A stretch of DNA of 32,000 nt from an uncultured Erysipelotrichaceae bacterium (GTDB lineage Bacteria; Bacillota_I; Bacilli_A; Erysipelotrichales; Erysipelotrichaceae). Positions within the stretch are counted from its first letter, which is position 1. Each line of letters starts with the position of its first letter. This document shows, piece after piece, positions 1-32,000 of the stretch. The position numbers were made by a program, and so were the translations under genes. A model generated the notes under the pieces. It ran no database searches. It worked only from the letters and a program-made list of their open reading frames with translations, and had not been told where the DNA came from. The stretch is from assembly GCA_942492995.1 (NCBI GenBank), contig OW818653.1, positions 1,800,001 through 1,832,000 of the forward strand, read 5' to 3'.

Positions 1-154
1 ATGGGGATATGATTACTATGGAGATAGTAGAACCGTTGATTCACATATGACTCGATTAAGAAGTAAACTCGATCATTATAAACATCCATTATGGGATTTA
101 AAGACAGTATGGGGTGTTGGATATAAGTTTGAGACAACAGAGGAAAAAGTATGA
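1..154 (+). CDS. OmpR/PhoB-family response regulator, C-terminal fragment (5' end lies outside the window)
   Basis: Frame 2 reads WGYDYYGDSRTVDSHMTRLRSKLDHYKHPLWDLKTVWGVGYKFETTEEKV*, the typical winged-helix tail of OmpR-type regulators. Its TGA stop overlaps the kinase ATG (ATGA at 151-154). Confidence 0.85.
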   Translation, partial: WGYDYYGDSRTVDSHMTRLRSKLDHYKHPLWDLKTVWGVGYKFETTEEKV

Positions 155-1581
155 AACAAGGAATAACACGTAAGCTTATTCTTTATTTCATTTTGGTTAT
201 TATATCGTTTGCGATCGTTATAGGATTTGTGTTTGGATTCAATGTACGTAAACAGACAAGAGATACCATCGAAATTAATCTATTAAGTCAATCGAATCTA
301 ATCGCGAATGAAATCGCAGAGAATCGAAGTTTTGATATAGAACAGAGTCAAATTGATTATTATCTATCATCCGTAGATCTCGAAGATTTACAAGTATGGA
401 TCGTAAGTAATGATGGTGAAATAACGGCAGTAACAGAAACGCATATGGGAATGGGAATGATGCGTAATTATTTTAATCTCAATAAATCAACACAAGATTT
501 ATTATCTAAAGTACTTAAAGGTGAACAACTTGTAAGTGATCGTATAAAGGGTGTATTCAATGTCGATACTGTAACAGTAGGAACACCGATTAAGATTAAT
601 AATCAGGTTATTGGCGCATTGTTTATCTCTGCGTCTATATCATCGATTAATGCGTTAAGTACAACCAGTATTAGAACCATGTTAATTGCGTTAAGTATCG
701 GGATACTCATCGCAATTGCGCTAGGATACTTCTTATCCCTTAACTTTGTTAAACCATTAATGCGAGCGAATCAAGCTGTAAATACATTAGCCTTAGGCCA
801 ATACGATATCCATATCGATGACTCAAGAGCTGATGAAATAGGATTACTCGCCCGTAATATTAATAGTCTAGCCAAACGATTAGATGATGCGTCACGTCAA
901 AGTGAGAACTTAGAAAAGATGCGTCAAAACTTTATCGCAGACATTACCCATGAACTAAGAACACCTGTCACTATCATTCGTGGATTAGCTGAAGGTATAA
1001 AAGATAAAGTCTACGATATCGAAGATAGTCCGATGATAAGTACACAGATTATCCATGAAACAGTCGGTATGCAACGGTTAATCCAAGACTTATTAGACCT
1101 ATCCAAACTCGAAGATCCAGACTTTAAACTTGATATGCGACCTCTTGAACTCCATGAAGTACTAAGTGATGTGAGTCGTAGTGCACAAGCTCTACTAGAA
1201 GCCAAGAAACAGCGATTAGTCGTAGAACTCGAAGAAGGTGAATGGAATATCATCGGTGACCATCAACGCTTAAAACAGATGTTTATCGCAGTCATAGACA
1301 ACGCTTCTAAATTCTCGAAGAATAGCACAGACATCAAAGTAAGTGCTAAACGAGAAGATAAATCGATCATTGTAAGAGTTAAAGACAATGGATCAGGAAT
1401 AAGCATTAACCAACAAAAAGAACTCTTCAAACGATACAAGAAAGATAGTCAAAACAATCCAAATGGAAATGGATTAGGACTACTCATCGTATCGCGTATT
1501 GCGCAAAGTCATAAGATTGATCTCAGTGTAAATAGTATTGAGAATCAAGGAACAGAAATAGTATTTAGTATAAATTTATAA
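151..1581 (+). CDS. Sensor histidine kinase (2 TM segments, HAMP, HisKA, HATPase_c)
   Basis: H-box FIADITHELRTPVT, N-box DNASKFS, G1 DNGSGI and G2 GNGLGL. An N-terminal TM helix and a second TM (IRTMLIALSIGILIAIALGYFL) precede a HAMP-like segment. The gene is translationally coupled to the upstream regulator. Confidence 0.92.
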   Translation: MKQGITRKLILYFILVIISFAIVIGFVFGFNVRKQTRDTIEINLLSQSNLIANEIAENRSFDIEQSQIDYYLSSVDLEDLQVWIVSNDGEITAVTETHMGMGMMRNYFNLNKSTQDLLSKVLKGEQLVSDRIKGVFNVDTVTVGTPIKINNQVIGALFISASISSINALSTTSIRTMLIALSIGILIAIALGYFLSLNFVKPLMRANQAVNTLALGQYDIHIDDSRADEIGLLARNINSLAKRLDDASRQSENLEKMRQNFIADITHELRTPVTIIRGLAEGIKDKVYDIEDSPMISTQIIHETVGMQRLIQDLLDLSKLEDPDFKLDMRPLELHEVLSDVSRSAQALLEAKKQRLVVELEEGEWNIIGDHQRLKQMFIAVIDNASKFSKNSTDIKVSAKREDKSIIVRVKDNGSGISINQQKELFKRYKKDSQNNPNGNGLGLLIVSRIAQSHKIDLSVNSIENQGTEIVFSINL

Positions 1582-1612
1582 GAATCTCATCGTAAGGATG
1601 AGATTCTTTAAT
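1580..1612 (+). terminator. Rho-independent terminator of the two-component operon
   Basis: Perfect 12-bp stem aagaatctcatc / gatgagattctt with loop gtaag, followed by a T-rich tail. It begins at the kinase stop codon. Confidence 0.8.
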
Positions 1613-1831
1613 TTGAATACGTACTTTAGAGTATCTAGATTAAAGGAATATAAGCAATATATTAAGAATAAATTCAGAACTCACAATTAGAATATATTGA
1701 ACGTGAAGAATGGTTTTTTCGATTGTGGATTTTGTAGGAATTCTGAGTGAAAGTGACAATTCTGAATAATACTGGAGTGTACTTATAACAAGATTAAAAT
1801 CAGATGGAAGCCAAATGGCAACAAAATGTAG

Positions 1832-2139
1832 CCAGTTGAAATTACAAATGCTTGGACAGGACTAAGTACAAAGGAATATAAGAATCTCAAAAGTTTATAA
1901 AAAGAAAATTTAAGAGATAATATGACAAATCTTGAATTAGTATTAAATATGTTAGCAGAAGCATCAACATCTGAAATTTCTAAGGAATTGAAACCTGAAA
2001 CTTTTGAGGATAATAAAGTAGTTGTCGAAAGGGTGGATTTGTAGCAAATGCAGCTAAAGTACAACTTGAAGAAACTACTGGGAAAAAGGTTATAACTGCG
2101 AAGAATAACAAGATAGTAAATAGTATTGAGAAGAAATAA
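1832..2139 (+). pseudogene. Decayed C-terminal remnant of a DinD/phage-antirepressor-like gene (in-frame stops plus a frameshift)
   Basis: Reading across the defects gives PVEITNAWTGLSTKEYKNLKSL*KENLRDNMTNLELVLNMLAEASTSEISKELKPETFEDNKVVVER / (frameshift near 2028) / KGGFVANAAKVQLEETTGKKVITAKNNKIVNSIEKK*. This resembles the conserved C-terminal tail I recall from DinD/antirepressor-type proteins. TAG at 1829-1831 and TAA at 1898-1900 interrupt the frame. The family assignment is from memory only. Confidence 0.45.
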
Positions 2140-2165
2140 TATTTAAGTTTATAGGTAGAACTGTA

Positions 2166-2768
2166 TTAATAAGACTTGAATGATTTAATCTCTCTCTTTA
2201 AGTAATTTACTAATAACTGTAGATTTCTTGTTTTATAATAAGGAGCTAATTCTAAGATAAGTTCTAAATCCAGCTCAAAGAGTTGATTCTCATCAATCCT
2301 CAAAAAATCAAACAATAAAGATTTTAGTTCAGATTGATTTGAACATGGTTCGTAAGTATATAAAATATCACATAAAGCCTTTTCAGCTTTCGCTAAAACA
2401 AAACTATAACTATTCTGTTGATATAGAATTGTCGCAAGACCAAATACTTCTCTCGGTACATCTCTATACGTAAAGTGACCAAATTCGTTATCATATATTT
2501 TACGACGTCGTTTGTTAAACGTTGCGGAAGTGAAATGATAAACAGCTTCAGGAATTAAACCATAATAAGAAAGCGCAAACTCAAAAGACAAGTAAGATGG
2601 ACCATAAATAATAGATGCTAAGTAATGACCAGGAGTTTTAGGGTCTGTTTCATACAAACCTTTAACAATTGGTATAATCTCTTTCTTTTTCACCATATTA
2701 GAAATTTTTGCCATTGGATTACTATATTGAGTTAGTTGGTCAAGTAAAACAGCAGTTGTATATATCAT
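2166..2768 (-). CDS. AbiEi-family (type IV toxin-antitoxin) antitoxin-like transcriptional regulator; no AbiEii partner present
   Basis: The 200-aa product has an N-terminal wHTH ending in IVKGLYE, then ASIIYGPSYLSFEFALSYYGLIPEAVY...FTYRDVP, the pattern typical of AbiEi antitoxins. A GGAG Shine-Dalgarno sequence lies 7 nt upstream of the ATG. Confidence 0.75.
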   Translation of the reverse strand: MIYTTAVLLDQLTQYSNPMAKISNMVKKKEIIPIVKGLYETDPKTPGHYLASIIYGPSYLSFEFALSYYGLIPEAVYHFTSATFNKRRRKIYDNEFGHFTYRDVPREVFGLATILYQQNSYSFVLAKAEKALCDILYTYEPCSNQSELKSLLFDFLRIDENQLFELDLELILELAPYYKTRNLQLLVNYLKREIKSFKSY

Positions 2769-2814
2769 ATTTTCTCCAGATAATCCAATAATAATGTATT
2801 ATCTGGAGAAAATA
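2768..2814. promoter_or_regulatory. Perfect 17-bp inverted repeat (13-bp spacer) covering the SD and start codon of the AbiEi gene
   Basis: tattttctccagataat (2768-2784) is the exact reverse complement of attatctggagaaaata (2798-2814). On the minus-strand mRNA the 3' arm contains GGAG and the A of the AUG. Confidence 0.7.
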
Positions 2815-3027
2815 AATACTATTTTAACTAGAATCTCTAAATATTTATATGTAATAAACGTATTTTGTCCTTATAAGATTATAAACTTTATAACTATTGA
2901 ACAAATATTAGGACTTTTTAAATTGATGTCAGTATATATAATTGAAACTTACAACAGTTACATTTAACAGACGGTGTCTATTAAATTAAGTTGAACTAAA
3001 TGTAAGTCAAGTAAAAATGGAAATAAC

Positions 3028-3056
3028 TTGACATTCTAGATTAGCGATACTATATT
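3028..3056 (+). promoter_or_regulatory. Candidate sigma-A promoter for the 3077-5272 operon
   Basis: TTGACA (3028-3033), a 17-nt spacer, then TATATT (3051-3056), 20 nt upstream of the ATG at 3077. The short inverted repeat gtcaagt/acttgac (3005-3011 / 3026-3032) overlaps the -35 element. Confidence 0.5.
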
Positions 3057-3076
3057 GAAATTATTACAGGTAAACA

Positions 3077-3787
3077 ATGAATTACACAAAAATAGTAAAA
3101 GAAGAAATACATAAATACGAAGAAACTGAATTGATTAATTCTAATCAGTTATTTTTAAATAAATTATCTAGTATACCAGAGTTTACGTATTACAAGATTC
3201 TAGAAAGAATGGTTAAAAACAACGAATTAGCAAGAATTTCAAAAGGAATATATGTAATTCCAAAACAAACTGAGTTTGGATTGATATCAAATAGTGAAGA
3301 AAAAATATTGAATTTATATTTAGAAAATAATAATGGATTATATAAAGGACTTTATTTGTTTAATCATCTCGGTTTAACAACGCAATTACCCAAAATAATT
3401 GAAATATATTCTTCGAATCTTGATCAAGAAACAAAGAGAATTAATAATTTTAGAATCCAAAAAATTAATATGAAATTAAACAAAGAAAATGTACACTATA
3501 TCGAATTACTTGAAGTGTTAGAGAATTACTACAAAATTGAAGATATAAATCATAATAAGTTTATTTCCTATCTAAGGAAAAGTGTTAATTCCTATAATGA
3601 CATTAATTTAAAGTATGTATTAAAAAATAAAAAGTATAAGAAATCTACAATTGCGTTTCTTGAAACGATTTTGAATAAATATGGAATAAAGAATACTTTA
3701 AATATGTATCTAAATCGAACATCAAAATATAAAGTTCCAGATTTAGAATTTACTTCTGAGTACGATAATTATAAAGAAATATGTTAG
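3077..3787 (+). CDS. AbiEi/DUF6088-like wHTH protein (antitoxin-type)
   Basis: The 236-aa product reads YYKILERMVKNNELARISKGIYVIPKQTEFG...YLFNHLGLTTQLPKIIEIYSS. This is a wHTH ending in the (K/R)G(I/V)Y motif followed by a 'LGLTTQ(V/L)P' segment, as in AbiEi/DUF6088 proteins. It lies 15 nt upstream of the next gene. Confidence 0.6.
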   Translation: MNYTKIVKEEIHKYEETELINSNQLFLNKLSSIPEFTYYKILERMVKNNELARISKGIYVIPKQTEFGLISNSEEKILNLYLENNNGLYKGLYLFNHLGLTTQLPKIIEIYSSNLDQETKRINNFRIQKINMKLNKENVHYIELLEVLENYYKIEDINHNKFISYLRKSVNSYNDINLKYVLKNKKYKKSTIAFLETILNKYGIKNTLNMYLNRTSKYKVPDLEFTSEYDNYKEIC

Positions 3788-3802
3788 TAAAAGGAAAAAA
3801 AT

Positions 3803-5272
3803 ATGGAAAACAGCAAAATAATTAAAAGTTATCAAACAGACAAAGAATCACAATATTTTGATCGGAAAAGCGCGAGAATAGATCCGAAAGAAATCGCAAA
3901 ACTTATTTCTGCTTACGCAAATGCAGATGGGGGAACGATCGTATTAGGGATTGAAGATAATGGTGTAATAACTGGATTTAAAACGACTAATTCAAAAGCA
4001 ATTGATAGTTTTAAACGCACATCTTTTACATTTCTCAATAGTCATCCTCAAACTGAATTCGAAGAAATAGATTGCATTAATATAAACAATGAATCAGATA
4101 AATTATTAATAATAAAAGTAGAATGTGAAACAAATAATATCATTCAAATGACGAATGATGATGTCTATCTTAGAGTCGGCGATCAATCTAAAAAGTTAAC
4201 TCATTTAGACATTGAACGTTTAAAATATGATAAAGGAGCAAGTCATTTTGAAGAAATAATCAATCCTCGAGGGTCCATAAATGATTTAAATATGGGCCTA
4301 GTTGAAGAGTATTGTAAACTTTTAAAATTCGATAAAGAATTCTCTAATCCAATTAGTGTTCTAGAGTCTAGACATTTATTGGTAAATTCAAAACCAACAA
4401 ATGCTTGTTTATTGTTATTCGCAAAAGATTTAACAAAATTTTGCCCAAACTATGGGATTAGATTCATAAAATATGAAGGTCTGTTTGCGGAAACTGGAGA
4501 ACGTTTAAATATCATAAGAGACGAATTATTTGAAGGACCATTACCTATTCTGATTGATAAATGTATAAATTTTGTTCAGTCACAGTTACGGTTTTTTAAT
4601 TCTCTTGATATCAAAACAAATACATTTTTAACGATTCCAGAATATCCTGAAGCTGCTTGGGTTGAAGGAATTATTAATGCTGTTACACATCGCGACTACT
4701 CTATTCTAGGGGATCAAATTAAGATTTTTATGTTTGATGATAGGATTGAAATTAGAAGTCCGGGTAAATTACCCAATATTGTGAACCTTGAAAACATGAA
4801 GAATACGAGATATTCGCGTAATCCACGTGTTGCTCGAGTCCTTAATGATTTTGGTAAAGTAAAAGAGTTAAATGAAGGAGTTAAGAGAATGTATGAAGAA
4901 ATGCATCGTTTCTCTTTAAATGAACCAAAATATTCTGAACCTTATAATAATTCTGTTTTGCTTATATTGGAGAATAACATCATTATACGAAAATTGAGAA
5001 AAGCAGATGTGATAATGAAAATTATTGAAGAATACCAAGGAATTGTTACAGAAGAAGAGAAGCTTATATTAATTGCATTAACAAATAAAATGAAAATAAC
5101 AATTAAGGAAAGTTGTGAGTTAATTAATAGAAGTCCGAAATATACTAGAAGTCTACTGATGAATTTAGTTAATTTAGAGATTCTAAATTGGAATAGGACT
5201 TCTCAGAAAGATCCAAAGCAATACTATACTCTAAAATTAATCTCTGAGAAGTCCTCGAGTAGAACCGAGTAG
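3803..5272 (+). CDS. AlbA_2 (Schlafen-type) domain / HATPase_c_4-like / C-terminal wHTH protein (often mis-annotated as 'RecG-like')
   Basis: The N-terminus reads ESQYFDRKSARI...AYANADGGTIVLGIEDNGVITGF (AlbA_2). The middle reads EGIINAVTHRDYSILGDQIKIFMFDDRIEIRSPGKLP...YSRNPRVARVLNDFGKVKELNEGVKRM (HATPase_c_4-like). The C-terminus is a wHTH (ITIKESCELINRSPKYTRSLLMNLVNLEIL). An AAAGGA SD is present. The last 5 codons and the TAG stop lie inside the 10-bp repeat. Confidence 0.8.
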   Translation: MENSKIIKSYQTDKESQYFDRKSARIDPKEIAKLISAYANADGGTIVLGIEDNGVITGFKTTNSKAIDSFKRTSFTFLNSHPQTEFEEIDCININNESDKLLIIKVECETNNIIQMTNDDVYLRVGDQSKKLTHLDIERLKYDKGASHFEEIINPRGSINDLNMGLVEEYCKLLKFDKEFSNPISVLESRHLLVNSKPTNACLLLFAKDLTKFCPNYGIRFIKYEGLFAETGERLNIIRDELFEGPLPILIDKCINFVQSQLRFFNSLDIKTNTFLTIPEYPEAAWVEGIINAVTHRDYSILGDQIKIFMFDDRIEIRSPGKLPNIVNLENMKNTRYSRNPRVARVLNDFGKVKELNEGVKRMYEEMHRFSLNEPKYSEPYNNSVLLILENNIIIRKLRKADVIMKIIEEYQGIVTEEEKLILIALTNKMKITIKESCELINRSPKYTRSLLMNLVNLEILNWNRTSQKDPKQYYTLKLISEKSSSRTE

Positions 5273-5560
5273 AACCGAGTAGAACCGAGTAGAACCGAGT
5301 AGAACCGAGTAGAACCGAGTAGAACCGAGTAGAACCGAGTAGAACCGAGTAGAACCGAGTAGAACCGAGTAGAACCGAGTAGAACCGAGTAGAACCGAGT
5401 AGAACCGAGTAGAACCGAGTAGAACCGAGTAGAACCGAGTAGAACCGAGTAGAACCGAGTAGAACCGAGTAGAACCGAGTAGAACCGAGTAGAACCGAGT
5501 AGAACCGAGTAGAACCGAGTAGAACCGAGTAGAACCGAGTAGAACCGAGTAGAACCGAGT
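5256..5560. repeat. Perfect tandem decanucleotide repeat, (agaaccgagt) x 30 plus a 5-nt partial unit
   Basis: Counted directly: 30 identical 10-bp units span 5261-5560, preceded by cgagt (5256-5260), with no variant unit. TAG recurs every 10 nt on the plus strand, so all three plus frames are closed. The minus strand has no stop in any frame. Confidence 0.98.
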
Positions 5561-5590
5561 ATAGTAAGTCATAGTAAGTCATTGTAAATT
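5561..5590. repeat. Degenerate flank of the array: (atagtaagtc) x 2, then attgtaaatt
   Basis: Two identical 10-bp units that differ from the main unit are followed by a 7/10-matching third unit. Their reverse complements supply the ATGs of the spurious minus-strand ORFs. Confidence 0.85.
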
Positions 5591-5652
5591 TAATAGCAGT
5601 AAATTGTACTGAATGAGAGAACTCGATTTGAAATTATAATAATACTTAATCA

Positions 5653-5690
5653 AAAAGGACTTTATATCACTCTATAAAATCCTTTTCATT
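5653..5690. terminator. Stem-loop terminator between the island operon and the reductase-gene remnant
   Basis: aaaaggactttata / tataaaatcctttt forms a 14-bp stem with 1 mismatch and loop tcactc. T-rich sequence follows on the plus strand. Confidence 0.55.
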
Positions 5691-5713
5691 ATTCTGATTA
5701 CTAATTCTAAATT

Positions 5714-5835
5714 ACTTTGAAAGCGAGAATCCACCAGTCCATTCAAAAAGCTCACGGATAGCTAATGTAATCTGTAAGAAATCATTGCAGATGTTAATGT
5801 ACTCTTCAAGTCAGAATCATTTATCGCAAATAGCG
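5714..5835 (-). pseudogene. Truncated, internally deleted copy of the 3' end of the reductase gene found intact at 14705-15265
   Basis: 5714-5784 aligns to 14705-14774 at about 90% identity (for example gagaatccaccagtccat and ctcacggatagctaatgtaatctgtaagaaa are identical). About 67 nt corresponding to 14775-14840 are missing. 5785-5835 then aligns to about 14841-14895. The copy translates to ...FLQITLAIRELFEWTGGFSLSK*, versus FLQITLAIRELIGWTGGFSLSK* in the intact gene. Confidence 0.8.
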
Positions 5836-6788
5836 TTCAGATTATCTAAGATAAACGAAGTAATCGGAGTATTAGAATACTTAAACGCTAGAATTACACT
5901 TCCAATATCTGGGCTACTAAATGGATCAATTAGTTGAATATTATGTTCTTTTAGTTTTCTTTGAAGGGGTAATGTAACAAACTCTTTACTTTTGAACACA
6001 CCACCTTGATACGAAGCATACACTAAACCATTAAACTGAAGTTTATTTTTTAATGCGATGATAATTCGACTAAGTTCATAAGCTGCTTCTTCAAATATTC
6101 GTAAAGCAGAAGAATCTCCTAATTCCGCCAAGATACTAACATCAAGAGCAAGACTAGCAACTTTCGTTCGATCAAAATCCCACTCAACAATAACCATTTT
6201 TAAGATATCGGAATCATTGATAAAATTATATTTTTCTTTAATATGCGAATATAGTTTTGTTTGATTCGATCTACCATCACTTTGCATGGTGAATTCTTGT
6301 ATCAATTTACAACCAATCCAAAAAGCACTACCTTCATCGCCACCAAAAGCATGATGCCATCCACCACATCGTAATGAATTACCATAATCATCTATCCCAA
6401 GTCCAATAGATCCAGTGCCAGCTATTAATACAATTCCAGGTTTATTAATAAGTGCTCCAGCATACGCATTCTCAACATCATTACCAATTGAAGTTTCAAT
6501 AGGGCTGAAAATATCACATACTGTATGCTTAATTAATTCATTGTCTTCCTCAATGTCACCATAGCCTGCAACTGACGCAAATATATGATGAATATTCTCT
6601 CTTTTTAAACCATTTTGATTCAAACACGCATCAAGACCATTTTGCATAACGCGTTTCAAACCATCTAATCCAACTTGTAAATAATGACTAGCGGGTTGAA
6701 TGTTTTCCGCTACTTTTATACCATTCTCATCGACTAATAAAAACTTGGTTTTAGTACCACCGCTATCAATTCCTAAGAACAATCTCAT
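5817..6788 (-). CDS. BadF/BadG/BcrA/BcrD-type ATPase; probable N-acetylglucosamine-type sugar kinase
   Basis: MRLFLGIDSGGTKTKFLLVD phosphate-1 motif, LIAGTGSIG phosphate-2 motif, and GGWHHAFGGDEGSAFWIG. Its start abuts the LacI stop codon. Confidence 0.75.
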   Translation of the reverse strand: MRLFLGIDSGGTKTKFLLVDENGIKVAENIQPASHYLQVGLDGLKRVMQNGLDACLNQNGLKRENIHHIFASVAGYGDIEEDNELIKHTVCDIFSPIETSIGNDVENAYAGALINKPGIVLIAGTGSIGLGIDDYGNSLRCGGWHHAFGGDEGSAFWIGCKLIQEFTMQSDGRSNQTKLYSHIKEKYNFINDSDILKMVIVEWDFDRTKVASLALDVSILAELGDSSALRIFEEAAYELSRIIIALKNKLQFNGLVYASYQGGVFKSKEFVTLPLQRKLKEHNIQLIDPFSSPDIGSVILAFKYSNTPITSFILDNLNAICDK

Positions 6789-7790
6789 TTAGATACCCCT
6801 CGTAGAGCTACGTACAACTAATTTAGTTGGTAAGAAAATACAATAAATATTTTTATCTTTATTCAAAATCATTTCCAAGATACGTTTAACAGCTGTCTTT
6901 CCAATCTCATCACTCGGTACATCAATTGTAGTAAGTGGGGGGATTAGATAAGACGAGAACTTTAGATTATTAAACCCTACTACCGCAATATCCTCAGGAC
7001 ATCTCAAATTATTTCGATGTATTTGTCCAATAACGATTTGCGCTAAAGAATCACTCCCCGCGAATATAACATCAGGTCGATTAGGAGATAGAATCAACTC
7101 ATTCGTTTGTTCAGCACATTTCTCAAGATCCCAAAAGCAATCTTTAATAATCGACGCATCATATTCGATGTTTTCTCTACGAAGACATTCACGATACATG
7201 ATTAAACGTTTTGTATCAAGCATGTCAATGTTTGGAGCACCTCCACCGATATACGCTATCCGTCTGTAATTTTGATTGAGTAAATGACGCATAATCTGCT
7301 TAGTAGAATCAAAATGATCAAAACCAACCGAATTGAACATATTTTGATAATTATCAATCGTAAGAATATGTTTAACATGAAGTTTTAGATCTTCAACAAT
7401 ATGCATTGGTAACATTTCCATTATAATAATTCCATCCAACTTCATTTCATGTAATTCAGCTAATTTCGAAGGTTTTTCTAATTCATCATAGTTAATTAAA
7501 TAGGACAAGCTACAATTGTTTTTCTTAATTTCATTTTCAATCGCAGAAACCATATTCATAAAGTAAGGATCAGAATACTTAACAGCAGTCATGGCCATAA
7601 TACAACCAATCTTTATTTGTTTCTCATTCTTGTTTTTCTTAGTAATCGAATAGTTTAAATCCTTTACCGCTTTAAAAATTGTTTCTTTTGTACTATCAGG
7701 AACCTTAAAGCTCTCATCATTCGACAGTACTCTAGAAACGGTTGTGATTGAAGTACCGGCTTTTTTTGCGACATCACGAATATTTGACAT
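6789..7790 (-). CDS. LacI-family transcriptional regulator
   Basis: MSNIRDVAKKAGTSITTVSRVLSN HTH followed by a periplasmic-binding-protein-like sugar-binding core. I place the start at the ATG at 7790 (GAGGA SD 9 nt upstream), not at the 24-codon-longer ORF start at 7862. Confidence 0.9.
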   Translation of the reverse strand: MSNIRDVAKKAGTSITTVSRVLSNDESFKVPDSTKETIFKAVKDLNYSITKKNKNEKQIKIGCIMAMTAVKYSDPYFMNMVSAIENEIKKNNCSLSYLINYDELEKPSKLAELHEMKLDGIIIMEMLPMHIVEDLKLHVKHILTIDNYQNMFNSVGFDHFDSTKQIMRHLLNQNYRRIAYIGGGAPNIDMLDTKRLIMYRECLRRENIEYDASIIKDCFWDLEKCAEQTNELILSPNRPDVIFAGSDSLAQIVIGQIHRNNLRCPEDIAVVGFNNLKFSSYLIPPLTTIDVPSDEIGKTAVKRILEMILNKDKNIYCIFLPTKLVVRSSTRGI

Positions 7791-7809
7791 AGTTTGTATC
7801 CTCAGTATA

Positions 7810-7822
7810 TGTTTACTAAACA
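7810..7822. promoter_or_regulatory. 13-bp palindrome TGTTTACTAAACA (operator candidate, copy 1)
   Basis: A perfect palindrome about a central base, 20 nt upstream of the LacI start. An identical palindrome is repeated at 7929-7941. Confidence 0.5.
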
Positions 7823-7863
7823 AATTATAGTATAAATTTATCAAATAATCAATAAAAATCAAA

Positions 7864-7877
7864 TGAAAGCCTTTACA
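7864..7877. promoter_or_regulatory. cre-like / LacI-type operator TGAAAGCCTTTACA
   Basis: Matches the CcpA cre pattern TGWNANCGNTNWCA at 13 of 14 positions (C instead of G at the centre) and is nearly palindromic. A weaker second site, TGAACGCGTAAACA, lies at 7908-7921. Confidence 0.4.
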
Positions 7878-7928
7878 TCCTATTTTTACTGTTCTACAAT
7901 TGATTTATGAACGCGTAAACATTAAAAG

Positions 7929-7941
7929 TGTTTAGTAAACA
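7929..7941. promoter_or_regulatory. 13-bp palindrome TGTTTAGTAAACA (operator candidate, copy 2)
   Basis: Same half-sites as 7810-7822. It directly abuts the AAGAGG SD of the GH4 gene. Confidence 0.5.
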
Positions 7942-7952
7942 AGAGGTTAACT

Positions 7953-9281
7953 ATGAGAAAGAAGTTTGTATTTATCGGAGCTGGTTCATTAGATTTCACG
8001 AGATACTTAGTACGAGATATTTTGACATTTGAGAAATTTAATGACTGTGAAATTAGTTTAGTTGATATTAATGAGAAACGATTAGCGTATGCTTACCAAG
8101 GAATTATGAAAATAATCGAAAAAGGTAATTATAAAGCAACTGTATCACTTACAACGAACAGAAGAGAAGCTTTAGTTGGGGCAGATGGTGTTGTTATAAC
8201 GATTCTACAAGGTGGTGTTGAAGTTTGGAGACATGATATTGAGATCCCTAAAAAATACGGAGTAGATATAAATGTTGGCGATACAAGAGGACCATCCGGT
8301 ATATTTAGATTTTTAAGAACAGCACCTGTCATGTTAGACATAATTAGAGATGTGGAAGAATTATGCCCACACGCAATTGTTCTAAATTACTCTAATCCAA
8401 TGGCGATGTTAGTAAGCTTTATGCAAAAACAAACAAAAGTGAATGTTACTGGTTTGTGCCATAGTGTACAAGGTACTGCAGAAATGTTAGCTGGATGGAT
8501 TGGTGCAGATATCAAAGATATTAAATATGTTTGTGCTGGGATCAATCACCAAGCATTCTATACAGAATATAAGTGGAAAGGTGAAGACGCAATTCCATTA
8601 TTAAAAGAAGCTATTTTAAGAGAAGAAGTCGCAAATGAAGAACCAGTTCGAATTGAGATGTTTAGACATTTAGGATATTTCCCTACAGAGTCGAGTGGTC
8701 ACAATTCTGAATACAATCAATGGTTTAGAAAACGTCCTGATTTAATCGAAAAATATTGTACGTTTGGTACAGGTTGGAATCCAGGCGAATATGCCTATAT
8801 TCTTAACGAATATCTTGAAAGAGAATCAACTTGGGAAAAAGAATATAAAGAATGGTTAGAAAACGGTGATATCGAACTCGAACGTGGTGAAGAATACGCT
8901 TCAAATATCTTCAACGCAATGCTTGGGGATAACACTCCATTCTTCTTTAATGGAAACTTACAAAATAAAGGTTATATTTCGAATGTTAGAGAAAATGCCT
9001 GTGTAGAAGTTCCTGTTGTAGCAACTGAATTGGGAATCCATTCAATCATGCCTGTTACATTGCCTGAACATTTAGCACTTATGGTAGATCATTCTGCTCG
9101 AATCGAAGAACTAGCAGTACAAGCCGCAATAACAGGCGATCCACTAAAAGTTTTCCATGCCATCTTATTTGATCCATTAACATCAAGTGTTCTAAGTATG
9201 CAAGAAATAAAAGATATGGTTCAGGAGATGCTGAACAAAAATGCAAAATATTTGAGTTATTTTAAATCATTAGAAATTTAG
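7953..9281 (+). CDS. Glycoside hydrolase family 4 (NAD+/Mn2+-dependent) alpha-glycosidase, MelA/AglA/LplD type
   Basis: FVFIGAGSLDFTR Rossmann start, NYSNPMAMLV, and the GLCHSVQGTAEML signature with the catalytic Cys. Confidence 0.88.
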   Translation: MRKKFVFIGAGSLDFTRYLVRDILTFEKFNDCEISLVDINEKRLAYAYQGIMKIIEKGNYKATVSLTTNRREALVGADGVVITILQGGVEVWRHDIEIPKKYGVDINVGDTRGPSGIFRFLRTAPVMLDIIRDVEELCPHAIVLNYSNPMAMLVSFMQKQTKVNVTGLCHSVQGTAEMLAGWIGADIKDIKYVCAGINHQAFYTEYKWKGEDAIPLLKEAILREEVANEEPVRIEMFRHLGYFPTESSGHNSEYNQWFRKRPDLIEKYCTFGTGWNPGEYAYILNEYLERESTWEKEYKEWLENGDIELERGEEYASNIFNAMLGDNTPFFFNGNLQNKGYISNVRENACVEVPVVATELGIHSIMPVTLPEHLALMVDHSARIEELAVQAAITGDPLKVFHAILFDPLTSSVLSMQEIKDMVQEMLNKNAKYLSYFKSLEI

Positions 9282-9333
9282 ATTACTTTACCAAAGTCTA
9301 TTACGCATTAAAATGCGTTGAAAGGAAATATGA

Positions 9334-10611
9334 ATGAAGAAATTAGTATTAATAATGATTAGTTTGTTTATGCTTACGTCTTTGGTCGGTTGCTCTGGTA
9401 GTGATACTAGCGATTCTGAGACAATCAAGTTGACCTTCTGGGGTCATCAAAATGAAGCATGGAATGAATCCTATCGTCAAATAGGTGATAGTTTCATGGC
9501 TGAAAATCCTGGTATTGAGATTACGTTTGAATTCTTCCCTTATGATCAATTTGAATCTAAGGTACAAACTTCTCTAATTTCGAAAGAAGGCGGAGCTGAT
9601 ATGTACGAAATGTGGGGAGGCTGGGGTGTTGATTTTGCGTCAACTGGTGCTCTAGCACAGATGCCTGATACGTTAGCACAAGATGTTATTGCTAATGTTT
9701 ATCCATCAACAATTGGTGCACTAATGTTTGATGGCAAATTATACGGACTTCCACTTGAATTTAATATCGAAAACGGTGGATTACTCGTAAATAATCAATT
9801 ACTTCAAGACAACAATATTGAAATTCCAACAACATGGGATCAACTTGTAGATGCTGGTAGTAAGTTAACAAAAGTTGAAGATGGAATAATTACACAAAAA
9901 GGCTTTGATTTCGTTAACTGGGATTCAGTTCCATACTTATTCTTATCTATGATTCTATCAACAGGTGGTGAATATCTTGATGAAAACGGTAAGTTCACTT
10001 TACAAACACCTCAAGCAAAAGTTGCGTTACAAGAACTCTATGATATGGTAGTAGTTGATAAAGTAACTGATTTAGAAGGTTTAGTTGGTGGTGGCGATCT
10101 TGAAGGATACCAACAACTATACGCAGGACGTAATGCGCTTGTACCTCGCGGACCATGGGTTATTTCTGAAGGTGAAGGAAGCTTTGGACTTGAATATGGA
10201 GTTGACTTTGATTATGTAGCAATGCCATGGTTCGGTGATAAAGTTGCGTTCGCAGCTGAAACAGGATGGGCACTTAGTGTAAATGGTTCATCTGAACAAC
10301 AAGAAGCAGCATACAAATTCCTAGAATATTTCTATCAAGATGAAAATCTTTTAGCACACAATGTTGCGGCTACTCAAATTCCTGCAAAAATTAGTGTTGC
10401 TCAAGATCCTGAATTGATAAATTTAATGCCATTCGCAAAACCGTTAGTTGGAATTTTGGATGATGCTCAATTCATCGGTTATTTCAATACGGACCAATTT
10501 AAAGAAGCAGTTAATAATATGTTTGTAGATTTAGTTATGGGAACTATTCCTTCTGTTGATGAAGCACTCGTTTCATTAGAAGATCATTTAAATACAAATG
10601 TAGTTAAGTAA
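9334..10611 (+). CDS. ABC sugar transporter, extracellular solute-binding lipoprotein
   Basis: Signal peptide with lipobox LTSLVGC-SG, and a family-1 SBP-like sequence (TFWGHQNEAW..., YEMWGGWG). Confidence 0.88.
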   Translation: MKKLVLIMISLFMLTSLVGCSGSDTSDSETIKLTFWGHQNEAWNESYRQIGDSFMAENPGIEITFEFFPYDQFESKVQTSLISKEGGADMYEMWGGWGVDFASTGALAQMPDTLAQDVIANVYPSTIGALMFDGKLYGLPLEFNIENGGLLVNNQLLQDNNIEIPTTWDQLVDAGSKLTKVEDGIITQKGFDFVNWDSVPYLFLSMILSTGGEYLDENGKFTLQTPQAKVALQELYDMVVVDKVTDLEGLVGGGDLEGYQQLYAGRNALVPRGPWVISEGEGSFGLEYGVDFDYVAMPWFGDKVAFAAETGWALSVNGSSEQQEAAYKFLEYFYQDENLLAHNVAATQIPAKISVAQDPELINLMPFAKPLVGILDDAQFIGYFNTDQFKEAVNNMFVDLVMGTIPSVDEALVSLEDHLNTNVVK

Positions 10612-10616
10612 TGATT

Positions 10617-10653
10617 AGAGGATGGATAGCATTATCTACCCATCCTCTTTTTT
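10617..10653 (+). terminator. Intra-operon attenuator/terminator after the binding-protein gene
   Basis: 9-bp stem agaggatgg / ccatcctct with a 14-nt loop, followed by a T-run (10649-10653). Confidence 0.55.
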
Positions 10654-10674
10654 CTAAATAAGGAAGTTCAAAGA

Positions 10675-11550
10675 ATGAAAAATAAAAAATTTATACTATT
10701 TGTCTTAATACCAATCTTTATGCATGTATTGTTATTTAATGTTGGTCCAATTCTAGCGGGATTTGGTATTTCGATGATGGATTATAATCCATTAAGAGAC
10801 TCAAACTCTTTTGTTGGTTTAAACAATTTTAAGCAATTAATGAATGATAAGGTTTTATTAAAAGCTCTATTAAACACATTAACGTTTGTTGGAGTAACTG
10901 TTATTCTAAATATCGTCTTTTCGTTGATGATTGCTCAATTTATTAGTATGTTCAAATCAAATAAAATTAGAAGCTTTTTCCGGATGGCATTCTTCCTACC
11001 TTGTGTTGCGCCATTAGTAGCTTCAAGTGTAGTCTGGTCAAGAAGTATTTATCCAACCGTGACAGGACTTGCCAATATGATTTTAAAATTTGTTGGAGTA
11101 AATCCTGTAAATTGGCTTGGAGATCCTAGTGTTCTAATGTGGTCAATTATTGTATTTACGATTTGGGTTGATATTGGATATAACATAATCCTATTTAGTG
11201 CTGGAATTGATGCTATACCAACTAATTTCTATGAAGCTGCTGAAATGGATGGAGCATCTTCATGGCATAAGTTCAGACATATAACACTACCTTTACTTGG
11301 TAGAACAATGACGTTTGTTATCATAATGACGTTAATAAGCCATTTCCAAATGTTTGCACAGTTCTCTGTTATGGTGTTGAAATCTGGTCCACAAAACTCC
11401 GGACTCGTATTAACAAGCTACATCTATAAAATTGCATTTGAATTAAAAGATATGGGATATGCTTCAGCTGTTGCGGTACTGTTATTCGTAATAATATTTA
11501 TCATTACAATTATTCAACAGAAAATTCAGAAAGTTGATTGGGATTATTAA
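10675..11550 (+). CDS. ABC sugar transporter permease (MalF/UgpA-like)
   Basis: Six predicted TM segments and the EAA-type loop YEAAEMDGASSWHKFRHITLPLL. Confidence 0.88.
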   Translation: MKNKKFILFVLIPIFMHVLLFNVGPILAGFGISMMDYNPLRDSNSFVGLNNFKQLMNDKVLLKALLNTLTFVGVTVILNIVFSLMIAQFISMFKSNKIRSFFRMAFFLPCVAPLVASSVVWSRSIYPTVTGLANMILKFVGVNPVNWLGDPSVLMWSIIVFTIWVDIGYNIILFSAGIDAIPTNFYEAAEMDGASSWHKFRHITLPLLGRTMTFVIIMTLISHFQMFAQFSVMVLKSGPQNSGLVLTSYIYKIAFELKDMGYASAVAVLLFVIIFIITIIQQKIQKVDWDY

Positions 11551-12385
11551 AGTGAAAAAGACAGAAAAGAAAATAAAACCGATTTATATCATTATTTTTA
11601 TTGGCTTATTCTTAATTTCACTCTTTATGATCTTACCGTTCTTTTGGATGCTATCGAACTCATTAAAGAGCACAAAAGAAATACTAATCGATCCAAAACA
11701 CTTAATTCCAGTAAATTTTACTCTATCAGGATACGTAAAAGTACTATCTAAATCGCCATTCTTTTATTGGTTACGAAATAGTTTATTTATTACGATAACC
11801 AATACTTCAGTTATTTTACTAACAAGTACGTTAGTTGGATTTGTATTTTCAAAGTTCGAATTTAAATTTAAGAAAGTATTGTTCTTGATTGTACTAGCGA
11901 CAATGATGGTACCAACCCATACAACAATGATTCCAGGCTTCTTACTTATAAATGCATTAGGTTTGTATAACACATCTGCAGCTTTGATAATACCTTCGTT
12001 TGTTAACGCATTTGGTATATTTCTCAGTAAACAAGCATGTGATGACATACCGAATGAATTAATTGAAGCAGCTCGCATGGAAGGGGCAAGTAATTGGAGC
12101 ATTTACACAAAAATTGTATTGCCATTATTAAAACCAACCATTGGAGCTTTAACGATATTTACATTCTTGAATTATTGGAATGATTATTTAAATCCACTAA
12201 TCATGATTAATGACATAAAGAAAATGACACTTCCTCTAGCTTTATCTTATTTCTCATCTCAACATACAGCTGATTTATCCGCAACGATGGCAGCTTCCGC
12301 ATTAATTATGATGCCAGTAGTAATTGTTTTCTTACTCTTCCAAAAGCAGTTTATTAAAGGAATTGCGACGACAGGAATGAAGTAA
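11534..12385 (+). CDS. ABC sugar transporter permease (MalG/UgpE-like)
   Basis: EAA loop IEAARMEGASNWSIYTKIVLPLLKP and multiple TM helices. The start is uncertain: TTG at 11534 or GTG at 11552, neither with a clear SD. Confidence 0.85.
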   Translation: MIGIIKVKKTEKKIKPIYIIIFIGLFLISLFMILPFFWMLSNSLKSTKEILIDPKHLIPVNFTLSGYVKVLSKSPFFYWLRNSLFITITNTSVILLTSTLVGFVFSKFEFKFKKVLFLIVLATMMVPTHTTMIPGFLLINALGLYNTSAALIIPSFVNAFGIFLSKQACDDIPNELIEAARMEGASNWSIYTKIVLPLLKPTIGALTIFTFLNYWNDYLNPLIMINDIKKMTLPLALSYFSSQHTADLSATMAASALIMMPVVIVFLLFQKQFIKGIATTGMK

Positions 12386-13443
12386 TGAAAGATTTATTAT
12401 TAAGTGGATATAAACCAATTTCGCAATGCGTTACGCATCAATCAAAACTTGAAAAGGCAAAATTTAACGTAATCGATATTCATGAACATTTAGGGAAATT
12501 AGTGCTTGGTAATGACTATAAATCTCAATACAATTTAAATGATTTCGAATCAGAATTAGATCGTTTAAATATTCGACATATCGTAAATTTAGATGGTGTT
12601 TGGGGTAAAGAAATGATTGAGATGATTGAACATACACATTCAATCAATCATCGCATATCTACATTTGTTTGGATTGATGTTTCGAAAATTGATGATATTG
12701 ATTTTGATCAACAAATTAGAACACACATATATGACGCTTATCATAAAGGTGTGCGTGGAATAAAAATGTGGAAAGTTATTAGTTTGAATCAAAAGGACAA
12801 ATCCGGGAATTACATTCGAACAGATGATCAACGATTAGATGTTGTTTATAAATGTGCAGCGGAATTAAATATACCAGTTCTAATCCATATAGCAGATCCA
12901 ATAGCGTTTTTTCAACCTATAGATGAATCTAATGAACGATACGAAGAATTAATAGAAAACCCTGACTGGTCATTTGGTAAAGAAGGTCAATTTAGTTTTG
13001 AAGAATTAATGGAAATGCAAGATTCTATGATTATGAAGAATCCTAAAACGAAATTCATTGTGGCACATTTTGGATCATATGCTGAGAATTTAAGCCATGT
13101 CGCAGAACGTTTAGAACAATTTCCCAATATGTATATTGATATGGCCGCAAGAATTGCGGAACTAGGAAGAGTGCCTTATTCTAGTCGAGCCTTTTTTATA
13201 AAGTATTCAAATCGTATTTTATATGGTACGGATTGTACGCCATTGAATTTAAATCAACATAAACAATACTTTCGGTTTCTGGAAACGTTTGACGAATATT
13301 TCGACTATCAAGAAGAAGGCGAACAACCAGGTCAAGGTCGTTGGAAAATATATGGGATTGGTTTACCTGATGAAGTTTTAAAAGATGTTTATTATCGAAA
13401 TGCATGTAAATTGTTAAACCTTGATATTAAGTTATTTGAATAA
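12385..13443 (+). CDS. Amidohydrolase_2-type metal-dependent TIM-barrel hydrolase
   Basis: Metal-ligand pattern IDIHEHLG ... LIHIADP ... VAHFG ... LYGTDC. Its ATG overlaps the upstream stop (TAATG). Confidence 0.7.
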   Translation: MKDLLLSGYKPISQCVTHQSKLEKAKFNVIDIHEHLGKLVLGNDYKSQYNLNDFESELDRLNIRHIVNLDGVWGKEMIEMIEHTHSINHRISTFVWIDVSKIDDIDFDQQIRTHIYDAYHKGVRGIKMWKVISLNQKDKSGNYIRTDDQRLDVVYKCAAELNIPVLIHIADPIAFFQPIDESNERYEELIENPDWSFGKEGQFSFEELMEMQDSMIMKNPKTKFIVAHFGSYAENLSHVAERLEQFPNMYIDMAARIAELGRVPYSSRAFFIKYSNRILYGTDCTPLNLNQHKQYFRFLETFDEYFDYQEEGEQPGQGRWKIYGIGLPDEVLKDVYYRNACKLLNLDIKLFE

Positions 13444-13477
13444 CAGATTGGCTTAATTAAGCAGAAAGAAATAAGAT

Positions 13478-14632
13478 ATGTACTTAAATATTGAAGAAGA
13501 TTTATTAAGAAAGAATCTTGCGTATCATACTGCTAGGGAAATATCTCAACAGCCTTTCACGTGGATTGAAACGTTGAATCTCGTTCAATCCATGAAGAAT
13601 AAGATTAGTGATTTCTTACGTGAATTAGGTAGAAGAGGAAGCTATGATATTGTTTTTATGGGAGCTGGAACAAGTGAGTATATTGGGAACACACTCGTCT
13701 ATTATTTTAATAAGATAAGTAATTTTAACGCACGTAGTGTTGCGTCAACTGACATGATTCTTAATCCTGAACTTTACATTAATAAAAAGAAAAAGACATT
13801 ATTCATATCGTATGGACGAAGTGGTAATTCTCCTGAATCAGTTGGAGCAGTACAAGCTGTAAACGAAGTAACAGAAAATGCATTACATTTATTCATTACA
13901 TGTAATAAAGAAGGTGCATTAGCGAAATTTGCGTATCATGATGATAGAGTTTTAGCGATTGAATTACCAGATGAAACAAATGACATTGGGTTTGCGATGA
14001 CTTCAAGCTTTACGAATATGTTATTAGCGACGATTCTTTGTTTTAACTTAGATAATTTAGAATCATACGTTAAAAAAGTATACGAACTTTCTAAATCGGT
14101 CGAACGGGATATAAACTCAAACGCAACACAAATTCAGTCTATGATTGAAGAGTTTAAGTTCGAAAGAATCATATATCTTGGATCGCAATGTATGAAGGGT
14201 TTTGCTCAAGAAAGTGCATTAAAGGTGCTTGAATTAACACAAGGAAGAATTCCAACTCTTTACGATACATTAACAGGATTCAGACATGGACCGAAATCAT
14301 TAATAAATCAAAGAACACTTATTGTAATCTACTTGAGTGACAACGATTTGACTCGGAAATACGAATTAGACTTAGTACAAGAATTAAAGAACCAACAAAA
14401 TGGGTATAAAATTCTGCTTATAAGCCATAAACAAGTTGAATGTGAAACGGATTATTCAATCAAATGTACATATAATGATTTACCAATGGAACTTGCTGGG
14501 TTAAAGATGATTGTGATTGCGCAAATAATCGCATTCTTTAAATCTCTTTCTTTAGGAATTACTGTCGATAATCCATGTCCAACCGGTGAATTGAATCGAG
14601 TAGTAAAAGGTGTAACGATATATCCAATCTAA
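13478..14632 (+). CDS. Double-SIS sugar-phosphate isomerase/deaminase, AgaS-like
   Basis: The 384-aa length and FMGAGTSEYIG and SYGRSGNSPES motifs in SIS domain 1, plus a second SIS domain (YLGSQCMKGFAQESALKVLE), resemble AgaS and GlmS-C-terminal-like enzymes. Confidence 0.75.
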   Translation: MYLNIEEDLLRKNLAYHTAREISQQPFTWIETLNLVQSMKNKISDFLRELGRRGSYDIVFMGAGTSEYIGNTLVYYFNKISNFNARSVASTDMILNPELYINKKKKTLFISYGRSGNSPESVGAVQAVNEVTENALHLFITCNKEGALAKFAYHDDRVLAIELPDETNDIGFAMTSSFTNMLLATILCFNLDNLESYVKKVYELSKSVERDINSNATQIQSMIEEFKFERIIYLGSQCMKGFAQESALKVLELTQGRIPTLYDTLTGFRHGPKSLINQRTLIVIYLSDNDLTRKYELDLVQELKNQQNGYKILLISHKQVECETDYSIKCTYNDLPMELAGLKMIVIAQIIAFFKSLSLGITVDNPCPTGELNRVVKGVTIYPI

Positions 14633-14650
14633 ATTGAATCAACACAAAAT

Positions 14651-14683
14651 AAAAACTGAACTCTTAATTTAAGTTCAGTTTTT
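14651..14683. terminator. Bidirectional rho-independent terminator between convergent genes
   Basis: Perfect 12-bp stem aaaaactgaact / agttcagttttt with a 9-nt loop. A-runs and T-runs flank it on both sides. Confidence 0.8.
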
Positions 14684-14704
14684 ATTTGTTAATTATTTAT
14701 TTAA

Positions 14705-15265
14705 TTACTTACTAAGTGAGAATCCACCAGTCCATCCAATAAGCTCACGGATAGCTAATGTAATCTGTAAGAAACCAAGTGCTTCAAGTTCTCTAGCACG
14801 CTTCAATGATCCAGCATCCACGACATTCAATCCACTACCATCAAGTGCAGATGTTAATGTATTCTTCGCATCAGAATCATTTGACGCTAATAGAACAGTT
14901 GTAGCCGCATCACCTGCTAATGTATACGCAAAGTTCGTGTTAAATCCTTTCACGACAACTGCTGTAGGTACAGCCTTCGCAATCACTTCAGCCGCAGAAC
15001 TATCTGCAGGAACAGCCAATCCATCCATTGTCGCAAAGTCTACAGGGTTAGTAATATCGACAATGATCTTACCTGCTAATTCAGCTTTATGTGCTTCAAG
15101 GACTGACGCAACTGCACCATATGGAATCGCTAATACAACGATATCCCCTAATGTACCAACGGTATCCTTAGAACCGAATAGTTCTACTGTATTCCCTGCC
15201 TTAACGAATCGTTCTGCGATAACCTTAGCCATATTGCCTTTACCGAAGATTGTTATGTTTTTCAT
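14705..15265 (-). CDS. NAD(P)-binding oxidoreductase, NADPH-dependent F420-reductase-like (NpdG family)
   Basis: ITIFGKGNMAKVIAERFVKAGNTVELFG Rossmann motif in a 186-aa protein. It is divergently paired with an HxlR regulator, a common arrangement. Confidence 0.65.
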   Translation of the reverse strand: MKNITIFGKGNMAKVIAERFVKAGNTVELFGSKDTVGTLGDIVVLAIPYGAVASVLEAHKAELAGKIIVDITNPVDFATMDGLAVPADSSAAEVIAKAVPTAVVVKGFNTNFAYTLAGDAATTVLLASNDSDAKNTLTSALDGSGLNVVDAGSLKRARELEALGFLQITLAIRELIGWTGGFSLSK

Positions 15266-15401
15266 TTTATAATACCTCTTTCTTTAAGGATGCTTGTATA
15301 TTTGTATGCATCTGCTATAATAATAATAGTACACAACAAATAGTAAAGTACGCACTATAAAGTATTATAGTATCTAAAAAGATACTAAGGAGATAAGAAC
15401 G

Positions 15402-15737
15402 ATGATTATTGAAGAACATGAATATCTAGAATGTCCTGTAGAAGTGACATTAAATCTATTATCCAGTAAATGGAAGGCATTGATTATACGTGAACTCTTA
15501 ACAGGCACTAAACGTTTCAGTGAAATGAAAAGAATGTTGCCGGGAGTAACCCAAAAGATGTTAACCCAGAGTTTAAGAGGACTCGAAGAAGATGGCTTAA
15601 TTGAACGAACTGTATATCCAGTAGTTCCTCCTAAAGTTGAATACAATTTATCTGAACTAGGGACGACATTATCACCTGTTATTGACGCAATGCGTAGTTT
15701 TGGTACACAATATCGTCAGAATGGTTTACGTAAATAA
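15402..15737 (+). CDS. HxlR-family winged-helix transcriptional regulator
   Basis: CPVEVTLNLLSSKWKALIIRELLTGTKRFSEMKRMLPGVTQKMLTQSLRGLEEDGLIERTVYPVVPPKVEYNLSELG is a near-textbook HxlR domain. Confidence 0.92.
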   Translation: MIIEEHEYLECPVEVTLNLLSSKWKALIIRELLTGTKRFSEMKRMLPGVTQKMLTQSLRGLEEDGLIERTVYPVVPPKVEYNLSELGTTLSPVIDAMRSFGTQYRQNGLRK

Positions 15738-15758
15738 AATATAAATAAGGAGTTCATT

Positions 15759-16577
15759 ATGATCATCCAACTGAGTCTAAACCTCCAAAAACCAGAATGT
15801 TACGCAAAAACCGAAGAAAAGTTCTGGAATGATCCTCACATCTCAAAAGGTATGTTAGATGCACATCTAAATCCAGGGACGGATGCGGCAAGTCGTAAAC
15901 CAGAATTCATTGATCAATCCGTTGAATGGATTAGTTCTTTACTGACGCATAATGAAACATTATTGGATATTGGATGTGGACCGGGTTTATACACAAAACG
16001 ATTCGGTAAAAAAGGAATCGATGTGACCGGATTAGATTTCTCTATGCGATCAATAAACTTTGCGAAAATACATGACACAAAAGGGAAGTATATTTTAAAA
16101 GACTACTTACAAATGGAATTCAATGAACAGTTTGATGTGATTACACTTATATGGTGCGACTATGGCGCATTAATTCCATCTGATCGAATTAATCTATTAC
16201 AACGCGTCCATCGTGCATTAAAACCAAATGGATTGTTTATCTTAGATGTATTTACGCCTAACCATAATAAGGACTATAAAGAAAGTAAGACATGGGAATT
16301 CTACCCGAAAGGTGGATTCTGGAATCCTAATCCTCATCTATGTTTAGATGCTCAATATAAGTACAGTGATACGATAACCTGTAATCATGTCGTAATCCTA
16401 GAAAATGAATCAACCCATGCGTATTCGATTTGGAATACATGTTTTACACCCGATACGCTCTTAAATGAAATACAAGCTTTCGGATTTAGTTCTGAAGGTA
16501 TATACAGTGATGTTAAAGGTCAAGCTTATACAGATGACTCCGATACATTATGTATGGTATTAAGAAAGAATAACTAG
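15759..16577 (+). CDS. Class I SAM-dependent methyltransferase
   Basis: Motif I LLDIGCGPGLYT, motif post-I DVTGLDFS, and the N-terminal FWNDPHISKGMLDAHLNPGTDAASR typical of this subfamily. Confidence 0.8.
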   Translation: MIIQLSLNLQKPECYAKTEEKFWNDPHISKGMLDAHLNPGTDAASRKPEFIDQSVEWISSLLTHNETLLDIGCGPGLYTKRFGKKGIDVTGLDFSMRSINFAKIHDTKGKYILKDYLQMEFNEQFDVITLIWCDYGALIPSDRINLLQRVHRALKPNGLFILDVFTPNHNKDYKESKTWEFYPKGGFWNPNPHLCLDAQYKYSDTITCNHVVILENESTHAYSIWNTCFTPDTLLNEIQAFGFSSEGIYSDVKGQAYTDDSDTLCMVLRKNN

Positions 16578-16586
16578 AGAACAAAC

Positions 16587-17069
16587 ATGTCACCAACAGG
16601 TCATCTTGCGATTGGTTTTGCGGTAAAACGATGGGATTCTAAAATACCATTAATTTGGTATTTAATTGGTGCGAATTTTATTGATATCGTGTATATGTTA
16701 CTTACTGTACTTGGGATTGAAAGTTTCGGGAATAATCCTTGGACACATAGTTTACTCATGGCAGTTGTATACGCTAATTTAGGTGGATTACTTACCTACA
16801 TTATTAGTAGACAAAGAAACAGTGCTATCTTAATGGGAATTGTCATATTTAGTCATTGGTTATTAGACTTTATTGTTTGGGATAATCTACCCATCGCATT
16901 TAATAAAACACCTTTATTAGGATTAGGTTTATACAACATCATTGGATTTAACATCAATGCGATACAATTCAATTCAGGATTAATTCTTGCGACAAGTATA
17001 GAACTCGTATTACTCATAATTGGCGTATTCCTTTATCTAAAATCAAAGAAAATAAAAAAAGTTTTATAA
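16587..17069 (+). CDS. Integral membrane protein, YdjM/DUF457-like putative metal-dependent hydrolase
   Basis: 4-5 TM helices with conserved His/Asp positions (TGHLAIG, WTHSLL, SHWLLD). Confidence 0.5.
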   Translation: MSPTGHLAIGFAVKRWDSKIPLIWYLIGANFIDIVYMLLTVLGIESFGNNPWTHSLLMAVVYANLGGLLTYIISRQRNSAILMGIVIFSHWLLDFIVWDNLPIAFNKTPLLGLGLYNIIGFNINAIQFNSGLILATSIELVLLIIGVFLYLKSKKIKKVL

Positions 17070-17145
17070 AAGTGTCACGTTTTGCGATGTTCAACCGTTA
17101 TTAAGTATAGAGCTCTACATTGTAGAGTTTTTATATGGAGGAAAC

Positions 17146-17445
17146 ATGACCCTAAAACAGGTATACGATCGCTTTATGGATAGTAGTGAATACGGACATA
17201 CTCGCATAGAGGCATACAAAATGACATTGGCATTATATGTTAAACTCTTAAATTCTGATTTGAAAAAGAGTGTGTATCAAGGAGGGTTACGTTTGACATT
17301 ACATTACAGTAATCCTTGCCAAGTCATGATTCATGGATATCCAATCTTTATATCAAAAGACTTTAGTGAAGAGTATGATTTCGAAGAAATACGTTATATC
17401 ACGATCGAAGAAGAATTTAATAAACCAGAAAAGAATCGGGCATGA
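17146..17445 (+). CDS. Hypothetical protein (99 aa)
   Basis: Strong GGAGG SD 5 nt upstream of the ATG and a small hairpin terminator upstream (17113-17132). I recognise no motif. Confidence 0.5.
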   Translation: MTLKQVYDRFMDSSEYGHTRIEAYKMTLALYVKLLNSDLKKSVYQGGLRLTLHYSNPCQVMIHGYPIFISKDFSEEYDFEEIRYITIEEEFNKPEKNRA

Positions 17446-17490
17446 TAAGGAAATAAATTTTTGATATAATGGAAAAAGTTGGGGTGGAAT

Positions 17491-18804
17491 ATGAAAGTTA
17501 AGAAATGTAATAAATGTAATTTAATCAATCGCGAAAGTGATAAATTTTGTGTGTTCTGTGGTAATCCATTAGAAGATGATGCGATTGAACAAGAACCAAT
17601 AAACTATATACGTTCAAATGAAGAACCTAAAGATCCAATGAATCCAATGAAAACATTTTGGAGAGTAATTAAAATACTGATTACCGCATTCTTTCTCTTT
17701 GCGACAATCTATACACAAGAAAATTTATTCCTCTTTGGTGTAATTATTCCAGGCATCTCTCTATTAGATGAACTTATTAACCTTAAATATCCAGAAGATA
17801 AACGCAATATTAGCTTCTTACATCCAAGTCGAAAATTTAAACTTTATGGTTTAACCTTAATCTTCTTAAATGCTTTATCAGTAGGAAACATAACGAATCT
17901 ATTTGTTAATGAACCAGCTGAAGAACCAGTTATAGAAGTAGCCTATGAATTCGAAATTGAACCAGGTTATGAATATCTCGAACCAATCAGTTTAGAAGAT
18001 ATACAAGAAAAAGTTAATTATAAACTAAGTGATTGGACGAGTGATTTTGAATACTTAACCCTTGAAGAAGTAAATGGACAATATACCGTAGACTTCGATA
18101 TTACCAACATAAACAACATGGATGACGCAATTGATCTAACAAAGAAGATTATCCAACACATCTATAAAGACAATACACTCTATCCATACATAAAAGACTT
18201 TAGAACACATTTCTACTATGAAGGTGAATATCTATACTCAACTCGTTTATACAATCTATTCCTAAAGGATGTGATGGATATCGACAAAGATTCCACAATC
18301 TATGATCGCAGAAGTGATACAAGTGTTCGCTTGTGGACAATCATAAATGATGAATACGAATTTCCACCAACAGATGAAATAACCGATGAGATTTATCAAT
18401 CTGAACAAGTATACTTAGATGCTTACTCTGAATGGTATGGGGATTTAGATGTCATCATGAATGACTTATACGATACGTTTATTGCGTTAAGTGATAACTA
18501 TATCGATAATGGGATTGAACCTACGATCAAAGAAATACGCGATATGGATTACTTAAACCAAAGACTTCAAAGTAAATGCGATAGTTTTGATGAAATTACA
18601 CCTGCCATAACCTATGATGTTTTCCATCATTATTTCTCACGAGGATGTCACTTCTATATAAAGGCATATACAATCGCATTAGATGGCTTTAGAAATAAAA
18701 GTGTAGATCGAGTCGATTATGCGTACATTGACCTTGATTTAGCGTATTACTATTTCGATCAAATATTCGAAGATGAAGAAGTAGTCGATACGAGTATAGC
18801 TTAG
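17491..18804 (+). CDS. Hypothetical membrane protein with an N-terminal zinc-ribbon and an acidic, Tyr-rich C-terminal domain
   Basis: CNKCNLINRESDKFCVFCGNPL (CxxC...CxxC), then 3-4 TM helices, then about 300 aa rich in D, E and Y. I place the start at the ATG at 17491 (GGGGTGG SD-like) rather than the TTG at 17479. Confidence 0.6.
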   Translation: MKVKKCNKCNLINRESDKFCVFCGNPLEDDAIEQEPINYIRSNEEPKDPMNPMKTFWRVIKILITAFFLFATIYTQENLFLFGVIIPGISLLDELINLKYPEDKRNISFLHPSRKFKLYGLTLIFLNALSVGNITNLFVNEPAEEPVIEVAYEFEIEPGYEYLEPISLEDIQEKVNYKLSDWTSDFEYLTLEEVNGQYTVDFDITNINNMDDAIDLTKKIIQHIYKDNTLYPYIKDFRTHFYYEGEYLYSTRLYNLFLKDVMDIDKDSTIYDRRSDTSVRLWTIINDEYEFPPTDEITDEIYQSEQVYLDAYSEWYGDLDVIMNDLYDTFIALSDNYIDNGIEPTIKEIRDMDYLNQRLQSKCDSFDEITPAITYDVFHHYFSRGCHFYIKAYTIALDGFRNKSVDRVDYAYIDLDLAYYYFDQIFEDEEVVDTSIA

Positions 18805-18851
18805 ATAGTACTAATTCAGAATGAATTAAATAATATAAAACATAGTTAAAA

Positions 18852-18876
18852 AAAGAAGGATTCGCATCCTTCTTTA
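18852..18876. terminator. Bidirectional terminator between 17491-18804 (+) and murQ (-)
   Basis: 10-bp stem aaagaaggat / atccttcttt with loop tcgc, flanked by A-runs and T-runs. The right arm overlaps the murQ stop codon. Confidence 0.7.
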
Positions 18877-19770
18877 CTTTATTGCTTCTCTCACGAAATT
18901 ATGAGCTTCATTTAATCGAATAACCGCAGCTTCATACGTACAATTCTTCATGATCATCACAATCGCACATTTTGGTTTAAGATGAGCTTCTTGAAGTTTC
19001 TTTTCACCAAGTACTTCATCACAACCTGTCGCATCCATAATAATCTTAACAGCACGTTTTACAAGTTTCTCATTGGTAGGACTCACATCAACCATAAGAT
19101 TACCGTATACTTTTCCATAACGAACCATTGAAGCTGTAGACAACATATTCAACACCATCTTTTGTGCAGAACCTGATTTTAAACGGGTAGAACCAGTTAA
19201 TACTTCAGGTCCAACTTCCACATCAATGCCTACTTCAGTAATCTGTGACATCTTCGAATTTGGATTACAGGTAATTGATATCGTATGACATCCCAATGAT
19301 TTCGCATATTCAAGTCCACCAATACAATAAGGTGTACGGCCACTCGCTGCTAATCCAATTGCGACATCCTTACTGCTAAGATTCAAATTCTTTAAGTCTT
19401 CTTCACATAAGGTTAGAGAATCTTCTGCACCTTCAATTGGAACTCTGAGTGCTTTATCGCCACCCGCAATAATCCCAATAAACTCATCTTTACTTGAGAA
19501 TGTTGGAGGACACTCTGACGCATCTAATACACCTAATCTACCACTTGTCCCAGCTCCGAAGTAAATCACTCTACCACCAACATTTAATTGGTTAACGATA
19601 ATATCCACAGCTTTAGAAATGTTTGGTAATTGAGCATTTATAGCTTGAGCTACTTTATGATCTTCTTCATTCATAATTTCAATAATCTCTAAACTGGTTA
19701 ACGTATCTAATTTATCCGACTTAGGATTACGTGATTCAGTTGTTAAATGACTTATTTTTTCTTCAATCAT
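18874..19770 (-). CDS. murQ: N-acetylmuramic acid 6-phosphate etherase
   Basis: TESRNPKSDKLDTLTSLEII..., GAGTSGRLGVLDASECPPTF, GLAASGRTPY, TGSTRLKSGSAQKMVLNMLST and GNLMVDVSPTNEKL align closely with MurQ as I remember it. Confidence 0.93.
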   Translation of the reverse strand: MIEEKISHLTTESRNPKSDKLDTLTSLEIIEIMNEEDHKVAQAINAQLPNISKAVDIIVNQLNVGGRVIYFGAGTSGRLGVLDASECPPTFSSKDEFIGIIAGGDKALRVPIEGAEDSLTLCEEDLKNLNLSSKDVAIGLAASGRTPYCIGGLEYAKSLGCHTISITCNPNSKMSQITEVGIDVEVGPEVLTGSTRLKSGSAQKMVLNMLSTASMVRYGKVYGNLMVDVSPTNEKLVKRAVKIIMDATGCDEVLGEKKLQEAHLKPKCAIVMIMKNCTYEAAVIRLNEAHNFVREAIK

Positions 19771-20821
19771 GTTTAATCTCCTTTAAAACAAACCCCATTC
19801 CACGATCTATATAAGGTAGATACTGAATGGAATGATCTGCTAATCTGCCAATCACATTAATCTTAGGGTTAAGTGGCATCGCCATTCGAGCTATTTCTAG
19901 TTCACCCGAATAACGAAGATACAACTTATTCGACAGTAGGATGTCACCCTTGTTAATCTCTTGCGCATCACTCGGTTCGATTATTTGACCCGGTGTCGCA
20001 TACATTCTTGATTCCTGTGATCGTAAGACATAATCACTACTATCAGGACGATCATGATGAACTTGGTCATATAAATAAGTATACGATTCATCAAGCGTCG
20101 CTTCTAATTCGACATAGTTTTTAGCTAAATTGGATAGCTGATGTAAGGTAGTATCACACACATCCACATCCCCTACAAACACATCATCCACATCGCAATA
20201 GTAATTTAATTCTAACGCCGATTCTAATACATCTTGATCACGCTGACTTTCAATCGTTGGTAATCCCGCAAAGATCGGACCACGTTTCTCTTTATCCCCA
20301 GGCACAAACATTTGAACACGCATCCCATTATCCTTTAAGAAGCGATTCATCTTCTGTGCACGTCCCATAGAGATCGCACTATATGGTTTAGGATAGAAAT
20401 TATGACATGCCGCAAACTTCGATAAATCCGCATTTAAGCGTTTAAGCGCAAAGATATCATCAAACGAAATCGTAGACGCATTTAGAATAATCGTAAAATC
20501 TTTTGATAACTCAACCATCTCTTCAAAGCTAAATCCATAATCCATTCTTAAATGACGAATCGGTGTATCTTTTAATTGATGAATGGAAGTATACCCTAAT
20601 TTCTCAATCGTACGAGGTCCAATATCGGCCATAAGTTCAATGTTAAATTTCTTACATTGTTCAAATAGGACTAGAATATCCTCCACATAATTCGCATTAC
20701 TCTCTTCTGGAATATGTAATGAAGTAAATGCTTTAGTAAAACCAGCATCAGAAAAACTTTGAATCAATGCACAATTCTTTTCTAATCCACTGCTAAAATA
20801 AAGTGAGAATCCAAGATTCAT
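19763..20821 (-). CDS. mupG: DUF871/MupG-family 6-phospho-N-acetylmuramidase
   Basis: The N-terminus MNLGFSLYFSS...AGFTKAFTSLHIPEE is typical of the DUF871 TIM-barrel family. It overlaps the murQ start by 8 nt. Confidence 0.75.
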   Translation of the reverse strand: MNLGFSLYFSSGLEKNCALIQSFSDAGFTKAFTSLHIPEESNANYVEDILVLFEQCKKFNIELMADIGPRTIEKLGYTSIHQLKDTPIRHLRMDYGFSFEEMVELSKDFTIILNASTISFDDIFALKRLNADLSKFAACHNFYPKPYSAISMGRAQKMNRFLKDNGMRVQMFVPGDKEKRGPIFAGLPTIESQRDQDVLESALELNYYCDVDDVFVGDVDVCDTTLHQLSNLAKNYVELEATLDESYTYLYDQVHHDRPDSSDYVLRSQESRMYATPGQIIEPSDAQEINKGDILLSNKLYLRYSGELEIARMAMPLNPKINVIGRLADHSIQYLPYIDRGMGFVLKEIKHD

Positions 20822-20839
20822 AAAAACCTCCTATAAGAC

Positions 20840-20862
20840 AAGGGTGGAATAAATCCACCCTT
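20840..20862 (-). other. Intercistronic stem-loop between the EIIBC gene and mupG
   Basis: 9-bp stem aagggtgga / tccaccctt with loop ataaa, just upstream of the mupG SD (TAGGAGGT on the minus strand). There is no clear U-run, so an RNA stability or processing element is more likely than a terminator. Confidence 0.4.
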
Positions 20863-20871
20863 TATCGATTA

Positions 20872-22290
20872 TTACTCTCCGTAAACTTCATTTACACGTG
20901 CTTCATCATAACCAAAGAAGTAGGTCACAACGAATCCACCTGCATAAGCACCTAACATCGCAATTAAGAAGAATAATTGAGTACCAGGCACGACAATCAA
21001 TAATCCAAACAATCCACTAACCCCTTGCGTAACTGTACCAAGATGGAACAAGGACGCTAAGATACCACCAACACCAGCACCTAAACATGCAGTAATGAAT
21101 GGACGACCTAGAGGAAGTGTAACTGCATACATCATCGGTTCTCCAATTCCAAGTATACCAATAGGAAGTGAGTCACGAGTTAATTGTTTTAACTTTTTGT
21201 TTTTAGTTTTCAAATAAAGAGCGAAACCAGCCCCAACTTGTCCACCACCAGCCATCATAAGAATCGGCAATAAGTAGTTAACTCCAAGAGTAGGACCTTC
21301 AGGATTATTTAACAATACATGAATAGGCGTTAATGCTTGGTGTAAACCAATGGATACCAATGGTAAGAAACCAGCTGATAACACATAAGCCCCAAACACA
21401 CCTAATTGATTATACGCAAAGTCTAAACCATTGAAGATTGCACTTGTTAACATTGCGCCAAATGGTTGAATGATCAACACGGCAATAAATCCACCAACAA
21501 GAACGGTAATTAATGGAGTAAAGAATGTAGTGATTAAGTCAGGCATAAACTTCCTAACTTGTTTTTCAATTATCGCAAAGAACATACCAGCGAATAAAGC
21601 AGCTAATAAACCACCACTTGCAGGATTATACGGTAAGTTGGTAATCGGCATAAGAATCGGCGCATCCGCAATCTTCATAAGAAGTGGCATACTTGCATGT
21701 GACACAGATAATGCCCCAGCAATTGCTCCAAGAACCGGTGTACCACCAAATTCTTTTGATGCGTTCATCCCAACATAAATCGGTAAGAAGGTAAACACTG
21801 CGAAACCTAATGTACGAATAAGTTGGTACCACCAGAAGGCATTATAAGCTCCACCCGTTGATACGTTAATAACGTTTGTTAAACCATTGATTAAACCAGC
21901 TGCGATAATCCCTGGAATTAATGGAATAAATATCTTCGCAATTTTTTGTAAGAATTCATGAACTGGCGTTGTTTGTTTAGCTTTTAATTGAGCTTTATTT
22001 TCTTTTGCCAATTCTTCCGCACCCATATCGTCAGAACCTAACGCTAATCCAGTCATCTTCGCAAACTCTTCTCCAACCTTGTTTACTTTACCAGGTCCAA
22101 GAATAACTTGTACAGTTTGACCTTCCACAACCCCCAAAACACCTTCAACCTTCTTAATCGCTTCTACATCTACTTTGGATTGATCAACGACACTAATACG
22201 TAAACGAGTCATACATGTAGCGTTTGCCTTGACATTGCCCTTTGAGCCAACTAATGCGACTAATGTCTTCGCGACTTCTCTAACATCCAT
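20872..22290 (-). CDS. murP: PTS EIIBC component, MurNAc (or MurNAc-GlcNAc)-specific by gene context
   Basis: N-terminal EIIB with the phospho-Cys motif NATCMTRLRISV, followed by a roughly 10-TM Glc/Scr-family EIIC. I place the start at the ATG at 22290 (GGAAAGGA SD) rather than 22329. The specificity is inferred only from the adjacent mupG and murQ. Confidence 0.8.
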   Translation of the reverse strand: MDVREVAKTLVALVGSKGNVKANATCMTRLRISVVDQSKVDVEAIKKVEGVLGVVEGQTVQVILGPGKVNKVGEEFAKMTGLALGSDDMGAEELAKENKAQLKAKQTTPVHEFLQKIAKIFIPLIPGIIAAGLINGLTNVINVSTGGAYNAFWWYQLIRTLGFAVFTFLPIYVGMNASKEFGGTPVLGAIAGALSVSHASMPLLMKIADAPILMPITNLPYNPASGGLLAALFAGMFFAIIEKQVRKFMPDLITTFFTPLITVLVGGFIAVLIIQPFGAMLTSAIFNGLDFAYNQLGVFGAYVLSAGFLPLVSIGLHQALTPIHVLLNNPEGPTLGVNYLLPILMMAGGGQVGAGFALYLKTKNKKLKQLTRDSLPIGILGIGEPMMYAVTLPLGRPFITACLGAGVGGILASLFHLGTVTQGVSGLFGLLIVVPGTQLFFLIAMLGAYAGGFVVTYFFGYDEARVNEVYGE

Positions 22291-22311
22291 AAATATGTCC
22301 TTTCCTGGCGT

Positions 22312-22372
22312 AAAAAAAGCCGAGAACAAAAAGTTCCCGGCTCTTGCTTGTGAATTGCACGCCTGTATACCT
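22312..22372 (-). promoter_or_regulatory. RAT-like element overlapping a rho-independent terminator (PRD-antiterminator target)
   Basis: The minus strand reads GGTATACAGGCGTGCAATTCACAAGCAAGAGCCGGGAACTTTTTGTTCTCGGCTTTTTTT. The terminator stem GAGCCGGGAAC/GTTCTCGGCTT is followed by a U7 run. The upstream part ends in CAAGCAAGAGCC, resembling the CAGGCAAAACC 3' end of LicT/SacY RATs, and overlaps the 5' terminator arm. Confidence 0.6.
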
Positions 22373-22374
22373 AC

Positions 22375-22402
22375 ATTATAAGTGTAACTTTTTTCTTGTC
22401 AA
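22375..22402 (-). promoter_or_regulatory. Near-consensus sigma-A promoter upstream of the RAT/terminator
   Basis: On the minus strand, TTGACA (22402-22397), a 16-nt spacer, then TATAAT (22380-22375). It starts 4 nt after the antiterminator stop codon. Confidence 0.6.
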
Positions 22403-22405
22403 CAC

Positions 22406-23233
22406 CTAATTTAATCGACTCACATGCATCATCAAATACGCTAATTCATCCACATTCAAATCACTCTTCGTTTCATCTTCGATTACTTTAACAATTTCAC
22501 TAGCTAATGGTTTGAACTGACTGTACTTATTCAAGATGATTTCAGTCATCTCATTATTCGGTGATTCTTTACGAACCAAACGCAGTACGACAAACTTGAT
22601 ATGCGTAATAAATTGTGCGTATTTAACGGATTCTTTATCCAATGAATAGTCATATTTATCAGATAATAGGTTGGTGACAGTGAAGATAATATTATTCATC
22701 ACATTCACATTTATACTCTTATCCTTTGATGATATTTTCTGTAAATGTAGCGCAATAAACCCAATTTCAGCTTCAGGAATCTCTACACAATACTTTTTAT
22801 TAACTTGATCGATTAAGTGTTGTGCAGATTTAAAACTCTCAGGATACAATGTTTTAGTCTCCATTAAGAATGGATTCTCAATCGATTCATGTTTAATTAC
22901 ACGATCATACATTGTCGCAATATGATCACAAAATGCGACAAGTGCTTCAGGGGTAATTTGATTCTCATCAAACATAAATTCCTGAACCGTCTTAAATACT
23001 AAATCGATAATTTCAGGATTATGCTGGTTAATTAACTGTTCAAACGAACGCGACGAACGTAATAACCCAAATTTCTGTTCATACACAAATCCCGTTGAAA
23101 GTATTTCATCCGGTTTACGATTAAACGCAATGCCTTTGCCGAGTAGAATAAAAGACTGTTTCGTATCACTCACTAAAAGTGCACTATTGTTTAATATCTT
23201 GATAATTCGAACAGCTTCACTTGTCTTTTCCAT
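22406..23233 (-). CDS. BglG/LicT/SacY-family PRD-containing transcription antiterminator
   Basis: N-terminal CAT RNA-binding domain (IIKILNNSALLVSDTKQSFILLGKGIAFNRKPDE) followed by two PRD-like regions with conserved His (FCDHIATM, FIALHLQ, YAQFITHIKF, YLMMHVSR). Confidence 0.88.
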   Translation of the reverse strand: MEKTSEAVRIIKILNNSALLVSDTKQSFILLGKGIAFNRKPDEILSTGFVYEQKFGLLRSSRSFEQLINQHNPEIIDLVFKTVQEFMFDENQITPEALVAFCDHIATMYDRVIKHESIENPFLMETKTLYPESFKSAQHLIDQVNKKYCVEIPEAEIGFIALHLQKISSKDKSINVNVMNNIIFTVTNLLSDKYDYSLDKESVKYAQFITHIKFVVLRLVRKESPNNEMTEIILNKYSQFKPLASEIVKVIEDETKSDLNVDELAYLMMHVSRLN

Positions 23234-23673
23234 TAAACAAACTCAACTTGTAATTCATCATTCGCTAATACAGTTAATGGTTGAATATCAACTAATTTCT
23301 GACCCGACAAGAAAACAATCGGTGTCGTCATATCATACCCTTCTTTAAGTAATTTCTTTAAATCCATTTTTATAATTAATTCGCCTGGTAATACATGATC
23401 GCCAACTTTTTTTAGAATCGAGAAACTTTTCGATTTACTCTTAACTGTATCAATTCCTAAATGAATCAATACTTCAATTCCATCACTTGTACGTAAACCA
23501 ATCGCATGACCAGTTGGATATAACACTTCTATCGTTGCCTCAACAGGTGAGTAAACTTCATTGGATGTAGGAATGATCGCAAAACCATCACCCATCATTT
23601 TTTGTGCAAACACAGGATCCTTTACTTCGGTTATTGGTATAAGTTTGCCTGTTAGCGGTGAATTAAACTTCAT
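23233..23673 (-). CDS. PTS EIIA component, glucose family
   Basis: DPVFAQKMMGDGFAI...GHAIGLRTSDGIEVLIHLGIDTV with the phospho-His motif. I place the start at the ATG at 23673 (GAGGA SD 7 nt upstream) rather than 23706. Its stop overlaps the antiterminator start. Confidence 0.88.
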   Translation of the reverse strand: MKFNSPLTGKLIPITEVKDPVFAQKMMGDGFAIIPTSNEVYSPVEATIEVLYPTGHAIGLRTSDGIEVLIHLGIDTVKSKSKSFSILKKVGDHVLPGELIIKMDLKKLLKEGYDMTTPIVFLSGQKLVDIQPLTVLANDELQVEFV

Positions 23674-23794
23674 TATTTTATCCTCACTGTACGTAATGTG
23701 TAACATAGGTTATTATTCTACAACCATTCTAATATTTCAATCATAAGTTTTTTAACTTCATTCTAAAACGATTATAATATCATTGAGGTAACTT

Positions 23795-24631
23795 ATGCAA
23801 AAAACAATCCAATTTAGAGATGTATCCATCTATACAGAAAGCTTTGGGAACCCAGAAAATCAAGCAATTTTACTTATCATGGGATCCGCAAGTTCACTCA
23901 TTTGGTGGGACATCGAATTCTGTAATAAGCTTGTAGATAAAGGGTTTTTCGTAATTCGATATGATAATCGTGATACTGGGAAATCATCATCTTATCCAGT
24001 TGGGAAACCAGGGTATTCCTTCGAAGAAATGAGTGATGATGCGATCGAAATATTAGACGCATATCACATCCAAAAAGCGATAATTATGGGCATGTCAATG
24101 GGTGGAATGTTAGCGCAAATGATTGCGATTCGTCATCCAGAACGAGTAAAAACTTTAGTTTTACATGCGTCAATGTACTTTGCGGAAGGGGCAGAAAAGC
24201 TTCCAGTATTTAGCGAAGAAGTACAAAAATTCTTCAATGATTACGGAAATTACATCCCAAACGGATATCGTGATCAGGTTGATTATGCCTTCAAACAATG
24301 GCAAGTAACGCATCAGAGTGAACGTAAATATAACCTCGATGAGATCTATAAAATGGTTGAATTAGATGTCGAAAGAGCCATTGATTATAACAGTAAATTA
24401 AATCATTCATTTGCCCAAGTGACAGGAAATGAACTAACACGAATCGCAGAAATCGCAATCCCAACACTCGTAATTCATGGAACTTTGGACAATGTTATAC
24501 CGTACATTCATGGTGAAATGTTAGTTAAAACAATCCCAAATGCCAGGTTATTAACGATGCATGGGGCAGGACATGAACTACATCCAGATGATTATGATGT
24601 GATTGTAGAAGCTATCACAAAATTAAGTTAA
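23795..24631 (+). CDS. Alpha/beta-fold hydrolase
   Basis: Oxyanion region LLIMGSASS, nucleophile elbow GMSMGG, and a C-terminal GAGHEL catalytic His. Confidence 0.8.
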   Translation: MQKTIQFRDVSIYTESFGNPENQAILLIMGSASSLIWWDIEFCNKLVDKGFFVIRYDNRDTGKSSSYPVGKPGYSFEEMSDDAIEILDAYHIQKAIIMGMSMGGMLAQMIAIRHPERVKTLVLHASMYFAEGAEKLPVFSEEVQKFFNDYGNYIPNGYRDQVDYAFKQWQVTHQSERKYNLDEIYKMVELDVERAIDYNSKLNHSFAQVTGNELTRIAEIAIPTLVIHGTLDNVIPYIHGEMLVKTIPNARLLTMHGAGHELHPDDYDVIVEAITKLS

Positions 24632-24637
24632 AGAATA

Positions 24638-24670
24638 AGTGGAATAATCGAAAAGATTATCCACTTTTTT
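24638..24670 (+). terminator. Rho-independent terminator
   Basis: agtggaataatc / gattatccact stem (one bulge) with loop gaaaa, followed by T6. Confidence 0.75.
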
Positions 24671-24742
24671 GTTAAACTCTATACAAGGAGAATACCTATA
24701 TGAACCTAAAATTCGATAAAAATAAAATTAAAAAGAAAACGC

Positions 24743-24792
24743 TTGCACAAAATAAATGTCATAGTTATAATGATGTTAGGTTGTCCGTACAA
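24743..24792 (+). promoter_or_regulatory. Candidate promoter plus GntR-type operator for the mannose-family PTS operon
   Basis: TTGCAC (24743-24748), a 17-nt spacer, TATAAT (24766-24771), then the inverted repeat TTGTccgtACAA (24781-24792), which fits the loose GT-Nx-AC GntR operator pattern. Confidence 0.45.
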
Positions 24793-24823
24793 GTTAGCAT
24801 AATAGAATGTCAGGAGGTAAATT

Positions 24824-25549
24824 ATGTTCGAAAATAGAAAAGCGCTTTATATCTCCGTCATTGAAACGATTAATAGCTATATTAAGAATCATGATCTTAA
24901 GCCAGGAGATCAGATTCCATCGGAACCTGAGTTAGTTCATCTCTTAAACGTATCCCGTGCGACTGTTCGTATGGCGATGCAAGAATTGGTCAATGCTGGA
25001 GTACTTGAGAAGGTACAAGGTAAAGGGACGTTTGTAAAACCTCCTTCAACATCCATAGATATTAATCAATTCCTAAGTTTCTCAACACTCGCGAAAACGA
25101 TCGGTTCTAAACATCGATCAGTCGTAGCGCGTTTAGAGAAATTGGATAATCCACCCAAAGATGTGTGTGATGAATTAAACATTCATCCTGGCGAAAGTGT
25201 TTGGTTTATTCAGCGCCAACGTTATTTAGATGAAGAACCTGCTCTATTCGAGGAAACGTATATTCCATTTAAATTCTTTAAGAATCTAGATGGTTATCGA
25301 TTAGAAAAAGAAAGTATCTACGATGTATTTGAAGATTATGGATTCCATTATTTAACCGGAAAAGAGCGAATCTTACCGATTGCGCTTAACGAAGAAGTCG
25401 CAAAATTCTTCGGTGTTGAAGTTGGAGACCCAGCTATAATCTTAATCAAATCAATGAAGAATTATAATCAACCCGTAGAATACACAAAAGGGATATTCAA
25501 GAATGGCAAATATGAATTATCCGCAAGTATTGTGAAGATTAACCTCTAA
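24824..25549 (+). CDS. GntR-family (HutC/UTRA subfamily) transcriptional regulator
   Basis: IPSEPELVHLLNVSRATVRMAMQELVNAGVLEKVQGKGTFV wHTH plus a UTRA-type C-terminal domain. A GGAGG SD is present. Confidence 0.9.
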   Translation: MFENRKALYISVIETINSYIKNHDLKPGDQIPSEPELVHLLNVSRATVRMAMQELVNAGVLEKVQGKGTFVKPPSTSIDINQFLSFSTLAKTIGSKHRSVVARLEKLDNPPKDVCDELNIHPGESVWFIQRQRYLDEEPALFEETYIPFKFFKNLDGYRLEKESIYDVFEDYGFHYLTGKERILPIALNEEVAKFFGVEVGDPAIILIKSMKNYNQPVEYTKGIFKNGKYELSASIVKINL

Positions 25550-25560
25550 AGGAGACAAAC

Positions 25561-26028
25561 ATGCCAAACATATTACTCGGTAGAATCGATAATCGACTCG
25601 TACATGGACAAGTAGGCGTAACTTGGACAAAGACAATAGGCTGTAACTTAATTGTGGTCGTAGATGATGAACTTGTAAACGATAAGCTCCAACAGGATCT
25701 TATGGCGATAACTGCAGATAATGCAGGAGTACAAATTCGTTTCTTCTCCATACAAAAAACCATTGACGTGATTTACAAAGCAGCGGATAGTCAAAAAATA
25801 TTCATCGTAACTAAGACACCACAAGTGATGTTAGCGCTTATTGAAGGGAATGTCCCAATTAAAACAGTTAATGTTGGGAATATGCATTTCTCGAATGGTA
25901 AACATCAATTATCTAAAAAAGTGTATGTCGATGATGAAGAAATGAATAGTTTACGAAAAATAAAATCTTTGGGGGTTGATATCTTCATTCAAGATATCCC
26001 AGGAGATATAAAAGAATCAATAGAATAG
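25561..26028 (+). CDS. PTS mannose/fructose/sorbose-family EIIB component
   Basis: The N-terminus LLGRIDNRLVHGQVGVTWTK contains the phospho-His of EIIB-Man. Confidence 0.9.
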   Translation: MPNILLGRIDNRLVHGQVGVTWTKTIGCNLIVVVDDELVNDKLQQDLMAITADNAGVQIRFFSIQKTIDVIYKAADSQKIFIVTKTPQVMLALIEGNVPIKTVNVGNMHFSNGKHQLSKKVYVDDEEMNSLRKIKSLGVDIFIQDIPGDIKESIE

Positions 26029-26044
26029 GTGAAAGGAGAGAAAA

Positions 26045-26821
26045 ATGCAAATCACACTTGTTCAAGGTATTTTATTAGCATTGGCGTGTATTGTGATTGG
26101 GGTCGATTATTGGTTAGAGGCATTCTTTATTTTTAGACCAATTATCGTCGCTACAATTACAGGTTTAATTTTAGGGGATCTAAAATTAGGGTTAATTGCG
26201 GGGGGTTTAACAGAACTCGCTTTCGCTGGTTTAACACCAGCTGGAGGAACTCAACCACCAAATCCAATCTTAGCAGGGGTTATGACAGTTGTTATTGCGT
26301 ATACGACGAATACAAGTCCAGCATTAGCGATTGGTTTAGCATTACCATTTAGTATTCTTATGCAATACGTAATCTTATTCTTCTACTCATCATTCTCAAT
26401 GTTTATGGCAAAAGCTGATCATTATGCAGAAAATGCGGACGTTAAGGGTTTAACAAACTTAAACTATCTAACTACCGCAATCGTAGCTCTATCGTATGGT
26501 ATCATCGTATTCTTATCTGCCTATGCAGCACAAGATTTACTAAGATCTCTAATTGAAGTTCTACCTGCATGGTTAATCCATGGTCTAGAAATCGCCGGTG
26601 GTATATTACCTGCAGTCGGATTCGCAATGTTGTTAAATGTAATGTTAAAACTAAAATACATTCCATTCTTCATTATTGGATTCTTCTTAATTACATATTT
26701 ACCAATCGCAAACTTATTACCAGTAGCGGTAATTGGTCTAGCACTTGGAATGTACGATTATTTCTTTGTGAAGTCAGATGAAGATAAAGCGAAGGGTGGT
26801 GCTCAAAATGAAGGAATCTAA
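26045..26821 (+). CDS. PTS mannose-family EIIC component
   Basis: A 258-aa polytopic membrane protein positioned between the IIB and IID genes. The GGLTELAFAGLTPAGG region is typical of EIIC-Man. Confidence 0.88.
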   Translation: MQITLVQGILLALACIVIGVDYWLEAFFIFRPIIVATITGLILGDLKLGLIAGGLTELAFAGLTPAGGTQPPNPILAGVMTVVIAYTTNTSPALAIGLALPFSILMQYVILFFYSSFSMFMAKADHYAENADVKGLTNLNYLTTAIVALSYGIIVFLSAYAAQDLLRSLIEVLPAWLIHGLEIAGGILPAVGFAMLLNVMLKLKYIPFFIIGFFLITYLPIANLLPVAVIGLALGMYDYFFVKSDEDKAKGGAQNEGI

Positions 26822-27608
26822 AAAAGTATTAACGAGTAAAGATATAACCGCAATGGCGTATCGCTCAGCCTTCCTACAAGCATCCTTCAACTATGAACGT
26901 ATGCAAGCAGGTGGTTGGACAGTCGCAATGTTGCCAGCACTTGAAAAAATTTATAAAGATGACAAACAAGGTTTAGCTGCCGCGATGACCGATAATATGC
27001 AATTCATCAATACGCATCCTACACTTGTTCCATTCCTAATGACATTATTATTATCCTTAGAAGAAAACGGTTCAGATCGTAATCTAATCAAAGGGATTAA
27101 AGTTGGTCTATTCGGTCCATTAGCTGGTATCGGCGATGCGATCTTCTGGTTTACTGTATTACCTATTATGGCTGGTATCAGTTCATCCTTCGCACTTGAA
27201 GGCAATGTCATTGGTCCAATCCTATTCTTCTTAGTCTATGTTGGTATCTTCTTGATGCGTTTCCCACTTGCGAAAGCAGGGTATGAACTTGGGACAACCG
27301 CTCTTGATTCATTAAGAGAAAGTTCTAAGAAACTATCACGTGCCGCAACGATCTTAGGGACAACTGTTATTGGCGCATTGGCTGCGGCTTATGTACACAT
27401 TACATTACTTCCTACAATCACAATTAATGAAGGTGTAACGATTTCAATCCAAACCGCATTCATTGACAAGATTTTCCCTAATCTATTACCGTTGGCTTAT
27501 GTATTCACAATGTTCTACTTCATTCGTGTTAAGAAAGTAAGTCCTACAATTCTTATCCTAGTTACGATTGTATTAACGATTGTACTATCATTCTTAGGAA
27601 TTCTATAA
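26808..27608 (+). CDS. PTS mannose-family EIID component
   Basis: RSAFLQASFNYERMQAGGW is the conserved EIID N-terminal motif. I place the start at the ATG at 26808 (AAGGGTGG SD), overlapping the IIC gene by 14 nt, rather than 26778. Confidence 0.88.
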   Translation: MKESKKVLTSKDITAMAYRSAFLQASFNYERMQAGGWTVAMLPALEKIYKDDKQGLAAAMTDNMQFINTHPTLVPFLMTLLLSLEENGSDRNLIKGIKVGLFGPLAGIGDAIFWFTVLPIMAGISSSFALEGNVIGPILFFLVYVGIFLMRFPLAKAGYELGTTALDSLRESSKKLSRAATILGTTVIGALAAAYVHITLLPTITINEGVTISIQTAFIDKIFPNLLPLAYVFTMFYFIRVKKVSPTILILVTIVLTIVLSFLGIL

Positions 27609-27614
27609 GAATCT

Positions 27615-27646
27615 AAACAGGGTAGACTTTCTACCCTGTTTTATTT
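27615..27646 (+). terminator. Rho-independent terminator after the PTS genes
   Basis: 11-bp stem aaacagggtag / ctaccctgttt with loop acttt, followed by a T-rich tail. Confidence 0.75.
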
Positions 27647-27687
27647 TGAGTATTAAATGTCCATTAGGATAGAAGGTGAGACGTGAT

Positions 27688-28749
27688 ATGTTAGATAAAC
27701 CCTATAATTCGTATTACATGTATAACGAGATTTATGAACAAGCAACAGTTGTACCAAATACATTAAAAAAGAATCATAAGTATTTCTTAGAAATAGCTGA
27801 AATCGTAAGAGTTCGTAATATTAAAGAAATCATCCTAGTAGCACGTGGTTCCAGTGAACATGCTTGTTTAATTGCGAAGTATATCGCAGAAATTCATACA
27901 AAGATACGTATATCCTTGGTACAACCATCGATTATTACAGCCTATCAAGGTAAAGTCGATTACTCGAATACCTTATGTATCGGTGTATCACAATCCGGTG
28001 GCGCATTGGATGTCATTAAGGTTGTGGAGTATTGTAAAGACCAAGGTGCAGAAACAGTTACGATAACCAATGTCCCTAACTCTGCTTTATCTAAAGTCGG
28101 TGATATTAACATAAACAATGAATGTGGTGTGGAAAATTGTGTTACCGCAACTAAATCATTCATGACTCAGGTTGTATTATTGATGGCAATTATTGCACAT
28201 ATTGCGGACGATAAGGAACTAATCAAAACACTTAATAAACTGGATGAATCCGTTAAGTTAGCACTAAGTTATGAAGATCAAGTTAAACAGTTTGTCCCAA
28301 TGTTTAAAGATGAAAAAGGATTACTAATCTTCGCACGTGGTATACAATTTGCGATGGGCTTAGAAATCGAACTGAAGTTTCAAGAAACATGTACGATTGA
28401 TGCACGTTGTTACGCAAGCAGTGATTATCGTCATGGACCAATTGTGACTGCGAATAATAATACCTATCCTGCCTTATTCTATATCGCAGATAAGTACACA
28501 AATTATGATTCGATTGAATTAATTCATAAGATGCATAATGATAAACAAATGCCAGTTCTTGCGTTTACCGATCAAAAAGAAATTGCGGATAAGTATCCAT
28601 CAATTTTAATAGATTCGAATGATAATTATATTAACGCATTATTTATGAATCTTGTATTATCTCAATTCTTAGCCTTTATGTGTTCTGTAGCACGAGGTTA
28701 TAATCCAGATGCGCCAATAGGCGTCACAAAGAATACAGTTACCTATTAA
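27688..28749 (+). CDS. Double-SIS sugar-amine phosphate isomerase/deglycase, FrlB/GlmS-C-terminal-like
   Basis: VARGSSEHA and GVSQSGGALD motifs in SIS domain 1 and a second SIS domain (FARGIQFAMGLEIELKFQE). I favour the ATG at 27688 (GAAGGTGA SD) over the GTG at 27676. Confidence 0.75.
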   Translation: MLDKPYNSYYMYNEIYEQATVVPNTLKKNHKYFLEIAEIVRVRNIKEIILVARGSSEHACLIAKYIAEIHTKIRISLVQPSIITAYQGKVDYSNTLCIGVSQSGGALDVIKVVEYCKDQGAETVTITNVPNSALSKVGDININNECGVENCVTATKSFMTQVVLLMAIIAHIADDKELIKTLNKLDESVKLALSYEDQVKQFVPMFKDEKGLLIFARGIQFAMGLEIELKFQETCTIDARCYASSDYRHGPIVTANNNTYPALFYIADKYTNYDSIELIHKMHNDKQMPVLAFTDQKEIADKYPSILIDSNDNYINALFMNLVLSQFLAFMCSVARGYNPDAPIGVTKNTVTY

Positions 28750-28750
28750 A

Positions 28751-28780
28751 AAAATGCGGAATTCCGCATTTTATATTTTA
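28751..28780 (+). terminator. Rho-independent terminator
   Basis: Palindrome aaatgcggaattccgcattt followed by T-rich sequence. A second hairpin, tgcggttataaccgca (28791-28806), faces the convergent gene. Confidence 0.7.
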
Positions 28781-28807
28781 TAAGCAATTATGCGGTTATA
28801 ACCGCAA

Positions 28808-29545
28808 CTATAGATCCACATCAACGGTAAACTTAAAGTAATCTGCGACAGCCCATATTTCTGATGCTTCAATTAAATGTCCTTCAGAATTGAAACACTT
28901 CGAAGTTGTATGAATCGAAGGGATGCCTTCAGAATGACTTAATGCATGCGCAATATATTTTGGCATACTATCAATTCGCATTTCACGTTTAACAGTATAC
29001 GTATCTTTCTTAATTTCAAATACATATGGATAGAACTTGAAATCAGTTAAATCTAATGTACTGACATCAGGTAAGTACTTTGTAGATAAATACTCATCTA
29101 AATAAACAATTGGGTGATCATTACCTGTATAAATACGTTTAACTAAAACTAGATTATCATCGTCATCAAACTCTTTTATCGACTTCTTTAAAGATGAACT
29201 TGTTAAATTAATCTGGTCAATATGGACGATGTTAGGTTCTAAACCAATGGCTTTGATACTCTCAACGATTGCTCTTAGAACATAATTCTGTGCAGTAGGT
29301 AAGATATTCTTCTTAATCTTATAGGAATCCACAAACTCTAGTACATTTGATTTTATCAACGCATTATACGCTGTTTGAACATCCTTTACATTAATCTGTA
29401 ATGTATCAGCTAATTCTTGAACTGGTGGAAATGAATAATCATCTGGAAACGTTTTAGACATAATAATCGAATACAACGATAATTCTAATTGTTTACTTAT
29501 CGTTTGATTACGACGTTTATCAAGCTGAATGTATTTCTCTATCAT
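28808..29545 (-). CDS. Divergent GntR/UTRA-like regulator (second of a tandem pair)
   Basis: FPPVQELADTLQINVKDVQTAYNALIKSNVLEF keeps the GntR wHTH spacing but lacks the GxGxFV end. The C-terminal half is UTRA-sized. Its ATG overlaps the upstream stop (ATGA at 29542-29545). Confidence 0.6.
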   Translation of the reverse strand: MIEKYIQLDKRRNQTISKQLELSLYSIIMSKTFPDDYSFPPVQELADTLQINVKDVQTAYNALIKSNVLEFVDSYKIKKNILPTAQNYVLRAIVESIKAIGLEPNIVHIDQINLTSSSLKKSIKEFDDDDNLVLVKRIYTGNDHPIVYLDEYLSTKYLPDVSTLDLTDFKFYPYVFEIKKDTYTVKREMRIDSMPKYIAHALSHSEGIPSIHTTSKCFNSEGHLIEASEIWAVADYFKFTVDVDL

Positions 29546-30288
29546 GTTTGTACCTCAAACGAATAGGTATGAATGTTCGTACTTCCATTGATAACGATAC
29601 TTGAATAGAGTTGAATTCTATCTTGATCATCTTTGTAGTTAATCGTGTAATGGATCACTGAAGCACTTGGTTCTATCCCTAAAGATTTAGCATAGATATC
29701 ACGAACTTTTTCACCTCGATATAGAATCTGAGCTTTCTTTAACTTCAACTGTAGTACTTTATCAATTGCCATAAACGTATCTTCACTATGGAGTATCGTC
29801 TCTGATTGATATAGATTCACATCATGTGGAATAAAATACTCCACAATCGCAAATGGCATTCGATCAATTTGAATGAGTTGAGTAATACGCAATGCTTCAT
29901 TACGAATCGGTTTTAGAATTTCAGGGAATTGTGCATAATCCGATTTAATCGTTTCGATTAAGAGATTACGTTGGCTATACGAATAACCTAAACTTTCGAT
30001 CAAACGTTTAATTCGTACGATATCATAATCCTTAAACGATAAGATTGGTCTCTTCGATACGAATGTTCCTCTACGTTTAATTCGAACAATCAATCCTTCA
30101 TTCGCAAGCGCTTCATAAGCCATACGTACCGCAATACGACTGACATTATAAAACTCCGCAATTTCTTCTTCAAATGGTAAAGCCGCATTATTTTCGAGTT
30201 CACCACTTAAAATTGCATTACGAATACTTTGATGGATTTGCTTGTACAAAGGCATCCTTAATTCTTTATTTAAGTATATGTAGTTCAT
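29542..30288 (-). CDS. GntR-family (HutC/UTRA) transcriptional regulator (first of a tandem pair)
   Basis: MPLYKQIHQSIRNAILSGELENNAALPFEEEIAEFYNVSRIAVRMAYEALANEGLIVRIKRRGTFV. The start may be the internal ATG at 30255; neither candidate has a good SD. Confidence 0.85.
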   Translation of the reverse strand: MNYIYLNKELRMPLYKQIHQSIRNAILSGELENNAALPFEEEIAEFYNVSRIAVRMAYEALANEGLIVRIKRRGTFVSKRPILSFKDYDIVRIKRLIESLGYSYSQRNLLIETIKSDYAQFPEILKPIRNEALRITQLIQIDRMPFAIVEYFIPHDVNLYQSETILHSEDTFMAIDKVLQLKLKKAQILYRGEKVRDIYAKSLGIEPSASVIHYTINYKDDQDRIQLYSSIVINGSTNIHTYSFEVQT

Positions 30289-30351
30289 ACTATAAGAGTA
30301 ACATTATTATACAAAAAAATATAGAACTTATCATATATATAACATTATGTA

Positions 30352-31614
30352 TTAAACTTTGTGAATTTTACGATAATCATCTAAAGTGAGTTGAGTCGGG
30401 TAATTGTCAATAATCGTATTTAATTTATTTGGATTTAACATTATCTCTTCAATTGTGGACAATAATACATACGCTGGATAGATTAATGCCTCATCTGAAT
30501 TAACCATTCTAAAGTCTTTACCATGGACGAGTCCCTTACATCCAGAAAAGCCTAATTGAATTGTAGGTTTAAATAAGGATAAGTCACCCATATCACCAGC
30601 CGCAAAGGATTTCTGATGATCGATGATATTTTTATCAGGAATTAGTTCTTGGATAAAAGGAAGTAAGACATTGTTTAATTCGCGTGATTGGTGTAAAGGC
30701 ATGTATCCCATACGATCTTCAATTTCAACCGTTGCGAATAATGCTTGTGCACAATGGGACGCAATATGATTAAGCTTAGAATTTAACTCTAATAGTTTGT
30801 CAGGGTTAATGGAACGAACGTAACCTTCTAAGATTGTATCTGAAGGGATTGAGTTTACACTGTGTCCGCCATTGGTTGTGATGAGGTGAAGGCGTATGCG
30901 ATCATCTTCTAAAAACGTTTCACGTAACAATGCATATGCGTTCTGTGTCAGTATTTGTGCATTTAATGCGTTAATCCCAAGATGAGGCATAACCGCCGCA
31001 TGCGCAGCTTGCCCTTTGAAATGTAACTTCTTATAGATAAATCCACTTAATGACGCATTAATCTCCATCGACGCAGATTGCGTTTCTCCCATAGTATGTA
31101 CCGATAGGAAACAATCTACATCGCTAAACGCATTTTGTAGGATTAGATTTTGTTTACCGGATAATAATTCTATTTTCATATTCGCTTGTAAATCCAATCT
31201 GAAATCAAGGTCCACAAACTCTTCTGCTGCGATGAAATAACATGATAATGTACCCTGTGGTTTATCCTTATAGTCATTCCATAGTTTAAATACATGCGAA
31301 AGGATTGTGGTTTGAAGATGATGCCCACATGCATGCGCTGCCCCATCCGGTCCTGCATTTGGATGATCTAATACAAGTAACGCATCCATTTCCGCAATAA
31401 GTGCGATATGAGGTTTGCCTTGTCCTACTTTAATTGAGAATCCACTTAATCCAAAATCTTGATCGATTTGGATATTGTTCGAATGTAAAAATTCGACAAG
31501 AATTCTTCGTGTTTCTTTTTCTTTAAACCCTAATTCCGGATGATTAAATAAGTTAGATTCCATCGCTTCAAGCGATGCTTTATTTAAAACTAATTGATTG
31601 TGCCAATGATTCAT
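30352..31614 (-). CDS. M20-family metallo-amidohydrolase (aminoacylase/peptidase M20D-like)
   Basis: Metal-binding AAHACGHHLQ, ALIAEMDAL, the length (420 aa) and a dimerisation-domain-sized insert all fit the family. Confidence 0.75.
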   Translation of the reverse strand: MNHWHNQLVLNKASLEAMESNLFNHPELGFKEKETRRILVEFLHSNNIQIDQDFGLSGFSIKVGQGKPHIALIAEMDALLVLDHPNAGPDGAAHACGHHLQTTILSHVFKLWNDYKDKPQGTLSCYFIAAEEFVDLDFRLDLQANMKIELLSGKQNLILQNAFSDVDCFLSVHTMGETQSASMEINASLSGFIYKKLHFKGQAAHAAVMPHLGINALNAQILTQNAYALLRETFLEDDRIRLHLITTNGGHSVNSIPSDTILEGYVRSINPDKLLELNSKLNHIASHCAQALFATVEIEDRMGYMPLHQSRELNNVLLPFIQELIPDKNIIDHQKSFAAGDMGDLSLFKPTIQLGFSGCKGLVHGKDFRMVNSDEALIYPAYVLLSTIEEIMLNPNKLNTIIDNYPTQLTLDDYRKIHKV

Positions 31615-31700
31615 AAAAATTCCTCTTTTTTACTAAATTATCGTTTCTTTTATTCACTATACCACGATAAATGGATTATGATTATATAAATGGAGGCGAT

Positions 31701-32000
31701 ATGAAATCCGTCATTATTCTCGCACACCCGTATCCGAATAGTTTCAATCATGTGATTAAAGATGTCGTAGTTCAAGCATTAATAGATAAGAAAGAAGTTA
31801 AGGTAATTGATTTAGTAAAAGATGAATTTGACCCAGTATTAAGTCAAGAAGACTTGCGTTTATACATGCAAGGTCTATCATCTGATCCAAAAGTTATGGA
31901 ATATCAAAGCGATTTATTGGATTGTGATGACTTGGTATTAATCTTTCCGATTTGGTGGTATGAAGCACCTGCAATCTTAAAAGGATTCTTGGATAAAGTC
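31701..32000 (+). CDS. Flavodoxin_2-type NAD(P)H dehydrogenase (quinone), N-terminal fragment (3' end lies outside the window)
   Basis: MKSVIILAHPYPNSFNHVIKD...DDLVLIFPIWWYEAPAILKGFLDKV is the typical NQO/YwrO/KefF-like signature. A GGAGG SD lies 6 nt upstream. Confidence 0.8.
   Translation, partial: MKSVIILAHPYPNSFNHVIKDVVVQALIDKKEVKVIDLVKDEFDPVLSQEDLRLYMQGLSSDPKVMEYQSDLLDCDDLVLIFPIWWYEAPAILKGFLDKV

Follow-up and report, generated by a model that had tools for sequence, protein, structure and literature searches.

A mosaic slot in an Erysipelotrichaceae chromosome in which a stand-alone Schlafen gene probably took the place of an AbiE toxin gene

We consider it probable that the two adjacent genes studied here form a chimeric operon that arose by recombination, in which an orphaned AbiEi gene is followed by a stand-alone Schlafen gene in the former position of abiEii. 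The recombination would have taken place in a strain-variable defence islet, with a two-component system on one side and a sugar-kinase gene on the other, in the chromosome of a gut Erysipelotrichaceae bacterium, of which a stretch of 32,000 nucleotides (hereafter the window) was analysed. Judging by the genomes and metagenomes compared, the AbiEi-Schlafen pairing appears to be a singular mosaic, assembled from two known parts, rather than a conserved new system.

Both open reading frames lie on the forward strand, gene 1 at 3077..3787 (236 aa) and gene 2 at 3803..5272 (489 aa), and the spacer of 15 nt between them holds an AAAGGA ribosome-binding site and no terminator-like site. Upstream of gene 1, at 3028..3056 (+), lies the sigma-70-type promoter of the abiE operon (TTGACA-17-TATATT), which matches at 11 of 12 positions and is the top-scoring site in 1500-5900; the promoter region is 96% identical to that of an AbiE-bearing allele of the same slot (allele A, locus L084). 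The total count of promoter-like sites in this AT-rich region is no higher than in shuffled sequence. GC content is 0.246-0.251 across 2501-4000, as compared to 0.31-0.39 in most of the window. No Rfam family of structured RNAs was found across the window.

Gene 1 is a genuine AbiEi gene whose cognate AbiEii toxin gene has been lost. Its product, an AbiEi antitoxin and auto-repressor by homology, matches Pfam DUF6088 with 28.6 bits (cut-off 25), AbiEi_4 with an E-value of 6e-4, and the PADLOC AbiEi model PDLC02251 with 5e-73 over residues 1-224 (230 model positions). The gene is intact, and the protein shares 94-95% amino acid identity with its homologue P0121. NCBIfam returned only weak AbiEi matches and nothing further, and a search of PDB sequences with the AbiEi family profile gave no useful match.

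Gene 2, also intact, is a member of the commonest class of prokaryotic Schlafens, the 'Schlatpase'-HTH proteins described in 2026. Within this single protein, SLFN_AlbA_2 (PF04326, residues 15-132, 8e-18) is followed by the GHKL ATPase domain HATPase_c_4 (PF13749, residues 303-382, 4e-21), which is the combination that defines a Schlatpase. The C-terminal winged helix-turn-helix (wHTH) stayed below threshold in Pfam; in the AlphaFold model it consists of three helices (417-457) and a subsequent beta hairpin (461-477), with a mean pLDDT of 83, and Foldseek matched this part of the protein to MarR-type and other winged-helix proteins. The domain probably serves nucleic acid sensing or regulation of the protein. 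The original prediction had described two co-oriented genes 15 nt apart behind this very promoter in AT-rich DNA, with an AbiEi/DUF6088 protein followed by an AlbA_2, HATPase_c_4 and wHTH protein, and all of these points were borne out.

The residues on which activity of gene 2 would depend are kept. The nuclease motif, which we define as Ex4(E/D)xK as in PMC13056530, reads E15-SQYF-D20-R-K22 (Ex4DxK), its register relative to SLFN11 being set by sequence rather than structure; all of 27 homologues have E15 and K22, and at least 90% of them have D20. In the alignment of the same 27 homologues, the GHKL residues E288 and N292 are invariant as well, and they are equated with E314 and N318 of RzAgo by their spacing (Glu and Asn four apart) and the motif, not by direct alignment. 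Furthermore, dN/dS of gene 2 against its orthologue in L091 is 0.06, which indicates strong purifying selection.

In light of these assignments, it is very unlikely that the two genes simply encode transcription regulators with housekeeping functions; the original prediction had considered a plain pair of regulators as an alternative. Both proteins do carry winged-helix domains, and relatives of gene 2 in databases are frequently labelled as regulators or as 'RecG-like'. However, the slot is AT-rich and strain-variable, gene 1 matches the AbiEi model at 5e-73, and gene 2 retains its Schlafen-type nuclease motif as well as the GHKL residues of the ATPase. Moreover, relatives of gene 2 are found near restriction-modification genes, in prophages and in other settings linked to defence, with no conserved core context. 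One of the two genes is an orphaned antitoxin/repressor gene, and the other belongs to a putative antiphage class of Schlafens.

The history of the pair can be read from other versions of the same chromosomal slot. Its left flank is a conserved gene for a histidine kinase (HK) of 476 aa (151..1581, +), which has 87-92% nucleotide identity with the HK genes of L084, L091, L092 and L201, and whose orthologues carry the Pfam domains HAMP, HisKA and HATPase_c. The conserved right flank (5636..6788, -) contains a kinase gene of the BadF/BcrAD type (5817-6788; Pfam BcrAD_BadFG in the orthologue) as well as a shared terminator region, and window positions 5653-8548 are 94% identical to L093. In allele A (L084, L092-L097), the HK gene is followed by genes for an AbiEi of 231 aa and an AbiEii of 310 aa, and then by BadF; P0158, the AbiEi of L092-L097, occurs on at least 24 contigs, where many metagenome loci, here as in the counts below, are near-identical copies from different samples and the counts exceed the independent observations. 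In allele B (L091 and L178, from two other metagenomes), the HK gene is followed after 172 bp by an orthologue of gene 2 with 96% amino acid identity, without AbiEi. In L178, this orthologue is apparently split. The third allele is the mosaic in the window, with AbiEi and Schlafen side by side.

On the left, window positions 2898-3759 correspond to L084 175-1037 (96.4% identity), and on the right, homology resumes at window 5636-5993, which corresponds to L084 1963-2322 (91%). The abiEii ORF of L084 spans 1034-1966, and in this alignment gene 2, together with the CGAGTAGAAC repeat array at its end, takes up the abiEii position almost exactly, from start codon to stop codon. Within gene 1, divergence from allele A is confined to the final 9-17 codons. 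Homology to L084 stops at 3759 and that to L091 begins at 3838, which leaves a junction segment of 78 bp (3760..3837, +) that is in neither parental allele and contains the last stretch of gene 1, the ribosome-binding site and codons 1-12 of gene 2. An ORF-precise swap with a junction foreign to both parents could mean that the pair was built elsewhere as a unit and is present in unsampled genomes.

We found the AbiEi-Schlafen pair in the window's genome only. Among relatives of gene 1 whose context is known, the closest (95, 81 and 74% identity) all have a canonical AbiEii following them, and an AbiEii gene is downstream in 62 of the 72 metagenome loci of the gene 1 family; a Schlafen gene follows AbiEi in none of these 72. 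Six loci of the family carry a solo AbiEi with an aldehyde dehydrogenase gene next to it. The sole Schlafen-like candidate near gene 1 relatives was in L148, where a sequence distantly similar to HATPase_c_4 lies 1.8 kb upstream of the AbiE locus; it was set aside as co-location. From the side of gene 2, no AbiEi was present within 4-5 kb of its relatives in 80 species-level genome loci and 22 viral loci, as searched by tblastn (genome loci), with an AbiEi-family HMM of 35 sequences (gene 1 and 34 homologues), by phmmer with the orphan AbiEi described below, and in two PADLOC neighbour scans; nor was there an AbiEii beside them in either set. PADLOC on 122 small neighbours of these relatives yielded at most one weak AbiEi match. 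The neighbourhoods are mixed, and defence genes abound in them (type I RM, mad, DolA, Rmr). The closest distinct relative of gene 2 (58%) belongs to the lysogeny module of a prophage, where it lies 17 nt after the gene for a CI-type repressor. An exact look-up of the protein P0001 returned no record. These counts contradict a conserved two-gene system, and the original prediction had itself named a pairing confined to this genome as grounds for refutation. The presence of a 96% identical gene 2 in the same slot without AbiEi, together with the AbiEi-free relatives, implies that gene 2 does not need AbiEi.

These observations also bear on whether the pair works as a partner-swapped AbiE-like module, with Schlafen as the toxic effector and AbiEi as both repressor and antitoxin, from which phage infection would free the Schlafen protein. 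We regard such a module as unlikely, even though several features would suit it. The exchange was ORF for ORF and kept the operon geometry, including the 15-nt gap with its ribosome-binding site, both genes are intact and evolve non-neutrally, and the operator palindrome (see below) is preserved. A comparable event is seen in P0141 (L202-L204), a gene 1 family member with 42% identity, which at the same C-terminal junction is fused in frame to an MNT nucleotidyltransferase and is followed by a HEPN gene. As in the window, the AbiEii position is thus held by something else, here another toxin-antitoxin effector pair, though the P0141 locus differs in being an in-frame fusion and in having no Schlafen. 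At least five contigs carry this type of AbiEi::MNT fusion, and together with the swap in the window it means that effectors were exchanged behind the AbiEi family of gene 1 at least two times. Furthermore, tRNA is the presumed target of AbiEii-type toxins (reviewed in PMC13064643), and characterised Schlafens cleave tRNA. Against the module stand the restriction of the pair to a single genome, the AbiEi-free state of the 96% identical Schlafen that occupies this slot in two samples, and approximately 100 further stand-alone loci. Also, neutralisation by AbiEi-type antitoxins is reported to be specific to the cognate nucleotidyltransferase, and we know of no mechanism by which an AbiEi would neutralise an RNase. 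Hence, the original proposal that the toxin slot is filled by a different protein is literally correct with respect to allele A, but the toxin-antitoxin system that it envisaged for this pairing is not supported.

A link at the level of transcription is a different matter. An operator-like inverted repeat, GTCAAGT-N13-ACTTGAC, is located at 3006..3032 (+), such that its right arm overlaps the -35 box. It occurs a single time in the window, with a chance expectation of 0. The full 9-nt form, ATGTCAAGT-N13-ACTTGACAT, lies 5' of abiEi in 20 loci, including relatives at only 40-43% identity; the left arm of the window copy carries one T>A change. AbiEi proteins repress their own operon via inverted repeats in the promoter (PMC13064643), and a regulatory link in which AbiEi represses the promoter shared with gene 2 is plausible from the arrangement of these sites.

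Within the recombinant-operon reading, gene 2 is most likely an autonomous antiphage tRNase that has come under an AbiEi-autoregulated promoter with its operator palindrome preserved. Both genes would be co-transcribed from the abiE promoter, and AbiEi would now repress the Schlafen gene together with itself. The Schlafen protein would act as an autonomous antiphage effector, for which AbiEi would not be a required antitoxin, and its RNase activity may cleave tRNA and thereby bring translation to a stop in infected cells. A more far-reaching proposal, which we hold to be improbable, is that AbiEi of this family serves as a 'head', a portable auto-repressor to which recombination at the 3' end of its gene attaches one translation-targeting effector or another (AbiEii, MNT-HEPN or a Schlafen tRNase), and that AbiEi here would keep the Schlafen gene silent until the repressor is removed by infection or stress. 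If this were true, the locus would be a functional defence operon of chimeric origin, and a bacterial Schlafen would be controlled in a new way.

The islet has undergone further rearrangement to the left of gene 1. A second AbiEi gene (2166..2768, -, 200 aa; PADLOC AbiEi model PDLC02230, 1e-63) is orphaned. Its homologue P0162, which falls in the same 90%-identity cluster, is followed in L201 by a 290-aa AbiEii; L201 4586-5685 is absent from the window, with the breakpoint at most 2 nt from the abiEii ATG, and the cognate abiEii is deleted. A palindrome with 23-nt arms (2768..2814; arms 2768-2790 and 2792-2814, 91% complementary) lies at the 5' end of this orphan gene, from its start codon on, and is a candidate operator. 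Adjacent to it, within an insertion relative to allele A, are the 3' remains of a decayed prophage gene of the Bro-N type and a fragment of a 66-aa ORF (1694..2165, +). Window positions 1694-1800 and 1833-2188 correspond to L201 6461-6354 and 6042-5686 at 91-94%, and the Bro-N gene, which is intact in L201 and has a Pfam Bro-N match there, is split in the window (about 1694-2140) over three frames with frameshifts and stops. An orphan AbiEi gene and a decayed phage-type gene had been anticipated at this place.

One could take this as a sign that the whole islet is decaying, in which case both AbiEi would be what is left, without a function, of two AbiE systems that were taken apart, and their proximity to the Schlafen gene would have no regulatory meaning, whether or not gene 2 is working. 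Both abiEii genes are indeed lost, with no remnant in the 32-kb window (tblastn with two AbiEii proteins, E > 4), and the pseudogenised Bro-N gene lies alongside. In addition, gene 1 gives a dN/dS of 0.28 against L084, based on 21 substitutions only, as compared to 0.11-0.13 among the AbiE-bearing alleles; the six solo AbiEi loci and the apparently split Schlafen gene in L178 would likewise be in line with decay. We nonetheless assign a low probability to this explanation. Both AbiEi ORFs are complete and keep the conserved residues of the family, purifying selection on gene 2 is strong (dN/dS 0.06), and read-through from the abiE promoter into gene 2 is hard to avoid, given the 15-nt spacer and the absence of a terminator-like site.

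With respect to known systems, the locus resembles AbiE, a type IV toxin-antitoxin and abortive infection system, in its full-length AbiEi, in a candidate operator, the inverted repeat that overlaps the -35 box in the manner of autoregulated abiE operons, and in the complete AbiEi-AbiEii pair that sister strains carry in the same chromosomal slot. However, there is no AbiEii (DUF1814/PF08843 nucleotidyltransferase) in gene 2 or in the 32-kb window, and the gene 2 family is unrelated to it; lacking an adjacent AbiEii, the locus is not a member of the AbiE system. PADLOC matches gene 2 to its pAgo model PDLC02394, which we take to be of the Schlafen-Argonaute type, with 4.6e-43 over model positions 54-457 of 1121, the N-terminal Schlafen-GHKL part. 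The SLFN-pAgo protein of Runella zeae, RzAgo, in which ATP-driven tetramerisation assembles a tRNase (bioRxiv 10.64898/2026.05.29.728809), may serve as a mechanistic template for ATP-driven oligomerisation leading to tRNase activity. Unlike RzAgo, gene 2 has no Argonaute core, which implies that there is no guide-directed sensing.

Gene 2 resembles most closely the HisKinase-HTH class of prokaryotic Schlafens (pSlfn), or small 'Schlatpase'-HTH proteins, in its SLFN_AlbA_2 domain, GHKL ATPase domain (PF13749) and C-terminal HTH (PMC13056530; bioRxiv 10.64898/2026.05.29.728809), in its Ex4(E/D)xK motif and the Glu and Asn residues of GHKL, in being a single-gene system, and in its defence-island and prophage neighbours. 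It differs from them in standing behind an AbiEi gene and the abiE promoter and in ending in an array of 10-bp tandem repeats. Schlafen-GHKL proteins make up 58.6% of 103,533 prokaryotic Schlafens and are mostly small, with or without a C-terminal HTH (bioRxiv 10.64898/2026.05.29.728809). pSlfn nucleases carry Ex4(E/D)xK, 19.2% are fused to HisKinase-HTH, and some defend by tRNA cleavage; HisKinase-fused constructs in E. coli gave no protection against the phage panel used (PMC13056530), and the small Schlafen-GHKL-HTH class has no published phage-defence phenotype so far. As to structures, the sole solved one that matches the whole gene 2 model is the uncharacterised DIP2311 of Corynebacterium diphtheriae (PDB 3lmm; Foldseek E 1e-22, phmmer 4.7e-10 on the GHKL region), though at an identity of only 18%. 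The N-terminal domain also matches the nuclease domains of mammalian SLFN5/11/12/13/14 (Foldseek probability 1.0, E 4e-5 to 1e-3), with which it shares the acidic-acidic-lysine motif, whereas its ATPase is of the GHKL type and theirs is an SF1 helicase. Homology to mammalian Schlafens is limited to the C-lobe according to the RzAgo preprint (bioRxiv 10.64898/2026.05.29.728809).

The three alleles of this slot are a natural example of how a defence locus is rebuilt, in which a toxin gene was exchanged ORF for ORF for an unrelated effector, tRNA-acting in its characterised relatives, with the antitoxin/repressor and its operator retained, and in which a second AbiEii was lost from the same islet in the same way. 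They also provide versions of a 96% identical gene with and without AbiEi, on which this class of bacterial Schlafens, the most abundant one and uncharacterised to date, can be tested. If AbiEi controls the Schlafen gene, this would be a new regulatory input for the Schlafen immune family; if it has no control over it, the locus would be an ordinary mosaic of known parts.

Finally, the 3' end of gene 2 runs into a perfect 10-bp tandem repeat, CGAGTAGAAC, of 30.6 copies (5256..5561; TRF, 100% matches), which encodes the final 5 codons and the stop. The array has not cut off the C-terminus, since the protein is full length and approximately 8 residues longer than its homologues. A search for the repeat in viral contigs gave no match. 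That the array is an assembly artefact is ruled out by approximately 9 copies at the same position in L091, an independent metagenome contig, which shows that the copy number is polymorphic.

The two co-oriented genes of the original prediction, the TTGACA-17-TATATT promoter ahead of them and their AT-rich setting are present as described. Gene 1 (3077-3787, plus strand, 236 aa) and gene 2 (3803-5272, plus strand, 489 aa) are separated by a 15-nt gap that contains an AAAGGA ribosome-binding site. The promoter-like site at 3028-3056 matches at 11 of 12 positions and is the top site of the region, in AT-rich DNA where the overall count of such sites is not above that in shuffles, and GC content is about 0.25 over 2501-4000 as compared to 0.31-0.39 across most of the window. 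Profile searches, together with structure prediction for gene 2, found the predicted domains in both proteins. Gene 1 is of the AbiEi/DUF6088 type, as had been proposed: it matches the Pfam DUF6088 model above the cut-off and the PADLOC AbiEi model from end to end (5e-73), and it retains the family-conserved residues.

Gene 2 carries SLFN_AlbA_2 at residues 15-132, HATPase_c_4 at residues 303-382 and, at its C-terminus, the expected winged helix. In an AlphaFold model (27 homologues as input, mean pLDDT 83), this C-terminus consists of three helices and a beta hairpin, for which Foldseek returned MarR-type winged helices. For the N-domain, the matches were mammalian SLFN5/11/12/13/14 (probability 1.0); for the whole model, the match was the uncharacterised DIP2311 (PDB 3lmm, 1e-22). 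Gene 2 belongs to a very large family (more than 2,700 matches), and comparison with 26 homologues shows the protein to be full length. The defining motif Ex4(E/D)xK is present as E15-x4-D20-x-K22, and the GHKL Glu/Asn pair (E288, N292) is invariant across the family. Gene 2 is under strong purifying selection, with a dN/dS of 0.06 against its 96%-identical orthologue in L091 (38.5 synonymous and 10.5 non-synonymous changes).

Gene 2 falls into the Schlafen-GHKL-HTH class, which two 2026 papers describe as the dominant one among prokaryotic Schlafens. Schlafen domains fused to a histidine-kinase-like (GHKL) ATPase make up 34% of prokaryotic Schlafen (pSlfn) proteins, with an HTH present as well in another 19% (PMC13056530). 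The corresponding "Schlatpase" supradomain was found in 58.6% of 103,533 Schlafen proteins, mostly small and with or without a C-terminal HTH (bioRxiv 10.64898/2026.05.29.728809). In RzAgo, the SLFN-pAgo of Runella zeae, the Schlafen tRNase is assembled by ATP-driven tetramerisation, and tRNA cleavage leads to abortion of the infection (bioRxiv 10.64898/2026.05.29.728809). By analogy, the gene 2 product probably acts as an autonomous, ATP-gated tRNase; that its winged helix would sense the trigger is a guess. A caveat to a tRNase-based defence is that HisKinase-fused pSlfns gave no protection in E. coli against the phage panel used (PMC13056530).

Conservation of the AbiEi-Schlafen pairing was not borne out, whether viewed from gene 1 or from gene 2. 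Gene 1 has a small family (34 clusters), and its closest relatives with genomic context (P0121, 95%; P0158, same 90%-identity cluster; P0122, 81%; P0123, 74%) are each followed by a canonical AbiEii (PF08843); where this is intact (310 aa), its gene begins 14-17 nt before abiEi ends. Among 80 metagenome loci of this family, the downstream ORF was available in 72; it encoded AbiEii in 62, aldehyde dehydrogenase in 6 (solo AbiEi), a short and probably spurious product in 4 and a Schlafen protein in 0/72, with the independent number being smaller because different gut samples contributed many near-identical loci. On the gene 2 side, no AbiEi or AbiEii lay within 4-5 kb in 80 loci from species representatives (37-51% identity) or in 22 viral contigs, as judged by a gene-1-family HMM, by phmmer with the orphan AbiEi and AbiEii and, for the genome loci only, by tblastn; PADLOC over 122 small neighbours gave at most one AbiEi match, a weak one. 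The neighbours are mixed, including type I restriction-modification subunits, mad genes, DolA, Rmr and T4SS coupling proteins as well as pantothenate kinase or GH94 enzymes. The nearest distinct relative, P0002 (58%; L089 2252-4697, L090), lies 17 nt after a CI-type repressor (HTH_3 and Peptidase_S24) flanked by a divergent small Cro-like HTH gene. This setting is a prophage lysogeny module, a location typical of superinfection-defence genes in prophages.

The locus is not a conserved AbiEi-Schlafen system, since the search for this adjacency elsewhere gave none, nor is it an AbiE system, since the search for AbiEii, the defining toxin of AbiE, showed it to be missing. Of the original reading, the domains and a literal partner swap stand. 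The locus is built of known kinds of parts.

The swap was a one-off recombination in a hypervariable islet. The slot concerned has a response regulator and a 476-aa histidine kinase on its left side and, on its right, a BadF-type kinase and a LacI gene. Metagenome contigs of close relatives provided three alleles of this slot. Allele A (L084, L092-L097; the AbiEi of L092-L097 occurs on at least 24 contigs) has the order histidine kinase, AbiEi, AbiEii, BadF. In allele B (L091, L178), the histidine kinase is followed by 172 bp and then, without AbiEi, by a gene 2 that is 96% identical and has an upstream region of its own. On the Logan contig L178 (1527-2820), this orthologue is split into pieces of 116, 229 and 70 aa, through either pseudogenisation or misassembly. 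In the window, the slot is a mosaic of A and B: promoter and abiEi (2898-3759) correspond to A (96.4%), 3838-5345 to B (96.7%), and 5636 onwards to the right flank of A. The stretch that has been replaced corresponds to L084 1038-1962, and the abiEii ORF of L084 spans 1034-1966. Identity to allele A falls off over the last ~25 nt before 3759, which places the left breakpoint in the final 9-17 codons of gene 1. The junction segment 3760-3837 (78 bp; gene 1 end, ribosome-binding site and first 12 gene 2 codons) matches neither parental allele, and the gene 2 N-terminus reads MENSKIIKSYQTD as opposed to VKNIDLVDSYKLE in the 96% orthologue, which suggests a third donor. In several related loci (L201 5511-5695, L085 2380-2533, L086 2393-2489, L001 7647-7784), AbiEii is closely followed by fragments of the histidine-kinase gene that correspond to window 1430-1615 or about 1043-1196; these may be traces left by recurrent insertion or recombination in this gene.

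Transcription of gene 2 very probably starts at the AbiEi-controlled promoter, given the 15-nt gap and the lack of a terminator-like site in it. A perfect palindrome, ATGTCAAGT-N13-ACTTGACAT, whose right arm covers the -35 box, lies upstream of abiEi in 20 loci, down to relatives of 40-43% identity. In the window, the operator-like GTCAAGT-N13-ACTTGAC at 3006-3032, with one T>A change in the left arm, is the sole copy (0 expected by chance). AbiEi autorepression via such repeats is established (PMC13064643). We infer a regulatory capture, in which gene 2 would have been brought under AbiEi control. The dN/dS of gene 1 against L084 is 0.28, as compared to 0.11-0.13 between AbiE-bearing alleles; since only 21 substitutions underlie this figure, relaxed constraint is at most hinted at.

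Also real are the two neighbours noticed earlier, an orphan AbiEi (2166-2768, minus strand) and a decayed phage gene of Bro-N type; both the AbiEi and the Bro-N remnant lie in an insertion relative to allele A (1582-2897). In the related genome L201, an AbiEi of the same 90%-identity cluster is accompanied by an intact 290-aa AbiEii, and this stretch (L201 4586-5685) is deleted in the window, with the junction near 2184-2188, at most 2 nt from the abiEii ATG. No AbiEii remnants were found anywhere in the 32 kb, and therefore, in each of the islet's two AbiE systems, the toxin is gone while the antitoxin remains. The orphan's deletion is the second toxin loss at an abiEi/abiEii boundary within 2 kb. 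From the orphan's start codon extends a palindrome (2768-2814; 23-nt arms, 91% complementary, 1 nt apart), a candidate operator whose sequence is unlike that of the palindrome ahead of gene 1.

In another gene 1 family member, P0141 (342 aa; L202-L204), an MNT-type nucleotidyltransferase (PF01909/PF18765) is fused in frame to AbiEi at the same C-terminal junction and is followed with a 14-nt overlap by a HEPN gene, an arrangement seen in at least five contigs. The 3' end of abiEi may for this reason be a recurrent effector exchange point, which keeps the more interesting reading of the AbiEi-Schlafen pair alive.

Past the islet (6789 onwards, from translations of the first 12.4 kb), sugar-metabolism genes come first, with a LacI-type regulator and ABC sugar-transporter components; no Rfam RNA families were detected in the window. 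A perfect 10-bp tandem repeat, CGAGTAGAAC (5256-5561, 30.6 copies, 100% identity), begins in the last gene 2 codons and provides the stop codon. Two minus-strand ORFs at 5169-5582 (137 and 111 aa) are artefacts, their YSVLLGSTRF decapeptide being the repeat read on its stop-free strand. As L091, from an independent metagenome, has ~9 copies at the same place (about 6690-6782), the array is real and variable in copy number, a variation that can have no effect on the gene 2 protein.

Follow-up and report, generated by a model that had tools for sequence, protein, structure and literature searches.

Prokaryotic Schlafen proteins that combine a GHKL-type ATPase with a C-terminal helix-turn-helix (HTH) domain, named 'HisKinase-HTH' in one study (Perez Taboada et al. 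2026, PMC13056530) and Schlatpase-HTH in another (bioRxiv 10.64898/2026.05.29.728809), are reported to form the bulk of prokaryotic Schlafens; one census puts them at 19% of architectures, and a second finds that they account for most 'Schlatpase' proteins (PMC13056530; bioRxiv 10.64898/2026.05.29.728809). Schlafen domains are nucleases that bind RNA, and tRNA cleavage and phage defence have been shown for other Schlafen architectures only (cited Schlafen literature); the HisKinase-type fusions tested in E. coli fell outside the two systems reported as protective (PMC13056530). ATP makes the SLFN-pAgo protein RzAgo assemble into tetramers, activation follows an inactive filament stage, and recognition of DNA by the appended module licenses tRNA cleavage (bioRxiv 10.64898/2026.05.29.728809). 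Neither a DNA repeat beside the gene nor a DNA target for the HTH is mentioned in PMC13056530, bioRxiv 10.64898/2026.05.29.728809 or PMC13552941, and the array described here is therefore an undescribed component of Schlatpase-HTH systems. A search of the literature on AlbA_2/Schlafen, COG2865 and decanucleotide repeats likewise found no description of a gene-repeat association.

The parC site of plasmid R1, the partner of ParR, consists of ten direct repeats of 11 bp, five in each of two clusters; tubC of pBtoxis has 12-bp repeats, also in two clusters, and its partner TubR is a winged-helix protein. Adaptors of the ParR/TubR type bind cooperatively, either along a single face of the DNA or by wrapping it. 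Iterons are Rep-binding direct repeats, usually of 17-22 bp, that serve replication; P1 incA and F incC lie downstream of rep, and the SaPI ori immediately 3' of it. In the type III toxin-antitoxin systems (ToxIN, CptIN, TenpIN), the ToxI-type repeats, ~34-36 nt long, precede the toxin gene, with a terminator in between, and give a folded RNA that the toxin processes.

The window, by which we mean the whole 32,000-nucleotide stretch of DNA analysed, holds a gene with the exact HisKinase-HTH/Schlatpase-HTH architecture (SLFN_AlbA_2 with E-x4-(E/D)-x-K, PF13749 GHKL and a C-terminal HTH), with a tandem array of decamers at its 3' end. The SLFN-GHKL supradomain is common to this protein and SLFN-pAgo, but the DNA module there is a guide-loaded Argonaute and here a winged helix with putative cognate sites in cis. 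The array resembles parC and tubC in its head-to-tail direct repeats of about one helical turn, in its two clusters and in having the product of the neighbouring gene as putative reader; it differs in that there is no partition NTPase, the putative reader being fused instead to a nuclease and a GHKL ATPase, and in its setting, chromosomal or prophage defence islands with the sites 3' of the gene. With iterons it shares phased direct repeats downstream of the putative binder's gene, two sets with a spacer, and co-evolution with the DNA-binding domain, whereas no initiator, helicase or origin features are found at the window array. As in type III toxin-antitoxin systems, a tandem array is coupled to an RNase-type abortive-infection effector, yet the units in the window are of 10-11 bp, downstream, DNA-phased and HTH-tracking, the protein does not resemble ToxN, and Rfam gives no match. 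Finally, the homogeneous tract, the strain-to-strain copy variation and the fit to slipped-strand mispairing recall VNTR and contingency loci; here, in contrast, copy number shifts neither reading frame nor promoter spacing, and the tract grows from a conserved cluster.

A perfect decamer array overlaps the 3' end of a Schlafen gene

The features of the locus are these:
3000..3019, plus strand: unit-like sequence ATGTAAGTCAAGTAAAAATG, 9 nt upstream of a -35 hexamer, noticed post hoc
3028..3056, plus strand: promoter-like site TTGACA-17-TATATT, 11 of 12 positions, a consensus match only, preceding the AbiEi-like and Schlafen genes
3077..3787, plus strand: AbiEi-like gene (DUF6088/AbiEi_4; PADLOC AbiEi 5e-73; Pfam DUF6088)
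3803..5272, plus strand: Schlafen gene, 489 aa, with SLFN_AlbA_2 nuclease, GHKL-type ATPase and C-terminal winged helix
5036..5236, plus strand: winged-helix coding region, residues ~412-478, proposed reader of the repeat units
5256..5561, plus strand: main array, 30.6 perfect head-to-tail copies of the decamer AACCGAGTAG / AGAACCGAGT, AGTA core
5561..5590, plus strand: distal variant units, ATAGTAAGTC twice (5561-5580), then degenerate ATTGTAAATT (5581-5590)
~5652..5690, no strand assigned: hairpin with a 13-pair stem, A-run on the left and U-run on the right (RNA fold)

Tandem Repeats Finder and direct reading agree on a main array of period 10 with 30.6 copies, 100% matches and a score of 612, the second-ranked array of the 32-kb window scoring just 57. 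In the register of the preliminary description, whose account of the array, its flanking partial unit and its variant decamers is confirmed by both, 30 copies of AGAACCGAGT run from 5261 to 5560 with the partial unit CGAGT ahead of them (5256-5260). The distal units (period 10, 2.7 copies, 94% by Tandem Repeats Finder) have the 10-bp register and an (A/T)GTA(A/G) core in common with the main array, and are likely remnants of an unexpanded cluster. A pattern search finds 29 exact copies of AACCGAGTAG and one 1-mismatch copy in the array and, elsewhere in the window, two 1-mismatch matches only, about one being expected by chance; none of 100 shuffles reaches 32.

The Schlafen reading frame ends ...S-S-R-T-E-TAG, so that its last five codons and its stop (5270-5272) lie inside the first 1.5 units. 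TAG recurs in all plus-strand frames along the array, and the reverse complement, ACTCGGTTCT, is stop-free in every frame; on these points, too, our frame reading bears out the preliminary description. Two minus-strand ORFs (5169-5582 and 5237-5572) cross the array; both were rejected as genes, since units of other loci have minus-strand stops and nothing in these ORFs is conserved. Rfam reports no known RNA family in 5100-5850, and no tRNA was found in the window.

The adjacent gene encodes a Schlatpase-HTH protein

The product of the gene at 3803-5272 belongs to the Schlatpase-HTH (HisKinase-HTH) class of prokaryotic Schlafens. Pfam places SLFN_AlbA_2 (PF04326) at residues 15-132 (8e-18, 65.5 bits against a cut-off of 25.3) and the GHKL, or histidine-kinase-like, ATPase (PF13749) at residues 303-382 (4e-21, 75.4 bits against a cut-off of 26). 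The catalytic motif E-x4-(E/D)-x-K is intact as ESQYFDRK (E15-x4-D20-x-K22), and across 26 homologues E15, R21 and K22 never vary and D20 is kept in at least 90%. The best structural match of the AF2 model (pLDDT 84) in Foldseek is 3LMM; the N-domains of SLFN13/14/11/12/5 and MarR-type winged-HTH (wHTH) proteins are matched as well. The winged helix of the model is built from helices at 417-428, 434-441 and 445-457 and wing strands at 461-464 and 474-477, and its fold matches MarR, AdcR, MepR, HpaR (HpaR-DNA) and Rv1404 over ~85-95 residues. The PADLOC pAgo model matches residues 28-412 (5e-43), and exact-protein look-up returned no match for the Schlafen and kinase genes of the window.

Neighbourhood and transcription of the array

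The Schlafen gene sits in a low-GC island and has defence-type neighbours. The AbiEi-like gene stops 15 nt ahead of the Schlafen start, and co-transcription is therefore probable. PADLOC finds two AbiEi-like genes, but 1600-5600 contains no ORF for an AbiEii-like nucleotidyltransferase, the toxin that completes an AbiE (type IV toxin-antitoxin) pair. Missing from ~100 related loci and from L003, an independent metagenome contig that carries the same Schlafen gene, the AbiEi-like gene is a lineage-specific neighbour outside the conserved module. An AbiEi or S24-repressor neighbour was also considered as the reader of the repeats and rejected, such neighbours varying or being absent while the repeats persist.

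Ahead of the promoter-like site, the unit-like sequence at 3000-3019 is a possible upstream operator, by analogy with loci L074 and L106/L107, where units stand at both gene ends; the pattern GTAAGTCA has three matches in the 32 kb (this site and two distal units), 0.78 being expected.

On the other side, the hairpin, already placed in the preliminary description and here folding as described above, is probably a bidirectional terminator for the convergent Schlafen and BadF/BadG-type kinase genes. A strict consensus terminator scan did not call it, and in our own screen for terminators the first candidate site comes at +416 from the Schlafen stop, with none between the stop and the last unit. 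With the hairpin as terminator 3' of the array, the whole array would lie in the 3' UTR, and because the units lie on the gene strand and no terminator intervenes between them and the stop, they are predicted to be transcribed. The gene downstream of the array is convergent, and no co-directional gene follows.

Direct repeats recur behind homologous genes and track the winged helix

We counted a repeat if its period was 9-12 or 18-24 bp and it started within 120 nt of the stop. By this definition, post-stop direct repeats are present at 52 of 66 distinct full-length homologous loci with a matching C-terminus; the background, taken from the rest of these loci, is 0.0615 per comparable stretch (binomial 3e-50), and the repeat-bearing loci span distant phyla and GC contents. 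The other 14 of the 66, Faecalicoccus among them, have no repeat detected by Tandem Repeats Finder, with degenerate units visible by eye in some. Among homologues with a non-matching C-terminus and distant relatives, a repeat is found in 3 of 29, and all three have the same wHTH type (Fisher 3e-10); phage and Azospirillum homologues (30-32% identity) have none. Finished records contain such arrays as well: TTTATTGTAG x15.6 in S. respiraculi, TAGGATACAG x20 in S. dysgalactiae and CTAGTAACTTT x3.6 in Fusobacterium. Unit sequence differs by locus, as in the L055 type (GGTTCGAGTA) and the L061 type (CCTTGTCGTA).

The arrangement of the units is more constant than their sequence. Usually ~3-4 units stand at or just past the stop, followed, usually, by ~3 more 70-170 bp on, and spacings within clusters are 10 (74 cases), 11 (31), 20 (24), 22 (7), 9 (3) and 21 (1); at L073-like loci they alternate 11/10/11/10. 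An AGTA core occurs in 22 of 43 distinct units, compared with 3.8 +/- 1.9 in shuffled units. Inverted copies or palindromes are found at L048/L049, L047/L055 and L106/L107, abutting the ATG in the last pair, and L074 has four units directly before the start codon in addition to three after the stop. Upstream operators as a general feature were rejected: only L074, L106/L107 and possibly the window have them, and unit density is 1.6 per kb upstream versus 0.9 per kb in the CDS. Sites that lie mostly downstream of the gene and not at its promoter are unusual for plain autoregulation.

Partial Mantel tests, which can be anti-conservative on related sequences, give a partial r of 0.265 between unit similarity and wHTH identity with Schlatpase identity controlled (0 of 2000 permutations), versus 0.057 between unit similarity and the Schlatpase part, that is, the nuclease and ATPase, with the wHTH controlled (313 of 2000). 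Families of recognition helices correspond to families of units. What lies beyond the repeats differs by locus, the downstream genes including an integrase, an hsdS-like gene, a helicase, a tRNA synthetase, a permease and TrkH.

Copy number and background frequency

In L003 the same gene, at 96.7% nucleotide identity, is followed by the same unit in 9.0 copies, versus 30.6 in the window, a figure that is among the largest seen and whose exact value depends on assembly. The contrast is 11.9 to 22.9 copies between L014 and L015; S. salivarius has 8.2-10.2, and four isolate assemblies of Mammaliicoccus sciuri with an identical protein have 11.6, 15.6, 17.6 and 37.6. The preliminary description had read the homogeneity of the array as recent or ongoing expansion by slippage, and these comparisons support it. 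Short imperfect clusters are unchanged across 10 Massilimicrobiota places; arrays would be long in some lineages because three or more almost identical units in tandem readily undergo slippage during replication.

How unusual such arrays are depends on where one looks. Their rarity, as claimed in the preliminary description, holds for the ~0.5 Mb of flanking DNA examined, with one array of at least 8 copies, but not for viral contigs, where decamer arrays as a class number in the thousands. Of the arrays retrieved from viral contigs by four GAGTA cores spaced 10 bp apart, 0 of 80 lay beside a homologue, a test of little power given that IMG/VR contains no more than about a dozen loci of the subfamily. 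Decamer arrays therefore arise for other reasons as well, and the AGTA core is diagnostic only inside the present family. A genome-wide scan for three exact window units found only two arrays (L001, L002), in unrelated GC-rich MAGs and with no Schlatpase homologue within 8 kb. These two can be chance, because decamer arrays with any core are frequent, and a universal motif, which they had suggested, was dropped for the same reason.

Discussion

Overall, we believe that the array is probably a slippage-expanded form of a conserved cis element, a set of helically phased binding sites for the winged helix of the adjacent Schlatpase-HTH protein. Phased sites for this protein had been offered in the preliminary description as one of two readings, and the comparative evidence, namely linkage to the gene, a period of 10-11 bp and tracking of the wHTH, argues strongly for it at the level of sequence. 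Physical binding by the wHTH, its cooperativity and its regulatory consequence are what we infer from this pattern. Each helical turn would carry one protomer, with every protomer on the same side of the duplex, and GHKL-mediated oligomers could bind cooperatively, perhaps bridging the two clusters. In some lineages slippage would then expand one unit into a long, homogeneous and copy-variable array; that expansion may well be neutral in itself, whereas the underlying cluster is not random. Binding would most likely dock the predicted tRNA-cleaving effector, inactive, on its own locus and/or autoregulate it, with the number of sites setting the amount of protein held.

Among the alternatives we first consider an element acting as RNA, in which repeats of the 3' UTR bind or inhibit the RNase, as a pseudo-substrate or in the manner of a type III antitoxin, or control mRNA stability or translation. 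This is unlikely in our view, even if transcription of the units would suit it: they lie nearly always on the coding strand from the stop codon onwards, with forward copies only at 50 of 56 loci; no terminator-like hairpin intervenes between stop and last unit, and where a terminator is found it follows the array (the window, L019, L077, L079, L080, L110 and M. sciuri). A Schlafen domain, moreover, binds RNA. Recognition of single-stranded RNA, however, needs no spacing tied to the DNA helical repeat, such as the 10/11 alternation and the 20-22 doublets; unit sequence tracks the wHTH and not the nuclease/ATPase part, repeats are missing with other C-terminus types despite a conserved nuclease, and inverted and palindromic copies exist. 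A 10-nt unit is also too short for ToxI-like folds, and Rfam has no match.

A neutral microsatellite or VNTR, that is, a slippage tract without function that came to lie at the 3' end of the gene by chance, is far less probable. Such a tract would account for perfect homogeneity and copy-number polymorphism, and decamer arrays in viral contigs are indeed common whatever their core, control cores being nearly as frequent as GAGTA (110, 61 and 79 stretches for the 5-mer cores scanned). It would leave unexplained, however, why 52 of 66 loci have repeats of different sequence at the same place and with the same period, as well as the two-cluster form, the AGTA core and the co-variation with the wHTH.

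We give equally little credence to a contingency locus, in which copy number would switch expression of the Schlafen gene or its neighbour on and off by phase variation. The preliminary description had raised it, and it goes unsupported here: the stop is always reached inside the first 1.5 units, however many copies follow, which leaves the coding sequence unswitched, and the 9-copy L003 has the same tail; the downstream gene is convergent in the window and varies across loci, and the array does not lie between the -35 and -10 of any predicted promoter. These observations outweigh a unit length that is not a multiple of three, the hypervariability of the tract and the array of L009, whose end lies 10 nt ahead of the ATG of a DEAD/DEAH helicase gene.

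Still more improbable is that the array represents the replication-origin iterons of a mobile element or a centromere-like site for its partition. Helix-phased direct repeats in two clusters 3' of a gene do recall the SaPI ori, P1 incA/F incC and R1 parC/pBtoxis tubC, and prophages or plasmids carry many of the homologous loci; but the neighbouring gene encodes a Schlafen nuclease/GHKL ATPase and not a Rep or partition protein, and many copies of the module lie at ordinary places in the chromosome, flanked by housekeeping genes. The chromosomal island of the window has no rep or par genes, positions 1-9500 hold no replication initiator, and a partition NTPase (ParM/ParA/TubZ) is neither beside the array nor recurrent across related loci.

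That the assembler made the array or its length we regard as extremely improbable: a perfect repeat that exceeds the read length is difficult to size, but the same unit stands at the same place in the independent contig L003, which makes the array itself real, and finished plasmid records contain equivalent arrays, as do many assemblies obtained with differing methods. Several contigs built from short reads end within arrays of this kind (L005/L006, L016, L032, L388/L389), and one complete genome has Ns there.

Returning to phased binding sites for the winged helix, we can extend this reading to a more speculative model, to which we assign a low probability. In this model the repeat cluster is a DNA tether and a negative regulator of the predicted tRNA-cleaving Schlafen, the oligomer being held inactive on the phased sites and released or activated when the sites are lost or out-competed. 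For example, consider a phage that degrades the host chromosome, the loss of the island, or a change in supercoiling or occupancy; each might set the protein free. In that case the cluster would serve as a protein-free 'antitoxin' encoded in cis or as a sensor of chromosome integrity, and copy-number slippage might tune the firing threshold between cells.

Regardless of the specific mechanism, phased and sequence-matched sites behind the gene now provide a concrete candidate target for the HTH of Schlatpase-HTH proteins. For this bulk class of Schlafens the literature holds no prior proposal for the target of the HTH or the control of the effector, and both are now directly testable, with Streptococcus salivarius, S. 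dysgalactiae and Mammaliicoccus sciuri as tractable carriers. The inherited annotation of the gene as a 'RecG-like helicase' is corrected. In this context, the association accounts for a class of perfect decamer VNTRs that break short-read assemblies, and it marks such defence genes.

Results

The array and the gene it terminates

Direct reading of positions 5100-5800 and Tandem Repeats Finder (TRF) place the main array at 5256-5561, with a period of 10, 30.6 copies, 100% identity and a score of 612; the second-ranking array of the window scores only 57. In the register of the preliminary description, AGAACCGAGT x30 fills 5261-5560, with CGAGT before it and two copies of ATAGTAAGTC and a degenerate third unit after it, and that description proved exact in its coordinates, unit, copies, distal decamers and placement of the stop codon, as the terminus of the ORF at 3803-5272 (S-S-R-T-E-TAG) falls in the first 1.5 array units. 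Its claim that the minus strand is open in all three frames also holds, the reverse complement of the unit being stop-free in every frame. Two minus-strand ORFs that run through the array, 5169-5582 (-) and 5237-5572 (-), which are 137 and 111 aa long and would encode (LLGSTRFYSV)n, were judged spurious because they are not conserved at other loci. A mismatch-tolerant search of the window confined matches to the array, save two 1-mismatch matches elsewhere, which is the chance expectation.

The 489-aa product joins an SLFN_AlbA_2 domain to a PF13749 GHKL-type ATPase domain, carries the Schlafen catalytic motif E15-x4-D20-x-K22, which is invariant across homologues, and ends in a three-helix winged helix (wHTH; residues 417-477 of the AlphaFold model, pLDDT 84). 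Foldseek ranks 3LMM first, mammalian SLFN N-domains next and, over the final ~90 residues, MarR-type regulators after them. The architecture is that of the 'HisKinase-HTH' class of prokaryotic Schlafens (PMC13056530), alternatively named 'Schlatpase' plus HTH (bioRxiv 10.64898/2026.05.29.728809), and the gene is a member of this known, recently characterised family. It lies in a low-GC island (~2000-5600; GC 0.25-0.30 versus 0.33-0.36), with a histidine kinase gene on one side; on the other are a BadF/BadG-type kinase gene and genes for sugar utilisation. Positions 12385-31614, an amino-sugar/MurNAc utilisation region that also holds an amidohydrolase and an M20 peptidase, are ordinary chromosomal context.

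Features of the island and of the amino-sugar/MurNAc utilisation region
2166-2768, minus strand: AbiEi-like gene (PADLOC 1e-63)
3000-3019: ATGTAAGTCAAGTAAAAATG, possible upstream operator
3077-3787, plus strand: AbiEi-like gene (PADLOC 5e-73)
~5652-5690: hairpin, 13-pair stem with A and U runs at its flanks
13478-14632 and 27676-28749: SIS-domain genes
19763-20821: MupG, ~50% identical to its nearest named homologues
20872-22329: PTS EIIBC

The second AbiEi-like gene stops 15 nt short of the Schlafen gene, and this arrangement therefore suggests a pairing of the two; no AbiEii nucleotidyltransferase partner for either AbiEi-like gene is present in the island, and no AbiEi-like neighbour was seen at ~100 related loci. 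GTAAGTCA occurs only three times in the 32 kb, in the two distal units and at 3000-3019, a match noticed post hoc. The upstream copy lies 26 nt before the -35 of a TTGACA-17-TATATT promoter-like site preceding the AbiEi-like/Schlafen pair, and 3000-3019 is a possible operator.

The repeat follows a Schlafen subfamily

In a related metagenome contig (L003; L numbers denote comparison loci), the Schlafen gene is followed by the same unit x9.0, and homology with the window extends to the array's distal end and no further. Between window 2000-5600 and L003 3487-6782, gene and array are 96.7% identical and the flanking kinase gene only 87%; L003 lacks the AbiEi pair, and the Schlafen gene and array thus seem to have been exchanged horizontally, as a module, into one and the same hotspot. 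Downstream of a homologue at 58% identity lie GTAGTTTAGAGTAATTAAGA repeats, and two independent contigs break off there. In finished records with homologues 43-45% identical, arrays start at or shortly past the stop codon in S. respiraculi (TTTATTGTAG x15.6), S. dysgalactiae (TAGGATACAG x20.0) and Fusobacterium (CTAGTAACTTT x3.6).

We screened 102 further loci encoding relatives with TRF, scoring as positive a repeat with a period of 9-12 or 18-24 bp that starts no more than 120 nt from the stop. Of the 66 distinct loci whose protein can be aligned up to and including the C-terminal domain, 52 were positive, against a background, taken from the remainder of these loci, of 0.0615 such repeats per equivalent stretch (binomial 3e-50), in a sample whose members are phylogenetically related and often come from short-read metagenomes, where arrays may collapse or break contigs. 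Loci with another C-terminus or a distant protein were positive in 3 of 29 cases (Fisher 3e-10), and these three (L009, L081, L102) in fact have the same winged-helix type as the subfamily. The association marks a subfamily and is not absolute, since no downstream repeat was found at the actinophage and Azospirillum homologues (30-32% identity) or at the Faecalicoccus homologue.

The phage homologues, in Mycobacterium phage Squirty (L131, genes 29-35) and Gordonia phage Eviarto (L130, gene 38), are 31-32% identical, have no downstream repeat and lie in the prophage integrase-proximal region, the Squirty gene adjoining a RelA/SpoT-like gene. Their label, 'RecG-like DNA helicase', matched by 'DNA helicase' for PHROG 12156, seems to be a wrong annotation passed on to what is a Schlafen-GHKL-HTH protein. 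Separately, Fusobacterium vincentii NZ_CP084075 (L007) has a perfect (AAGC) x35 at 5871-6010. An hsdS-like ORF, which comes after the Schlafen module, starts ~1.1 kb upstream of these tetranucleotides, and they look like a classical phase-variable tract of a type I restriction locus.

Anatomy and growth of the element

The usual form is ~3-4 head-to-tail units at or just past the stop codon, a spacer, and a second cluster of ~3 units 70-170 bp on (for example L055, L052, L108, L034, L047, L011, L012, L066). Some loci also have higher-order repeats, with periods of 86-120 bp: 120 bp x2.8 at +289 to +620 after the stop in L021, 89 bp x3.3 at -8 to +286 in L064, and 86-87 bp x2 in L034/L039. Clusters can thus multiply as blocks, besides unit by unit, because every 86-89 bp long unit in L064, L034 and L039 holds short units and spacer. 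Within clusters, units are spaced by 10 (74 cases), 11 (31), 20 (24), 22 (7), 9 (3) or 21 bp (1); several loci alternate 10 and 11 bp, and the mean is about one turn of B-DNA. AGTA occurs in 22 of the 43 distinct units (3.8 +/- 1.9 after shuffling), a pattern that fits both the window's AACCGAGTAG and the distal ATAGTAAGTC. Units lie solely downstream and on the gene's strand at 50 of 56 loci. The exceptions are L048/L049 (a palindrome of two inverted then two direct copies), L047 and L055 (where half a unit stands inverted at the edge of the cluster), L074 (four units immediately before the start codon, three after the stop) and L106/L107 (two units after the stop, and at the ATG two direct units plus an inverted one that abut it).

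Of 73 downstream stretches, 13 hold arrays of at least 8 copies, versus one such array in 507 kb elsewhere. The slippage first proposed for the array gains support from copy numbers that differ among close relatives: 9.0 in L003 versus 30.6 in the window; 11.9 in L014/L044 versus 22.9 in L015, with identical C-termini; in S. salivarius, 8.2, 9.2 and 10.2 among samples that encode an identical protein; and in M. sciuri, 11.6, 15.6, 17.6 and 37.6 among four isolate assemblies whose 469-aa protein and flanks are identical. A short imperfect 4 x 11-bp cluster in Massilimicrobiota showed no variation in ten places. Most simply, three near-identical tandem sites would seed replication slippage, and long homogeneous arrays would be recent, unstable outgrowths of a functional cluster. 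Schlafen-linked arrays repeatedly break assemblies: many short-read contigs (L005, L006, L016, L032, L388, L389) stop a few units in, and the otherwise complete S. salivarius genome LR793259.1 (L118) has an N run inside a 20-bp-unit array at ~3480-3545.

Discussion

Overall, we believe that comparison across the family, from which the whole case for recognition comes, supports the array as a set of helically phased sites for the wHTH of the adjacent gene's protein, an alternative already raised in the preliminary description and now favoured by family linkage, helical period and co-variation with the wHTH. Recognition-helix families match unit families across loci.

Recognition helices of the wHTH and the accompanying units
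...RSVKVSRP...: GGTTCGAGTA
...R(R/Q)TA(S/T)...: TGTCGCA/TGTCGTA
...(S/T)GT(I/V)SNRLNHL: TTTGGCGAG
...SRPY...: TTTAT(T/A)GTAG

Over 43 distinct loci, the partial correlation of unit similarity with identity in residues 412-478, controlling for residues 15-395, is 0.265 (0/2000 permutations), and the reverse, with residues 15-395, is 0.057 (313/2000). This asymmetry is supportive of the wHTH as the unit reader, short of proof because the test ignores phylogeny. One protomer would bind per helical turn, all on one face of the DNA, and the GHKL domain would provide oligomerisation, as it does in SLFN-pAgo (bioRxiv 10.64898/2026.05.29.728809). Such binding may keep an inactive effector docked or sequestered at the locus that encodes it, autoregulate the gene, or do both, and capacity would depend on how many sites there are.

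The chief rival reading gives the repeats a role at the RNA level. There is no terminator between stop codon and units, which are therefore transcribed; against such a role stand the helical period, the dependence of the repeat on the HTH and not the nuclease, the existence of inverted copies, and the lack of any match in Rfam. A pure contingency switch, also put forward at the outset, is excluded in the window: translation meets the stop codon whatever the copy number, and the gene that comes next is convergent. Iterons and parC/tubC-type centromeres are functional parallels, and the Schlafen element would work alike, but the adjoining initiator of the former and the partition NTPase of the latter are absent; a replication origin or centromere is improbable, the required partner genes being missing. 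Assembly error can be excluded as the source of the array itself, though its exact length may still be affected.

Viral contigs commonly carry decamer arrays of one kind or another, which makes the AGTA core diagnostic solely within the Schlafen subfamily: in IMG/VR, runs of four copies of one 5-base core, spaced by 10 bp, are frequent irrespective of the core (GAGTA 110, ATGAG 61 and GGATA 79 stretches). Many of the IMG/VR decamer/pentamer arrays (L133-L377) are in giant-virus MAGs. The window's decamer, GAACCGAGTA and variants, also forms arrays at the end of a contig, next to a primase-like gene, in a Deltaproteobacteria MAG (L001 1-240) and between ornithine-cyclodeaminase-like and PhoD-like genes in an Acidobacteriota MAG (L002 4276-4393). 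Neither has a Schlafen homologue within 8 kb, and since decamer arrays are so common, the shared unit is probably a coincidence.

PMC13056530, PMC13552941 and bioRxiv 10.64898/2026.05.29.728809 mention no repeat or DNA target for the HTH, and full-text literature searches, not exhaustive in coverage, returned no description of the gene-repeat association. The finding reaches beyond the window: the array apparently represents a cis component, so far undescribed, of bacterial Schlafen genes that form a very widespread class.
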